NCBI GenBank assembly: GCA_043805415.1
Contig: JAZDHZ010000007.1
Coordinates: 29,786 to 93,785, forward strand
From: Candidatus Omnitrophota bacterium
Lineage (GTDB): Bacteria; Omnitrophota; Gorgyraeia; B26-G9
Length of the DNA stretch: 64,000 nt
Direction of reading: 5' to 3'
Below are positions 1-64,000 of the stretch, in pieces; position 1 is the stretch's first letter; every line of letters begins with the position of its first letter. The notes below the pieces were generated by a model that saw only the letters and a list, made by a program, of their open reading frames with translations, was not told the origin of the DNA and did no database searches. The position numbers and the translations under genes were made by a program.

Positions 1-369
1 AGTTACTGTAGTCTTGCCATTACTCCCGGTAATCGCGATGATCGGCGCCTGACAAAACCACGAGGCAAATTCAATTTCACTGTAGATTTTTATTTTATTT
101 TCCTTTGCCCAGACAAGCGCCGGGGAATTATTTTTAACTCCCGGGCTGGTAATAAAAAAATCCGCGGCTTTAAAAAACTCCGGACTATGACTGCCCAGTT
201 CAACAAAAACCCCTTTTTTATTCAGGATTTTTGCTTTTTGCCGCAGCGATTTATTGTCAGAATTTTCACTTACATATACCTGAGCCTGATGCTTAAGCGC
301 TAAAAAAGCCGCGGCATATCCCGAGCGGCTAAGCCCGATGATCACAATTTTCTTATTTTTAATATCCAT
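1..369 (-). CDS. murD: UDP-N-acetylmuramoylalanine--D-glutamate ligase MurD, N-terminal part only (ORF continues past window start)
   Basis: The reverse-complement translation from ATG (369..367) reads MDIKNKKIVIIGLSRSGYAAAFLAL...CQAPIIAITGSNGKTTVT. It has an N-terminal Rossmann region and the Mur-ligase GxxGxNGKTT P-loop. Its position after mraY matches the canonical dcw order. Confidence 0.85.
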   Translation of the reverse strand, partial: MDIKNKKIVIIGLSRSGYAAAFLALKHQAQVYVSENSDNKSLRQKAKILNKKGVFVELGSHSPEFFKAADFFITSPGVKNNSPALVWAKENKIKIYSEIEFASWFCQAPIIAITGSNGKTTVT

Positions 370-501
370 AACGTTTACCTGTTTTCGCAAATCGTAGGGG
401 CGCTGCTTGCCTGCGCCCGGTCATAAATGATTTTCCCAATCTCTGATAATTGTATATTATTGCGGGCCGGGGCAAGCACGGCCCCTACATTATGACCTTG
501 C

Positions 502-1593
502 TTATCTTAATTTCAAAGTCGACAGACTAAACAGCGCCAGAATAATCGCCACAATCAAAAAGCGGAATATTATTTTTGACTCTGCCCAGCCTTTAAGCTG
601 AAAATGATGATGTAATGGGGCCATCAGAAATACTCTTTTTCCGCGCAACCGAAAAGAAAAAACCTGGATAATCACAGACAAAGCTTCGGCAACAAATATT
701 CCTCCCACCAGCACAAGCAATAATTCCTTTTTTATTAAAATAGCCACAGTACCCAAAGCACCGCCCAAAGCTAATGAACCGGTATCGCCCATAAAAATAT
801 CCGCCGGGTGACAATTATACCAAAGAAATCCCAGGCCCGCGCCGAAAATAGCCGCGCAAAAAACCGCAAGTTCGCCAGCTTGCGGCATAAAAATAATCTG
901 CAAATAATTACTAATTACATAGTGTCCGGTTACATAACTCATGCCGCAATAAGTAAGGGCCACGATTAAAACACAGCCTATGGCCAGACCATCTAAACCA
1001 TCAGTCAGGTTTACGGCGTTAGATGTTCCGATTATTACCAACGCGGAAAAAAATACATAAAAAGCGCCTAAGTGAATAATCAGATTTTTAAAAAACGGCA
1101 CATCTAAGCGATCCCCGATATTCGGATCCGCGTACAATAACAATCCGATAGCAATGCCCAAGACCATTTGACCGGCGAGCTTAACGGCAGCAGTTAAACC
1201 CCGGGATTTTTTCCTGGTCAGTTTTATATAATCATCGATAAATCCCACTATTCCTAACCAGACAGTGGAAAATAACGCGATCCAAATATATTTATTCGAT
1301 AAATCCGCCCATAATAAAACCGATAGAACAATAACAAAAATGATCAGGATTCCGCCCATGGTCGGAGTACCTTCTTTAGCTTTATGATGTTCATATAAAG
1401 ATGCCGTATCCTTTGTTTTACGTACCGATTCACCGATATTAAGCTTCTTCAGCATCTTGATAACTGTTTTACCCAGCATCGCGCTTAAAATAAATGCCGT
1501 GATCGCGCAAGCAACAATCCGAAATGTTATATATTTAAATACATTAAAACCAAAGAATACATCTTTTAAAGAATATAAAAAATGATAAAACAT
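502..1593 (-). CDS. mraY: phospho-N-acetylmuramoyl-pentapeptide transferase MraY
   Basis: A 363-aa polytopic membrane protein carrying typical MraY motifs (NAVNLTDGLDGLA, HHHFQ..GW). It lies between murF and murD. Confidence 0.95.
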   Translation of the reverse strand: MFYHFLYSLKDVFFGFNVFKYITFRIVACAITAFILSAMLGKTVIKMLKKLNIGESVRKTKDTASLYEHHKAKEGTPTMGGILIIFVIVLSVLLWADLSNKYIWIALFSTVWLGIVGFIDDYIKLTRKKSRGLTAAVKLAGQMVLGIAIGLLLYADPNIGDRLDVPFFKNLIIHLGAFYVFFSALVIIGTSNAVNLTDGLDGLAIGCVLIVALTYCGMSYVTGHYVISNYLQIIFMPQAGELAVFCAAIFGAGLGFLWYNCHPADIFMGDTGSLALGGALGTVAILIKKELLLVLVGGIFVAEALSVIIQVFSFRLRGKRVFLMAPLHHHFQLKGWAESKIIFRFLIVAIILALFSLSTLKLR

Positions 1594-1603
1594 AAGCGAT
1601 TAC

Positions 1604-3001
1604 CTATTCTTTTAATTTAGGGTTTAAAAAATCAATTATTTGTTCCAGATGCATGCCTCTTGAACCTTTAAGTAATACCACATCATCTTGTTTTCTTATT
1701 TTTTCTAAAACAGCCGCTGCTTCTTGATTAGTTTTACATTGATAAACATCTTCAGTCAACATCCCGCAATCTTTTGCGGCCATAGCCGCGTACTCCGCCT
1801 TTTGGCCAACAGTAATCAGCTTGGAGATCGAACTTTCCGCGATAAGTTTTCCAATCTGCTGATGCGCCTTATTACTGAATCTCCCTAATTCTAACATATC
1901 GCCAAAAACAAAAACTTTTCTTGTTTTACCTTTAATTGATACCAGCGTATTTATCGCCGCCAGGGTAGAATCAGGATTAGCATTATAACAATCGGCAATA
2001 ATACTCACTCCCTGACATTCTATTGTCTGCATGCGCAGCGATACTGGCTGGAATTTCAGCAATTGTTCTCTGATCAACGCATAGTCGATTTTAAAATGCT
2101 GGGCAATGGCTATTGCCGCTAAGGCATTGTACACATTATGCTCGCCTAAAACATTAATCCTAAACGTATACTTTTCATTAACCGTAAAAGCCATCCCATC
2201 AACATGACTGATTATATTTGATCCTTGATAAGCCGAGAGACTTTTTATTCCAAAATCCAGAAGCTCAACGCCAAACTCCTTAACTCTAGTATAAAGCGGC
2301 TTGCAATCAGCATTAACCACTGCCAGACTATTCGGCCCAAGCAGCTCAAGCAGCTCGCATTTCGCCTCTATTATATCAGAAATACTGTTAAAAAACTCTA
2401 GATGCGCGTTTGCCGCATTTGTAATCACCCCGATATCAGGAGCAGCGATAAAAGCCAGTCCCCTGATTTCTCCTTTATGGTTCATCCCCATTTCAATCAC
2501 TGCCGCCTGATGCGTGGCATCCAGCTCAAGCAAAGTCAGCGGCACTCCAATATGATTATTAAACGACCCTTTGCTTTTTAAGACTTTATATTTAGCTTCC
2601 AGAACGCAGGCAATCATATCCTTGGTAGTGGTTTTACCATTTGAGCCTGTCACGGCAATGATCGGGATAGAAAACTTTTTTCTATGGGTTTTAGCCAAAC
2701 AAGCTAAAGCCGCGATTGTATTTTCTACCGCGATAATCGGTTTATTAATCTTATTTAAATCTTTAGTATTTTCTTCGGCCCAGGCACTGGCAAGCAGCAC
2801 AGCTCGCGCACCCTTTTCCAGTGCCGGCAAAATATAGTCATGCCCATTAAAATTATCGCCGCGAATAGCGATAAACAAATTCCCGGGTTTTAAAGTCCGG
2901 GAATCAATCGACACTTGATTGATTTTCGTATTCAGATCAATCGCATCCTGATTAATTAAAACCCCTTGGGTAGCTTCAAGTATTTCTTTGATCGTAAACA
3001 T
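1604..3001 (-). CDS. murF: UDP-MurNAc-tripeptide--D-Ala-D-Ala ligase MurF
   Basis: The Mur ligase P-loop AVTGSNGKTTTKDM and a MurF-like N-terminal substrate domain are present. I trimmed the start to the ATG at 3001 (MFTIKEILEAT), which is preceded by AGGGAG 7 nt upstream. The longer ORF starting at 3049 would include that RBS. Confidence 0.9.
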   Translation of the reverse strand: MFTIKEILEATQGVLINQDAIDLNTKINQVSIDSRTLKPGNLFIAIRGDNFNGHDYILPALEKGARAVLLASAWAEENTKDLNKINKPIIAVENTIAALACLAKTHRKKFSIPIIAVTGSNGKTTTKDMIACVLEAKYKVLKSKGSFNNHIGVPLTLLELDATHQAAVIEMGMNHKGEIRGLAFIAAPDIGVITNAANAHLEFFNSISDIIEAKCELLELLGPNSLAVVNADCKPLYTRVKEFGVELLDFGIKSLSAYQGSNIISHVDGMAFTVNEKYTFRINVLGEHNVYNALAAIAIAQHFKIDYALIREQLLKFQPVSLRMQTIECQGVSIIADCYNANPDSTLAAINTLVSIKGKTRKVFVFGDMLELGRFSNKAHQQIGKLIAESSISKLITVGQKAEYAAMAAKDCGMLTEDVYQCKTNQEAAAVLEKIRKQDDVVLLKGSRGMHLEQIIDFLNPKLKE

Positions 3002-3014
3002 GTTGTTACTCCCT

Positions 3015-3090
3015 ATTGAGTATCGAGTATTGCGTCGTGCGTATTGCACAAAAAAACTCTAATTAATAAACAACGCTGTACTCAAGATGA
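3015..3090. repeat. IR-flanked ~75-nt conserved intergenic element, copy A (upstream of murF)
   Basis: ttgagtat...gtattgcgtCgtgcgtattgcAcaaaaa...aataaacaacGctgtactcaa matches copy B at 54253-54356. Its termini ttgagta/tactcaa are inverted. Internally GTATTGC is a direct repeat. Confidence 0.5.
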
Positions 3091-3356
3091 CCGGCAAATT
3101 TTATGCTCAGTATAAATTTTCTTGCTAAAAACCAGCAAGACCAGCTAAATATAAACTGTGTTTTTGGCTGCTGCGGAACTCACCCAGCTATGGCTGGGCT
3201 CAGACAGTCCTCGCAGCCCAAAGGGTTCCCAAAAACCCAATTCATATTTGCCTAAATTTATAAACTCGCTTAAAAATTTCCCAATCATCTTTCATAAAGT
3301 TCGTTTTTGCTTTATTTTTCTTTCTTTTTTTTTATCTATAGACCATTAGCTATTGA

Positions 3357-4839
3357 CTATTGACCATTTTCCGTCAAGAACTTCCGCACAATTTTTTTGT
3401 CATCAAACGCTATTGTTTTATCTTTAAATATCTGGTATGTCTCATGGCCTTTTCCGGCAATCAGAACAAAATCTCCCTTAACCGCGCTGCGACAGGCTTT
3501 TTGAATTGCCTGATCTCGTTCCGGCACAATTTCATAAGCTTTAAATCCCAGCCCAAACCCGGTTTTTATTTGCTCAATTATTTTAAGCGGCTCTTCTGTG
3601 CGGGGATTATCATTGGTGATAAACAGAAAATCAGAAAGCTTGCTTGCTATCCGGCCCATTAAAAACCGTTTTTCTTTATCTCTGTCTCCGCCGCAGCCAA
3701 AAACAGTAATTATTCGATTCGGGTTTAATTCGCGCAACGCGTTTAATACATTCTTCAGCGCGTCGTCAGTATGCGCATAGTCGACAAAAACATCAAAACC
3801 TTTATCAGTTTTAAGCCGCTCAAGCCTGCCGTTTACCTGCCCCATGGTTTTCAGCGCGGCAGCGATTTTTTCAATTGAGATGCCTTCTTCCCTAGCCGCG
3901 CCAATAGCGGCGAGAAGATTATAAATATTATATTTCCCAATCAGGCTTGTCTGAATCGGATAACGGCCTTGTTCACAAACCAGCATAAAACTAGTCTGAT
4001 CAATGCCTAAAACAATATCTTCCGCCTTAAGCGTAGCATTTTTATCATCAATCGCATAGCTGATTATTTTTGCTTTTGTAAGCTGTTTTAATTTTTGGGC
4101 GTAGGGATCATCACTATTTATAATCGCGGCTGAGCTGGCCGCTAATCCGGAAAACAAACTCGCTTTAGCAGCAAAATATTGTTCCTTAGATTTATGATAA
4201 TCTAAATGGTCATGCGTAAGATTAGTAAAAACCGCTGTTTTAAAATTTATCCCTTCTACCCGGAATTGGTCAAGCGCGTGCGAAGAAACTTCCATGATAT
4301 TATGAGTTAAATTATGGGCAAGCATATGATGCAGCAAATGCTGTATTTTAATCGCGTCCGGAGTTGTATTTACAGCCGGAACAATATGATCGGATATTTT
4401 ATACTGGATGGTGCCGATTACCCCGGAGTTGATTCCATTTTTTTTTTAAGATGTGCTCAATTAAATAGGATATTGTTGTCTTGCCATTTGTCCCGGTAAT
4501 CCCGATTGAGGTTAATTTATTTGAGGGGTTTCCAAAATACTCAGCAGCAAGTTTACCGACACTTATCCTGGCATTGGCAACTTCAATAAACACAGCCGAG
4601 TTGAATAATCCGCTATTTATCGGTTTATTTCCTGTTTCATAAACAATCAGCCTTGCCCCTTTCTCTATCGCTGCTTTAATAAAATCATGGCCATCGCTGC
4701 TCGTGCCTTTTATCGCGAAAAAACAATAATCCGCGGAAACAGTTCTTGAGTCAAGACTCAATCCTTTTAAATCAAAATCATCAAACTCATACTTTTCCGG
4801 GTTTTTGCCCAGGATGTTTAAAGCCTTATAAGCCTTCAC
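3357..4839 (-). pseudogene. murE: UDP-MurNAc-L-Ala-D-Glu--meso-DAP ligase MurE, interrupted by a frameshift at a T9-10 homopolymer near 4439-4448 (two ORFs, 4399..4839 and 3357..4337)
   Basis: The N-terminal ORF has the MurE leader and the P-loop GITGTNGKTT, then goes out of frame right after ...EHILKKK. The downstream ORF carries the rest of MurE, including the DNPR motif (meso-DAP specificity) and the C-terminal domain. Continuous MurE sequence (NGINSGVIGTIQYKISDHIV...) is readable across the junction in the alternate frame. Confidence 0.8.
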
Positions 4840-4872
4840 AGGATTTCCTTTGTTTAATATATTTAACCGCGG

Positions 4873-6612
4873 TTAGTCTGTTATGCTGGTCGTGTTTTTT
4901 TGATTAGTTGACGGTTTTTGATCAGCAATGTTGTTCTGCATCGGCACATCCATATACTTTAATACTTTTTCGGCAATATTTTTAAATATCGGAGCACAAA
5001 CAGTGCCGCCATAATAAAACGGCTTTGGTTCGTCAAAGACAACGGCAATAACTACCTTGGGGTTCTCTGCCGGAGCAAAACCAATAAAAGAAGCAATAAA
5101 TTTATTGTGAGAATAGCCTTCACCGGCAACTACTTTTTGCGCGGTACCGGTTTTCCCGGCAGTTGAATATCCCTTAACTTTCGCGCTTTTACCAGTCCCA
5201 TTCTCAACAACCCCTTGCAATATATCGCGCATTTTTATCGCTGTCTTTGCGCTGATAATTCTTGCCGCCGGCTCTGGCTGAATATCTTTTATAATTTCAT
5301 TTTTACTGTCGATTATCTTACTAACTAGATGCGGATTAACAAGATATCCGCCATTGGCGATAACTGCCATAGCGCGGGCCATTTGAATTACGGTTACCCC
5401 GATTTCATGTCCAATCGGAAGGGCAGCAATCGAGAGTTTTGACCATTGTTCCAGCGGTCTAAAGAACCCCTCAACTTCACCCGGAAGATCAATATCCGTC
5501 TTTTGACCAAAACCAAATTTTTTAATATATTTATATAATAAAGCCGGTCCCAGCTTTTGGGCAATTTTTACAGTTCCGATATTGCTTGATTTTTCGATAA
5601 CCTCGACAAAACTAAGATTGCCATGCGGGGTATGATCATGTAAAATATGCCGGGATACGGTATATTCGCCGTTTTCACAAAAAAATACATCATCTAAAGC
5701 AACAACATTTTCTTCTAAAACCGCGCTGGCGGTAATAATTTTAAAAGTAGATCCCGGCTCAAAATAATCACTAACTGCCCTATTTCGTTTCGCGTCATCC
5801 ATTGCTTGGCCGAAACAATTTAAATCATAGCCTGGACGGTTTACCAGCGCGTAAATTTCTCCATTTTCCGGATTCATTATAATCACCGAAGCGCCGACGG
5901 CTTTACTTTTTTCAAATCCCGCGTCTAATTCTTGTTCGGCAATATGCTGAATAACCGCGTCAAGGGTTAATACAATATTATGCCCATTAATTTCCGGAAT
6001 ATATTCATATTCAAAAGCCGGCATAATCCGCTGCTTCGCGTCGCGGACTAATGATCTTTTGCCGGCCTGGCCTCTTAAATATTTATCATAGATTAATTCC
6101 ACTCCGGAAAGACCATTTTCATCAATACCGGCAAAACCAACAACATGTGCCGCAAGGCCGGCATTCGGATAATATCTTTTATTTTCAGTTAATAAAGACA
6201 CTCCTTTGATTTTTTCCTGTTTTACCCGTAAGGCGAGATCATCTTCAATCCTTCTTTTTACCCAGATAAAAGACTTATCGCGTTTTAGTTTTTCCAATAA
6301 AACATTGTAATCAAGTTCTAATATTGATGAAAGCTTTAAAGCGACTTCTTCTTTATTTTCGATTTCCCGCGGAACAGCATATACTGAAAAAACTTTTAAG
6401 CTTAAAGCAAATGTTTTTAAATTTCGATCAAAAATAAAGCCCCTTTGCGGGAAAAGTTTCAAAGTAAGATTATGCTGCGAATCAGCAAGTTTGATATAAT
6501 CACTGTAGTTTATGACTTGAATATAAAGCAAACGGAAAAAAATAACCAGTAGGATAAAAAGGTAAGAGAAAAACACTATTGCAAGCCGAAGCTTTTGCGG
6601 CCTTTTGTACAC
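4873..6612 (-). CDS. ftsI: peptidoglycan D,D-transpeptidase FtsI / class B PBP
   Basis: There is an N-terminal TM anchor and a PBP dimerisation region. The transpeptidase motifs STFK (GSTFKIITAS), SSN (KSSNIGT) and KTGT (GKTGTAQK) are all present. The dcw position between ftsL and murE fits. Confidence 0.9.
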   Translation of the reverse strand: MYKRPQKLRLAIVFFSYLFILLVIFFRLLYIQVINYSDYIKLADSQHNLTLKLFPQRGFIFDRNLKTFALSLKVFSVYAVPREIENKEEVALKLSSILELDYNVLLEKLKRDKSFIWVKRRIEDDLALRVKQEKIKGVSLLTENKRYYPNAGLAAHVVGFAGIDENGLSGVELIYDKYLRGQAGKRSLVRDAKQRIMPAFEYEYIPEINGHNIVLTLDAVIQHIAEQELDAGFEKSKAVGASVIIMNPENGEIYALVNRPGYDLNCFGQAMDDAKRNRAVSDYFEPGSTFKIITASAVLEENVVALDDVFFCENGEYTVSRHILHDHTPHGNLSFVEVIEKSSNIGTVKIAQKLGPALLYKYIKKFGFGQKTDIDLPGEVEGFFRPLEQWSKLSIAALPIGHEIGVTVIQMARAMAVIANGGYLVNPHLVSKIIDSKNEIIKDIQPEPAARIISAKTAIKMRDILQGVVENGTGKSAKVKGYSTAGKTGTAQKVVAGEGYSHNKFIASFIGFAPAENPKVVIAVVFDEPKPFYYGGTVCAPIFKNIAEKVLKYMDVPMQNNIADQKPSTNQKNTTSITD

Positions 6613-6676
6613 GTTAGCAGATAGATCCTTATTTGATGAATGTTAAATTAAATTTAAAATTATTGAGCGGGAAAAA

Positions 6677-7051
6677 TTATCTTCTTAGATCTGAAGCGGC
6701 TTGCGCTTTAGGAACAAGTGCATCCAAAAGATTTGTTTTCCAATTCAATCTCGTTGTTTTTGCCAGTTGCGGCTGATTCTTCCGAATCACCCTGACTTGT
6801 GCCACTGCCGCAGGTTCAGGAAAACTTAAATCCATATTGTTCTGTTTCAGCATGCTAGCCAAATACTGGGGTGACTTCAAACTCATATTATTATATAATA
6901 AACTCTGGTTCTGGTCAATCATCTGACTCAAGCATTTTTCTTTATCTCTTAAACTATAACTCAGTTTTACAATTTCTACCTGCTGCCTAACATAAGCTAA
7001 GCAAATAGAGGTACTTATCACTGCGCAGATTAAGACACTTTTCAATCTCAT
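6677..7051 (-). CDS. ftsL: cell division protein FtsL-like (small bitopic membrane protein)
   Basis: A 124-aa protein with a single N-terminal TM segment followed by a coiled-coil-like region. The slot between rsmH and ftsI is the conserved FtsL position. Confidence 0.6.
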   Translation of the reverse strand: MRLKSVLICAVISTSICLAYVRQQVEIVKLSYSLRDKEKCLSQMIDQNQSLLYNNMSLKSPQYLASMLKQNNMDLSFPEPAAVAQVRVIRKNQPQLAKTTRLNWKTNLLDALVPKAQAASDLRR

Positions 7052-7076
7052 ATATTTCCCTTTTAGTAATAAAGAA

Positions 7077-7964
7077 CTATATTTTTTCAGCTACACGCAA
7101 CTTCGCGCTACGGCTTTTCCGATTTTCCGCTAACTCTGGTTCGCCAGGCACAAGCGGTCTCTTGGTGATTATTTTTAAAACTCCTTTTTTGGCCTGAGCT
7201 CTAAATTCATGCTTAACTATTCTGTCTTCTAAAGAATGGAACGATATTACGCAGATTCTTCCGCCCGGACTAAGCAAATCAATCGCGTCAATAAGCCCGG
7301 ACTGTAATACTTCCAGCTCCCGGTTAACCGCGATTCTTAAAGCCATAAATGTTTTAGTCGCGGGATGGATTTTTTTATATCTTTCTTTAACCGGAAGCGC
7401 CGCGATAACAATATCGGCTAATTCCTGAGTCGAGGTAATTACTTTATTATTCCGCTGGCTGACAATTCTCCGGGCGATTCTCCGGCTGAATCTTTCTTCG
7501 CCGAACTGAAAGATTAAATTGGCGATTTCTTCTTCCGAGAGATTATTAATCAGATCAAAAGCCGTTATTTGGGCTTTTTTATCCATGCGCATATTCAGCG
7601 GCCCGTCAAACTGAAAGCTGAAACCGCGCTCCGGATCAGTAAACTGCAAGTTGGAAACTCCCAGGTCAAAAAGGACGCCATCCATGGCGTTTAAACCCAG
7701 GCTTTGAATCACATCCCTGATACCTTGAAAGTTTCGGTTAACCAGCGTAAACGATCCGTCAAAACAAGAAAGACGCCGGCGGCTAAGACTTAGGGCATCA
7801 TCATCCTGATCAATGCCGATAAGCTGACCGCCCGGCGTTATCTTTCTCAATATGCCTTCACTGTGCCCTGCTTCCCCCACTGTACAATCAACGATCACCT
7901 TCCCTGGCAAAAGCTGCAAGTACGATAAAACTTCATTAAGCATCACAGGTACGTGTTGGCTCAT
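7077..7964 (-). CDS. rsmH: 16S rRNA (cytosine1402-N4)-methyltransferase RsmH (MraW)
   Basis: The product starts MSQHVPVMLNEVL... and contains GxAGHS and a SAM-MTase fold, which match RsmH. I trimmed the start from the longer ORF (8045) to the ATG at 7964, in line with RsmH N-termini. Confidence 0.9.
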   Translation of the reverse strand: MSQHVPVMLNEVLSYLQLLPGKVIVDCTVGEAGHSEGILRKITPGGQLIGIDQDDDALSLSRRRLSCFDGSFTLVNRNFQGIRDVIQSLGLNAMDGVLFDLGVSNLQFTDPERGFSFQFDGPLNMRMDKKAQITAFDLINNLSEEEIANLIFQFGEERFSRRIARRIVSQRNNKVITSTQELADIVIAALPVKERYKKIHPATKTFMALRIAVNRELEVLQSGLIDAIDLLSPGGRICVISFHSLEDRIVKHEFRAQAKKGVLKIITKRPLVPGEPELAENRKSRSAKLRVAEKI

Positions 7965-7986
7965 TTCAGTTTCTTCTGGTTTATCA

Positions 7987-8436
7987 TCACTCCAGACCCA
8001 TGAGTTTTTCCGCAGTATCCTCAAAGGTCTCTCGAGTATTTTCATAAAATTCCTTCCAGCTATGTTTGCTCCAGATTTCTATTCTGTTAGCAACACCGAT
8101 AATTAAAACATCCTTGTCAATCTGGGCAAACTCTTTGAGATATTGCGGAATCAGAACCCTTCCTTGGGCATCGCAGATAATTTCGCTGGCACCGGAAAAG
8201 AATAAGCGATTAAACCGTCTGGCTTCAGCTTTGGTAAACGACAAAGCCTTAAATTTCTGTTCCTGGCGCCGCCATTCATCTTCCGTGAACACAAATAAAC
8301 ATCCGTCAAGCCCACGGGTAATAAAAAACTTTTCCCCGAAATTATTCTTAACTGCCTCGCGAAACTTGGCAGGAATAATAACCCGGTTTTTTTTATCTAA
8401 TGAATGTTCAAACTCTCCGTAGAACATATACCCCAC
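7987..8436 (-). CDS. mraZ: transcriptional regulator MraZ
   Basis: The duplicated MraZ/SpoVT-AbrB motifs DxKxRVxIPAKFR and RxxIPxxLxEFA are present and the protein (MFYGEFEHSLDKKNRVIIPAKFRE...) is about 145 aa. It is the first gene of the dcw cluster. The start is ambiguous: GTG at 8436 or ATG at 8427. Confidence 0.9.
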   Translation of the reverse strand: MGYMFYGEFEHSLDKKNRVIIPAKFREAVKNNFGEKFFITRGLDGCLFVFTEDEWRRQEQKFKALSFTKAEARRFNRLFFSGASEIICDAQGRVLIPQYLKEFAQIDKDVLIIGVANRIEIWSKHSWKEFYENTRETFEDTAEKLMGLE

Positions 8437-8638
8437 TTTCTACCACTTTTCTCCACATAAACAAATATACTTTATTTTCCAGTGCATGTCAACTAAAAAA
8501 CAGAATTATTTTAAAAAATATTTAATTATACTGTTTGCGATATTGGAAGTGAAGATTTACCTCAAGATATTGCGCTTGGCCTTAAAACTAAAAAAATCAT
8601 CCGGCATGGCTTGACATCATGCGCTTTGGGGATACCAC

Positions 8639-8667
8639 TTGACTTTCAGATATTAACTTGATAAAAT
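8639..8667 (+). promoter_or_regulatory. sigma70-like promoter: -35 TTGACT (8639-8644), 17-bp spacer, -10 TAAAAT (8662-8667)
   Basis: This is a near-consensus hexamer pair with optimal spacing. It points at the downstream SD (AGAGGAG, 8693-8701) and small ORF, then at the rSAM gene. A second TTGACA lies 25 bp upstream. Confidence 0.45.
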
Positions 8668-8706
8668 AATAAACAGACAAAATGTTGTTAAAGAGAGGAG
8701 ACTCCA

Positions 8707-8790
8707 TTGAAGCTGAAAAAAATTAATAAAACCACGGAAAAGAAAAATTTACTATCTCGTTTCTGCCGTTCCGGTAGAGTCTTGTGGTAG
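8707..8790 (+). CDS. 27-codon small ORF (TTG start) (M)KLKKINKTTEKKNLLSRFCRSGRVLW, a candidate RiPP precursor peptide
   Basis: A strong SD (AAGAGAGGAG) sits 5 nt upstream. It is the only open frame here. It lies between a consensus promoter and the RRE-rSAM-SPASM gene about 160 bp downstream. The product has a Lys-rich N-terminal half and a Cys/Trp-containing C-terminal half. Confidence 0.3.
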   Translation: MKLKKINKTTEKKNLLSRFCRSGRVLW

Positions 8791-8951
8791 AAATCAATTT
8801 ACGCCCAGAATAAACACCTGTTAATTTTTACCAGATTCGCTTTCCGATCAATCTCCCGCATATTTTAATGAGATTGAAGCAAGCAGACTGGAATGTGTTT
8901 TACATTTAACAATACTCTACAAGATATTTTTATCATTAAGCGCAGAAACCA

Positions 8952-10454
8952 ATGAACAATTTTACCCCCCCATGTTACTTATTTCAAAAATTAGGCCGTT
9001 ATTTTGCTGTTTCCACGGTTTCCGGTGATTTTTATGATATTTCTGAGCAAACATACACTGCTTTGCGTAAATGGAATGAACAGCTTTCCTGTTTAGCTAA
9101 ACCAGAAGAAGCGATTGCCGATAAATTAGCCCAAGCGGAAAATATTCCGGATGATATAATCAAAGCTTTTCCTTTGGTTAAGCCTGAATCTTTAGTTAAA
9201 TTAAGCAATGCTGAAAAGTATAATATAAGCGATTTGACCTTAAATTTAACTTCTTCCTGTAATCTGGCATGCATCTATTGCTGGAATGACCAGGGCAAGT
9301 ATTCTGACAATTCATTTGCTTCGGCGCAAACCCCAATCCCAGCCCATCAGCAAAATGTTGAGAAAATGTCGATTAAAACCGCGCAAGCGGCTGTAGATAT
9401 GTTTGTGCAACAGCGCGATCCCGGCACTAAGAATCTGCTGATTGATTTTTATGGCGGCGAGCCATTATTGAATTTAGAGACAATGCGTTTTGTGATTAGC
9501 TATGTGCAGAAGAATGAGGCTAAGTGGGGCGTAAGGATCAGATTTCTCTTAGCCACAAACGCTACTTTGCTTACTCCGTCGATTGCCGAGGAATTGCTGA
9601 ATAATGGAGTGCAAATCGCGGTCAGCCTGGATGGCCCCAAAGAAGTGCAGGATAAGAACCGGCCGTTTAGTGACGGTACAGGAAGTTTTGATACGATTTA
9701 CGCTAATCTGAAAAGCATGGCTCCGGAAACGCTCAAGCGTTTGGTTGGCAGAGCTACGGTTACTCCGGCTTATTGCGATATGGTTAATCTGTACAAATCT
9801 TTAAAAGCTGTCGGGTTTGAACGGATAGAGCTGTTTGAAAGCGAAGATGCTTGCCATCGGATTAATCCGACTCGGCAAACAATGTTTTTTAATACCCCGG
9901 AACAGTATGCGGAATTATGCCGGGAATATGAAAGGCTGGCTTTGCTTTATATTGAAGAAGTGGAAAATGGATTTCTTGATTATCGCAAGACTTTTTTTAA
10001 CCGTTTTTTTAAATTAATGCAAAGATTATATTATCAGCAGGAAGTTTCCGGCGGTTGTCCAGCTGGTCGCGGACAAATAGCGGTTTCTTTGGATGGCAAG
10101 ATTTTCCCCTGCACCGCTTTTATCGGAGTGGATAAGTTTGAGATCGGCAGTGTGGACCAAGGAATTAACCAGGATAAATATAAAGCGTTTATTAAAAAAG
10201 CAGACAAACGCATTGAGCATTGTCAGGAATGTAAATTATTCAGTTTGTGCAGAGCAACCGGCTCTTGTCTGAATCTAAATCATTATTATTGCGGTGATAT
10301 GTGTAAGCCTTATGAAATCGGCTGCAAGTTTTTTACTTTTAAAATAGAATTAGCCATTGCCGCTTTGTCGATTTTATCAGATAAAATTCCCGATTCTTTG
10401 GAAGATTTATTCGGTAATGATCCGGTTGGGGAAAGAGGAAATGTTTATTATTAA
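8952..10454 (+). CDS. radical SAM/SPASM peptide-modifying maturase with an N-terminal RRE (PqqD-like)-type extension
   Basis: A ~100-aa N-terminal extension precedes CNLACIYC (CX3CX2C). The C-terminal SPASM Cys-rich region reads GGCPAGRGQIAVSLDGKIFPCTAF...CQECKLFSLCRATGSC...CGDMCKPYEIGC. At 500 aa the architecture resembles sactisynthase/ranthipeptide/streptide-type maturases. Confidence 0.8.
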   Translation: MNNFTPPCYLFQKLGRYFAVSTVSGDFYDISEQTYTALRKWNEQLSCLAKPEEAIADKLAQAENIPDDIIKAFPLVKPESLVKLSNAEKYNISDLTLNLTSSCNLACIYCWNDQGKYSDNSFASAQTPIPAHQQNVEKMSIKTAQAAVDMFVQQRDPGTKNLLIDFYGGEPLLNLETMRFVISYVQKNEAKWGVRIRFLLATNATLLTPSIAEELLNNGVQIAVSLDGPKEVQDKNRPFSDGTGSFDTIYANLKSMAPETLKRLVGRATVTPAYCDMVNLYKSLKAVGFERIELFESEDACHRINPTRQTMFFNTPEQYAELCREYERLALLYIEEVENGFLDYRKTFFNRFFKLMQRLYYQQEVSGGCPAGRGQIAVSLDGKIFPCTAFIGVDKFEIGSVDQGINQDKYKAFIKKADKRIEHCQECKLFSLCRATGSCLNLNHYYCGDMCKPYEIGCKFFTFKIELAIAALSILSDKIPDSLEDLFGNDPVGERGNVYY

Positions 10455-10591
10455 AGATAAAAAGTAAATTTATGATACAGCTGTAATCGAAATAGTCGGA
10501 TTAAATACCCAAAGCGCACTTCTCGCGGAAAAATTTAATTCCATCCAAGAGTTGGGACTGTTAAGCGAATCCGCTTCAAAAAAAACACTAT

Positions 10592-12226
10592 TTATTCCGC
10601 GGCAAACTTCTTATTCCCCGGATAAAAGCTTAAAGCCTTTAGTTTATATGCCGCTCCTTCCGCTTTCATCTGAAAAGAAAAATAGTATTTACTTAAGTAA
10701 TAATAATAAAAAGCATAATTTTTATTCAAATTTATCGCTTTATTATAATAATCAACTGCAGCCTGAGAAAATTTGCCGGGAGATTTACGCTCCGCGCAAA
10801 GCGCGAGAAAATAATATATCGCGTCATTATTTTTCCGAAAGTTTAAAGCCTTATTCGCCTGAGCTATCGCGCTATTTACTTCCTTGTTTTCCATTGACAA
10901 ATACGCTTCATCGAGTAATGTCTGAGATTTATATTCAAGGTTAAGATAAAAAATCATTAATCCACTGAGCAAAATATAAACGCTTTTTGTGAAAAAAACC
11001 GCTGCCACGCCTCCATTGTTTTTCCTTGGCGATAAATCCGGCTTTGGTTTAAACAAGCAGGCGGTAATAATAATCCAAACATATCCGCTCTGAGTTATAA
11101 AAAAACTATAATCAAAAAAATTATGCGCCAAAAAAGCAAGCACGCCTGCCCTTAAACCAATTTCTACCGGATCGCTTGATCGTTTAAAACCGCGCGCGAA
11201 CATATACACCAAGACGCACAAAAACCCGAAAAACATAATTGTCCCGGTTTCTGCCCATAATTGCAAAAACATATTATGGCTATAAATTGTTTCATTAGCA
11301 TCCGGCTGCTTAAACCGCGGATAAACAATCCCGAAATTCCCCAGCCCTATGCCCTTTAGCGGATTTGCTTTAATAACCGCGGCTGAACTTTTCCAATAAT
11401 ATAAGCGCTGGATCAGTGAATTTTGCGGATTATTGATCTCGAGAAAATATTTTGCTCTTTGACTAAACATCGCGCCAAAAATCAGCAATAATAAAACTCC
11501 GGCGATTATCCAGTTTTTTTTATTATTTTCTTTGTCGTTTAATAAATTCCCGCTCATAAAAAATAGAGATACACCAAAAGCTAAATATGCGCCGAAAGAG
11601 CGCGTTAAATATAAACCCGCACATAAAACTAGGAAAATAATCGATAAAACCATACTTTGCTTTACTTGTTTTTGCCGATAACTTTTAATCATATATCCTC
11701 CGAGAACCGGAGCAATGGTTATTAAATACGCGGCAAGCAGATTCGGAGCAAAAAACCAGGAAATTACTCTTTTTTGTTTAAGCATTTCCCAGGCATAAAA
11801 CCCCTGATTTACAATTTGAGCATAAGAATAATGCTGATTGATATAGTCCATACCTGTAAAGAACTGATAAACCGCTCTGATACTTATAAGCGCGGCGGCG
11901 AAAAGCATTAAGTTTAGGAGTATTTTGCGTTTTTCCTGCGACTGCCAGTAAACAAAAATAAAGATCAGCAGGTACATCAGGAATTTTAAAGTCTCATTCT
12001 GGCTATTGTAGGTATTTAGGGAGAACAGGGTATTGAGCAGCAATAGGCCTGATAAACCTAAGGGATAAAAAAAGGTTTTTCGATTTATTATTATTTTCCG
12101 GTCAATAATAATATACAGCGCAAAGCAAACAGTAAAACAAATATCAAAAAAAATTCCCGCGGTTGGCCAGGCTTTTTCGCAGATAAAAACTCTTAGCGCT
12201 AACATGAAAATTATCAAATAGCTCAT
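10592..12226 (-). CDS. O-antigen ligase/polymerase (Wzy_C)-like polytopic membrane protein with C-terminal TPR repeats
   Basis: A multi-TM core is followed by TPR-like repeats (AIAQANKALNFRKNNDAIYYFLALC..., YYNKAINLNKNYAFYYYYLSKYYF). Confidence 0.5.
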   Translation of the reverse strand: MSYLIIFMLALRVFICEKAWPTAGIFFDICFTVCFALYIIIDRKIIINRKTFFYPLGLSGLLLLNTLFSLNTYNSQNETLKFLMYLLIFIFVYWQSQEKRKILLNLMLFAAALISIRAVYQFFTGMDYINQHYSYAQIVNQGFYAWEMLKQKRVISWFFAPNLLAAYLITIAPVLGGYMIKSYRQKQVKQSMVLSIIFLVLCAGLYLTRSFGAYLAFGVSLFFMSGNLLNDKENNKKNWIIAGVLLLLIFGAMFSQRAKYFLEINNPQNSLIQRLYYWKSSAAVIKANPLKGIGLGNFGIVYPRFKQPDANETIYSHNMFLQLWAETGTIMFFGFLCVLVYMFARGFKRSSDPVEIGLRAGVLAFLAHNFFDYSFFITQSGYVWIIITACLFKPKPDLSPRKNNGGVAAVFFTKSVYILLSGLMIFYLNLEYKSQTLLDEAYLSMENKEVNSAIAQANKALNFRKNNDAIYYFLALCAERKSPGKFSQAAVDYYNKAINLNKNYAFYYYYLSKYYFSFQMKAEGAAYKLKALSFYPGNKKFAAE

Positions 12227-13215
12227 TTTTTCGCTTTTATTCTTTCTTTTTTTCTTTGCTTGATTCTCTTTTTCAACTTAGCTCTTTTTTTAAAAGCACT
12301 CAGAATAAGCGGCAGTCTAAAAATTATATCCGCGATAACTCTGGGTTCAAAAATCAAACAATAAAGAAAAAGCTTTGCTTCGTAACTAGCGATGTGGTAG
12401 ATATTCAAAAGGAAATCTTTTAAACAGTCATTTTTTATTATTGTCATATAGCGATTTTTTATCAGATCACTTTTCAGACTGGTTTTTAGCCAGGCGAAAT
12501 TATAGGCGCGCAAAAACTCAAAAATCGGTTTCTTTTCTTTGGACGTAGCGCCCCGTTCATGATAGCCGACCGCTTTCGGATTATAAAAAGCTTTCCAGCC
12601 AAAATTGGCCGCTCTCCAGGAAAGGTCAAAATCCTCATAAAACATATTATAATCTTTATCAAAATATTCGTTTTCTTCGATAGCGCAATCTTCCAACATG
12701 CTTTTTCTTAATAAAACCGCTGCCCCGCAAGAACCAAAGACAAAACACTCTTGATCAAACTGCCCCTTATCCAGCGTGCCATAGCCGCGTTCGACTGGCG
12801 TACGTTTTTTGCCAAGCAGCTCCCCGGCAGTATCAATCGTAGTTTTATCCATACGCAGCAATTTACCGCAAACCATGCCGATAGAATCCTCTTTATTAAT
12901 CGCCCTTAACAGCTCCTCAATAAAATTTTCTTTTAAAACAACATCATCATTTAACAGCAAAACAAAATCTGTTTCCATAAAACTAATTGCCTGATTTTGC
13001 AAATAAGTCAATGACGCGTTTTTAGTATTATCAATCCAGGTTATCTGAATAGGACAATTTTCAAAAGTTTGCTTATCCGGGCGTTGCGCTCCATCATAAA
13101 TAATAACCACCTTTTGCACCTGTGCTGTCTGAAGGCAAAGAGAGCTGACCAAATTCTCAAGGAGCTTTTTATTTTTTGCTGTAGTAGTTATTAACGCTGT
13201 AATTGATGAGCTCAT
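12223..13215 (-). CDS. glycosyltransferase family 2
   Basis: GT2 motifs VVIIYDGAQ and LLLNDDVVL (DxD) are present. Its start overlaps the stop of the upstream gene (ATGA). Confidence 0.8.
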   Translation of the reverse strand: MSSSITALITTTAKNKKLLENLVSSLCLQTAQVQKVVIIYDGAQRPDKQTFENCPIQITWIDNTKNASLTYLQNQAISFMETDFVLLLNDDVVLKENFIEELLRAINKEDSIGMVCGKLLRMDKTTIDTAGELLGKKRTPVERGYGTLDKGQFDQECFVFGSCGAAVLLRKSMLEDCAIEENEYFDKDYNMFYEDFDLSWRAANFGWKAFYNPKAVGYHERGATSKEKKPIFEFLRAYNFAWLKTSLKSDLIKNRYMTIIKNDCLKDFLLNIYHIASYEAKLFLYCLIFEPRVIADIIFRLPLILSAFKKRAKLKKRIKQRKKERIKAKK

Positions 13216-13595
13216 AATTACCTATCCGCTCCTATTATTTTTTGTAGAAATTGGCAAATACCGCTTGAATCACAAATTCCACATCCGAACGTGTCATTTT
13301 CGGATAAAAAACTAATGAGATCAGCTGGATTTCAATAGTACGGCAATCGCCTTCAATTCATTATCATATGTTTGCGGCCGATAAAAATCAAGCGGCAAAA
13401 TGTACTGCTAAAATCAACTTCTATATTATACCGCATTTCCGCTCTATAAACTTGCATAAACTGAAAATTAAGCTTAATCTTCGACACACCGCGACACGTT
13501 TAATTGGAACCAGAATCGCAGCATATCGCGCAAGGCACAAACCTTATACAAAGATGTCCGCGTTGAGCCTCATGTTTTGACGGTATTATCCTTTG

Positions 13596-15494
13596 TCAGC
13601 GCCCTTTTTGCGCCTTACAAGCAGGAGTTCCGTTGCCGCGCCGTTTCCGAACAACCCACGGCCAGACTAATAAATTCAGACATCCTATCAAAGAAACAGC
13701 GGAAATCACTACTCCAGCATAAAAAAGTACTGGCACCAAGTAAAACGAAACCGTCTGTTTTCCTGTCTGCTCGATCCGCAATGACAGCAATCCCTTGAAA
13801 TTTTCCACAACACCGGCATTTGATTTCCAATTCTTATCGAAATTCTGATTAACAACGACAATTCCCGGCTTCTTAACATCAACGTGAACAATAATTTTCC
13901 GCGGTAAAATGGAACAGCCAGTCACATGATTAAAAGAGTCAATAAAAAACGCTTCCCCTTTATACGCGGGATTAGCGACAATGAAAATTTTTGTACTCGG
14001 AGACATAAAAGCAAACCTATGCATAATAAAATAACGCGGCGTAACCGCAATAGCCCGTCCGAAAAAATCAGCCATTCCCGGATAAAAATTCGTCATGCCA
14101 AAACCTTTGCAATATAAAATAAGTTTTAAAGCCGCGCCACCACCCTCATCTCCTTTGTGCATATTCACTATCCTTACCGTAGAATTAAACGGTTGAAGTT
14201 CAGGTAATTTAAAATCAGTTCTATAATTCCTGAAATAAGCGATATTCGCGCATAACAAATCAACAAATACATAGGCTATAATTAAAATTGATATGATTCT
14301 GAATTTTTTATTAGATAGTTTTTTTTCCAATATCATAAAAAATCCTCCGCTGATAACACTGATCAAAAAAACGATTATCAGCCCATAATATTTTGCCAAA
14401 GAAGATATTGATTTAAAAAAAGGTAAATACCATAAAATCCGATGAAGATCAAGCCAGGAGTTTTGCCCAAACGATAGCACAGTAAAGATTACTAGCAACA
14501 GCAGCCAATGTTTCATTCTTCGAAACAATACAATCCCGGAAAAAAAACATAGTACAACTGGTAAAAAACCGAAATACATTGATCCCACTCCGAAGTTCTC
14601 AGGAACAAACAAACGCTGTAATAATAATGTAATCGAATTCCCATACACAACAATATCCTCATACCTTTGTCCAGTAATATTCATGTCCGCAGACAAAAGC
14701 GCCAAAATCGGCAATATCCTATAGGCAGAAAAAAGCAGGGTAAGAACCAAAACAGCAAAAAAAACAACAAAGCCGCGTTTATGAACCATAAAAGCTTGAC
14801 CGTTTCTTTTTACCATGCCAAACAACGTAATCAAAAAAAGCAATAAAAATAACAAGGGCAAAAACAAAACCGTTGTGATAAAAAATACAGCCACTGTTAG
14901 TGCCGTAAAAAATATATACTTATTATCATGCCGCGCTTTCAAAAAAAGCGCCACGACAAGCGGTAAGAATAAAATGTCTCGATTATAAATTAATCCACAC
15001 TGCTGTATAACCGGAAAAAACCCGCACATTGAAAATGCAAGTGAACAAAATACCGCGCCAAAAATATTATATTTTAAAACAAATCTCGCCAAATAAAACA
15101 TCGAAAGAGCACCGGCAAAATAGGCAAAATACCATCCCGAATTTACTCCGCAAACAATTCCCAATCCCAATACAAGTAAGAAAAAAGGGCTGTAAGAAAA
15201 ATTAAACATTGAAATATTCCAATTTAAACCTCCCTCCTCAAAGGGAACCCAGAATGGAAGCGACCGATCAGCCAGAATACTGGCGTAACTAATCAGATTA
15301 TACGAGCAAGCGCAATACCAATTATAAACCTGATTCTTGTGCGTCATTAACGGCGCCTTATTCAAAGACAATAATAGCGGTAATGTGTAAACAAAAATAC
15401 ACACTAAGATCACAAGCACTGCGGCGCAATGAGAGCGGTAAGCTCCGGACTTTTCTCTCCTAAATATTTTTCCAATCAAGCGCGACACATTCAT
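13596..15494 (-). CDS. large polytopic membrane protein (YfhO/GT-C-like?), function unknown
   Basis: A 632-aa protein with more than 12 predicted hydrophobic helices. No catalytic motif was recognised. Confidence 0.45.
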   Translation of the reverse strand: MNVSRLIGKIFRREKSGAYRSHCAAVLVILVCIFVYTLPLLLSLNKAPLMTHKNQVYNWYCACSYNLISYASILADRSLPFWVPFEEGGLNWNISMFNFSYSPFFLLVLGLGIVCGVNSGWYFAYFAGALSMFYLARFVLKYNIFGAVFCSLAFSMCGFFPVIQQCGLIYNRDILFLPLVVALFLKARHDNKYIFFTALTVAVFFITTVLFLPLLFLLLFLITLFGMVKRNGQAFMVHKRGFVVFFAVLVLTLLFSAYRILPILALLSADMNITGQRYEDIVVYGNSITLLLQRLFVPENFGVGSMYFGFLPVVLCFFSGIVLFRRMKHWLLLLVIFTVLSFGQNSWLDLHRILWYLPFFKSISSLAKYYGLIIVFLISVISGGFFMILEKKLSNKKFRIISILIIAYVFVDLLCANIAYFRNYRTDFKLPELQPFNSTVRIVNMHKGDEGGGAALKLILYCKGFGMTNFYPGMADFFGRAIAVTPRYFIMHRFAFMSPSTKIFIVANPAYKGEAFFIDSFNHVTGCSILPRKIIVHVDVKKPGIVVVNQNFDKNWKSNAGVVENFKGLLSLRIEQTGKQTVSFYLVPVLFYAGVVISAVSLIGCLNLLVWPWVVRKRRGNGTPACKAQKGR

Positions 15495-16339
15495 CCTCCC
15501 ACAGCAACCAGTTCCATGACATAGGTATCACCGCGATCACGATATTCGACATTTTTCAGAAAAAAAGGAAGAAAAAACTGCTTCAACCAGTTTTTCCCCT
15601 TCATTGCTTCAGCTGCTCTGTAATTATATTTTTCAAGATATCCTGATTTAGAAAATTCCATTCTCACAATGCCTAAAAAGGGAACTTGTGAAGATCGCCA
15701 TAAATCCAATCCTTCATCCGTGTACGCGTCTTTTTTATCAGTCGCTACCCAAAAATGAAAACATTGAAAAACGCCAACTGGTGTTTGAATGGTTTCCACC
15801 TGCGGCAACCAACGCAACTTAGCATAATCCACCGTATTTTTTTCGTCCGGAATGTCTTTATAAAATGTATCTGCCAGGATATCCGGCTGATTCAAAAATT
15901 CCTGAGGATCCACCGCGAAACTCTCGCCATCACGCGGAATAATGATTATTTTTCGCGCGGTTTCAAACAAGCTGAATAATCCTTGCGCGATATATGCCGC
16001 GGGGTCTTGAACAAAATCGTTATGATTATAGGGAAGAACTAGCGCTCTAAAAGATATTTCTCTTAATGTATCATTATACACAGCAAGTTCTATCCAAAAA
16101 TATTTATTATCCCCTATAGTTTCTTCATCAATTACAGAAATAATGTATCTATTTTTCTGCGACAAGGACTCTAAACTGATTATCCGGTATTCCGCGAATT
16201 GCCCCACATGAAACGGCAATAATCCGAAACAGCCCGCTTTCGGCTCAGACCATGATCGCGGCACCGCGAACAGCGCGCTAAAGAGAAACACCCCCAGCAG
16301 TATACACATATTTTTTTTCATATCACACATTTTCATCAA
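15491..16339 (-). CDS. secreted hypothetical protein (signal peptide)
   Basis: The N-terminus MKKNMCILLGVFLFSALFAVPRSWSEP is signal-peptide-like. It is translationally coupled to its neighbours. Confidence 0.5.
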   Translation of the reverse strand: MMKMCDMKKNMCILLGVFLFSALFAVPRSWSEPKAGCFGLLPFHVGQFAEYRIISLESLSQKNRYIISVIDEETIGDNKYFWIELAVYNDTLREISFRALVLPYNHNDFVQDPAAYIAQGLFSLFETARKIIIIPRDGESFAVDPQEFLNQPDILADTFYKDIPDEKNTVDYAKLRWLPQVETIQTPVGVFQCFHFWVATDKKDAYTDEGLDLWRSSQVPFLGIVRMEFSKSGYLEKYNYRAAEAMKGKNWLKQFFLPFFLKNVEYRDRGDTYVMELVAVGG

Positions 16340-16390
16340 TTACCCTGTCAGTATTCAAACAAAAACAACCTCAAAAAATCTTTAATAAAA

Positions 16391-17968
16391 TCATTGAAAC
16401 TTATTTGATTTAATAATGTTATCCAGATATTTATTGTTTAAATAATACCTATTTATCCTGTCTTGTTTTTTATCCGGGGTAATGAATGGCGTTATTGATA
16501 TAATAAAATTAATTATTTTCCTAATCCGGAATTCCATAAAAACGCTTCGCCACGCCCCTTGATACACCCTTAATAACACCATTTTCACTATGGGTGAGTG
16601 AGAAAAAAATTTATTAATTGATAACATACTCTTCCCTGAAGGAAGAATCCTCATTTGATTTTTACCCTTAAACCTAAAGGTAGGTATGAATTTGTCATTA
16701 TAAAACATATTTTTAAATTCTATATTCTTGTCTTTTAGCAATGCCGCATAACCCGGCATTGTCACAACAGGCTTAAAATTGGAAAACAGACCCAAATCAC
16801 AAACTCTGTTTACGTTTTTGCGCGTTAATGAGGAAGTCCTCTGCCCGGGAAACCCGTTTACGAACAAGCCTATCACCGTAATCTTATTCTTATTAAGCAT
16901 CCGGTAAATCCGTTCATAGTGGTTTATTACATCAATTTTTTTAGCCCGCATGATTTTATAATTCTTATCAAAGAGCGTTATATCACTATCTTCCAAAGAT
17001 TCTAATCCAACTGAAATAACTTTAAGCCCGGCCGGCACCGCCAATCTAATGAGCTCGGGATTATCAATGAAAACATCCGCGCGCATAGACGCTCCTAATT
17101 TAAAACCAAAATTTTTTTTAATTAAACCCTCCAAAATCGCCGCGTCCCTTTTAACGTTAGATCCAAAGTTATCGTCACTGATATGAACCTGACGAACGCC
17201 TCTTGCGTGCAATAGTTCAAATTCTTCCAGGGTTCTTTCAACAGATTTAAATCTTTGTACATTTCCAAACATTGGCCCCACACTACAAAAAGAGCACTTA
17301 TGCAAACAGCCCCTCGAGGTTTCTATGCACGCGCTCAACCCCTTCGCGCCCAATCCCAAGTCGTAATATTGCAAATCGACCTTTTCCCATCGAGGGATCG
17401 GAGACAAATCCAGATTATCAAGCAATCCCCTTTCCTCATTAAATACTATCTCCGTTTTACCGTCCTCTCGCTTCGGAGGATTACTCCCGGCATCTGTTTT
17501 TTCAAAATCACGCAAATAGGTAATGCCTTGTATCCGGCCGATACCCTTGCCGCGGTTGAAAGCGTCTAATATCTCAGGGAAGGTCTTTTCCGCTTCACCT
17601 CTGACCACAATATCCGCGCCTTTTTCAATCCATTCTTTACTATAAAAAGTTGCGTGATGGCCACCTACTATTATTTTAATCTTCGGGTTCATTATCTTAA
17701 TTAAGCGTATATTCATCTCTATATTTAATGCCACAACACTTTCCGGGCAATTCATACATACAACATCAAACATGTTTATGAGCTTAAAGTAGGATTTGGG
17801 ATCAATGTCCCGAATCGTCGCGTCAAAAATTGTAAATTCAGCGTCAGGATACAAAGATGCCAAAAGAGGATATACCGCGGAGAGCACTCTAAAAATAAAT
17901 TTAGCCGCATCATTGTGTATGGGCCAGCTCTGATAGAATTCTTTCGGTATCAACAAAAGCACTTTCAT
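16391..17968 (-). CDS. cobalamin (B12)-binding-domain radical SAM protein (class B rSAM, probable methyltransferase)
   Basis: An N-terminal B12-binding Rossmann-like domain is followed by CLHKCSFCSV (CX3CX2C) and a C-terminal rSAM TIM-barrel region. Confidence 0.85.
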   Translation of the reverse strand: MKVLLLIPKEFYQSWPIHNDAAKFIFRVLSAVYPLLASLYPDAEFTIFDATIRDIDPKSYFKLINMFDVVCMNCPESVVALNIEMNIRLIKIMNPKIKIIVGGHHATFYSKEWIEKGADIVVRGEAEKTFPEILDAFNRGKGIGRIQGITYLRDFEKTDAGSNPPKREDGKTEIVFNEERGLLDNLDLSPIPRWEKVDLQYYDLGLGAKGLSACIETSRGCLHKCSFCSVGPMFGNVQRFKSVERTLEEFELLHARGVRQVHISDDNFGSNVKRDAAILEGLIKKNFGFKLGASMRADVFIDNPELIRLAVPAGLKVISVGLESLEDSDITLFDKNYKIMRAKKIDVINHYERIYRMLNKNKITVIGLFVNGFPGQRTSSLTRKNVNRVCDLGLFSNFKPVVTMPGYAALLKDKNIEFKNMFYNDKFIPTFRFKGKNQMRILPSGKSMLSINKFFSHSPIVKMVLLRVYQGAWRSVFMEFRIRKIINFIISITPFITPDKKQDRINRYYLNNKYLDNIIKSNKFQ

Positions 17969-18475
17969 GAAAACTTCTCCTAAAACTTTCCGTTTAGGCC
18001 CCTGCAGCGACAGGGCATCAATTCCGCAAGTGACCTACGTGAACGCATCCTCAGCGGCGCGCGTTTTCACATCCGGAGAAAATAAGATTATCTCATACAG
18101 CGGATTATCCGTTACCCGTGCAGAATCACGGCAGCGCAGCAGCGGAAGCAAACAGCCCCTCTTACCTTTTATTTTCATTCGAGCCGGGGCAGACAGAGCA
18201 CGGCAACAACACCACAATAGAACCTATCAGCGTAATCACGGAAATTATTATCCCTAGATAAAAAAGCACCGGAACGAAATGCAATACTATCGTTTGCTCG
18301 CCCCTTTGGGAAATAGGGAGAGAAATCAACAAAGCCGTAAAAAGATATACCTGTTATCATCCTGCGCTTTTAGAAAAAAGGCCGTCATCAGCGGAAAAAA
18401 TCTGTTTGAAAACCTCACGGCAACCATCGCTTCCCTCATTCCCTCGCGACAGGAAAACAATCGCCTCGGTATATT

Positions 18476-20041
18476 TTATGAATCATACCAATCCGGCTTT
18501 CTCTCGTGCATAAAACCAGTCAGGCCTTCACCTTTTCTTCGGTTAAGAATAGTATCGATGATATCCAACGACATCATCCTCATCGTATTCAGAAAAAACC
18601 ATTGATACAGTTTTCGTTTATGCCGATGCCGGGAAAAGAGCCCGCGAATTAACCAATGCGGACGGTACAGGACATACCGCTTGTTGAGTTCCATATTCAG
18701 GGCAGCAAAGTCATTGCGGGAAAGCCCCGCGCGTGAACGCATTAAAGGCGTTGTCCAATCATATTTTTTAAAATCTTTTTCTTCCAAAAGATCTTCCCGG
18801 CAAACTTCCTGATAAAAATAAGTCCCGGGGATCGGCGTTACCGGGTGAAAAGCCGGATAATCGATATCCAACTCCACAGCATACTTTACCAGTTCCAGCA
18901 TCGATTCCCTAGTATCCCACGGCAAACAGGTTAAAAAAGTACCTTGTCTAAAAACCTGGGGATATTTTTTTTTAAAAATATGGAAAACTTCTTTTACCAA
19001 ATCCTGGGAATACCCCGATTTGCGAATTGCTTCGAGGTCCTGTACACAACAGCGTTCGACTCCGATCAACGGATGAATCAGGCCAGCCTTAACCATCTTT
19101 TCAAGGATACCTTTTTTCTCGTCACGCAAAAGATAATCCGCCCTCAGAAACGCCCACCAATTCAAATCGCGGTAACGTCTCTTTAAAAGTTTTTCGCAAA
19201 ATTCATCATTCCAAGCCGGATCGACATTAAAGGTAGGGTCAGCCCAGAAAATATAGCGCACATTGTATTTTTTGTAGACAATATCAATTTCCTCGAGTGT
19301 CCTATCGACGCTCTTCGTCCGATATTGCGGAACAACCTCCAATTCCCCTTTTTCTATATCCGTTTTTACCTGTTTGCCCCAGAAAGTCCACAGGGAACAA
19401 AAACTGCAGCGATCGACACATCCCCGGGAATGTTCCAATGTAGCGCTTTGCGGCCATAAATAGCCATAAGGGGAATACTTATTCATGGGGAGCAGGTCAA
19501 AGGCCGGTAAGGGCAGTGCGTCCAAATCCTTGATTAAGGGACGCAAAGGGGTGCTGATAACCTGTCCATCACGCAGATAAGCGATACCGCTAACACGGGA
19601 CGGGTCTTCTCCTTTGAGCAAAACGCGCAACAGCTCCACCATGGTCTGTTCTCCTTCGAACCGCACGATAAAATCCAAAGGAAATTTGTTAAGACAACTC
19701 TCCGGCATCCAAGAAAAGAAATATCCCCCTGCGATCGTGATCGTTGCGGGATTGATCTCTTTAGCCAGTTCAAAAAGCTTGCCAGCTTCATGATGGTACA
19801 GCGCTTCCTCTCCCGCTCCAATGAAATCTGGACGTTCCTGCTCCAAAATAGTTTTAAGACTTTTCCATCCTATCTTTAAAGGAGCACAATCGATTATTTT
19901 TATTTCGATATCCGGGATATTGGCTCTAATATTAGCGGCTATGCAAGGAAGCCCGAGGGGAAGGAGAAAATTATCAGATTCATTGACAAAAGGCCAAATA
20001 TATCTGGGGGGTCGGATTAAAATTATCTTTTTCCGTGCCAT
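18476..20041 (-). CDS. cobalamin-binding-domain radical SAM protein (class B)
   Basis: N-terminal B12-binding domain, then CVDRCSFCSL. It is a paralog of 16391..17968. Confidence 0.85.
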   Translation of the reverse strand: MARKKIILIRPPRYIWPFVNESDNFLLPLGLPCIAANIRANIPDIEIKIIDCAPLKIGWKSLKTILEQERPDFIGAGEEALYHHEAGKLFELAKEINPATITIAGGYFFSWMPESCLNKFPLDFIVRFEGEQTMVELLRVLLKGEDPSRVSGIAYLRDGQVISTPLRPLIKDLDALPLPAFDLLPMNKYSPYGYLWPQSATLEHSRGCVDRCSFCSLWTFWGKQVKTDIEKGELEVVPQYRTKSVDRTLEEIDIVYKKYNVRYIFWADPTFNVDPAWNDEFCEKLLKRRYRDLNWWAFLRADYLLRDEKKGILEKMVKAGLIHPLIGVERCCVQDLEAIRKSGYSQDLVKEVFHIFKKKYPQVFRQGTFLTCLPWDTRESMLELVKYAVELDIDYPAFHPVTPIPGTYFYQEVCREDLLEEKDFKKYDWTTPLMRSRAGLSRNDFAALNMELNKRYVLYRPHWLIRGLFSRHRHKRKLYQWFFLNTMRMMSLDIIDTILNRRKGEGLTGFMHERKPDWYDS

Positions 20042-20265
20042 GCTGTTCTACCTCACAATACCCGATTAGAGGGAGCGACCATGCTGAGATTTTTATTCAT
20101 CTTAACTATCGTCATCCCATCGACTAACGTCATAAAAACACTTATGCTAAAACATCTTTCAAGACACGCAATTATAGTGCTGAGTTGGCATTATAGCATA
20201 GCCCTCTTAATAAAGCAAGCCGGCAAACAGCCTCTCTATTTTTTGCTTCATTTCTTTGCAGCGAT

Positions 20266-21465
20266 TCAGGCAAGAGAGCATACAATCTTATTTTTCCTGC
20301 AAAAACGTATCGCTTCCTGTAAGCGACCGTGAATTACCGCGGGACTCACTACATTATCAAGTACTTCGGTATCCCGAATATGCTGGTTAATGCTGTAGCC
20401 GTGAATATGAACCAGTCCGGGACGGATATCCCGCAGCAGTGCAAGCGTTTGGCGGAAATCATCCGCTGTTTCCGTAGAAAAGCCAACCAATATATGCGTA
20501 TTGATCTGCAATTCAGACCAGGCGCTCTTTAGTTTTTTCCAAGCATCTTTTAACTCAGCCTTTGTGTGCCGGCGATTCATAAAACCCAGCATCCGGTCAC
20601 TGCCTGACTGCACAGGACAATGCAGCACACTTATTTTCCCGGATCTAATTAACAAAGCCAATTCATCGGCATAACGGATCAGCCATACCGGGTGCAAATC
20701 CTCTATTTCTATACGAAAGTCTCCTTCAACTGATAAAATAGCTTTAAGCAATTCCGGTAAGCTGCTGTTTATATCTAATCCATACGCGCCTGAATTATTA
20801 GCGGTCAGGACTATTGTCTTTATTCCTTTTTTAACAGCGAGTTGTAACTCATTAAGGCAAATGGAAATATGCTTGCTGCGCAAAGCACCGATCGCTTGCC
20901 AGATCACACAAAAGCGGCAATGTTCTTTTTCACAGCCTGAAGCAATTCTAATATAACAATAATTACGAACATCTCTTCTGCGAAAATAGAATAACACTCG
21001 CTTGATAAAATTAAGATCAAAGCGAAAGACAAATAAATTTTCCTTTAAAAACCGCAATAGGTTAAAGCGGTAAATATTATTGCCATCTTTTACCGCGCTA
21101 AATCCAACCTTAAACTCAGGAAATAAAATATCAATATCATTATGATCAGCAGTCACAAGACTTAATCCTTTAAAATTTTCGTCCAGCCGCTTTTTATTTA
21201 TCCCCTTTAAGCATCCCGCAACAATAAGCCGCCCGCGATATTTGTCCAGTTCTTTTATCCGCTTTATTGCCCTATCTTCCCGGTCCTGGCTAAAAGCACA
21301 GGATATATAAAGAATATGCTCGGCCAATCCAGGCGATTTAATTACCCTGCATCCGTTTTGCATAAAATAATGTTCAAAGCGGGTAGCATCGATCCCTCGA
21401 TTAGGGCAGCCGGAATATTCGATATAAACTTTAGTTTTTCTAGGCAGTACCATATTCATGCTCAC
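20266..21465 (-). CDS. MiaB/RimO-family methylthiotransferase-like radical SAM protein (no TRAM domain; non-canonical CX4CX2C)
   Basis: The N-terminal MTTase domain has three Cys (SGCPNRG, ISCAF, AGCLKG). The rSAM motif is GCEKEHCRFC, aligned to MiaB GCNKYCTFC with a one-residue insertion. Confidence 0.65.
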   Translation of the reverse strand: MSMNMVLPRKTKVYIEYSGCPNRGIDATRFEHYFMQNGCRVIKSPGLAEHILYISCAFSQDREDRAIKRIKELDKYRGRLIVAGCLKGINKKRLDENFKGLSLVTADHNDIDILFPEFKVGFSAVKDGNNIYRFNLLRFLKENLFVFRFDLNFIKRVLFYFRRRDVRNYCYIRIASGCEKEHCRFCVIWQAIGALRSKHISICLNELQLAVKKGIKTIVLTANNSGAYGLDINSSLPELLKAILSVEGDFRIEIEDLHPVWLIRYADELALLIRSGKISVLHCPVQSGSDRMLGFMNRRHTKAELKDAWKKLKSAWSELQINTHILVGFSTETADDFRQTLALLRDIRPGLVHIHGYSINQHIRDTEVLDNVVSPAVIHGRLQEAIRFCRKNKIVCSLA

Positions 21466-22613
21466 TGGAGAATTTTACCAAAACAGATACTTTTATACAA
21501 AGCCTCTAGCTGAACCCTTGGATCAGACATGAGATATTTAGGATCCCGATAGCAGCCAAATAAGCAGCCGCTACAATTGGTTCTTATCTTACGGCATTTA
21601 TTTTTAAATTCTACACTTTTAAAAACACGCATAAAATCACGGCTCTTACAATCTGCCACCGGAGTCTCATAAGCACGCATAATCGTATCACAACAGGGCG
21701 CCATAACCCCTGTAGGCGCGATGTCAAAAGAAAGTATTCCGGCAGCGCATGGCCAGCCGCATTGACCGCTTGTGAGATAATTTTGCAGATCATCTATCAT
21801 CCGCTTTGTCGTAAGGATGCGATAACCTCTATCCATGAACTTGCGTACTTTTTTACATACCGCTTCAGCTGCTTTCTTTTCCAATCTGAGCAAACTGAAT
21901 TCATTATCAATCTCTGCCGGATTTTCAGAAGATAAACTGGAGAAATTACGCACAAAAATACAAGGATCAAAAAACGCGCCCATTGCTTGCACATATTCTA
22001 TTAAATCCGGCAATTCAAAAAAATTCTTAGCCGAAATAACAACATTGACCGCGACCACTCCTTTTCGCGAGTAATTTTTTACGCAGTAGCGGATAACCCG
22101 TTGAGCATTACTAAGCACATTTTCAGCATTGCAGATGTCATCCTGCTTTTTAGGATCAAGCGTATCCAGCGAGATACTGATATCATTAAGCCCGGCTCGA
22201 TAACAACTGTCCAGCAATGCTTCACTCACATGCTCTCCGCCATTAGTCTGAATCCGCACAATAAACCCGTAGCGGCTGAAAAGTTCTATTATACTTAAAA
22301 TATCCTCACGCAATAAAGGCTCACCACCGGTAAGAATTACCTGAGAGGTTCCGATTTTTTTTAGATTTTCCGCTACTACCGTCAATTCGCTTAACGACAT
22401 TTCAGGCGTGCCGATGACTTTATCTACAGAACACATTTTACAGTGATAATTGCACCGGCTGCTCAGCCACAAACGAACATTGAGCGGGGTGCCAAACAGC
22501 ATGCTTTTCAAAACTCCCTGTGCAAATCTAAACATAATCAGCCTTAGAAAAAAAGTTGAATATCCAAAATAATGATCTAAAATTAATATCCTAACCGATA
22601 AACGCTTTGTCAA
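21462..22613 (-). CDS. radical SAM/SPASM-domain protein
   Basis: CNYHCKMCSV is present. The C-terminal Cys cluster reads GQCGWPCAAG...APCCDT...CSGCLFGC. Confidence 0.8.
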   Translation of the reverse strand: MTKRLSVRILILDHYFGYSTFFLRLIMFRFAQGVLKSMLFGTPLNVRLWLSSRCNYHCKMCSVDKVIGTPEMSLSELTVVAENLKKIGTSQVILTGGEPLLREDILSIIELFSRYGFIVRIQTNGGEHVSEALLDSCYRAGLNDISISLDTLDPKKQDDICNAENVLSNAQRVIRYCVKNYSRKGVVAVNVVISAKNFFELPDLIEYVQAMGAFFDPCIFVRNFSSLSSENPAEIDNEFSLLRLEKKAAEAVCKKVRKFMDRGYRILTTKRMIDDLQNYLTSGQCGWPCAAGILSFDIAPTGVMAPCCDTIMRAYETPVADCKSRDFMRVFKSVEFKNKCRKIRTNCSGCLFGCYRDPKYLMSDPRVQLEALYKSICFGKILQ

Positions 22614-23550
22614 ACGCGGTCAAACATTCCTTATTAACCCGATTAAAAGGAGCCAGCCTGATCACATCTTGCCATATTTCATTCAAGGAATTATCATTAA
22701 TATTCCCCAGTTTTTTCCGCATAAAATCGCAGCCATACACATTCCCCGCGGGATCAATATAAAGCCGTTCACGTCCGGCAAGACATTTAACTGATCCATA
22801 ACTTGACTGTCCATCCCAACGCACTCCGGGCATCAAAACAAACCTAAAAAAAAGTTCCTTATCTTCCTGATTAAATAATACATCCTTACGCTCATTCCAC
22901 TTGCCCATCGCACGCGCGGGCAAAAGCTGTAAAGCTAGTTTTAGGTTTTGACAATACTTTATTTGCGCCGCCAGATCTCCATTGCGCAAATTTTCCCGAG
23001 TTACTACCATAGCGGCCATGACCTTTAAACCCGCCTGCCGCGCGGCGAAAATTCCCTTCCAGGCCTGCTTATGCGCGCCTTGCACTCCCCGGATAGAATC
23101 ATGTTCAGCAGGATTAGAACTGTCAATGCTGACAATCACAAGATCAAACCCGGCGTTTTTAAGTTTAATTGCTTGCTGTTCCAATAATAAACCGTTTGTG
23201 GCAAGACTAAGAATATTTAATTTTGGACTGACTACTGCTGCTAATTCATACAGATTTTCATAGAGTAAAGGCTCACCCCCGCTAAAATGAATATTAATCG
23301 CGCCGCAGCGCATAGCATCTTGGAAGACTTTGGCAACAAGCGTCAATGCTGTCTGAGTTTTTGAACGAGTATCCGCGGAGCAATGCTGGCAATGGCATTG
23401 ACAATCATAACCCAAAGCTATGGTAACAACACGAAGCCGCGGCTTTTGCATAAAAACATATCCGTAATTCTTAAGCAGTCTGAACCAGACTAGCGGCTTT
23501 GCCGGTAAAAACTGAATATTGCGTGAAAAAAAATCATATATTGAAAACAT
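22591..23550 (-). CDS. radical SAM/SPASM-domain protein
   Basis: CQCHCQHCS (CX3CX2C) is present. The SPASM-like C-terminus includes YGCDFMRKKLGNI. Confidence 0.8.
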   Translation of the reverse strand: MFSIYDFFSRNIQFLPAKPLVWFRLLKNYGYVFMQKPRLRVVTIALGYDCQCHCQHCSADTRSKTQTALTLVAKVFQDAMRCGAINIHFSGGEPLLYENLYELAAVVSPKLNILSLATNGLLLEQQAIKLKNAGFDLVIVSIDSSNPAEHDSIRGVQGAHKQAWKGIFAARQAGLKVMAAMVVTRENLRNGDLAAQIKYCQNLKLALQLLPARAMGKWNERKDVLFNQEDKELFFRFVLMPGVRWDGQSSYGSVKCLAGRERLYIDPAGNVYGCDFMRKKLGNINDNSLNEIWQDVIRLAPFNRVNKECLTAFDKAFIG

Positions 23551-23555
23551 AAAAT

Positions 23556-24782
23556 TTAGCGCCCTCGCGCAATGACCTCAGATACAATATGGCTATTCCC
23601 ATCTGCCTTTTTACGCCAGAATTCTGTGTTCACACCGAAAAACCCGTTAAGAATATCCCCAGGATATTTTTTCGTTTTTTGTCTGAGCAAAGATGTTCCC
23701 ATGCTTCTGGCCAAGCAGGAAATTAACTGACGATGCCAAAACCAGTTATCTCCCTCTATCCGGCCTAAAACACAAATATCACTGCCTGACTTTAGGTTAT
23801 TATAAATAAGCCGCGCATTATCCGCCAAGTATTGTCCGTCACCATCCATAACAATAAAATACACTGTGTTTACCAGTTTTATCGCCTCACAAACACTTAC
23901 GGTTAGTCCTTTAATTTTTTTATCTTTCCCATCCAGGAGTTTAATGTCACTGCATATGCTCTGGGTTGCCATAATAATCTCAGTAGTTTTATCATTGGAA
24001 CCATCCTCGACGCAGATGATGGTTGCCCCAGGATATTGTGATATAAGATTGTTAAGAACAGGTTTAAGCTTATCTTCCTCGTTGTTTAGGGGAATAATCA
24101 GGGTTAAATCTTTACAGCTTTTTTCCAGAGGTAAACATTGTTTATACGCAGTAATAAAAAGATGGAAATTGAAAAAAGAAAAATCAGTCCATATTTTAAA
24201 ACCATTAATTTTAACTATACTCCGAAGTGATTTAGGAGAGAAATGCTGAATATGACCGCATTGTTTTTTATAGTATGCTGAACCGCAAAAATAGCTCTGA
24301 TATAATACCTGGAGAGAGAAAAACATCTTCCATAGACTAAACGGAGTATCATGCGGTACAGAAAGCACAATCACTCCCCCTGGCTTTAATATCCGATACA
24401 TCTCTGCTAATACCAGATCTATATCCGCTATATGCTCAAGCGTTTCCGTAGAAACAATAATATCGCATGAGTTATCGGCTAAACCGCTATTAGCGATATC
24501 CGCGACGCTGAAATCAGTCAGCCTGCCTTGATTCTTGCCGTGGATCAAAGAATTCTCGTTCAGATCGACCCCGATTACCGGCAAACGATCCGGATTCCAA
24601 CAGCAGCTGGCTGAGCCAAAATCAGCAATAACTTTACCCGGCCGATAAAAGCCCTTAACTAATGAACGGATAATCCGATAACGGTTCCCATGAAGCCACC
24701 GCCTAAACGGATTACTACTTTTCACCTGATCATCGTAAAAAGTATTTTTTATTGTACTATAAAATTTCTTTGTATCAAGCAT
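23556..24782 (-). CDS. fusion: class I SAM-dependent methyltransferase + GT2 (Dpm1/ArnC-like polyprenol-phosphate glycosyltransferase-type) domain
   Basis: The N-terminal part (VIADFGSASCCW...LKPGGVIVLSVP) is a Rossmann MTase. The C-terminal part (LTLIIPLNNEED...CVEDGSNDKT...IVMDGDGQY) has the GT2 DxD, DGDGQ ~ DADLQ. Confidence 0.7.
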   Translation of the reverse strand: MLDTKKFYSTIKNTFYDDQVKSSNPFRRWLHGNRYRIIRSLVKGFYRPGKVIADFGSASCCWNPDRLPVIGVDLNENSLIHGKNQGRLTDFSVADIANSGLADNSCDIIVSTETLEHIADIDLVLAEMYRILKPGGVIVLSVPHDTPFSLWKMFFSLQVLYQSYFCGSAYYKKQCGHIQHFSPKSLRSIVKINGFKIWTDFSFFNFHLFITAYKQCLPLEKSCKDLTLIIPLNNEEDKLKPVLNNLISQYPGATIICVEDGSNDKTTEIIMATQSICSDIKLLDGKDKKIKGLTVSVCEAIKLVNTVYFIVMDGDGQYLADNARLIYNNLKSGSDICVLGRIEGDNWFWHRQLISCLARSMGTSLLRQKTKKYPGDILNGFFGVNTEFWRKKADGNSHIVSEVIARGR

Positions 24783-24812
24783 ATTCTTATTTTTTTAAGG
24801 GATTAAGTTGTA

Positions 24813-26735
24813 TTATTTTAGCACGAAATGCTGTTGCATGCCATCTTTCATAAAATTATCATGCCAAATAAAAAAACTCAACAGTGCCCAGATCTTTAAA
24901 CTATTGTCCTTTTTCAAAGCAAAATGATCATTCAATATACTTTTTATATAATTTTCATTAAAAACTCCAACGTCCTTTATTTTTTTTGAGCTGAGATGAT
25001 CAAGAATAAAATCCTTCAATTCATGCCTTATCCATTTAGATATCGGGACACTAAGACCTCTTTTTTTTCTATAAATAATATCTTTTGCTAATCTGCCTTC
25101 CATCGCTCTTTTTAGAATATATTTAGTTGTTAATCCCTTTAATTTCAATCTGTCCGGAATCGCAAAAATAAAATCCAACAAATCATTATCTAAAAAAGGA
25201 ACCCTTACCTCAAGCCCTGATGCCATACTCATCGAATCGATTCGCGCAAGCATAACATCCGGCAAAAGCTGTTTTATATCAGCCCTTAAAAATTCATTCA
25301 AAATAAATTTTTTATCCGCTTTGAAATCATCTGAATTTGGCTCTAATCGCTTATTGAGAAAGCGCTGAACATCTCCATTTAATATCCTTGTTCTTTCTTT
25401 ATGATAAAATGTTTCCCTCCAATAATCGTGCACAGCATTATTTCCGGCATAACTTGATGCTAATAAAAACCTTTTTATCTTATATCCCATATTTAAAGGA
25501 TATTCAAAAGCCGGAAGATTTTCTCCTAACGAGGTAAGCAAACTGTTACTTAAGCTATAAGGAAATATTCTTTTATAATAATAATATAATTTATCGGCAA
25601 TATATGTTTCATATCCTCCCAGCAGCTCATCTGCTCCTTCACCCGACAAAACCACATTAATCCCCGCTTTTTCTTTAATAAATCTACAGATATAATGTGT
25701 CGGCATTATAGCAGGATAAGCCTGCAAGCGATCTAAAGAACTCATGCTCTGGATAAGATCAGCAGCGGATATATTGAACTTTATAGTTTCAAGATCAAGA
25801 CCAAGATACCTAGATGTCTGCTCCGCGAAAGGGCGCTGGTCAAAAGAACTTTCTCCAAATCCAACACAAAAAGCCTTTACTGGGGTTTTACTTAAATGCG
25901 AGGCAAAATAAGCTATACTGCTAGAGTCTAGTCCCCCGCTCAAAAGAATTCCTGCCTGAGATTCTGCGGGAACCTGCCTTTTTACAGATTGCTCTAATAA
26001 ATATCTAAATTTATCTATCTGCTCGGTGTCTGACATAGTATTTTTTAAAAAATCAGCGTCAGGGATACTCCAATATTTTTTAGTAATAATCTCTTTTTCC
26101 TTTGAACATAAAATATACTGTCCTGGCTCTAATAGCTTAATATTATTAAACATTGTTCTTGGCGCACGCACATAGCTGTGGGCTAAAAAATCTGATAAGG
26201 CATCAATATCTATTTCTTTTTTATAATTAGGATCAAGTAAAATAGCCTTTATTTCCGAAGCAAATATTAAGCCCTCAACATCAATTGAATAAAAAAGCGG
26301 CTTAATCCCTATCCTATCCCTTGCCAGGAATAAGGATTTTTTATTTTTATCCCAAATCGCAAAAGAAAACATACCATTTAATTTGTTTAAGCAATCTATC
26401 CCAAATTCCTCATATAAATGAACTATGACCTCTGTATCTGTCTCTGTTTTAAAATTATGTTTTTTTGCCGATAACACATGTTTTAATTCTTTATAATTGT
26501 AGATTTCTCCGTTAAATACTATAGCAATATTCCTCTCTTCATTAAAAATAGGCTGAACGCCTTTAGGGCCTCCTGTTATATTAAGTCTTCTTGCCCCAAA
26601 GCCAATCTCCGCTTCTAGAAAAATACCGACATCATCAGGACCGCGATGCATTAAACTATAAGACATCCTCTCAAGAAGATCTCTGCTTAAAGGTTTACTG
26701 CTTAGATAATTATATTTTCCGAATATCCCGCACAT
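24813..26735 (-). CDS. asnB: asparagine synthetase (glutamine-hydrolysing)-family amidotransferase
   Basis: The N-terminal MCGIFG carries the Ntn Cys. The PP-loop SGGLDSS is present. The size (640 aa) is typical. Confidence 0.9.
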   Translation of the reverse strand: MCGIFGKYNYLSSKPLSRDLLERMSYSLMHRGPDDVGIFLEAEIGFGARRLNITGGPKGVQPIFNEERNIAIVFNGEIYNYKELKHVLSAKKHNFKTETDTEVIVHLYEEFGIDCLNKLNGMFSFAIWDKNKKSLFLARDRIGIKPLFYSIDVEGLIFASEIKAILLDPNYKKEIDIDALSDFLAHSYVRAPRTMFNNIKLLEPGQYILCSKEKEIITKKYWSIPDADFLKNTMSDTEQIDKFRYLLEQSVKRQVPAESQAGILLSGGLDSSSIAYFASHLSKTPVKAFCVGFGESSFDQRPFAEQTSRYLGLDLETIKFNISAADLIQSMSSLDRLQAYPAIMPTHYICRFIKEKAGINVVLSGEGADELLGGYETYIADKLYYYYKRIFPYSLSNSLLTSLGENLPAFEYPLNMGYKIKRFLLASSYAGNNAVHDYWRETFYHKERTRILNGDVQRFLNKRLEPNSDDFKADKKFILNEFLRADIKQLLPDVMLARIDSMSMASGLEVRVPFLDNDLLDFIFAIPDRLKLKGLTTKYILKRAMEGRLAKDIIYRKKRGLSVPISKWIRHELKDFILDHLSSKKIKDVGVFNENYIKSILNDHFALKKDNSLKIWALLSFFIWHDNFMKDGMQQHFVLK

Positions 26736-26748
26736 ATTATTTAATTGT

Positions 26749-27735
26749 TTAAAATTTCTTTAATCCGTTAAAAATAGCTCCGAGCTTAAGCGAATATATA
26801 AAATTAAGCTCTAAAGTAGTTGTGCATAGACAATGTCTGCAATTTACAGATACTACTTTCTTAAATTCTTCTTCTATGCTCGTTTGTGTAAAAGGCGACT
26901 TATTTGTTTTATCATGCGTCATTTGGCAAGGATATAAATAGCCATTGCTATTTATTCGCGCGTAGATTTTACCCGCGCAGCAAGTAATATTCCTGACATT
27001 AGGATAAGCATACATATATTTTAATGCTTCAATTGAATTTATAATGTTTTTATTTTTCTTTTTTTTATTTATTAAATATTTTAAAATCACTTTTTTTTGC
27101 GTATTAGAAAGCGCATATGAAGATATATCCTTATCCCCGGATAAAAACGCGTTAATGATTTGAAATTTTACCGGAACTTTTAATTCATTAGAAACTTTTA
27201 AAATATAGTCTACCTGATCCACATTCCCTGCATGTAAACTGCAATTTAAAGTCATTTTTATTCCATTACTCCTGGCAAGCTCTAAAGCTCTTAATACTTT
27301 CTTATGAGTCCCTTTACCCCTTAGGCTATCATGCGCGTTCTCATTACCATCAAAACTTATTTTAACCATGTCTGAGAGCTTTATAACATCAATTTTCTCT
27401 TCGAAAAGAACTCCGTTAGTAAGCACTACCGTACTAATACCCCTTTGCTTACATAGCGTTAATATCTGTCCCAGATCATCTCTTAAAAGAACCTCCCCCC
27501 CGCCAAAATGTATTCTTTTTGTTCCCAGAGCCCATAGCTGTTCTATTCCTTCGCAAACTTCCTTTGTTGAAAGCTCAATCAATGGCTCAATTTGAGGAAT
27601 CTTACAGTATTTACAATCTAAATTACAGCGATAAGTCAAATCCCATCCAACAAACAAAGGAATTCTACGGCGCAACAAAAATGCTTTAATGAATGAATAT
27701 ATTATCAAGATCCTTTTCGAAACTTTACTAAACAT
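26749..27735 (-). CDS. radical SAM/SPASM-domain protein
   Basis: CNLDCKYCK is present. C-terminal Cys motifs CCAGK...YPCQM...CRHCLC. Confidence 0.8.
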   Translation of the reverse strand: MFSKVSKRILIIYSFIKAFLLRRRIPLFVGWDLTYRCNLDCKYCKIPQIEPLIELSTKEVCEGIEQLWALGTKRIHFGGGEVLLRDDLGQILTLCKQRGISTVVLTNGVLFEEKIDVIKLSDMVKISFDGNENAHDSLRGKGTHKKVLRALELARSNGIKMTLNCSLHAGNVDQVDYILKVSNELKVPVKFQIINAFLSGDKDISSYALSNTQKKVILKYLINKKKKNKNIINSIEALKYMYAYPNVRNITCCAGKIYARINSNGYLYPCQMTHDKTNKSPFTQTSIEEEFKKVVSVNCRHCLCTTTLELNFIYSLKLGAIFNGLKKF

Positions 27736-27743
27736 AAGCTTTT

Positions 27744-28727
27744 TCAGGTTATGATCTTTTCTATTGAAGCCAAGACCTTTGTTTTAAATGACATTAAATA
27801 ATTAAGCTCTAATGATCCGCAAAAACCGCATCCGTTACAATGCACTTCCGGCAATCTAGCCAGTGCTTCTTTTACGCTCAAGCTTGTAATATTAGGCAAT
27901 TCTCTATCATAGCTAATTCTATCACAGGCACACATTTGGCCATCCGGATTTATAATGCAAAAAATCCATCCAGCATAGCATTTTAGCTTTTTGTATTTCG
28001 GACAGTTATATACATGCCTCAGCCCCAACAGGGAGTTTCGGATATTTTTATTACCGGATAGTTTTTTAGATATAAGCCCATCAATCGCTTTTTTAAAATA
28101 GCCCTCATCAGGAATAAGCTCATCTATATTTTCTAAGCCTCGGTATAATTTTTTAAGCGGCTGAAAAGCAACAATAGTATTATAATACTTTGCTATTTTA
28201 AGAATTTCATCCAACTTATCAATATTGTACTTAGTCAGAGTAGTAGTAAACCCAAACTTTATGCCTTCGGTTACACAAGCATCCGCAGCCTGCATAACCT
28301 TACGATATGAGCCATTACCTCTTAAAAAATCATGGCTATCTTCAGGCCCATCCAGGCTAAGCTTAATGAAATCAAGATATTTAAGTAATTTTATTTTTTC
28401 TTTTACCATAACTCCATTGCTATTCATTTCGGAGTATATCTTCCTCAGACTCGTATGTTTTAATATTTTCTCAAAATCATCTCGCAGCAATACATCTCCC
28501 CCGCTATAAGATATTCTTTTTGTTCCCAGCTTAGCCAGGGCATCGATACCTTTGGCTACAGTATCAAAATCAAGTTCATCACAGTGAGTTTTCCATACAT
28601 TGCAGTAGCGGCATCGCAATGTACAGCGATTTGTCAACTGCCAGCGCACAGCTAAAGGAACGCGTTTCCTAAAAAACCGGCATTTCCCGATTGACCAGAG
28701 GCATAATATTTTATCTTTAGTTCTCAT
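27744..28727 (-). CDS. radical SAM/SPASM-domain protein (paralog of 26749..27735)
   Basis: CTLRCRYCN is present. C-terminal Cys motifs CYAG...CACD...CNGCGFCG. The start was trimmed to the internal Met (MRTKDK), which avoids a 53-nt overlap. The start is uncertain. Confidence 0.75.
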   Translation of the reverse strand: MRTKDKILCLWSIGKCRFFRKRVPLAVRWQLTNRCTLRCRYCNVWKTHCDELDFDTVAKGIDALAKLGTKRISYSGGDVLLRDDFEKILKHTSLRKIYSEMNSNGVMVKEKIKLLKYLDFIKLSLDGPEDSHDFLRGNGSYRKVMQAADACVTEGIKFGFTTTLTKYNIDKLDEILKIAKYYNTIVAFQPLKKLYRGLENIDELIPDEGYFKKAIDGLISKKLSGNKNIRNSLLGLRHVYNCPKYKKLKCYAGWIFCIINPDGQMCACDRISYDRELPNITSLSVKEALARLPEVHCNGCGFCGSLELNYLMSFKTKVLASIEKIIT

Positions 28728-30996
28728 TATCTTTTCCCTTACGAATAGCCGCGGGCATTGTCCCGGCAACCCCCCGGGGCTTTTTATCTCTTGGCTTTAT
28801 TTTTATAAATCTTCTTAGCGAGAGTTTCAAGACAAGAGCAATCGCCTCGCGAAATATCTCAAGAGAAATTTTCGATCTTCCTCTTTGCCGTTCACAAAAA
28901 ATTATCGGGATTTCCTTTATACTCGCCGCGATGTTTCTTATCGCACATAGCGATTCAATCTGAAACGCGTATCCTTTAGATCCGATATGCTCCCAGTCAA
29001 TTTTTCGCAGTAAGGACCGTCTATAGCATTTATATCCTGAGGTCACGTCGCTAAAACTTGTCCCCAACAAAAGGTTTACTCCCCATTTTGTTGTCTTGGA
29101 AATAAGATTTCTCCAAAGCCTTCGGTTCTTAATACTCACCCTGCGTAAAAATCTTGAGCCTAAAACCAGATCATAAAAACAGGCATAATAAAGAAATATC
29201 GGCAAATATTCAGGATCATGTGAAAAATCAGCATCCATTTCAAAAATATAATCAGCATCAATATTACTCAATATATACTTAAATCCATTAATATATGCTG
29301 TTCCCAATCCCTGCTTTTCGGCTCTATGTATAACTTTTATTCTTTCATCGGCTAAAGCCATCTCTGTTGCTAATTTCCCCGTACCATCAGGAGAATTATC
29401 ATCAATAATTAGAATAAACGCATTACTCAAAACATTATGTATCTTATTACAAATAAGCCGGATATTGTCTTTTTCATTATAGGTAGGCATCACTATTGCT
29501 ACTTTTTTTTCTTTGGCACTTTTGAGAAAATATTTACTTTGCGACAGCATTCCCGCCGCTTCAGCAGTGTCGGTGAAAATCAAAGCATAAAACTTAACTT
29601 TCTGGATAAAAAAGTTAATGCCTGCCCTTAAATAACGCCGCAACTCAGTGAAAGACTTTAACCGAAACAATAACTTTGCTATAGTCTTAAAACTAAAATA
29701 GAATTTGAAATAAAATTCCTGAGTTAAAGAAAGAATCTCCTGTTCGGTCAAACTACTCCAGGGAGTTGGTAGCCGCTGTTTTAGTTCATTGCCTAAAACA
29801 TGCTCTTGCCACAGATCAATCCCAATTGTCTTGTTTAATCTAAGATGCAATTCGGTTCCGGGTTTCGCGATAACCTGACAAACCTGAATAAAATCAAGAT
29901 CTAATATTTTCGCGAACTTTATCGTCTCTCTAACCGAATCAGGGGTATCCCCTTCGTTCCCGACCATAAAAAAGCCCATTGTTCTAATTCCATATTTTTT
30001 CGTAAGGAAAATTGCCTTTTTGACATCGCTGATAGAAATTCGCTTGTTTATGTTATTTAAAACGCTCTGGTTTATCGATTCAATCCCGTAGTAGATCTGG
30101 CGGCATCCGGCATTTCTTGCTGCCTCCAGAATTTCCGCGTCAACAAGATCTACTCGGCTGCGGCATGACCACTCAAGATCCAGATTCAGTTCTTGCAGTT
30201 TTCTCATTATTTCCAGACTTCTTGTTTTATCCATAAAAAATATCGCGTCAAAAAAATCAATTTCCCGAATATTGTATTCTCGATAACAAAACTCTATCTC
30301 ATTAACTACACTCTGAGCTGCGCGAATACGATAAACACTTGGAATCGCGCAAAAGACACAAGTAAATGGACACCCCGTACTTGTAAGCATTATTGTGAAA
30401 TTTTTTCTCTGTGAGATAAAAGAATAATACTTCTCATTAGCCAAAAGATGACGCGCTGGATACGGATAATCATTAAAATCGAAAATTTTCGCATCCGGCT
30501 TATTCACAATTACCTTATTATCTTTCTGCTTGTAAGCAATGCCGGCAATACCGGAAAGATCTTTATTTACTGAAAGAGCTTCCAGCAATTTTGGTAAAGA
30601 TTCTATCGCCTCACCGATAACCCCATAATCAATTTGAGCATGCGACATAGTTTCTTCCGGATAGAGTGTCAGGTTAGGCCCGCCGGCAAACACGGGTTTT
30701 TTGAGTTTGCTTTTCAAAAATCCGATCCACTCAAGCGCATCATGAAAATGATAAGTTTCCGCTCTAAAACCCAGGATATCCGGATTAAATTCTGTTAATA
30801 TCTCAAGTGCCTGCTCTTTCCCAACTGCAAGCGCACGCGCATCTAAAATTTTTACAATATGCCCATGCTTTTCAAGAATAGCGGCAACATAAGCCAATAT
30901 TATCGGCGGAGCAAAACAGAATTCTTCATCAACTACCTGAAGATTTTCTGAAAAAATTTTATGATTATATGGCGGATAAATCAGCGCAACACGCAT
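28717..30996 (-). CDS. fusion: cobalamin-binding radical SAM (N-terminal) + Dpm1/GtrB-like polyprenol-phosphate glycosyltransferase GT2 (C-terminal)
   Basis: The N-terminal half has a B12 domain and CPFTCVFCAIPS. The C-terminal half (VAIVMPTYNEKDNI...IIDDNSPDGT...EMDADFSHDP) is the classic Dpm1/ArnC signature (DAD.SH). Confidence 0.8.
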   Translation of the reverse strand: MRVALIYPPYNHKIFSENLQVVDEEFCFAPPIILAYVAAILEKHGHIVKILDARALAVGKEQALEILTEFNPDILGFRAETYHFHDALEWIGFLKSKLKKPVFAGGPNLTLYPEETMSHAQIDYGVIGEAIESLPKLLEALSVNKDLSGIAGIAYKQKDNKVIVNKPDAKIFDFNDYPYPARHLLANEKYYSFISQRKNFTIMLTSTGCPFTCVFCAIPSVYRIRAAQSVVNEIEFCYREYNIREIDFFDAIFFMDKTRSLEIMRKLQELNLDLEWSCRSRVDLVDAEILEAARNAGCRQIYYGIESINQSVLNNINKRISISDVKKAIFLTKKYGIRTMGFFMVGNEGDTPDSVRETIKFAKILDLDFIQVCQVIAKPGTELHLRLNKTIGIDLWQEHVLGNELKQRLPTPWSSLTEQEILSLTQEFYFKFYFSFKTIAKLLFRLKSFTELRRYLRAGINFFIQKVKFYALIFTDTAEAAGMLSQSKYFLKSAKEKKVAIVMPTYNEKDNIRLICNKIHNVLSNAFILIIDDNSPDGTGKLATEMALADERIKVIHRAEKQGLGTAYINGFKYILSNIDADYIFEMDADFSHDPEYLPIFLYYACFYDLVLGSRFLRRVSIKNRRLWRNLISKTTKWGVNLLLGTSFSDVTSGYKCYRRSLLRKIDWEHIGSKGYAFQIESLCAIRNIAASIKEIPIIFCERQRGRSKISLEIFREAIALVLKLSLRRFIKIKPRDKKPRGVAGTMPAAIRKGKDNEN

Positions 30997-31007
30997 TTTT
31001 AACTCTT

Positions 31008-32702
31008 TTACCTACTCTCTTTGTTTAAGTTTTCAAAATCAGCAACTATTTTTTTAGCATCTATGACTATGTACTTTTTATCTTTAAAAACTATTTTTGA
31101 ATCCGGAAACTCAAGCAGAGCAAAGCGTTGTTTTTTGTTATTATTAATAATTTTTCCAATAAACTCATTATAAGGCGCGAAATAAAAACTGTCTGACTCT
31201 AGGTATTCAGCAGTAAAATGCTCACGATCAACCACAATATAATCTAGTTTATAAGTCTTTGAAAGCTTATAAATCTCTTGTTTTGACGCAGCATAGTATG
31301 CGGTAAAAAAATCATATGTGCGCTTACTTATTTGCGCATAATATTTTTGCTGATACGGAATATCTGCTTCCTGCATTATAAGTCCTTTGCGCAAGGCAAA
31401 AACCGTAATATCATCCATAACCTCTGGGTGCGCCGCGATAAAAGTATCTTTGGGCGTCTTGCCCAAAAATTCATAAAGCTTAATACCTTTGTCCGCTTTA
31501 TTGCTGAAAGAATAAGCATTTTGCAAATAAGGCAGAAAAGCAAATAAAACAAAAAGGCTTAAAGAAAAATGTATTATTGCCCTTTTTCCTGGGTTTTTCG
31601 TTAAATTACTGATCAGCCTTTGGATATTTAGACTAACAAAAATAATCAGCACAAACAAGAACGTATACCGCATATATCGCTCCGGCTCAAACAATTTCAG
31701 CATAAATATACGCGCGAGACAAAATAAAAATAAACCGCATAACAGCAATATCCATAACTCAGAACGGATCTTAAACGCCTTTTTCCCCATTAGAATCACC
31801 AGCAAACACGCGGCAAAAAATAATCCTGTCTTTGCTCTATCCAGACCCAGCCCGCTTCTATAATTTGTAATGCTTTGAAAAAAACTATCATAAAAGACAG
31901 GCAGCCTTCCCTTACTGCTGAACTCAGCCATTTGTTTCATCTCGCTAAGATTAAATACCGGTCCAAGTTCATCCGGAGGATTAAAATACTTTGGAGCTAT
32001 TAAACAAACAGCCACCAGGATAACTCCTGAAAAAACGATCCATATTTTTCTGTTTTTAATAAAACTGAGTGATTTTTTCGAAAACCTAGTCGCTGAAAGC
32101 GGATAGGTTAAAGCCGAAATAATAAACAGCGGCGGATATATGAACACTTGCGCTATCATTACTATTCCAGTTTTAAGATAATCCTTTTTTAAGAAATAAA
32201 AAATAAACATTAGCAATAAAACCGGATGGAATGCTCCCGCTCCGCCTTCTCCAAACCAGACATCTGAGAAAGCGAATGAACGCTCTGTATACCACGCGCT
32301 AAGAGTAACCAAAAAAGATACCCACAGCCCTGTTGTATTATTTTTAAGATAACAACCAATATGATAAGCAAATAGAGCAGAGATAGCTCCCAGAAAAAAA
32401 GGCAGAATTTTAACTACCGCAAGCGGGTTAAAAAATCGCCCGGATACATAATAAAAAGCCTTAAGGCCAATAGGTATTTTCCAATTTTCATAAACTAAAT
32501 GCAGATCACCTCTAAAAAGCTCACTATCTGCCAAATGCGCCATCCAGATAATGCTTTCTCTTGTATCTTCATGAACAGCGTATTTATTAAACAATAAATA
32601 AGACTGCGCATTAAAACATATCAATACCGCAAATACAACTACCGCAATTCGCATGATACATTTCTTATGGCTTTTTATTACTCCGACACCGGCATCTTGC
32701 AT
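31008..32702 (-). CDS. polytopic membrane protein with C-terminal soluble domain, function unknown
   Basis: A 564-aa ORF with multiple TM helices. The likely true start is the internal MRIAVVVFAVLICF (~32654). Confidence 0.5.
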   Translation of the reverse strand: MQDAGVGVIKSHKKCIMRIAVVVFAVLICFNAQSYLLFNKYAVHEDTRESIIWMAHLADSELFRGDLHLVYENWKIPIGLKAFYYVSGRFFNPLAVVKILPFFLGAISALFAYHIGCYLKNNTTGLWVSFLVTLSAWYTERSFAFSDVWFGEGGAGAFHPVLLLMFIFYFLKKDYLKTGIVMIAQVFIYPPLFIISALTYPLSATRFSKKSLSFIKNRKIWIVFSGVILVAVCLIAPKYFNPPDELGPVFNLSEMKQMAEFSSKGRLPVFYDSFFQSITNYRSGLGLDRAKTGLFFAACLLVILMGKKAFKIRSELWILLLCGLFLFCLARIFMLKLFEPERYMRYTFLFVLIIFVSLNIQRLISNLTKNPGKRAIIHFSLSLFVLFAFLPYLQNAYSFSNKADKGIKLYEFLGKTPKDTFIAAHPEVMDDITVFALRKGLIMQEADIPYQQKYYAQISKRTYDFFTAYYAASKQEIYKLSKTYKLDYIVVDREHFTAEYLESDSFYFAPYNEFIGKIINNNKKQRFALLEFPDSKIVFKDKKYIVIDAKKIVADFENLNKESR

Positions 32703-32864
32703 TCTTCCTCTACTTTTGAATCATTTAAACATATTTAAAATCCTTAAAAGACACCGAAAGCTTCGTCCGTTTTGTTAATTAAGGCATCTATGATATGATA
32801 ATATAATATGAAATAGCTGATAATTTTTCTTAGAGTCAGTATCCAACATAGACAGGCAAAAACC

Positions 32865-33887
32865 ATGAATAGTTTTTCACTCTTATTATACAAATACAAA
32901 TCGCTTTTTCAAGCACTATTTTGCAAGAACAGGTGTTATAATCTGGTATTTTCGCTGCTTTCCTGTTTGCGGAAAGATCCCAAAACAAAGCATCTCCCTT
33001 TTATTTTCCAGATAGAACCGACAAATCAATGTAATTTATGCTGTGTTCTTTGTCCTACCGGAGAAAAAACCTTAAAACGCCCTAAAACTAATTTATCCTT
33101 AGATATCTACAAACAAGCTGTCGATCAGCTGGAGAATCACGTAATCTATTTATCTTTATATAATATGGGCGAACCGCTTTTAAATAAAGACATTTTTCCA
33201 ATGATCCGCTATGCGCGCGACAAAAATATATTCGTCAGACTCAACAGCAATGGAACGCTTATTAATAAATCAGTTGCCGAACAAATCATTGACAGTGATT
33301 TAAATGAGATCCTTATCTCTCTAGATTCCGCAACCGCAGAAAAATATTTAACATACAAAAAAAGTGATGGTTTTGCTAAAGTGCTGCATAATCTCAAGCT
33401 GCTTATTGAAAAACGCGCTAACAAAAAACACCCTTTTATCGCTATTCAACTCCTCCTGCAAAAAAATTCAGAATATGATATCCTTAAATTCAAGCAGATC
33501 GCCAAGAGCTTAAAAGTAGATAAAGTGCTGTTAAAAAAAATAAGGGTAAACTCCCCTGGTTCTGCTATTAAAGCGGATTTTTTACCTCAAAACAAAAAGC
33601 TGATAAGAAATTATTACAAATCCAAGCAAAACAAAAAATCATGTCTGCGGCCATGGCAATCAGCGGTAATACTTAGTAACGGCGATGTCGTTGCCTGCTG
33701 TTTCGACATGGAGGCTAAGCATGTTTTTGGTAACATATCCCAGAACAGTTTTCAAACAATATGGAGCAATAAAAAATACATTGAATTCAGAGAGAAAATT
33801 AAAACCGATCTCAATCAACTTTCACTGTGCAAAGCATGCAGTCTTGAAGATATTTCCTTTTATTTAGGCCTTTTACTAAACAAGTAA
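32865..33887 (+). CDS. radical SAM/SPASM-domain protein (only plus-strand gene inside the cluster)
   Basis: CNLCCVLCPTG is present. The SPASM-like C-terminus reads CLRPWQSAVILSNGDVVACCFDM...GNISQNSFQTIW...CKACS. Confidence 0.8.
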   Translation: MNSFSLLLYKYKSLFQALFCKNRCYNLVFSLLSCLRKDPKTKHLPFIFQIEPTNQCNLCCVLCPTGEKTLKRPKTNLSLDIYKQAVDQLENHVIYLSLYNMGEPLLNKDIFPMIRYARDKNIFVRLNSNGTLINKSVAEQIIDSDLNEILISLDSATAEKYLTYKKSDGFAKVLHNLKLLIEKRANKKHPFIAIQLLLQKNSEYDILKFKQIAKSLKVDKVLLKKIRVNSPGSAIKADFLPQNKKLIRNYYKSKQNKKSCLRPWQSAVILSNGDVVACCFDMEAKHVFGNISQNSFQTIWSNKKYIEFREKIKTDLNQLSLCKACSLEDISFYLGLLLNK

Positions 33888-34004
33888 TAACCTGTTTATA
33901 GCTATAGCTGCACTTTGGATTTAGCGATTAATCCGAATTATTTAGCTTCAACTTAACCATCCGCTTATTATTATTGATATTTTCCTCGTGTTTTTTAAAC
34001 CTTT

Positions 34005-35567
34005 TCAGAGGCTATCCGGTTTATAGTAAAGTACCTCCACTCCATCCCATACAAATCTACTTTCTTTCTCTAATTTATAATTTTTTTGTAAACCCAACTT
34101 AAGCTTGCGCATATTTTCTCTGCCATACCAATCAGGAGACACAACTATCCAAAAGGCATGCCGCCGAACAAGGGGATTAAAAACCTCATCACAATTAGCT
34201 GGTATATTTCCTAATTCAAAGCCTGTAATTAAATTATCCTTATCGTAAAACTCTTTAACCCATTTATCATTAATCTTTCTAGTTTTCCCAAAAAAGGAAT
34301 CCCCGATATCTTTCAGCTGCCTTGGTTCATTATATTTATAGTAATACCAGAAAGGTGTGATCTGCGCCATCGGAAAAAATACTATAGAATCTCCTTTTTG
34401 CATATTCTTCTTAACTAAAAAAGCAATCTCTCTCCAAGAGTCCTGGTTAGGCGCATAATAATAATAAACTAAATTTATTGAATAACTTAAAACAAAAAAA
34501 CCGATAAGCAACCTGCTTATGTCCTTTCTTAATGACAAAAACATCCGTCCAACTAGCAAACAAAATGCAGGGAGAAGAATAATAGCGATTTTACTCCACC
34601 GGCTAAAAGCCACAAACAAATTTACTATCCCAAAAATCCCAAACGGAATAAAAAACCATAAAATAGTAAAACCATCATTAAATTTTATCTTTTGTTCACT
34701 TTTCCTTTTGCAAAGCAAAAATCGCAAAAAAACCAAATAGGTTAAGCCCAATATCATGTAGAAACCGCATTTTGTAATCCATGGTCTATTGGTATCTAAA
34801 TATCCTCCCACCCCTGCTTGCGATAATACTCTTCCGTAACTAAAATCTTCTATTAGCATTTTAAAAATATTTTCATTAACAATCGGGCAATACTTATCAT
34901 TCTCTATTTCAATATTATAATGGTTAAGCACCGGGATAAGCAGGATTGATGCTAACAGGATTATAACTGCCTGCATAGACATCCAGCGTTTTAAATCAAT
35001 TTTAAACAAAAACAAAAAACAATTTGTTAACAGAAAAACCATACCGCCAATAAAAGGATTTGTATACACCAGCATAAGCAGACTTACCGGATAGGCTATC
35101 CAATAAAATAACTTCGGTTTACGCCTTAGCTGCAATAAGCAAAATGCTGTGCTGATAAACAGCAACATTGCTAAGGAATACCACCTTGCTTGTTGACTAC
35201 GAATCACATGGTAAGCTGATAAAGCGAGCAATAAAGCGCAAAATAATCCTATTTTTTTATTAAATAATAGCTTGCCTAAGCGGTATAGCATAATTATCGA
35301 TAGGGTCCCAAAAACCACAGACAGCATTCTAAGATTAAACTCCGTATACCCAAACAAAGATGCCCAGCACTTAACTATCATAAAATATAATGGTCTGATC
35401 GAATAATGATGGAAAAAAATAGTTCCCCAGTCTTTTTGCGCGAAAGCCACGGTAAATGCCTCATCAAGCCAAAGACTCTTGGCATCAAGCTTGAATACGC
35501 GCAATAAAAGCCCAAGCATAGTAATAATTAAAAGTGGAACATTAATTTTTCTAAATTTATGAATCAT
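34005..35567 (-). CDS. GT-C-fold glycosyltransferase, ArnT/PMT (GT39/83)-like, polyprenol-phosphate-sugar dependent
   Basis: The N-terminus LLRVFKLDAKSLWLDEAFTVAFAQ is the typical ArnT/PMT first-loop DE motif. It is followed by about 11 TM helices and a C-terminal periplasmic domain. Confidence 0.65.
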   Translation of the reverse strand: MIHKFRKINVPLLIITMLGLLLRVFKLDAKSLWLDEAFTVAFAQKDWGTIFFHHYSIRPLYFMIVKCWASLFGYTEFNLRMLSVVFGTLSIIMLYRLGKLLFNKKIGLFCALLLALSAYHVIRSQQARWYSLAMLLFISTAFCLLQLRRKPKLFYWIAYPVSLLMLVYTNPFIGGMVFLLTNCFLFLFKIDLKRWMSMQAVIILLASILLIPVLNHYNIEIENDKYCPIVNENIFKMLIEDFSYGRVLSQAGVGGYLDTNRPWITKCGFYMILGLTYLVFLRFLLCKRKSEQKIKFNDGFTILWFFIPFGIFGIVNLFVAFSRWSKIAIILLPAFCLLVGRMFLSLRKDISRLLIGFFVLSYSINLVYYYYAPNQDSWREIAFLVKKNMQKGDSIVFFPMAQITPFWYYYKYNEPRQLKDIGDSFFGKTRKINDKWVKEFYDKDNLITGFELGNIPANCDEVFNPLVRRHAFWIVVSPDWYGRENMRKLKLGLQKNYKLEKESRFVWDGVEVLYYKPDSL

Positions 35568-36124
35568 TTTAAAATAATCTCGTTTTGCTGAAGCATTTTC
35601 CGCGTATCTACTTCAATTAAAATAAACTTATCAATAAAAATTTTCCCTTCCATTTTCATTGTTTTCTGTTCCCAACAGGAATTCTTTGAATCCGCCCAAA
35701 ATCTTATTTTTGCTTTACCTTTGCGCAATTTCCAAAAAGGTTCCGCGCTAGGACTGCGGTATTCCCAGCGGCCCTGGCCATGCGGCAAATACCAGCGCTG
35801 CTCGGAAAATACATAATTATAATAATGCTTGCCTTGCGCGTCAGTAAGCTTAATATATATAAATGGACAATATTTACGCCATTGGTGATAGAGGCTTATA
35901 TAGAGCTGATAATATCCATCCTCAGGGATATCAATATTTAAAGTCTGAACAGCATTACTCTTGTCTGTGGCAATTGCCTGCCGGTCATCAAGCAAAACTT
36001 TCTCCCAATCACCGGTTGAATTTTTAATTAAAAAAGTAAGCGGCTGCTCAGCGGCATAAACCAAATCCGCTGCCGCGAATATAAACAAAACAATAAATCC
36101 GAATTTAATTATCCGCTTAAACAT
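35564..36124 (-). CDS. secreted hypothetical protein
   Basis: The signal-anchor MFKRIIKFGFIVLFIFAAADLVYA is present. The start was trimmed to this Met. Confidence 0.45.
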   Translation of the reverse strand: MFKRIIKFGFIVLFIFAAADLVYAAEQPLTFLIKNSTGDWEKVLLDDRQAIATDKSNAVQTLNIDIPEDGYYQLYISLYHQWRKYCPFIYIKLTDAQGKHYYNYVFSEQRWYLPHGQGRWEYRSPSAEPFWKLRKGKAKIRFWADSKNSCWEQKTMKMEGKIFIDKFILIEVDTRKMLQQNEIILK

Positions 36125-37226
36125 AATTAGGCAATTCCGGATATGTATTATTAGCCGGCATCTCCCAGTCCATGGACACATCCGCTATCCTATCTCCTTT
36201 AATCTCAATCATTGATTCTTTTATCTGGCCTAATCCCTGCTGATAAGCTAAACGCAGATGTTTAACATACCAGGGAACGCCAAGATCTTTATTCTTAGGC
36301 CGCGGCTGCCAATTCCTTGTGATAATCCGCGTAGCCGTGGCGTCAGTAGCCACAGGGTCAAAGCCGGCAATCACCAAAGCCCCTCCCAGAATCGCGCTGA
36401 TATCAACTGTTTTACCGCCTAAAAATTTAACCACGCCTTCGCCTTGCATTCCATAAGCGCCGCTGATTACTGTCAGGCGGGGTTTTATCCCTTTATTTAT
36501 ATCCACGATAACTTGATGGATTCCGGCTTGATGCAATTTAGCTCTTGGCTCGCCATAAATCACGGAAGGCATTATTCCCATGAAGTTTTTCATGCCAAGA
36601 GTAACTGAAATCGGCCAATGATGCGTTTTAAGCACCGCGATTGAAATAACGGTATCCGCTTTTTTAACAATGTCCGGGATCGCTAACCAATCGAGCTTGC
36701 TACACGATGGAACATAAATAAATGATTTTGTATGTTCCCGCAGATTGATCAGCGACACTTTATTCCCGTATTTTTTATTTATTTCCTCAATTAATTTTTT
36801 TACTTGCGCGCCTTCAATATTTTTTTTCCCTTGCCATAAAATATTAAGCGGCCGTTCAATCCATTCCCCGATAATAACATGCTTAGCTCCGGCTTTAACA
36901 CATTCGCGAGCGACTGCCGCGACAACCTCCGGATGCGGTATTTCACCTGCGGTAACCGGATCATGCCCCATCAAGCCGCCGGTAATATAATTTGGCTTGA
37001 TAAAAACAATCTGCCTTGGTTTAACAACTTTTCCCACACCGCCGATTATCGCCAAAGCCTGTTCCGTAGTTTTTCTAATATCATTACCTTTAATTACCCC
37101 AACAATGCTCGGAGAAATTATCGTCTCTTTCCCATAAATATATTCAGGCAATAGCGCTTGGGCGGCTAATCCCGCGCCAAAGCCCAGGCTTGTCTTAACA
37201 AATTCTCTTCTGGTGAATTTCTTCAT
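36117..37226 (-). CDS. Tat-signal (twin-arginine) exported protein, DUF362-like?, function unknown
   Basis: The N-terminus MKKFTRREFVKTSLGFGAGLAAQA matches the S/T-R-R-x-F-L-K Tat consensus. Confidence 0.5.
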   Translation of the reverse strand: MKKFTRREFVKTSLGFGAGLAAQALLPEYIYGKETIISPSIVGVIKGNDIRKTTEQALAIIGGVGKVVKPRQIVFIKPNYITGGLMGHDPVTAGEIPHPEVVAAVARECVKAGAKHVIIGEWIERPLNILWQGKKNIEGAQVKKLIEEINKKYGNKVSLINLREHTKSFIYVPSCSKLDWLAIPDIVKKADTVISIAVLKTHHWPISVTLGMKNFMGIMPSVIYGEPRAKLHQAGIHQVIVDINKGIKPRLTVISGAYGMQGEGVVKFLGGKTVDISAILGGALVIAGFDPVATDATATRIITRNWQPRPKNKDLGVPWYVKHLRLAYQQGLGQIKESMIEIKGDRIADVSMDWEMPANNTYPELPNYV

Positions 37227-38149
37227 AAAAATAATGCTCGGTTATAGCGTTTTTTTCTAAGCGCCGGGAAATAATCATATATTTGCCGCAAAGCTTTAGA
37301 AGTATTCTTATTAAATAAAAGCATAAAAATGAATCGGGGTAATTCGTAAATAAAAAAACCGAATACAAACAGCAGCAAATGCTTCCAGCTCCCGTTTTTA
37401 ATCAGGAGAAAATATCTATTGCGAAAAGAAAGATACTGTTTAAACGGATCGCTATGCTCAGAACTTTCGCGGTAATGATAGGCAATAGCCGTAGGCACAT
37501 ACATAGCACTCCATCCGCGAATCCGCGCCCTCCAGGCCAAGTCAAAATCCTCGACTAAAAAAAAGAATTTTTCATCAAAAAATTCATCTTTATCCCGGAC
37601 AGCATCCAGTAATTCTTTTTTATAAACAGCCGCCGCGGCGCATGGACCGAAGATCTCAATTTGCTTATCAAATTTCTTACTATCAGCTTTAGCTTCTCCA
37701 ATATTGTAAAGCCGCATTAGCGCCGAGAACCGCAAGCCCAGGCTATCGATTGTTTTCCTATCCAGCCTAAGTAATCTGCCCTGCACCATGCCGACATGTT
37801 TGTGCTTATCAAGACAATCTTTTAAATCTCTAATGTATCCTTTTTCCAATATCACATCACTATTTAATGTAAAAATATAAGCCCCTTCAGCTTTAAGGAT
37901 CGCTTGATTATTAGCAGCGCAAAAACCGCTATTTATTTTATTTTTAATCAGCTTTATCCGATCCGAGTAATCTTCTAATATAGTAAGCGTCTTATCGGTT
38001 GAGCCATTATCCACGACAATAATCTCCATATCCTCAATTTGCTGTAAAAATACTGACTCAAGACAATCCTGTATAAATTTTTCAGCGTTCCATGTTACGA
38101 TAACTACGCTTACCTGAACCATCGTTTTCCTTAATCCCCTATTATTCAA
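37223..38149 (-). CDS. glycosyltransferase family 2
   Basis: VSVVIVTWNAEKFI, DNGSTDKT and TLNSDVIL (DxD-like) are present. Confidence 0.8.
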   Translation of the reverse strand: MNNRGLRKTMVQVSVVIVTWNAEKFIQDCLESVFLQQIEDMEIIVVDNGSTDKTLTILEDYSDRIKLIKNKINSGFCAANNQAILKAEGAYIFTLNSDVILEKGYIRDLKDCLDKHKHVGMVQGRLLRLDRKTIDSLGLRFSALMRLYNIGEAKADSKKFDKQIEIFGPCAAAAVYKKELLDAVRDKDEFFDEKFFFLVEDFDLAWRARIRGWSAMYVPTAIAYHYRESSEHSDPFKQYLSFRNRYFLLIKNGSWKHLLLFVFGFFIYELPRFIFMLLFNKNTSKALRQIYDYFPALRKKRYNRALFL

Positions 38150-38153
38150 ATTA

Positions 38154-39620
38154 TTATTTTGCTCTAAAATATTTTATTTCCAATAAAAATCGCCGATAAG
38201 CTTTTACAATAAACCCGGCAAATCCATAACGTTTAAAAGTCTCGATAACCCACTTTAAAAAACTGCGCTGTTTTATTTTTTTCTTTAAATATAAATGATC
38301 GCGGATAAGCAAAGCCTGCTGTTTTATTTTTTCTATCTGTCCATGATTATAGCTTGGATAGCTTATCATTGCAAAATTTCCGCCATCATAATCACAAAAA
38401 ACCGCTTTCTCGCGCAACAAATTATTCTCTAAGGCGGTGTTATAAAAAGGAGTTCCCGGCTGGGGAGTACAAATAGAAAGCTGCAATCCGTCTAAAAGAT
38501 CCTGTTTTATCAGATCTTCCATAAACTGAATTGTTTTAGTATCTTCAGCATAATCAGACCCTAAGGCTCCAAAAGTAAATGTTCCGTAAGTTCTTAAGCC
38601 GATCTTTTTAGCTGATAATAATGTGTCTTGAATATGGGTTAAATTCATTGGTTTATTTATCGCCCGCATAACCTTTGCGCTTGCAGTCTCAATCCCGATT
38701 CTTATCTTATAATATCCGGCTTTTTTCATTGCCAGCAGCACTGGTTCATCTAAGAACCGCACATCACACATCGCTTCATAATGCAGAGTATTCAGCCCGG
38801 CGTTTATAATCGCCTTACTTAATTGCAAAATAAATTCTCTATTGCCGTTATGGACTTCTTCATCAAAGAAAACCCCCTGCATTTGAGGATATTTTTCTTT
38901 CAGATAGGCGATCTCTTTAACAAGATCATCCACATTACGGCCGCGCCAATTAGCGCGATTATAGTAAACATGCCGGGCAACGCAAAAATTACACGCTCCC
39001 GGACAGCCGCGCGACGCGTACATTTGAATTTCACGGAATTCGGAACTAGGCTCACCAGGAACAGCATAATCCAGCCTGCTGACATCCTCATCTTCTGGCC
39101 AAGGCAGCGCATTTATATCAAGTAATGGTCTTCTTTGATTTGGATAAACCCCTAATATCATCGCTTGATCAGGGTTTTGGATCAATTCTAATACCGAATA
39201 TTCATATTCACCGATGCAGACATTATCCACTCCCTGCTCAATAAGCTGCTGGGGAAAAGCAGTAGCATGCTGTCCGACAAAGATAATCCGGCTGGCACAG
39301 TCCTTTTTAATGTCTAAAGCTAAAGCCAGATTTTCATCAATCATCCGCGTAGCGCTTTCAAGTATTAAAATATCCGGTTTTAAGCTTTTAATAAGTTCCG
39401 AATAATGGGCTCGATCCATTTTCAGCAAACAGCCGTCAATAAATTTCACCTCATGCTTAGTTTCTTTTTTTAATAAGCTGGATAGATAAGCCAGCTCCCA
39501 GGGATAATAAGCAAACCAATGCGATTTATCTTTTACCCCCTCAGACCATCTGCTGGGCGAGTGGATTATATAGTATCCGTTTTTATCAATTCCAATTGAA
39601 TTAGCGATAACTATCTTCAT
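38154..39620 (-). CDS. cobalamin-binding-domain radical SAM protein (class B)
   Basis: B12-binding N-terminal domain and CPGACNFCVARH. Confidence 0.85.
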   Translation of the reverse strand: MKIVIANSIGIDKNGYYIIHSPSRWSEGVKDKSHWFAYYPWELAYLSSLLKKETKHEVKFIDGCLLKMDRAHYSELIKSLKPDILILESATRMIDENLALALDIKKDCASRIIFVGQHATAFPQQLIEQGVDNVCIGEYEYSVLELIQNPDQAMILGVYPNQRRPLLDINALPWPEDEDVSRLDYAVPGEPSSEFREIQMYASRGCPGACNFCVARHVYYNRANWRGRNVDDLVKEIAYLKEKYPQMQGVFFDEEVHNGNREFILQLSKAIINAGLNTLHYEAMCDVRFLDEPVLLAMKKAGYYKIRIGIETASAKVMRAINKPMNLTHIQDTLLSAKKIGLRTYGTFTFGALGSDYAEDTKTIQFMEDLIKQDLLDGLQLSICTPQPGTPFYNTALENNLLREKAVFCDYDGGNFAMISYPSYNHGQIEKIKQQALLIRDHLYLKKKIKQRSFLKWVIETFKRYGFAGFIVKAYRRFLLEIKYFRAK

Positions 39621-40708
39621 ATCAGCCTGATTACTTTCAATAAATCCTTTGCGGTTTTTTCCAGAGAGTACTTTTCCAATACAGTTTTTCTTGCTTTTTT
39701 ACCCATAGCCTGTCTAAGATTCTTATCTTTGCACAGCAAAAGCAGTTTATTCACAAAATCATCTTTAGTTACTGCCAGCATCCCATTCTCACCATCAATA
39801 ATAATTCTTCGCGCTTCCGCGAAACAACTGGCAACAAAGGGTTTTTCCATCGCCATATACTCAAACATCCGCGTCGGACTCTTAGCTTTGTTAAATTTAG
39901 TATCCTGAATTAGCGGCATTATTCCAATATCTATCTGATTAAGATATTCCGGAATATCTTCCGGAGCCATCCAATCCTTAATTATTATCAAATCGCTGTT
40001 TAGCTGTTCCACTTTCCGCTTAACTTCGGAAACATAAACTCCATCCCCAAGTATCTCCAGTTTAATTCCGCTGACTTTATTCCTTAATATCTGAAAACAA
40101 TCAATTAAAAAATAGAGGTTTTCTAAATTATCCTTGCGATGCATGGTTCCAATCCAGGACAAGACAAGGCCGTGTTTTTCAATTAGCTGCTTTTCCGGCT
40201 TAAATATCTCTGTATCCACCGCAGTAGGAGCATAAATAACATTCTGATTATACGAAAGCAAAAAATCTTCTAAAAATTTACTCGCGCCAAGACATAAACA
40301 ACTCTTCCGGGCAATAAAACTCATCGCGGCATATGCCAGAGATTTAGGGAATCTTCCAAAATAATATTCTATATTTTCCCTTGCCTCCCAATCATCTAAA
40401 TCAAAAATCAGCTTTCTGTTTCTCAATAAGCTTACCAGTAAAGGAGCCAGGGAATGATAATTACAACGCTGCAAAAATAAGACAGCATCTTTATCCCATA
40501 GATATTTAAAAGCCTTTAGATTATAGACCATCTTATCAGCCAGAGACATTTTTGATTCCTCTTTACCGCTTTTTGCCCCTAAATTATCGGCAAAAGAAAA
40601 TATCTCTGTTTCAATACCCGCTTGATTTAAATACTTGGCAAATCCGTAACAGCGCACTCTTACTGCCGGCATTTGTTTACTTTCTCTGGTTATAAATATT
40701 ATTTTCAT
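39617..40708 (-). CDS. glycosyltransferase family 4 (GT-B fold)
   Basis: The GT4 C-terminal EX7E region FEYMAMEKPFVAS is present. The overall GT-B length is typical. Confidence 0.75.
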   Translation of the reverse strand: MKIIFITRESKQMPAVRVRCYGFAKYLNQAGIETEIFSFADNLGAKSGKEESKMSLADKMVYNLKAFKYLWDKDAVLFLQRCNYHSLAPLLVSLLRNRKLIFDLDDWEARENIEYYFGRFPKSLAYAAMSFIARKSCLCLGASKFLEDFLLSYNQNVIYAPTAVDTEIFKPEKQLIEKHGLVLSWIGTMHRKDNLENLYFLIDCFQILRNKVSGIKLEILGDGVYVSEVKRKVEQLNSDLIIIKDWMAPEDIPEYLNQIDIGIMPLIQDTKFNKAKSPTRMFEYMAMEKPFVASCFAEARRIIIDGENGMLAVTKDDFVNKLLLLCKDKNLRQAMGKKARKTVLEKYSLEKTAKDLLKVIRLI

Positions 40709-40714
40709 CTGATT

Positions 40715-42112
40715 TTATTTTATTCTTTGAAAAATTAAATACCCTTTTAGCGTCTTTATTTTATCCCATTTTTCAAAATCAATATTCATCTCGGAAGATA
40801 AAGGTAAAACCAGGTATTGCTGTTTATTTTTCGGTTCAATATCGGCAAACTCTTTGGGTAAATAGCAAAAATTCAACTGCGGCAATCCGCTTTCCATGGC
40901 AATAAAACTATGAAAGCCGGCAGCTTGTTTTTGAATATAAATCAAAGAATCAGCACTTGCGTTTTTCTGCAGCCAAAAGCTAGCTTCTTTAACCAAAACC
41001 GGGACTTCAGGTCTTTGAAAAAATCCTGCCTGCAATGATAGTAAGCAGATGATAACTGTCGCCAGCAACGCGTATATTTTGCGTTTTAAGTTCAGCGCTT
41101 TTAATCCGGCAATAAGGCCCCTGACTAAATAAGGAATAAGCAGGGCCGCGACAAAAAGCGATCCTTGCTCCAGAATTAATATTTCCTTGCGAAAAACATT
41201 CAAGCTAAGCAAAAATACTATAGAAATTACGCATAAAAGATATCCCAAATCCTTTCTCTTTTTCACAGCGGAAAATATCCCGATTAAACCCAGGAAAAAT
41301 ATCCGGGACTCAGGCTTTAAGAATAAACCCGCTAATATCTGCCGCATGGTTTTGCCGACTAAAAACAGAAAAGTATATAAACTATCCGCTTCGTGAAAAT
41401 TTTTATACCACAACCAACCCGGTCCATATTGTTTATCAACAAGAAAATTCCAAAATAACGGAAAGATACAACTTATCGCTAAAAAGAGAAAACTGTTTAG
41501 CAGCTTCTGCTTGAGACTTTTTTCCTGCTTCAAAAGAATATAGATAATTATCCCTGGAGCTGTCAGCCAGGCCAGATAACTATAGCCGCAAGCAATCAGG
41601 CAAAAAACAGCCCCCAGTAAATATTTTTGCTCAAACACCATCCACAAGCACAAGAATAAAAATCCTATCGCGATAACCTCAGGCATAGTCACAACACTCA
41701 TTATTATATGCTGATAATAACTATACAGCAAAACTCCGGAGAGTAACGCGATTTTACTGTTAAATATTTTTTTTACTAAATAGTAATAGGGGATTAATGA
41801 AAGACTGGAAGCAGCCGCGATGAAAAATCTGGCACTAACTATCTGCTCCGAACCAAGCTTAACCGCCCCGGCAAGACTATATAAAAAAAGCGGTAATTGC
41901 TGATAAAAAATATTCTGGAGAAAAGCCGGTTTAGTTAATATATGCAAAGCAGTAGTGATATTCAGCATCGGCTCTGGGCCATAAAAATTATCCGAGCTAA
42001 GCAAAAAAGCAAACCGGATAAGATAAGCATCGATAAATAAACAAATCGCTACGACCAGATGGTTTTTTAATAATAAGGCGTAAATGGAATTATATTGTGG
42101 TTTTTGATTCAT
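40715..42112 (-). CDS. polytopic membrane protein, probable GT-C-type glycosyltransferase
   Basis: 465 aa with more than 10 TM helices, embedded among ArnT-like genes. No soluble catalytic motifs were seen. Confidence 0.45.
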   Translation of the reverse strand: MNQKPQYNSIYALLLKNHLVVAICLFIDAYLIRFAFLLSSDNFYGPEPMLNITTALHILTKPAFLQNIFYQQLPLFLYSLAGAVKLGSEQIVSARFFIAAASSLSLIPYYYLVKKIFNSKIALLSGVLLYSYYQHIIMSVVTMPEVIAIGFLFLCLWMVFEQKYLLGAVFCLIACGYSYLAWLTAPGIIIYILLKQEKSLKQKLLNSFLFLAISCIFPLFWNFLVDKQYGPGWLWYKNFHEADSLYTFLFLVGKTMRQILAGLFLKPESRIFFLGLIGIFSAVKKRKDLGYLLCVISIVFLLSLNVFRKEILILEQGSLFVAALLIPYLVRGLIAGLKALNLKRKIYALLATVIICLLSLQAGFFQRPEVPVLVKEASFWLQKNASADSLIYIQKQAAGFHSFIAMESGLPQLNFCYLPKEFADIEPKNKQQYLVLPLSSEMNIDFEKWDKIKTLKGYLIFQRIK

Positions 42113-43337
42113 AATATTTCTCGATTGATTTCGCGATCTTAACCATATCCTTCTCGGTTAAAGGTAAATACACCGGCAAATATACATTTTCCCGCTCCAG
42201 AATCAGACTGTTCGGACAAGCACTGGCATATGCGGCAAATTCCTTTAGATAAGCACATGCCTGCACAAATCCCGGACTGATATCAATGCCTTGATCAAAT
42301 AAAAACTTAATCAGTTCTTGTCTATCAGCAACGCGGATTACATAGTTAAGATAAATATTTTTTATATTTTCCCGGCTATTAAAAATTCCAATTTGTTTAA
42401 TTATTGATAATTTTTCATTTAACACCTTGGCATTGTTTATCTTCTGCTGATTTAATTCATCCAGATCTTTAATCCGCAGCAGCCCCAAACTTGCCTGTGC
42501 CGGAGAAAATGAAACATTAAACTTATTTAAATCGGTTTTATTTAATGACTTTACTTTAAGAGTTTGCTTAATATTTTTATCGCGATACCTGCCCATCAGT
42601 CTTAATCCCGGGTATCCCAGCCAAGAAAAGATAAAGGGTTTTGTAAAAAAAGCCAGCAGGCCCGCGATAAAAAATCTTTTTATCAGTTCTCTTTTAGAAA
42701 TCGGTTTAAATTCACTGACAAGTTGTCTTATCTTGGCAGCCAGATTATGATCATCAGTAACAATCATCGAACCGCCCAAAGTGTTTAAATTCTTAAATAG
42801 ATTAAAACTAAAGTAAGCGATTTTACCAAAAGAGCCGATTTTTTTTCCCTTATACTCTGCCCCGCAGGCCTGGGCGGCATCTTCAATTACTCTGATGCCG
42901 TATTTTTTAGCGATGCTTATTATTGAATCTATCTCACAGGGATTACCATGGATATGAGTCATTAAAATAAATTTAGTCTTACAAGTGATTTTTTGCTCAA
43001 TTAATTCCGGGATCATATTCCCATCTTGTAAACTAATATCAACAAATACCGGTTTCAGCCCATTAGAGATAATAACATCAATTACCTCAGTTACCGTATA
43101 ACCGGGCACAATAATCTCATCGCCGGCTTGGGCTTTTAAAATTTTTAGCGATAAGCTTAAGGCTGTCTTCGCGCAGGAAACAGCAATTGCCTGTTTCCTC
43201 TGGATATACAAGGAAAACTGGTTTTCAAACTCAGCAAGCAGAACCTTACCCTGTTTATTACTTAGGAATAAAGCTCCCAGAAAAACCTTGGCATATTTTC
43301 CGGAAAAACTAATCCTTCCTCTGCAGATTTTAGTCAT
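42090..43337 (-). CDS. DegT/DnrJ/EryC1/StrS (ArnB-type) PLP-dependent sugar aminotransferase
   Basis: The family motifs are present: GDEIIVPGYT, VFVDI, IEDAAQACGAEYKGKKIGSFG, and SFNLFKNL carrying the PLP Lys. Confidence 0.85.
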   Translation of the reverse strand: MTKICRGRISFSGKYAKVFLGALFLSNKQGKVLLAEFENQFSLYIQRKQAIAVSCAKTALSLSLKILKAQAGDEIIVPGYTVTEVIDVIISNGLKPVFVDISLQDGNMIPELIEQKITCKTKFILMTHIHGNPCEIDSIISIAKKYGIRVIEDAAQACGAEYKGKKIGSFGKIAYFSFNLFKNLNTLGGSMIVTDDHNLAAKIRQLVSEFKPISKRELIKRFFIAGLLAFFTKPFIFSWLGYPGLRLMGRYRDKNIKQTLKVKSLNKTDLNKFNVSFSPAQASLGLLRIKDLDELNQQKINNAKVLNEKLSIIKQIGIFNSRENIKNIYLNYVIRVADRQELIKFLFDQGIDISPGFVQACAYLKEFAAYASACPNSLILERENVYLPVYLPLTEKDMVKIAKSIEKYYESKTTI

Positions 43338-44847
43338 TGTTTTTCACTTTCTGAATATCATATATAAAATACGGAGCGCTCTTATATTTCAGGATAAATA
43401 AAAAACCCTGTCTTTGCTGCGGCGCGTTTTGCGCGTTTAAATTTAAAACAGTTTTTAACTGCCCATAAGGAGAATACACCAGCGTCGTTATGTTTTCCTC
43501 TCTAAGCGCTTGAAAAAACTTATTCTCATCCAGCGCGTACTCATTTTTTTCATTAATAATCTGGGGGATTAAAACAAAGCGAAGCGGATTAATCCTGCTT
43601 AGTACCTTTATCGGCTCTCGATATTTTTCATCTCCGCAATGGTCGATCATAATATTTTCCAGGGAATTTGAATTGGTTTCCAGAAATAAAGCCGTGTTTT
43701 TAGCAAACACAGGCAAATATAATGGACTGGCCAAAATCAGCTCTCCTATAGGAATAATCATGGTCCATAACAGAATCAGGACTATCCATTTTGGGATTTT
43801 TCGATTAAGCTGCTCAAGGACTTTAATAAATAAATAGACGCTAAACGGAATCAAAATTAATCCCAAGGTTATTCCATAACGCGGCTGCAAGTAAAGAGTT
43901 TCCCGCAAAGTATTAAGCACAAAAACCGAAAAAAACATTATAAATATTGCCGAAAGTTCTTTTATTCTGCCTTTTAATCCAGAGTATAAAACTCCTGCCA
44001 GACCAAAAGCAAACACTCCTATCCCTAATGTTTGGATCAGAGATCTAGGCCAAAAAAGCAATTTGTAAGCAAAATCAATATTCCCTCCCTGCCCTCTGAT
44101 CCAATTAATCTGTTGGGGAACAATAAAATTATTGCTTGAAATAAACTCAAAAGCATTGCCAAATGCCGCATAATTAACCAGCAGCCAGATTCCGGGAAAA
44201 ATTAAAGCATGAATTGTGAATTCACTTAGCGCAAGCTTGTTTTTCCGCAAAAAAACAATGTAAAAAGGAATTAAGAGCAAGCCTTCATAACGGCACATGC
44301 CGGCCATGCCTACGCATAGCCCAAGGAGAATTAATAAATATCTTTCTGCTTTTTGCTTAAATAATTCATAAACATAAAGACTGAGAAATAAAAAGAAATG
44401 AAAACTTGTTTCTGATGTGGCAATAATACTATACACAATATGCGCTGAATACAAGCTAATCCCAAGTATGGAAAACAAAGCGATTTCCTGATCAAATACA
44501 CGCTTAAGATACAAATAAAACACGACAATAGTCATAATTCCAAAACCCAGACTAATAAGCCTCGGGATAAGCATAAACGAACCAAATAGCTTTATGCCGG
44601 CAATTAAAAATAATATGTGCGCCGGAGGATGCACCGGAGTCCAGAGCTTAATATTGGCTGGATTATTTATAATCATTAAAGCCTCTAAGATTTTTCCATT
44701 GGCAACTCCATGAAAATCAACAGTATGCGATAATATTCCCAACCGGAGAAGCAAAGCCCCTAGGATAATCGCGCCTGCCAATATATATTCCTTATATTGA
44801 AGAAGTGTTTTTTTTATTTGGTTTCTTGACTTAGTTTTTAACATCAT
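43330..44847 (-). CDS. GT-C-fold glycosyltransferase, ArnT/PMT-like (tandem paralog 1)
   Basis: The protein is polytopic and carries an RYEGLLL motif. It shares clear similarity with 44831..46240 (PRLISLGFG..., FHG). Confidence 0.6.
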   Translation of the reverse strand: MMLKTKSRNQIKKTLLQYKEYILAGAIILGALLLRLGILSHTVDFHGVANGKILEALMIINNPANIKLWTPVHPPAHILFLIAGIKLFGSFMLIPRLISLGFGIMTIVVFYLYLKRVFDQEIALFSILGISLYSAHIVYSIIATSETSFHFFLFLSLYVYELFKQKAERYLLILLGLCVGMAGMCRYEGLLLIPFYIVFLRKNKLALSEFTIHALIFPGIWLLVNYAAFGNAFEFISSNNFIVPQQINWIRGQGGNIDFAYKLLFWPRSLIQTLGIGVFAFGLAGVLYSGLKGRIKELSAIFIMFFSVFVLNTLRETLYLQPRYGITLGLILIPFSVYLFIKVLEQLNRKIPKWIVLILLWTMIIPIGELILASPLYLPVFAKNTALFLETNSNSLENIMIDHCGDEKYREPIKVLSRINPLRFVLIPQIINEKNEYALDENKFFQALREENITTLVYSPYGQLKTVLNLNAQNAPQQRQGFLFILKYKSAPYFIYDIQKVKNND

Positions 44848-46240
44848 AAATCCTACAATCCCCTGAATTAAATACTTGCTTTAAATTATGCATTTTTCTT
44901 TGGGAAATTAAAACAACATACTTTAACCGTGCCCGGCCGAGAGGATCCATTAATTCCAAATGCCGAAAAAAATGGTTTTTACCAATAAACCGGTCTATAT
45001 CAGTATTTGTCTGCAGTTTTAGCGGGTCTTTATAATTATCCTCCTCCGAATCAATATAAACCGCATTATCCTCTTTTAGATTATCATGGAGAAATTCTCC
45101 TGCCTGCACCAGCCATATCGGAGTCTTCGGAAGCGATATCGCCGTTAAATAAGTTCCTCTTACCAGAACATATAAAACAAGGGCCGCGATAATCACCATC
45201 CGCTTGTTTCCTTTTATTTTGTTCAGCAGCTCAATTGCCGCCAAGGCAAAGAACGGAATAAACAGAATCGCTAAGCTAAGCCCGTAACGCGGCTGCATGG
45301 CCAGCTCTTCTTTTACGGTTTTCCAGGTAAAATAGCTTATGATGATTAAGAACAGGAATAAGATTCTTTTATTCTTCGCGTAAGCCCCCCGGACTAAACC
45401 GAATAAGCCAATAATAAAAATCGGCAGGCCGAAGAATTTAGCTAATTGGCCTGGCCAATAAACCAATTTTTCGCTAAATGTCACGCTTTGGCCTAAATTG
45501 CGCAAATAATCATATTCCGTATGTACTATAGAGTCACTGGCGGAAAGAAAAAATAAAAAATTGCCGCCGTAAACATAATTAAAAATCATCCAGATAACCG
45601 GCAGAATCGAGGCAATACTTATAAATAAAAATAGCTTTTTCGGCTGTTTAAGTAAAAATATTCCCGCGAACAATATAAACAGCCCTCCCTCAAAACGGCA
45701 CATGCTCGCTAAGCTGATTAAAATCGCCGCGTAAATCAAGCAATTATCCTGCTTGTTTTTTAAATATCGCTCCATAAAAAATAAGCCGCAAACTAAGAAA
45801 AATAAAAAACAAGCCTCAGCCGTGGAAAGAATACTATGGATAATATGCAGGGGAAAAAGCGCGATCAAAAAGCTGCTAATCAATGCGATTTTTTCATCAA
45901 AAGCCTGTTTGAGAAAATAGTAGTAAACCCCGACAAAACCAATACCGGCAAATAAACTAATCAACCGCGGCGCTAATAAAGGATCATTGAATAATTTAAA
46001 AACCAACGCAATAAGATAAATATGCACCGGCCCATGAGCCGGGATAATCCAGGATTCAAGATAATTCGGATGTTTAACTAAACTCTGCGCGCAAACAACC
46101 TTGCCCGCCGCGATTCCATGGAAATTATCTGAATTCAAAAGCGCGATAACCCGGATAAAAATAGTCAACAGCATAACCAGATAAAATAAATATTTCATTA
46201 TTTGGGTTTTATCAACATTTTTTAAATTGATTTCAATCAT
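44831..46240 (-). CDS. GT-C-fold glycosyltransferase, ArnT/PMT-like (tandem paralog 2)
   Basis: The protein is polytopic and carries an RFEGGLF motif. It is a paralog of 43330..44847 (PRLISLFAGIGF...). Confidence 0.6.
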   Translation of the reverse strand: MIEINLKNVDKTQIMKYLFYLVMLLTIFIRVIALLNSDNFHGIAAGKVVCAQSLVKHPNYLESWIIPAHGPVHIYLIALVFKLFNDPLLAPRLISLFAGIGFVGVYYYFLKQAFDEKIALISSFLIALFPLHIIHSILSTAEACFLFFLVCGLFFMERYLKNKQDNCLIYAAILISLASMCRFEGGLFILFAGIFLLKQPKKLFLFISIASILPVIWMIFNYVYGGNFLFFLSASDSIVHTEYDYLRNLGQSVTFSEKLVYWPGQLAKFFGLPIFIIGLFGLVRGAYAKNKRILFLFLIIISYFTWKTVKEELAMQPRYGLSLAILFIPFFALAAIELLNKIKGNKRMVIIAALVLYVLVRGTYLTAISLPKTPIWLVQAGEFLHDNLKEDNAVYIDSEEDNYKDPLKLQTNTDIDRFIGKNHFFRHLELMDPLGRARLKYVVLISQRKMHNLKQVFNSGDCRIYDVKN

Positions 46241-46790
46241 TTTTAGGCCTCAAAAGCAAAGCAGTATAAGCAAATATGCTTTGGCTAAAACTAAAACTAT
46301 TTTCAATATAAAAATCCTCAAGAAAAAGCTTCGCGAATTCATCGCTATGGCGCACATAGTGGCCGCGGTCAAAGTACCTGATCAACCAACCCAGAACATT
46401 CAGCCTTGAATCAGGATAAACCCCGTCCGCAATAATTGCCCTGCCGTTTTTACTTAAAATTCGCTTTATCCGGACAATAAGCTGCTTTGCCTGTTTGGCA
46501 CTCAGATGATGAAAAAAGCTTACAGATAGAACATAATCAAAAAATCCATCCGGATAAGGCAAGCCCTGACATACATCCTGTAATTTATAAGTCCCATCCC
46601 TTCTTTCGGCAAGTTTTCTCAGTACATTCCTGTCCGCGTCTAAACCAATATAATTTTCCGGAGCGAATCCCCAGAAATTTCCGGTTTTCCCGCAGCCAAT
46701 ATCGAGAATTCTCGTTTTGCTTTTAATCTCCATATTTTTAAAAGCAAATCGGGTGATCTGGTCATAACACTTTTTTAGAAGAATTTTCAT
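46233..46790 (-). CDS. class I SAM-dependent methyltransferase
   Basis: SAM motif I is ILDIGCGKTGNF and a post-I acidic residue is present. The protein is 185 aa. Confidence 0.75.
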   Translation of the reverse strand: MKILLKKCYDQITRFAFKNMEIKSKTRILDIGCGKTGNFWGFAPENYIGLDADRNVLRKLAERRDGTYKLQDVCQGLPYPDGFFDYVLSVSFFHHLSAKQAKQLIVRIKRILSKNGRAIIADGVYPDSRLNVLGWLIRYFDRGHYVRHSDEFAKLFLEDFYIENSFSFSQSIFAYTALLLRPKND

Positions 46791-47854
46791 AATTTACAAC
46801 ACCGCACGCATCCCGGAAGAATCTTTTTGCTGAGAATCGCGGAAAACTCCCGGCGTTTTTGGTTTTGCCAAACATCAGACAGCTCTCCAGTTTTAATATT
46901 CCCCAGAATATAATCAGAAAAGAACTGACAAGGGATAATATCCCCATTAGCCTTGATAAATACAGAATGCCGCACAAACATACACTTGCGGTCAAAGTCA
47001 AAATTATTGGCAAACCATTTTTCCCGCTCCTTAGCCGTCAGGTAAGGCTTAAATATAATAAAATTTCCATATTTTTTCTTTAAACGCGAAACTTCTTTTT
47101 GCAGTTTGATCCCTATTCCCGGCTGATTAATGTCTTTGATATAGGTCGTCATTTCCGCTTCTTTTTCAGTTAACAGCCCATTGTCATCGCAGGCCGCTAG
47201 ATGCTGTTTATATTCATCCCGCGATAAAAAAATAAGCTGCTCAAATCTGACTCGATCAACACCTAATCTTTTGCCTTGGGCAATAATATCTTCTAAATCA
47301 TAATAATTATCCGGGGTGATCACGGAATTAAGCAATAAAGCGGCTTTTTTTCTATGGGCAACTGACAGTTCTATGGCTCTAGACAGCGCGGAATATGCTC
47401 CTTTTTTTCCGGTTTTAGCATCGTGGCCTAATTCATCTCCATGAACTGAAAAGATTACAACTTCCGGTTCAACATTAAAAAGTTTTTTAATTTTATCCTG
47501 ATCCAGCAATGTTCCATTAGTAACTAACCCATATTTTAAGTTGCACTGTTTAACCGCATGAAGAATTTCAAAAATATCTTTTCTGATAAACGGCTCTCCC
47601 CCTCCAAAAAAAACAGCGGGTTTATATCTTGCGATTTTCTTAATAAAACAAATAATATCTGCAGCCGGAAGCGCTTCGGCTTTATTCAGCATCGAATGGG
47701 CAGAGCAAATGCTACAGTCAAGATTGCAGTTATTTGTAATCAGAAAGTTTACAGTAACCGGGAATCTATTGCCCGCAGACAAAATTTGTCTTAGCGAAAA
47801 TAGACCGCGAAAGGCTAATAAATTATTTATTTGAGAATAAATACCGCGAAACAT
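46787..47854 (-). CDS. radical SAM/SPASM-domain protein
   Basis: CNLDCSICSAH is present. The C-terminal motif reads GDIIPCQFF...CVRCC. Confidence 0.8.
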   Translation of the reverse strand: MFRGIYSQINNLLAFRGLFSLRQILSAGNRFPVTVNFLITNNCNLDCSICSAHSMLNKAEALPAADIICFIKKIARYKPAVFFGGGEPFIRKDIFEILHAVKQCNLKYGLVTNGTLLDQDKIKKLFNVEPEVVIFSVHGDELGHDAKTGKKGAYSALSRAIELSVAHRKKAALLLNSVITPDNYYDLEDIIAQGKRLGVDRVRFEQLIFLSRDEYKQHLAACDDNGLLTEKEAEMTTYIKDINQPGIGIKLQKEVSRLKKKYGNFIIFKPYLTAKEREKWFANNFDFDRKCMFVRHSVFIKANGDIIPCQFFSDYILGNIKTGELSDVWQNQKRREFSAILSKKILPGCVRCCKL

Positions 47855-49555
47855 CTAGTTTATCCTTTTATAAATATGCACATTTTCATAAGTATTATCA
47901 TTTTTAAGATCATCCAAAACAATAGCGTTTATTTTTTGAAACTTTTCACGCATTGCAACCAGGCTTATTACATCAGCATCTTTAACAATTAACTGATTGG
48001 CGGTTTTTAAATTCATTTGCTCAAGAAACCGGCGGAAACTTTTTTTTGTTATCCATTGCTGGTCTGAGCGGCTAACAAAAATCATAATATCAAAATCATT
48101 TAATCCCGCCCAAAACACATCAGAACAAAACGAAAAATCAACTATTTGCGCTTTTTTTTGCGGTTTTAAACCAACTAATCTGACAAAATATGAAGGGAAA
48201 AATAAACCGATATTATCATTATCATAAAAAATCCCCACTTTAGCATCGCTATTGCCGATATTTTCCAGAACTTGGTTAACATCATAACTTCCGTTTTCCG
48301 AATAGGTTGCGTTTATTTTTGGCAAAGGCGGATAATAAGTAGCATAAAACATTCTATCTTTGCCCAATGAGAGCCGATAATAACTGAAAATGCTTATACA
48401 GATAACTGCGGCTATAATCAGAATTCGGATGAATTTTCTGTTTATGCTTGCTATTGCTAAACCAGTTATCAATCCAAAAGCCGGCAAATAAGCAATCGTG
48501 TATTCCGCGTATTTAAGTTTAATGAACGTAAACACGCAAAACGGCACTAATCCCCATAGGATTAGGATATATTTTATATATTTCGTGTTTTCTATATCTT
48601 TTGGATTTACTTTTTCTTTTAAGATTACTTTATCTTTTGCGTTTTGTTCAATCATGCCAAAATTAAAAAAAGCCGCGATCAATAGGAATAAGAAAAAAGC
48701 TCCGATTGTATTCAGCAATGAAACCAAATAATAACTAAGATGTTCAAAGGAAAACAGATTGTTGTTATTTACCGCTCCGATAAAGCCAGCTCGGTTCAGC
48801 ACACTCAGATAAACACCTTGATTATAGTAAAAAATAGAACTTATTAAAACCCCGATGCTCAGACAGATAAACAGATTAAGCTTTCTTTTATCCAAAATAA
48901 GACTTGCTTGTTTTTGGGAAAAGCATGCCCATAAGTAAAAACCCATTGGCCCAGAGATATAAATAAAAAATGTCTGTTTTGTCAGCATGCCCAAGCCTAA
49001 AAAAACACCCAGAAAAAAAGAAAATTTCAGATTCTGAAAAAAGTCAGTTTTAAGCAGAAAGTAAATACTTACCGCGCTCATAGCCGAAAGCGCGAGTTCA
49101 ATACTAAAATGCCGGGATGAGAGAAAAATCATCGGATACATGCCGCAGATAAAAGCACTGATGATTCCGGCAAGCGGGCTGATCCGGTTCGCGATAGCAT
49201 AAACACTTAAAAGCAAAATAATCAGATAAAAAGTATTGGTCAGCAAAGCCGCGTTCATAATAAAACTGCCTAATAGTAAATTTACTATACAAGCGCTGGC
49301 ATAAAACAAAGGCGGATAATCAATCACCCCGAAAACCAGATTATAAACCAGGCTTTTTTCCTGGCGATAAAAAGGATTATGTTTCCCGTTTTCAATAATC
49401 TGTTTAAAATTAGAATACGCGGTTAGATGCGCGTAGCTATCCTTGCCCTCGGCCAAAGGATGCTTGGCTAAAAAATAGAGATTATTCGTAATATGAAAAA
49501 TAATTAAAATTGCTAGTAACCCCAGGCATATGTATTTTATTTTTTTTTCATTCAT
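47855..49555 (-). CDS. polytopic membrane protein, probable GT-C-type (ArnT/PMT-like) glycosyltransferase
   Basis: 566 aa, multi-TM with a large C-terminal non-membrane domain. Adjacent genes abut it exactly at both ends. Confidence 0.5.
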   Translation of the reverse strand: MNEKKIKYICLGLLAILIIFHITNNLYFLAKHPLAEGKDSYAHLTAYSNFKQIIENGKHNPFYRQEKSLVYNLVFGVIDYPPLFYASACIVNLLLGSFIMNAALLTNTFYLIILLLSVYAIANRISPLAGIISAFICGMYPMIFLSSRHFSIELALSAMSAVSIYFLLKTDFFQNLKFSFFLGVFLGLGMLTKQTFFIYISGPMGFYLWACFSQKQASLILDKRKLNLFICLSIGVLISSIFYYNQGVYLSVLNRAGFIGAVNNNNLFSFEHLSYYLVSLLNTIGAFFLFLLIAAFFNFGMIEQNAKDKVILKEKVNPKDIENTKYIKYILILWGLVPFCVFTFIKLKYAEYTIAYLPAFGLITGLAIASINRKFIRILIIAAVICISIFSYYRLSLGKDRMFYATYYPPLPKINATYSENGSYDVNQVLENIGNSDAKVGIFYDNDNIGLFFPSYFVRLVGLKPQKKAQIVDFSFCSDVFWAGLNDFDIMIFVSRSDQQWITKKSFRRFLEQMNLKTANQLIVKDADVISLVAMREKFQKINAIVLDDLKNDNTYENVHIYKRIN

Positions 49556-50410
49556 TTATTTTTCCGGATTAGCTACTTGAATATTAACATCATCCACTAA
49601 TACCATTGGTAAAGGCATTCCCCGCGCCTGGTTTAAGGTAATTTCCAGCATTATTGCTCTTCCGTCATTAGGCACAGTTCCCTTTAATTCAATATATTCC
49701 CATTGGCTGCAAGCCGAGCCGGAAACACTGGCCAGATTATCCCATTGGCCATTAGGCTTAAGCACATTAACTGTAAATTTTATAATATCTCCTTTATACC
49801 ATAGACTTGCCTTTACATCCGCGTTGGGTAAAACCCCTAACCAGCATTCTGTCTGTCTATAACTATAAGCGTTATTAATCAGGCTTTTAGCCGTTTTTTT
49901 TGAATAATGATAACGGCTAGCCGGAACAAGACATTGAATTTTCAGACAGCTGGGCGCGGAATGAAACTCCTTACTATCAATACTGGCAATACTTTTTGAA
50001 TTAGGAAATAATTTCCCGCCATCAGAAGTTACCCAATGCTCCAAGCCCTGGTTAAAATCATTGTTCTCGAGTTTATGGTCAGGACTAAAATAATTTTTCT
50101 CAATATGAGTTTTAATATATCTCTCCGACTCAAAAAACTGTTTATAAAAAAAGCCTTTTATCGGCTCATAAAATATCCAGAATGAAAATATGGCCGTCAT
50201 TGCCAGGATTAAAATTATCTGAATCGGACCAAGATTAATCGCGTCTTCATCAACATTTGACTGCTCAGGATTTTTCTCCTCCTCAAAAAACCATCGAATA
50301 ATTTTCAACAGTTTATTTTCTTTCTTTGTTTTATGATCCTTGGGATCTTTATTCTCCTTACTCTCTTTATCTGCCGCATTCTCTTTATTGCCTTTATTTT
50401 CCTGATTCAT
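49556..50410 (-). CDS. membrane-anchored hypothetical protein (K/E-rich cytoplasmic tail, single TM, extracytoplasmic beta-rich domain)
   Basis: The N-terminus is low-complexity (NKENAADKESKENKDPKDHKTKKENK). A TM segment (ILILAMTAIFSFWIF) follows. The C-terminal domain has Trp/Cys in a CBM-like pattern. Confidence 0.45.
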   Translation of the reverse strand: MNQENKGNKENAADKESKENKDPKDHKTKKENKLLKIIRWFFEEEKNPEQSNVDEDAINLGPIQIILILAMTAIFSFWIFYEPIKGFFYKQFFESERYIKTHIEKNYFSPDHKLENNDFNQGLEHWVTSDGGKLFPNSKSIASIDSKEFHSAPSCLKIQCLVPASRYHYSKKTAKSLINNAYSYRQTECWLGVLPNADVKASLWYKGDIIKFTVNVLKPNGQWDNLASVSGSACSQWEYIELKGTVPNDGRAIMLEITLNQARGMPLPMVLVDDVNIQVANPEK

Positions 50411-52085
50411 CGCCCCTCCTTTTTACCAGAAAATCGCCTATAGCCAGATAATCCAGCCCGCTTTTCTGAAAACTGTTTATCGCGTCTTGCGGACTGCGGA
50501 CAATCGGTTCTTCATGAATATTAAAACTCGTATTTAATACTCCCGGAATATTGGTAATCTGTTTATATTCAGTAAGAATCTGATACAAATCATTATTTGA
50601 CTCGCCACAGACAAACTGCGGCCGGGTTGTCTTGTCTTTGTGCACAGCCGCGGGACAGGTTCTTTGAAAATAATCCGTTGCCTTAAAACTTATATTCATA
50701 AACTGTCCGGAATATTCCGCCTTTTGCGTATTAACGCAGCATTTTGACTTATATTCATCAAGAATACTTGGACCAAAAGGCATAAATCCGTCTCTGCGCA
50801 GTTTAATGTTCAGAGAATTCTGGATATCGCTGTCTGTGGCCTGCGCCAGAATCGAGCGGTTGCCCAAAGCTCTTGGCCCAAACTCCATCCTTCCACTAAA
50901 CCTGGCGACAACTTTTTCCTGACTAAGCAATTCGGCGATCTGCCTATGAATATGATTGCTTTTTATATATTCAATTTTTAGAGCTTCCAGGGTTTCTTGG
51001 ATTTGCTCATTTGAATAGCTTGGCCCCCAGAAAACATTGTTTACTTTAAACGGCTTTTGTTTTTTAACGAAAAAAGCCGCGCCTAAACCTAATCCGCCGT
51101 CCCCCATATGCGGACAGACAAACAACGTTTCTACCGGCGCGAGTTCGCAGATTTTCTGATTAACTTTTATATTAGCAAAAAATCCGCCGCTGAGCACAAC
51201 TTTGGAAATACCGGTTTTCTCAACCCAATAAGCCACTATTCGCTCTAAACAATCCTCAGCCTGTTTTTGAAAAGAAGCCGCGACTTCCTGTTTACTGAAT
51301 GTTTTTAAGCGGCTGAATATTTCCCTGTCTTTAACAAAAGGATTCTTTGGTTTAAATCTGCCTTTTTTTACGCGCAAAAGTCTGATTGCCTGCTCTAAAG
51401 CCGGGTATTCATCACCATAAGCCGCCAGTCCCATTACCTTGCCTTCATCCTGTATCGGCTTAAACCCGAGAAATTCAGTTAAGCGCGAATAATAAAGAGT
51501 TATATCATTTAAAGCGCTTTGCCGGAATAGCGGCTTTATTATTCCGTCCCTGCCGATATTAACGCTAAAGGACACGCCGTCGCCTAATCCGTCAATAGTA
51601 ATAATCAAAGCATTGTCAAAGCCGCAAATACTATAAGCGCAATAAGCATGCGCTGTATGATGGTCAACACTAATCACTTTGGCTTTAATTCCCAGCCTGC
51701 TTAATTTTCGGCTTAAAACCCCGCGGCTTAAAAACGCTTCGATTTTTTTAAGCAAAATAAATTTTTCCGCCAGAACCTGATAAGTAATATACCCGGCTAA
51801 TAAAAAGCTGAATTGCTTATTGCCGCTTCTAAGCTTAGCATGGCTTTGGGAAAATAACCTTAAAATAAATGCCGGAGTCATGTCCGAAGCCGCGGCAACC
51901 AAACTGACATCTTCGGGTTTTATTTTCTTTAAACGTAAAACTTCTTTGATTGACAAAACCGGAAATCCGCCCTGAAGTTTAATCCGGCTCAAACGCTCTT
52001 CATTAACCGCGACAATTTCAGGGGATTGACTGCTGAGCAAAGCCGCGCCCGCGTCCTGGCTGTCGCAGATTCCGAGTATATACAT
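50394..52085 (-). CDS. carbamoyltransferase, NodU/CmcH family
   Basis: The N-terminus MYILGICDSQDAGAALL...VNEERLSRIK is the Kae1/YgjD-like ASKHA start of NodU/CmcH. The size (563 aa) and the C-terminal carbamoyltransferase domain fit the family. Confidence 0.85.
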   Translation of the reverse strand: MYILGICDSQDAGAALLSSQSPEIVAVNEERLSRIKLQGGFPVLSIKEVLRLKKIKPEDVSLVAAASDMTPAFILRLFSQSHAKLRSGNKQFSFLLAGYITYQVLAEKFILLKKIEAFLSRGVLSRKLSRLGIKAKVISVDHHTAHAYCAYSICGFDNALIITIDGLGDGVSFSVNIGRDGIIKPLFRQSALNDITLYYSRLTEFLGFKPIQDEGKVMGLAAYGDEYPALEQAIRLLRVKKGRFKPKNPFVKDREIFSRLKTFSKQEVAASFQKQAEDCLERIVAYWVEKTGISKVVLSGGFFANIKVNQKICELAPVETLFVCPHMGDGGLGLGAAFFVKKQKPFKVNNVFWGPSYSNEQIQETLEALKIEYIKSNHIHRQIAELLSQEKVVARFSGRMEFGPRALGNRSILAQATDSDIQNSLNIKLRRDGFMPFGPSILDEYKSKCCVNTQKAEYSGQFMNISFKATDYFQRTCPAAVHKDKTTRPQFVCGESNNDLYQILTEYKQITNIPGVLNTSFNIHEEPIVRSPQDAINSFQKSGLDYLAIGDFLVKRRGDESGK

Positions 52086-53042
52086 TTAAACTTTTTCCTT
52101 GTTCTCTGGTTTTATTCTGTAACTGGACTGGTCGCGCATACCGGAATAAAGCCGGATAACAATCTCGGCTAAAATCCCGATTAAAATAAACTGAATGCCA
52201 ATTATAAAAAAAAGCACGAATAAAAATAAAAGCGGGCTGACCCACTGCCCGGCCCATAAGACTTTGCGCAGAACGATAAACACGCCGATGAGTACGGAAA
52301 ATACCACGGAAACCAGGCCAATGCCGCCGAATACCTGCATCGGTTTGGCCATGAATTTCCAGGTAAATAAAATCGTCAACATATCCAGGATAACTTTAAA
52401 AAACCGCGACGCGCCGTATTTTGAGCAGCCGTGTTTTCTTTCATGATGGCGCACCGGGATTTCACCGATCTTCGCTCCCTGTATGGCCGCGCATAAAGGT
52501 AAAAACCGGTGAATATCCCCTTTAAATTCAATATCTTTCAGCACCTTCGCTTTATAGGCTTTTAAGGTACAGCCCAGATCATGCAGTTTTACCCCGGTCA
52601 AGCGGGCGCTGAGAAAATTCGCCAGCGCTGAAGGCAGTTTTTTGCCCCAGAAACTGTCCCGGCGCTTGATCCGCCAGCCGCTGACCACATCATAGCCCTG
52701 GCTGATTTTATCCAGCAGTTTGGGGATATCCCGCGGATCATTCTGCAGATCAGCATCCATAGTCACAATCAGCTTGGCCAAAGCATTATCCACACCCGCG
52801 GCAATTGCCTGGGTCTGTCCGTAATTTCTTAAAAAGGTTATTATCCGCGCGTGCTTATCGGCTTGGGCTATTTCCTCAAGCTCCTGGCTGCTGTTATCCG
52901 TACTGCCGTCATTAATAAAAATAACTTCATAATTAAAATCCATTTTACTCATCACATCAGTAATCTGCTGATCCAGGATCTTAAGATTGCCCTGTTCATT
53001 AAAAACCGGGATGATAATCGATACTTGAATATTATTTTCCAT
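52086..53042 (-). CDS. polyprenol-phosphate glycosyltransferase GT2 (ArnC/GtrB/Dpm1-like) with C-terminal TM helices
   Basis: VSIIIPVFNEQGNL and TMDADLQNDP (DAD.Q) are present, followed by two C-terminal hydrophobic helices. Confidence 0.85.
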   Translation of the reverse strand: MENNIQVSIIIPVFNEQGNLKILDQQITDVMSKMDFNYEVIFINDGSTDNSSQELEEIAQADKHARIITFLRNYGQTQAIAAGVDNALAKLIVTMDADLQNDPRDIPKLLDKISQGYDVVSGWRIKRRDSFWGKKLPSALANFLSARLTGVKLHDLGCTLKAYKAKVLKDIEFKGDIHRFLPLCAAIQGAKIGEIPVRHHERKHGCSKYGASRFFKVILDMLTILFTWKFMAKPMQVFGGIGLVSVVFSVLIGVFIVLRKVLWAGQWVSPLLFLFVLFFIIGIQFILIGILAEIVIRLYSGMRDQSSYRIKPENKEKV

Positions 53043-53060
53043 GTTATATTATCCTATTTA

Positions 53061-54215
53061 TTATTGCCATGACTGAGCGTAAATATTCAGTAAATTCTCT
53101 GCCGTGGTCTGCCAATTATACAGTTCTTCCGCTCTTTGGCGCGCTTTTTTGGCTAATCTCCGGCGCAAAGGTTCATCCTCCAAAAGTTTAATTATCCCGC
53201 GGGCTAAGTCCTCGGAATCTCCGGGTAAAGTAAGGATTCCGGCTCCGCCAAGCATCCGCTTTACTTCCCCAACATCACTGGCGACAATCGGCTTACCGCT
53301 GGCTAAATACTCGGCGATTTTAAGCGGGCTTTTACACTGGGTAATGTCATTATCCTCAAAACAAGCCACGCAAATATCAGTTGCCGCTAAGTACAGCGGC
53401 GTTTCTTGATGGCTGATTGCCCCGGTAAAAATAATCTGCTTAGCCATATCCATATCCTTAGCCATTTTTTTTAATTCCTCCAAACGGTAACCGCCGCCGA
53501 TAATAAAAAAAATTATTCCTTTCATCTGATTGCTGATCATTTTGGCCGCGCGGATAAACTGCTCCGCGTATTGGCCGCCGTGCAATTGGCCGAGATAGCT
53601 GATGATCGGGCCATGAATATTATACTTTTCTCTGATCCGGACAGGAGAAATATCCGGATTAAATAAATCAAGATCCGCGCCCACCGGAGCCATGGCGATT
53701 TTATCTGGCTTAATGCCGTATTTAATACACTCCTGCTTCAGGCGCTGGCTGGAAACCGAGATAGTGTCGCAAAGATTCGGGATATAGCGCTCTAAAGCCC
53801 AAAGAAAACTGCCGGCCAAACGCGGCTGTTTAGCGCAATAGTAAAATATTTTTATTTCCCAGTCATCCCAGTCATAATGTACTGGCTTATTATTTATAAA
53901 ACCCGCGAGCAAAGCCGGCAATGCCGCGTAATAAAAACACTTTTGGACATGAATTATATCCGCCCATCTGGCCTGAGCGCGGACACGGCCGATATTCTTA
54001 AAATAATTATTAATTCCCAGCCTCCGGCTTAAAGGAATATATTCAATGCCTTGGATTGTAAAATCAGCCTGCTGCTCCTGATATTCCAAAGGAAAATAAA
54101 TTATTTTCACGCTATGGCCTTTCCGCTTAAATTCCTGGGCGATTTTTTTAATCCGGATCGTCCAGGGCTCTTTGCGCGAAAACAAATCATGGGGATGAAT
54201 CATTAATATATTCAT
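53061..54215 (-). CDS. glycosyltransferase family 4 (GT-B fold)
   Basis: GT4 motifs are present (GKPIVASDVGEVKRML, EX7E-type). It is the first gene of the 54215->34005 operon. Confidence 0.8.
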   Translation of the reverse strand: MNILMIHPHDLFSRKEPWTIRIKKIAQEFKRKGHSVKIIYFPLEYQEQQADFTIQGIEYIPLSRRLGINNYFKNIGRVRAQARWADIIHVQKCFYYAALPALLAGFINNKPVHYDWDDWEIKIFYYCAKQPRLAGSFLWALERYIPNLCDTISVSSQRLKQECIKYGIKPDKIAMAPVGADLDLFNPDISPVRIREKYNIHGPIISYLGQLHGGQYAEQFIRAAKMISNQMKGIIFFIIGGGYRLEELKKMAKDMDMAKQIIFTGAISHQETPLYLAATDICVACFEDNDITQCKSPLKIAEYLASGKPIVASDVGEVKRMLGGAGILTLPGDSEDLARGIIKLLEDEPLRRRLAKKARQRAEELYNWQTTAENLLNIYAQSWQ

Positions 54216-55072
54216 AAAAATTCCTTAATGTCTTTATCACTATACGCTTTTAAGTATTGCGTTGTGAGTCGTGCGTATTGCGCAAAAAGAACTAACAAAT
54301 AAACAACTAATATGCTTTTTCGCTTTTTCTAACCGCTATTCGCTGTACTCAATACTATTTTCTTTGTGACTTTGTGTCCTTGTAACCATCGTATCGAAGG
54401 CGGTCCGGAATCAATCATTTTGGCTCATTCTCGCATTACATCCTGTAATGCTCCGAGGATGAATCTCTGATTTTGTCAGTCCTATCAAAATCAGGCTTCA
54501 AACCCGCCTAAATAATTATTCCTGCCCTCCAAAGTGTACAGTTATTAATTACGAATTTTTAGTTTTTACCATTAGCCATCGACCATCATCCATTAGCCCT
54601 ACGCTTTTACTTTGTGACCTGGTGACTTTACAAACTTTATAAACTGTTTTGTCTTGTGTCCTTGCGTAGAGCAACTTTTTCTAAAGATGATCATCATCTT
54701 AAAAACAAATTAATAAAGAACTAAACGCTATTCGCAGATAGCTAATGACTAATGGTCACTAGTCTATTCGCCAGGCGAAAATTCTCTTTTAGCGGCGCTT
54801 TAAATGAGAGCCTGACTTACTGAGTGTTAGCGAAGTCAAGTCAGCCTGCTCGAATTTAGTCCGAAATAGCTGCGACCTAGCAGATATTTTCGGAATCATT
54901 AGCGAGAACGCGCGGCTGAGCCTGTACGATGCAGGCTCAGGCTTAGCTAAAAGATGTGTTTTTGCCTGTCAAACAACTCTTGCGTGTCATTAATTTTTAA
55001 CACGTTAACCTATTACCCCTCAACCTGCTTTTCTGCTTTGGCTATAAGTCATGCGCTATGCGCTAAACGCTA
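54216..55072. other. 857-bp ORF-free, locally GC-richer inter-operon region with multiple stable hairpins and short motif repeats (possible ncRNA or regulatory region)
   Basis: No ORF of 60 aa or more lies on either strand. There are three clear hairpins: gcattacatcctgtaatgc (54433-54451), ctgattttgtcagtcctatcaaaatcag (54467-54494) and gagcctgtacgatgcaggctc (54918-54938). Recurring motifs include ccattag/ctaatgg and ttgtgtccttg. Confidence 0.4.
54253..54356. repeat. IR-flanked conserved intergenic element, copy B (upstream of the GT4 gene 53061..54215), with a ~28-nt insertion relative to copy A
   Basis: agtattgcgttgtgagtcgtgcgtattgcgcaaaaaga...aataaacaac...cgctgtactcaatact. The termini agtattg/caatact are inverted. 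The core shared with copy A covers about 60 nt. Confidence 0.5.
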
Positions 55073-56752
55073 TTAGTTTCCTGGGAAAACAATCGATTTC
55101 CGGATTTTCTTTAAAATTAATAAATAAAACTCAATAATAATACTTGCGCCAAATAAAGCCAAAAGCAGGATAAACTTAAATATTTTATGTTCGCGCTTAA
55201 ATTGTCCCGGATTAAGAACAGTTAAGTCCTTGTCCTTGTCCTTGTTCTTTTTCTGATTCAAAATTTCTGTTTCTTCAATTATTAAGCTATCCTTTGCTTT
55301 TGGATTAAAGTTTTCATCCTGGTAATTTACAATCAGGTTTTTAATCTTTAGCTCTTTAAGTAGATCACAGATCCGCTTAACCCGCTGATTCCGCTCGGCC
55401 TGGGATAAATTATTTTCATCTGTCCATTTGCCTGGATCAAGCGGGTCAAGAAATTTAATCCCAAAACGCCGCGGATAAATCCCCACGTCAGAACCCGGCA
55501 TCAGCACAAAAGAAGAAACATTGGTCACCTGAGATATATATTTACAGTTGCGCTTAATAAAATCAATTGTCTGCTGAAAATCCTCTTCAGTCTCCCCGGG
55601 AAAACCGACAATAATATTCAGGCTTCCCTGGATGCCGGCTTTAAAGCTTTTTTCCAGCACTGCCTGGGCATCAGCAGCTGTATAATGTTTGTTCATTTGC
55701 TTTAAAATCCTGTCTGAGCCGCTTTCCAGTCCATAACACAAAGAATTACATCCGGCCTGTTTCAGATCATCGAGCAGTTCCTGAGTCATGTTTTTTCTGA
55801 TTGCCGCGTAGCTGATCCAGGTTAAATTAAGCTTTTCTTCCCGGATTTGTTTACAGAGCTTATCCAGAGCATGCGGATTGCCGTTACAAAGCAAATCATT
55901 AAACTCAATATGAGTTATATTGTATTTCTGTTTAAGATATTTCAGCTCTTGAATTATAAGCTCCGGGCTTTTCATCCGGAAACTTCCGCAAATATACCAG
56001 TCAATACAATAACCGCATTGATTGATACAGCCGCGGCTAAGCAGCATGGGCAGCGGATGATATTCGCTGTTTTTATTATAGCGGTTTAAATCAAATTCCT
56101 GGAAATCCGGATAAGGCAGGCTGTTTAAATCTTTTATCGGCTGCCAGGGCAGATAGGCTATATCTGCCGAATCTTGGGCATAAAGCAGTCCCGGGATTTT
56201 TGAACATAAATAATCCGCGGACGGATTATTTGAAAATTCCCGGATGAATTTTTCCAGGGCCAGCTCGCCCTCGCCGATTATAAAAAAATCAATGTTTTTG
56301 GTTGCAATCGCCTTTCTGTCCCAGCTGTGATAAATCCCCGGTCCTCCGAGAATAATAACTTTGTCGGGATATTTAAGCTTTATTTTATCCGCGGCAAATC
56401 CGGCAAAAACCGCGCTGATCAGATTATTGGCGGAAAAGCCGATGATTTTATACTGTTCCAAACTATCAACAAACCGCTCAATATGGTTTTCAAAAGCCTG
56501 AAAAATATTTTCGGCGATCTTTACCGGCTTGATCCGGTTGATTTCAGCCAAATGCCAAAACAGCTGTTGTTGGGAGTCTGCCTGTTCGTATAAATCCAGA
56601 TTTAAATCAAAAATATCTGCCGCTAGGCCTTTGGCCCTTAAGTACGCGGATAAACAAGCAATGCCCAAAGGCGGCATTACCACTCCCCAGGGCGGACAAT
56701 TAACTAAAATTAATTTATTCATTTGCTGCCTTTTAGGTTTAGTTTTAAACAA
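55073..56752 (-). CDS. cobalamin-binding-domain radical SAM protein (class B) with C-terminal TM helix
   Basis: B12 N-terminal domain and CINQCGYCIDW (CX3CX2C) are present. The C-terminal hydrophobic segment is FKFILLLALFGASIIIEFYLLIL. Confidence 0.85.
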   Translation of the reverse strand: MFKTKPKRQQMNKLILVNCPPWGVVMPPLGIACLSAYLRAKGLAADIFDLNLDLYEQADSQQQLFWHLAEINRIKPVKIAENIFQAFENHIERFVDSLEQYKIIGFSANNLISAVFAGFAADKIKLKYPDKVIILGGPGIYHSWDRKAIATKNIDFFIIGEGELALEKFIREFSNNPSADYLCSKIPGLLYAQDSADIAYLPWQPIKDLNSLPYPDFQEFDLNRYNKNSEYHPLPMLLSRGCINQCGYCIDWYICGSFRMKSPELIIQELKYLKQKYNITHIEFNDLLCNGNPHALDKLCKQIREEKLNLTWISYAAIRKNMTQELLDDLKQAGCNSLCYGLESGSDRILKQMNKHYTAADAQAVLEKSFKAGIQGSLNIIVGFPGETEEDFQQTIDFIKRNCKYISQVTNVSSFVLMPGSDVGIYPRRFGIKFLDPLDPGKWTDENNLSQAERNQRVKRICDLLKELKIKNLIVNYQDENFNPKAKDSLIIEETEILNQKKNKDKDKDLTVLNPGQFKREHKIFKFILLLALFGASIIIEFYLLILKKIRKSIVFPGN

Positions 56753-59700
56753 AATTCCTGCGCGTCGCCGGGCAGAAAAATCCTCGCTTTATTTGTTTCG
56801 ATTTTCTGCGCTGAAATGATCCGGGCATTGATCAGCTTATCGGCATTCTGGACCTGCGGCCTTAAGCCTGATCCACTATCCGCGGAAAAATCAAAAATCA
56901 GTTCAGGAAATTCACTATTCTTTGTTTTTCCTCCCAGGACTTTTATTTGTCTGGCGTTTAAATTTTTAATCTCAGCTTGCTGCCAATCTTTTAAATTAAA
57001 AAACTTGCCTGTTTCATTGGCAATCTGCCATTTTTTATAAACCGGGCAAAGCATGATGCTTGATTTAGTCTGTTCGATTTCGATTTTCGCGTCAACTGCC
57101 ATCCGGATATTCCATTCCAGCAGATAATCCTGATCCAGTTTTATCCGCCAAATCTGGGAAAGCGGAATATTATGCCAGGTGCTTTTCAGCTCAAGCTCAT
57201 GCTGATTATGCTTAAGCACTTCCCATTTTGCTTTGGAAGAGTCATACCATAAGCCAAACACGCGTACCGAAGTATTTAAGCCGATACTCTGAGTGATTTC
57301 CTGATTATCCCAAAAGAGTTTTACTCCTTCGCCATGATACACTGCCTGCAATCTGCCTTGTTTGATACTCTTTTTACTGTCTGATTTTCTTTTATCGATT
57401 CTCGCTTTTACGGCCTGGGAAAATGTTTTGCCTTTAAGATAGTTTTTCAGCTTTAGCCAGAATAAAGCCAGTTTCAATAACTTATATTCTAAGCCGGTCA
57501 AAGACTGGATCTTTTTATGCATATGAATATTCCGGGCAAGGTCGTCACAGCCTTTAAAACAGCCGACTTTTACATTCGAGTCATTGCCGATAAATGAAAA
57601 AAATACATCCTGCTTGGGCAAAGACATTGCCCGTTTTCGGAATTCCTGCTGTTTGCGGCTATTCCAGATCTGAACAAAATCATGAGCATAAATATTTCCC
57701 ACGGGGATGCGATGGGCTTTTAAGCAAAAATTCACATTGCCGTCAGCCCGGATTCTGGCAAACAGCCAACCCATATAACAAGGGATTTGATTTAAAATAT
57801 CATTATCATATTGAGCGATTTTCGCCTCATAATTCTCCACCCGGCGCATAAACTGCTCAAACTGTAGGATTTTGATTTTATTTTTTAAATCCCCTGTTTC
57901 TAAACGCTGTTTGATTTTATAACAATCATTGATTACGCTTTTTTGCTGCTCATCATTGAGCGTCAGAGCATCCGTAGCATCGGGAATAGTATCAATAACC
58001 GTAAATTCCAAAGAATCACAGCCGGTTTCCAGGGCGAAATCAAGCATTTGATTTATTTCCTGATAATTCTGATTGGAAATCACATTATAAATATTTACCC
58101 ACGGCTTTTGCTGTTTAAGCGAATTAAGCAGTTTAAGCGTACCTTTAAGCTGATAAAACATTGCCTCGGATTTATTGGGATGGGTCAGATGATAGGTTTT
58201 TGCTGTTCCGGCCCAGATACTGACCACCAGATTATCCACGCCAATATCAACCAATTGCTTTACCATATCCTCGCTGACTAAAGTAAAATTTGTATTAATA
58301 TAACAGCGCAAACCCAGCGCCTTAGCATGTTCCAGAATTTTCATAATCTGCGGATGCATAAACGGCTCGCCGCCTCCGGCAAAATAGATTTCCCGGGTGC
58401 CCAGACGCTTAAGCTGATCAATGGTTTTTTTAACAACTTCCATAGGTAAAGTCTGTTGTTTAACCTGCTCAGTGATCTTTTTATCTTTTAATAAAGGCGA
58501 ATTGCACCAGCAGCCGATGCAGTCATTATTACAATCATTGGTAAGGTCTATTTGCGCGCAAAACGGCCCCTTATAAGCCATATTACCGTCGATAACTCCG
58601 ATAATATCCAGATAATAATCTTTCAGTTTTTTCAAATTAAGATTTTTGATGATTTTAGCGCAAACCGCGAGCAGCCCTTTATCGCTTAGCTGCTCTTTAA
58701 TAAATTTTAAAGGCGCTTTTGTTTTATATTCCTGAATCGCCTGAGACTGTTTATTTTGCCTTAAAGTAATCTCCAAATCAAAATAATCATAAACTCCGGG
58801 CAAAAACCTGTCTATTTTTAATCTGCGCATCTGGACAATCCGTCCCTTGATCTTTTTATCCGTATTCTGGATCTGGGGATAAGTATTATCTTTGTACAGT
58901 CTAAGAGTTTTTAGCTCAATCTCCGGCAGAGCATTTTTGTATTTATTCTCACTGCCTGCCAAAAGCCGGGAACTATTGGGATTATATAATTCAATTTCTT
59001 CCCATTCCGTTATTTTTGGGAAAAAGCCTGTACCCAGGTTATCCTTCCACATCGTATATTTACTGTCCAGCAGCAGCCCGGCTTTGTATTCCATGATCTC
59101 CATATCCTGATCAATCCGCATCTGGCTGGACCATTTGATAATATCATTATCTTCAATAATGATCAGCCATTGCTGGCGTACCGGATGCTGATCCCATTTC
59201 AGCCAGACCTTAATCATATTCTCAGCGGTTTTTTCCAGTTTCCAATGCGCCAGAGAAGAATCAATCCAGCTTTGGCCGCAATGCATGGAAGTATTCAGGC
59301 CCACGTCTTTGCTGATTTCCTGATTTTTCCAAAACAGCCTTACCTTGCCTTCGCTAAAAGCAATTTTTGTATTTCCATTGGTAATTGTCTCTTCAATAAG
59401 CCAAAGTTTTCTGCTAAAATACTGCCTGACACGCAAAGGCAAAAACATCAGCCGCCTTAAAATAAATAAGCATATTTTAAAAAGCGCGGCCAGCAGCCCT
59501 TTGGTTTTATAATAAACTATTAATTTTTGCTTTAGGCTCCGCGGCTGAACCGGCAGCAGCTTTTTAATTTTCAGCTGACAGTGTTTTTCCCATTGCTTAT
59601 ACGCGTTATTTTTTGCCTGTTTAAGCTGTTTCGAGGACAAGTCCTGAGTGCGGATAACGCAGCTGTGATTTCCGTCAAAATTATCCCAGTTCTTATCCAG

Positions 59701-60918
59701 AATATAACCCTGCTTATCCATTTGCTCATAAAACCGGGTTCCGGGAAAAGGCGTGGCCAGAGAAAACTGCACGGAAGTCGGATTTAATTTTTTGGCATAT
59801 TCAATAGTATCGCTGACTGTCTGGCTGGTTTCACCCGGCAGCCCAAAGGTAAAAGTCAAATGCGTCCTGATCCCTAAATATTTCGTGTACTTAACCATTT
59901 CCTCGACTTTTTTCAAATCACTGCCTTTATTAATATTATCCAGCAATTGCTGGGAGGAAGATTCCACGCCGTATTTGACGGAAAACAAGCCGGCTTTACG
60001 CATTCTTTCCAGCAGCGGCTCATCCATAAGCTCAGCTCTGGCCATAATCGCCCAAGGCACCTGGAGATTTCTTTTTTCCAGCTCATCGCAAAACGCGAAG
60101 ATCCGCTGTTTGCCGATATTCCAGGTATCATCATCAAAATAAATTGATTTAAATCCCAGCTGTTTAACCAAATATTCCATTTCATCAACAACATCAACCA
60201 CATCTCTGACGCGGTACGAACCGCCTTTATACATTACCTGCGGCCATAAACAAAAACTGCATTTAAACGGACAGCCGCGGCTGGCCCACATTGAGGCGCA
60301 AGGCACAGGAATATCCCCGGGAGCATCATTGTAGGACTTGAGCAGCAGTTTTTTTCGCCGCGGCCAGGGCAAAGAATCCAGATCCTTAATCAAAGGCCGA
60401 GGCGGATTTTTCATGGCTTGATTATTTTGTTTATAAATCAACCCTGAGACATCAGCTAAGCTGCTTTTATCCCTAAGTTTTTGGCAGAGCTCAAGTAAAG
60501 TAGCCTCATACTCGCCGTACATGAGATAATCAATAAAAGCGGTTTTTTCTAAAAATTCCGGATTTTCCAGCTGCGCTTCCGGGCCGCACAAGGCTATGGG
60601 CAGATGACCTTTATGCCGGATAAGCATTTTCAGGTCATGCGCCAAAGTAACAGTTGATGTTTCCGCTACCATTAACTGCGGCTTAAGCGCGATTATTTTC
60701 TGGAAAAACTCATTTTTCGAGAGTTTCTCGGCAATCGCGTCAATAATTTCCACTTCAAAACCGTTTTTTTCCAGCAAAGCAGCGGCATAAGCCAGATAAA
60801 ACGGAAACGGCAGATAATTATTTTCCGTATGATCTTTTATATGCGGCCAGCGCGAACCGGCTCTGACTCCCCAGCGATTGCCTTTTTTCCAGGGTAAATT
60901 AACTAAAACAATCCTCAT
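56719..60918 (-). CDS. giant 1399-aa multidomain protein: B12-binding rSAM (aa 1-~470) - hydrophobic helix - novel Trp-rich domain (aa ~515-700) - rSAM/SPASM (aa ~770-1130; CNNDCIGCWC) - novel Trp-rich domain copy 2 (aa ~1165-1399)
   Basis: The first rSAM motif is CPFKCSFCLW. The second rSAM with SPASM reads CYMGWLFARIRADGNVNFC...CFKGCDD. Two internal repeats carry LFW-NQEI-GLNTS-W.DSS conserved positions. Confidence 0.85.
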   Translation of the reverse strand: MRIVLVNLPWKKGNRWGVRAGSRWPHIKDHTENNYLPFPFYLAYAAALLEKNGFEVEIIDAIAEKLSKNEFFQKIIALKPQLMVAETSTVTLAHDLKMLIRHKGHLPIALCGPEAQLENPEFLEKTAFIDYLMYGEYEATLLELCQKLRDKSSLADVSGLIYKQNNQAMKNPPRPLIKDLDSLPWPRRKKLLLKSYNDAPGDIPVPCASMWASRGCPFKCSFCLWPQVMYKGGSYRVRDVVDVVDEMEYLVKQLGFKSIYFDDDTWNIGKQRIFAFCDELEKRNLQVPWAIMARAELMDEPLLERMRKAGLFSVKYGVESSSQQLLDNINKGSDLKKVEEMVKYTKYLGIRTHLTFTFGLPGETSQTVSDTIEYAKKLNPTSVQFSLATPFPGTRFYEQMDKQGYILDKNWDNFDGNHSCVIRTQDLSSKQLKQAKNNAYKQWEKHCQLKIKKLLPVQPRSLKQKLIVYYKTKGLLAALFKICLFILRRLMFLPLRVRQYFSRKLWLIEETITNGNTKIAFSEGKVRLFWKNQEISKDVGLNTSMHCGQSWIDSSLAHWKLEKTAENMIKVWLKWDQHPVRQQWLIIIEDNDIIKWSSQMRIDQDMEIMEYKAGLLLDSKYTMWKDNLGTGFFPKITEWEEIELYNPNSSRLLAGSENKYKNALPEIELKTLRLYKDNTYPQIQNTDKKIKGRIVQMRRLKIDRFLPGVYDYFDLEITLRQNKQSQAIQEYKTKAPLKFIKEQLSDKGLLAVCAKIIKNLNLKKLKDYYLDIIGVIDGNMAYKGPFCAQIDLTNDCNNDCIGCWCNSPLLKDKKITEQVKQQTLPMEVVKKTIDQLKRLGTREIYFAGGGEPFMHPQIMKILEHAKALGLRCYINTNFTLVSEDMVKQLVDIGVDNLVVSIWAGTAKTYHLTHPNKSEAMFYQLKGTLKLLNSLKQQKPWVNIYNVISNQNYQEINQMLDFALETGCDSLEFTVIDTIPDATDALTLNDEQQKSVINDCYKIKQRLETGDLKNKIKILQFEQFMRRVENYEAKIAQYDNDILNQIPCYMGWLFARIRADGNVNFCLKAHRIPVGNIYAHDFVQIWNSRKQQEFRKRAMSLPKQDVFFSFIGNDSNVKVGCFKGCDDLARNIHMHKKIQSLTGLEYKLLKLALFWLKLKNYLKGKTFSQAVKARIDKRKSDSKKSIKQGRLQAVYHGEGVKLFWDNQEITQSIGLNTSVRVFGLWYDSSKAKWEVLKHNQHELELKSTWHNIPLSQIWRIKLDQDYLLEWNIRMAVDAKIEIEQTKSSIMLCPVYKKWQIANETGKFFNLKDWQQAEIKNLNARQIKVLGGKTKNSEFPELIFDFSADSGSGLRPQVQNADKLINARIISAQKIETNKARIFLPGDAQEFCLKLNLKGSK

Positions 60919-61031
60919 AAATAAAACCTCTCTTTTTCAAATTCTCTGCTGCTAAATAATAGTTTAAAGCTTTAATCTCTTTAGCTTTATTTTTTCTATC
61001 CCATTTTTATTATCGCTATTCTTCTTATCAA

Positions 61032-63980
61032 TCATAAAAACTCTTCCAGATGATACAGGGAAAACTGATCCCAGACATCCCTAAGCACCTGATGCGTATC
61101 GCAATGCTGACAATCATCACCAAATAAAGGAGTGCCGTTTAGGAATTTTTCCTGTTTATGAGCACTAAGATATTTAGCTTGATACCGGAAGCGTTCATAT
61201 GCTTCGGAGTTCCAGATTTCTTTAAATGATTTATCTTTTAAATACCCTACGGTTCTTAAATGACAGCAAAAGCTCACGTCTCCGGCAGCGGGAATAAGGC
61301 TGAAATTCCAGCCCAAAGCGCAGCCTTTTTCCAGAAAAACATCTTTGGACCATGACCCTGTATCCGGCTCGAGATTTTTTAACTGAAATTGGGTAGTATC
61401 AAGCAGCTCGATTTCTTTACCTTTAAGCATTTGTTTAATTTCAGGTAAAGCCTGCTTAATCGCCTCAATATCCTCTGGTTTTAGTTTTAAAGCCTGAATA
61501 TTCTGATCAAGCCTGACCAGATAAAACCGGATCACATTTGCGCCAACGGCAATATCATTTTCCGCCATCTCCACCAGCTCATGGGCGTTCATTGTATGAA
61601 TAACATGAGTCATAATCAAACGCGGCTTTTTTGCTTTGCTCTGTTTTTTATAATCAGATAAATATTTAAGATTTTCCAGGATCGTATCAAACGCTTTCTC
61701 ATTCTGCTTGGTATTTATTTGGGCAAAGGTTTTTGCCAAACCAGCTGGCAGACTGCAGAAAATTTCGCTTACCCCATAATCAACCGCCTGTTTAGCCACT
61801 GTTTTATTCAAAAGAATGCCATTAGTAAAAAACGATACTTCAATTCCCTTTTCCCGGCCGTATTTAACCATATCAAAAAATCGCTCATGCAATAGCGGCT
61901 CGCCGTCTCCTTGAAAAATCATCAGGTCAGTGTAAAGTTCACTTAGATCATCAGCGATTTTTTTAAAGCCTTCAAAGCTGAGTTTCCGGTCAAGAAATTC
62001 CTGGGGATGTTTTATGCTCGGCGTATGCACCCAGCAATGCACGCAATTAGCATTACAGCGGTGATACGGATCAATAACCACGATCTGCGGTCCAATAAAA
62101 GCGTGTTCGCAGATCACGCCCAATAAACGCAATAACTGGCGTTCATTATCTGTTTCCACCTGAGTATAAACCGCAGTAATCAGATCAAACAGCTTATCAT
62201 CAGCCAGAACAAATTCAATATTACCGATACGGCTGGCGATTTTTTTCAAGGCACCAAGATACTCAATAAAACTACGCCGCAATTTTTTTAAGGGGAAGAT
62301 ATTTAAAGTCAAAGACCTCAGGTCAATCGGTTCCCCGATTTCCTTAGCCGCAAATTGAAGAATTTCATTAAGTTTAAAGAAATTATATCTGGACACTCCG
62401 ATTGTTATCAGAGGAGTTCTTCCCTGTTTTTTCAGCAAACGCAGATTGTTTATTTTTGTCTCAAACTCTTTTACTCCGCTAATCCGGTCATGGAGAATCG
62501 GGTTGTCCGCGTATATATAGCTTGATTGCGGCTCAAAACGCAATGGCTGGGCATCCCGCCTATAATCATCGATACAGCTATTGTCATCACTGAGATATAT
62601 ACCGCCTTTAAATTCACGAAATTCTTTGGCCGCGTATTTACTGGTCTGGCTGGTTTCAATTACCTGGGCCTGCAAAGCCCGGCCGCGGATAATCCGATCC
62701 GAATTCTGAATCAAAGAGATGTATTCCGGGTCAATGCAAAACATCACTGCCGGCAAACCATTATCCGCGTAAGTACCGAAAGTTTCTCCGTCCCGGTTAG
62801 CGATAATATCATGCCAGGACCCGAACTGTTCAGGAAAAACACCTTGCTCAAAAGAATTAAACCAGCGCTGATACGCGCCGCTTAGGATAATCCCGGTTTT
62901 GCGCTGCTTAATCTCCACTGCCTGTTTAAACTCAATGCGCGCGTGCCATTCAATAGTATGATCGTCTTTTAGCGTAACCATCCATTTCTCAACCGCGGGA
63001 AAAGGGCTAAAATCAATTACTATCTCCATCTTCCTATCTGATATCTTGGTTACATCCCAATTAATTTTTCCGGAATCATACCAATAGCCGTCGGAATACA
63101 GCGCTGTATGCAAACCAATATCCGTAGTTATTTCCCTGCTTTTCCAAAAAATCCTTAATCTGCCTTTATCCGGCAATAGCTTAATATTTTTATTTTCCAA
63201 ACCGCTGCGCGTAATCATAGCCTGCATTTTCTGATTAAGCTGCTGTTCGATTAAATCAGGCTGGGGAATAAGCGTGATTTCCAGAGCAAAATTATTTTTT
63301 TCTTGCGAACCATTTACTTTCACTGCCTGGAGATAACGCGCCTGATTATTCCGGTCTGAATTCTGGACAAGCAGATAATCGCAGCTTTGCTCTTTAGCTC
63401 TGAGCATTATCCCGGGAATTTTCCCCTGGTTTTTCAAACCAACCGCGCCCTCAGGTTTATCTTTAATTACCCGCTGCCAATCAGCGAATTCTTGGCTGAA
63501 AATTCCGCTTTCATATCCGCCAAACCATTGTTCATATTCCGGGCTCAAGATTATTCCTGCTGCCTGATTTTCAATAAGCGTGTTTTTATCCAGAATATCC
63601 GTGGAAATTTTCCACTCAATCAGTTGCTGATTATTAAGCATTATCTGCCAGCACTGGCGGATGGCTAAAGGCCGCCAGTCAATTTCAATGTATAAAGACT
63701 GGGAATTGATCCGCTCAACCTGCCAAATACACTTACTGGAATCAAACCATTGTCCGGACACAAACAAAGCTGAATGCAGTCCAGCGCCTTTGCTCAACTG
63801 TTTATCCTGCCAAAACAACTGAATTGACTGGTCTTTAAGCTCAAGCTTTAGATCAGCTTCAATGATCTGTCTTGACCGCAGAGCCTGGCTGATGCTTTCC
63901 TGCTTTATTTTGCTGAACAAATCCCGATCCAAGCAAAACAGGATCTCTGATTTTAACAACCGGTATCTGGCCTTAGCCAT
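61032..63980 (-). CDS. 982-aa protein: two tandem copies of the novel Trp-rich domain (aa ~50-225 and ~272-445) fused to a C-terminal rSAM/SPASM domain
   Basis: The repeats begin QLFWQDKQLSKGAGLHSALF...WFDSSKCIW and RIFWKSREITTDIGLHTALY...WYDSGKINW. The rSAM motif is CNANCVHCW. The SPASM region (CALGWNFSLIPAAGDVSFCC) is paralogous to that of 56719..60918. Confidence 0.85.
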   Translation of the reverse strand: MAKARYRLLKSEILFCLDRDLFSKIKQESISQALRSRQIIEADLKLELKDQSIQLFWQDKQLSKGAGLHSALFVSGQWFDSSKCIWQVERINSQSLYIEIDWRPLAIRQCWQIMLNNQQLIEWKISTDILDKNTLIENQAAGIILSPEYEQWFGGYESGIFSQEFADWQRVIKDKPEGAVGLKNQGKIPGIMLRAKEQSCDYLLVQNSDRNNQARYLQAVKVNGSQEKNNFALEITLIPQPDLIEQQLNQKMQAMITRSGLENKNIKLLPDKGRLRIFWKSREITTDIGLHTALYSDGYWYDSGKINWDVTKISDRKMEIVIDFSPFPAVEKWMVTLKDDHTIEWHARIEFKQAVEIKQRKTGIILSGAYQRWFNSFEQGVFPEQFGSWHDIIANRDGETFGTYADNGLPAVMFCIDPEYISLIQNSDRIIRGRALQAQVIETSQTSKYAAKEFREFKGGIYLSDDNSCIDDYRRDAQPLRFEPQSSYIYADNPILHDRISGVKEFETKINNLRLLKKQGRTPLITIGVSRYNFFKLNEILQFAAKEIGEPIDLRSLTLNIFPLKKLRRSFIEYLGALKKIASRIGNIEFVLADDKLFDLITAVYTQVETDNERQLLRLLGVICEHAFIGPQIVVIDPYHRCNANCVHCWVHTPSIKHPQEFLDRKLSFEGFKKIADDLSELYTDLMIFQGDGEPLLHERFFDMVKYGREKGIEVSFFTNGILLNKTVAKQAVDYGVSEIFCSLPAGLAKTFAQINTKQNEKAFDTILENLKYLSDYKKQSKAKKPRLIMTHVIHTMNAHELVEMAENDIAVGANVIRFYLVRLDQNIQALKLKPEDIEAIKQALPEIKQMLKGKEIELLDTTQFQLKNLEPDTGSWSKDVFLEKGCALGWNFSLIPAAGDVSFCCHLRTVGYLKDKSFKEIWNSEAYERFRYQAKYLSAHKQEKFLNGTPLFGDDCQHCDTHQVLRDVWDQFSLYHLEEFL

Positions 63981-64000
63981 GGCCTGGTCATAATAATCTC

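Follow-up and report, generated by a model that had tools for sequence, protein, structure and literature searches.

The minus-strand gene at 56719..60918 encodes a genuine, conserved Omnitrophota enzyme of 1399 aa, in which two different radical SAM (rSAM) modules, both with intact catalytic motif sets, alternate with two copies of a domain that we call N. The protein most likely modifies cell-surface polysaccharide. We consider it reasonably probable that this is a two-site rSAM enzyme whose N domains hold a lipid-linked surface glycan at the membrane while two different radical modifications are made; within this reading the glycan substrate, the membrane association, the order and type of chemistry, and the use of cobalamin are what we infer. 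The features of the gene, which lies in a 64-kb window (the whole stretch of DNA that was analysed), are as follows.

56719..60918, minus strand: B12-rSAM / N / SPASM-Twitch rSAM / N fusion gene, 1399 aa
59539..60918, minus strand: module 1, residues 1-460, B12-binding Rossmann plus rSAM core, HpnJ/BchE-like (PF02310, TIGR03471)
60250..60273, minus strand: first CX3CX2C motif, CPFKCSFC, C216-C220-C223, invariant in 21 orthologs
59410..59502, minus strand: linker 1, residues 473-503, basic hydrophobic/amphipathic helix after module 1 (Kyte-Doolittle peak)
58732..59409, minus strand: N copy 1, residues 504-729, galactose-mutarotase-like supersandwich (HMM from alignments A1/A3; fold via the model of copy 2)
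57589..58593, minus strand: module 2, residues 776-1110, rSAM core plus SPASM/Twitch extension
58504..58533, minus strand: second CX3CX2C motif, CNNDCIGCWC, C796-C800-C803 plus C805, invariant in orthologs
57547..57780, minus strand: auxiliary-cluster region, C1047-X12-G-X4-C1065 ... C1120-X3-C1124, four Cys
57424..57501, minus strand: linker 2, residues 1140-1165, basic amphipathic helix after module 2
56722..57390, minus strand: N copy 2, residues 1177-1399, galactose-mutarotase-like supersandwich

Reading frame and homologs

The gene is one uninterrupted ORF. Pfam detects a B12-binding domain, Radical_SAM twice and SPASM, in agreement with a preliminary description of this DNA that had placed two complete, different rSAM modules in one chain. 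The two motifs quoted there are present (C216-C223 and C796-C805), and the cysteines C216/220/223 and C796/800/803 are invariant in 21/21 orthologs aligned. Radical_SAM (PF04055) reaches 131.7 bits against a cutoff of 29.5 over two distinct stretches, the best of which is residues 792-962.

At least 20 full-length orthologs, with 46-85% identity and gene order kept, were found in independent Omnitrophota assemblies; those on genome contigs were recovered with alignment A2 as the query, and a single-protein query returned none. One ortholog of 1401 aa (P0002) is identical on NCBI and ENA contigs that were assembled separately. In a few species (loci L015-L018) the same modules are encoded by adjacent genes, and the assembly studied here has one apparent frameshift elsewhere, in murE, which might suggest that faulty assembly or a frameshift has merged separate genes into one ORF. 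We regard this as extremely improbable and effectively already refuted: the fused ORF occurs with the same boundaries in more than 20 independent assemblies, the linker sequences are conserved, and an indel breaks a frame and would not create 1399 in-frame homologous residues. The comparison of fused with split orthologs had been set beforehand as the refuting test, and the fused form is in the majority, so the fusion stands.

A homolog search gave 412 proteins at E<=1e-5, and a module scan found a B12-type module as well as one of SPASM type in 120/120 of the matches listed. The architecture is therefore not unique, where the earlier description knew of no other single chain with two complete, different rSAM domains; FbiC, too, is a known two-rSAM chain. 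The family spans chains with two rSAM domains (B12-SP, ~910 aa) to chains with four (~1920 aa), which shows multi-rSAM polypeptides to be far commoner than the single textbook case, FbiC.

The two radical SAM modules

The B12-binding match in module 1 (PF02310, residues 40-144) scores 40.2 bits against a cutoff of 32.1 and is joined to the rSAM core, the arrangement that defines class B. In NCBIfam the best family for residues 19-443 is HpnJ (TIGR03471; 269.5 bits, E 6e-80), at a score below the curated cutoff of 577.6 for an HpnJ equivalog. Among proteins of solved structure, AprD4 is nearest in sequence (6fd2, E 3e-22), and TsrM, CysS, TokK and OxsB are further relatives. Some rSAM enzymes with a B12-binding domain, such as AprD4, do not use cobalamin; module 1 may use it.

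For module 2, SPASM (PF13186) scores 36.8 bits against a cutoff of 21.5 at residues 1047-1095, and the GGGEP SAM-binding motif (residues 848-852) is invariant across orthologs. The best match in both structure and sequence is to a sugar enzyme, the cytosylglucuronate decarboxylase BlsE (PDB 7vob). The seven-Cys SPASM motif, CX9-15GX4C...CX2CX5CX3C...C, serves two auxiliary clusters. It is absent from module 2, which has CX12GX4C ... CX3C alone; C1047, C1065, C1120 and C1124 are the sole Cys of the auxiliary region and are invariant in orthologs and in diverse SP modules. Because only four Cys are conserved, a single, Twitch-like auxiliary cluster is predicted. The distal Cys clusters described earlier thus exist as auxiliary Cys, but not as the seven-Cys SPASM motif.

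In linker 1 a pattern of K/R plus hydrophobic residues is kept across 21 orthologs, and the helix may associate with the membrane. Residues 473-497 were also considered as a transmembrane segment; this was dropped, as the stretch is K/R-rich both here and in its ortholog equivalents, and if the chain crossed the membrane there, the second Fe-S/SAM enzyme would end up in the periplasm.

The N domain

N is a domain of ~220 aa. No Pfam match, including aldose-epimerase, was found on residues 460-775 or 1110-1399. In blastp, residues 494-739 and 1199-1389 hit two parts of the upstream protein at E 1e-21 to 1e-25, and alignment of the copies reveals invariant FW..GL..W.DS..W positions. The repeat that was said to separate and then trail the rSAM modules is therefore borne out by both blastp and alignment. 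The predicted structure of copy 2 has the supersandwich fold of galactose mutarotase. Tandem arrays of N, with 2-9 copies, also follow transporter ATPases, and N is fused to polysaccharide-type ABC ATPases and GT-C transferases. It is a separate small family, so far almost confined to Omnitrophota loci.

If the N domains were themselves catalytic, in the manner of a mutarotase or epimerase, the protein would be truly tri-functional. We find this improbable: identity to such enzymes is 7-13%, there is no match to the Pfam aldose-epimerase family, not one His, Glu or Asp is invariant among 32 diverse copies (alignment A3), in which aromatics and Q-N are conserved, and arrays behind transporter ATPases are typical of binding repeats. 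Because of its modelled carbohydrate-binding-type fold, its lack of invariant acid/base residues and its multi-copy arrays, N looks like a recognition module. The label 'tri-catalytic', once applied to this protein, is not supported for a third module of this kind, which occurs in up to 8-9 copies per array.

Genomic context and the likely substrate

The gene is flanked on the same strand by the following.

61032..64000, minus strand: upstream partner, N-N-N-SPASM rSAM, first N copy missing here, cut by the window end
55073..56722, minus strand: downstream partner, B12-rSAM plus TM helix at the C terminus; start codon and the stop codon of the 1399-aa gene overlap in ATGA
44831..54215, minus strand: downstream string of GT4, ArnC-like GT2, NodU-like carbamoyltransferase, 284-aa protein and PMT_2 GT-C, and also SPASM rSAM, SAM methyltransferase and PMT_2 GT-C (Pfam, NCBIfam)

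The frame of the upstream partner runs open as far as base 63998, and its alignment to an ortholog of 1183 aa begins at residue 195 of that ortholog; orthologs are 1183-1217 aa long. The downstream partner is syntenic in all orthologous loci, and its start is most probably the ATG within the ATGA overlap, which gives about 549 aa rather than 559. The ATGA overlap and synteny in 15 loci support the earlier placing of these neighbours in one operon, although the lengths then given, 982 aa (window-cut) and 559 aa, need revision. The order of the downstream string is kept in L001, L002, L005, L012-L014, L027 and L081/L082, and L004 and L010 have the same genes rearranged. A promoter and terminator scan of the window came out near shuffle expectation, and an Rfam scan of the 64 kb gave no matches.

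Overall, at least 16 rSAM domains are encoded in the window, which is a glycan cluster, its glycan genes including ArnC-like GT2, ArnT-like GT-Cs, a carbamoyltransferase and Wzy_C. In related loci a TagH/Wzt-type ATPase with 2-5 N domains lies upstream in the rSAM-fusion gene string, directly adjacent in L005.

This context bears on two other candidate substrates. In a peptide or protein maturase of RiPP type, the B12 module would C-methylate, the SPASM/Twitch module would crosslink or epimerise, and N would replace the RRE. We give this little chance, since the locus yielded neither a precursor-peptide gene nor a protease or RRE, and the sole ORF-free gap, 54216-55072, holds no conserved small ORF. 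Moreover, N has a predicted carbohydrate-enzyme fold and is fused to polysaccharide-type ATPases and GT-C transferases, glycosyltransferase and sugar-modifying genes lie all round, and module 2 is best matched by BlsE.

Slightly less probable still is an enzyme that acts on the hydrocarbon moiety of a hopanoid-, ladderane- or tetraether-like membrane lipid and not on a sugar. HpnJ, BchE and a ladderane-type B12 rSAM model are the best families for module 1, the linker helices look membrane-interactive, and lipid rSAM genes, namely Hbs homologs, mostly beside Mss, have been reported from Omnitrophota (bioRxiv 10.1101/2023.10.20.563219). Against this, no hpn, squalene-hopene cyclase or lipid-synthase genes are found among the annotated ORFs of the window, the fold and fusion partners of N point to glycans, and the proposed target of HpnJ is itself a sugar head group (PMC9204698).

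Proposed function

In the surface-glycan enzyme that we favour, module 1 is an HpnJ/BchE-like, cobalamin-type rSAM and module 2 a BlsE-like SPASM/Twitch enzyme with a single predicted auxiliary cluster; a basic amphipathic linker helix and then N come after each module. The N domains would serve in glycan recognition, holding a lipid-linked glycan, either a polymer or a sugar, on the cytoplasmic side of the membrane. Both modules would abstract hydrogen from sugar C-H bonds, leading to two different modifications, with ring rearrangement or C-methylation as candidate reactions for module 1 and oxidation, decarboxylation, epimerisation or dehydration for module 2. Two successive radical modifications of one glycan are plausible as a prediction; as no carrier domain is present, the earlier idea of a tethered substrate is without support.

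The enzyme would act within a very rSAM-rich glycan pathway. Because the Wzt/TagH-like ATPase and some GT-Cs carry N, tailoring, export and transfer would read one glycan. A broader and more tentative possibility is a modular Omnitrophota toolkit of rSAM proteins for surface polysaccharide, with 2-4 rSAM domains per chain in combinations that differ between species, N set among them, and N also common to the Wzt-like exporter and GT-Cs. A lipid-linked polymer would be extensively tailored by radical chemistry in the cytoplasm and then read by N as an export-gating domain, so that radical glycan chemistry would run as on an assembly line.

Searches of the literature on Omnitrophota or Omnitrophica radical SAM, on two, multiple or tandem rSAM domains, and on rSAM with polysaccharide did not turn up a description of this family. 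rSAM-rich loci of Elusimicrobia were set aside as a precedent, being unrelated nitrogenase paralogs. rSAM sugar chemistry is familiar from small-molecule pathways, including aminoglycosides, blasticidin and hopanoid head groups. We found no report of it on a cell-surface glycan at the scale of this locus type, where at least 16 rSAM domains in one cluster are fused combinatorially with a family-specific recognition domain. If our reading is correct, the phylum, which is widespread and uncultured and may be predatory or host-dependent, is predicted to have an envelope polysaccharide with unusual changes such as C-methylation, ring rearrangement or deoxygenation, N would be a new carbohydrate-binding-type domain family, and the natural fused and split variants would be material for studying cooperation between two radical active sites.

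Comparison with known systems

FbiC is likewise a single polypeptide with two rSAM domains, which generate two separate 5'-deoxyadenosyl radicals, and is encoded by split genes in other organisms (PMC11917521). Unlike those of the 1399-aa protein, its halves are related paralogs with no B12, SPASM or binding domain, and its product is a cofactor rather than a glycan. The CofG, CofH and FbiC models are absent from the best 25 of the 72 NCBIfam families matched by our protein, and the resemblance is architectural only.

With HpnJ and BchE, which are non-methylating cobalamin-dependent rSAMs, module 1 has in common an N-terminal B12-binding Rossmann domain and rSAM core. The reaction proposed for HpnJ is contraction of the glucosamine ring in a glycolipid (PMC9204698); in contrast, module 1 scores less than half the HpnJ cutoff, has no hopanoid genes nearby and is fused to N and to a second rSAM. 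Module 2 groups with BlsE, with other sugar-acting rSAMs (DesII) and with Twitch/SPASM-subclass rSAMs (SkfB), but is only 18% identical to BlsE and is embedded in a 1399-aa chain. At 4-14% identity, N shows no recognisable sequence resemblance to the galactose-mutarotase-like supersandwich domains found in glycoside hydrolases, phosphorylases, lyases and aldose 1-epimerases, and differs from the aldose 1-epimerases and galactose mutarotases in having no conserved catalytic residues.

Finally, the known binding domains of Wzt are small jelly-roll sandwiches, unlike the galactose-mutarotase-like supersandwich of N, and in E. coli O9a the terminal modification is added by WbdD. In the ABC-transporter-dependent O-antigen pathway, the exporter ATPase has a C-terminal domain that recognises a chemical modification at the end of the glycan (PMC9445017). 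The tailoring enzymes of our loci are rSAMs in place of kinases or methyltransferases. The N-bearing TagH/Wzt-type ATPase shares a gene string with the rSAM fusion in related loci, which may point to an analogy with the Wzt pathway.

Two radical SAM modules in one open frame

The gene at 56719-60918 (-) is a single uninterrupted frame of 1399 codons with a Shine-Dalgarno-like AAGAGAGG ahead of it. Its TGA stop shares bases with the ATG of the next gene (ATGA overlap), and GC content is flat across it.

Domains and motifs of the 1399-aa protein
Residues 40-144: B12-binding (Pfam)
Two separate stretches: Radical_SAM (Pfam)
C216-C223: first cluster motif, CPFKCSFC
C796-C805: second cluster motif, CNNDCIGCWC
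Residues 1047-1095: SPASM (Pfam)

Residues ~504-729 and ~1177-1399 have no match in Pfam. They share homology with one another and with two parts of the upstream protein (blastp E 1e-21 to 1e-25, and alignment). The preliminary description had placed two radical SAM (rSAM) modules and a repeated novel domain, here called N, in this gene; as the domains, motifs and repeat homology are all found, far beyond chance agreement, that description is right at the coordinates it gave. The module order is B12-N-SP-N, where B12 is a cobalamin-type and SP a SPASM/Twitch rSAM.

An assembly artefact was considered as the source of the long ORF. In a search of 5.8 billion proteins, 412 relatives were found. 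The 21 best of them are full-length (1381-1443 aa, 56-85% identity, 99-100% coverage) and are drawn from different metagenomes, most named Candidatus Omnitrophota. In GTDB species-representative genomes, 15 loci were found with the same architecture as a single ORF, and P0002, an 80%-identical ortholog, is found on NCBI and ENA contigs that were assembled independently. A 21-ortholog alignment shows no variation in the two CX3CX2C triads, in the GGGEP SAM motif of module 2 or in four cysteines further downstream; the character of the linker segments is also conserved. Split forms are seen in more distant species, as adjacent genes in different frames in the related loci L015, L016 and L017 ([N][B12-N][SP]; L017 is a single-cell genome) and as [B12][SP-N] in L018. 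Since their module content is unchanged, they bear the classical mark of modules that are linked in function, not of error. The fused form is the majority, orthologs are not consistently split, and the 1399-aa fusion is a real finding.

Catalytic modules

Residues 19-443 are nearest to HpnJ in NCBIfam (269.5 bits, E 6e-80, against a cutoff of 577.6), with BchE second. Module 1 falls in the HpnJ/BchE branch of cobalamin-type rSAMs, whose members are non-methylases. Its closest solved sequence is AprD4, an aminoglycoside diol-dehydratase. For HpnJ, contraction of the glucosamine ring in a hopanoid glycolipid has been proposed (PMC9204698). For residues 790-1098, the nearest NCBIfam models are the tungsten-cofactor maturase, AhbD and NirJ-type SPASM enzymes. 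In module 2 the conserved auxiliary cysteines number four rather than seven (CX12GX4C ... CX3C); Pfam classes it as SPASM, whereas its cluster count is Twitch-like. A peptide maturase and an enzyme of lipid-chain modification were considered as alternative functions for the 1399-aa protein. The nearest characterised relatives of modules 1 and 2 both act on sugar rings.

The N domain

An AlphaFold2 model of residues 1170-1399, built from 32 diverse N copies, is all-beta (mean pLDDT 93.8, pTM 0.89). Conserved positions among these copies are mainly Trp, Tyr and Phe, with a Q-N pair. Whether N is itself catalytic was also considered; no invariant acid/base residue is seen in the 32 copies, and the 'tri-catalytic' and 'tethered substrate' readings of the preliminary description are not supported.

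The N profile matched only 652 clusters in a search of 1.84 billion representatives. Among the best 150 of these, the architecture seen most often has 2-5 N copies behind an N-terminal domain of ~230 aa, which is an ABC ATPase in 4/4 such proteins scanned. In locus L005 the N-bearing ATPase is of TagH/Wzt type (188 and 158 bits) and adjoins a Wzm/KpsM-like permease and a WecA-like initiating transferase, directly upstream of a B12-N-SP-N ortholog. PMT_2 GT-C glycosyltransferases (P0129, P0182) are further fusion partners of N, and in P0034 both rSAM modules share a 1900-aa chain with three N copies and the exporter ATPase. The upstream partner of the 1399-aa gene is, when complete, N-N-N-SP. 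Because these fusion partners all handle polysaccharide, we infer that N is a glycan-recognition module.

Genomic neighbourhood

Between ~8.9 kb and the end of the window, almost all genes lie on (-) and almost all concern glycan synthesis. At least 16 rSAM domains fall in ~55 kb (8952-64000): 7 B12-type, ~8 SPASM or plain, and one MiaB-like.

Features of the glycan/rSAM cluster and its border
8952-10454: SPASM rSAM gene, opposite strand, between this and the dcw cluster
10592-12226: Wzy_C protein, cluster end
12223-13215: GT2, cluster end
20266-21465: MiaB-like UPF0004 enzyme, counted among the rSAM domains
23556-24782: methyltransferase-GT2 fusion
24813-26735: AsnB-like amidotransferase
8952-64000, within: DUF362 protein, alongside the rSAM domains
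Glycan cluster: GT4 and GT2 transferases, including an ArnC-like polyprenyl-phosphate transferase (218 bits)
Glycan cluster: six PMT_2 (ArnT-like) GT-C enzymes
Glycan cluster: NodU-like carbamoyltransferase and ArnB/DegT-like aminotransferase
Glycan cluster: SAM methyltransferases

A dcw cell-wall cluster (RsmH, FtsI, MurE, MurF, MraY) lies at 0.5-8 kb, a few kb past the end of the glycan cluster and on the same strand as it. Between the N-N-N-SP gene and the second GT-C, both included, gene content is conserved across Omnitrophota species, and gene order in most. The upstream gene, 61032-64000 (-), described earlier as 982 aa, runs past the window end; its orthologs are N-N-N-SPASM rSAM proteins of 1183-1217 aa in which ~150 aa without an assignment separate the last N copy from the rSAM core. 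The 1399-aa protein sits in an envelope-glycan system unusually rich in rSAM.

At 28717-30996 (-), a B12-binding rSAM and a family-2 glycosyltransferase are fused in one 759-aa protein, another direct physical link from radical chemistry to glycan synthesis. A conserved ~260-284-aa protein at 49556-50410 (-) (ortholog e.g. L002 21213-21989), with no Pfam or NCBIfam match, is flanked in most orthologous loci by the carbamoyltransferase on one side and a GT-C gene on the other. The ORF-free gap 54216-55072 holds a ~140-nt non-coding block (~54392-54530, -) that is near-identical to one in L002 (~17130-17330), while flanking proteins are just 73-84% identical. It is present once in the window, was not found in other loci, has no Rfam match, folds at -45.5 kcal/mol (z = -3.6) and contains a terminator-like hairpin. 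In the dcw cluster, murE (3357-4839, -) is apparently frameshifted into two ORFs in different frames; either the assembly has an indel error here or this essential gene has become a pseudogene.

Parts of murE
4399-4839 (-): N-terminal ORF, 146 aa
3357-4337 (-): ORF with middle and C-terminal Mur ligase domains, 326 aa

Proposed mechanism

Both rSAM sites of the protein are intact, and C-terminal to each come a basic amphipathic helix and then an N domain. The helices may hold the protein at the cytoplasmic face of the membrane, where the N domains would bind a lipid-linked glycan and the two sites would perform two different radical modifications; exporter and GT-C enzymes could recognise the same glycan via the same domain.

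Comparison with known systems

Modules were scored by HMMs or queries (B12, residues 1-460; SP, residues 776-1110; N, the repeated domain).

Architectures among the best 120 of 412 relatives
B12-SP: 43, ~910 aa
N-B12-SP: 28, ~1150-1230 aa
B12-N-SP-N: 21, ~1400 aa
B12 then three SPASM-type rSAM modules: 8, ~1920 aa
N-B12-SP-B12: 8, ~1700 aa

Rarer architectures also occur among these 120. By Pfam, P0024 (Ca. Saelkia tenebricola) has four Radical_SAM stretches, and P0035 and P0037 three each. Other loci cut the modules differently, e.g. [ABC-N x3-4][N-B12][SP-SP-SP, ~1430-1470 aa][B12-B12(-B12), up to 1837 aa]. In related loci, three B12-rSAM modules can share one chain (1539 and 1837 aa), and so can three SPASM-type rSAM modules (~1430-1470 aa).

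Loci of three-module chains
L033 15768-20387
L024 10356-15869
L022 11494-15789
L025 11452-15873

FbiC is an older precedent of a two-rSAM chain (PMC11917521). Given this family and FbiC, a two-rSAM chain is not unique, contrary to the initial claim; our literature search found no paper describing the Omnitrophota multi-rSAM/N family. The Wzt carbohydrate-binding domain reads a modified glycan terminus (PMC9445017), and N may be analogous to it in role. The 1399-aa protein is a variant on two known themes, multi-domain fusions of rSAM modules and, probably, sugar tailoring by rSAM enzymes, and it carries a new family of putative recognition domains.
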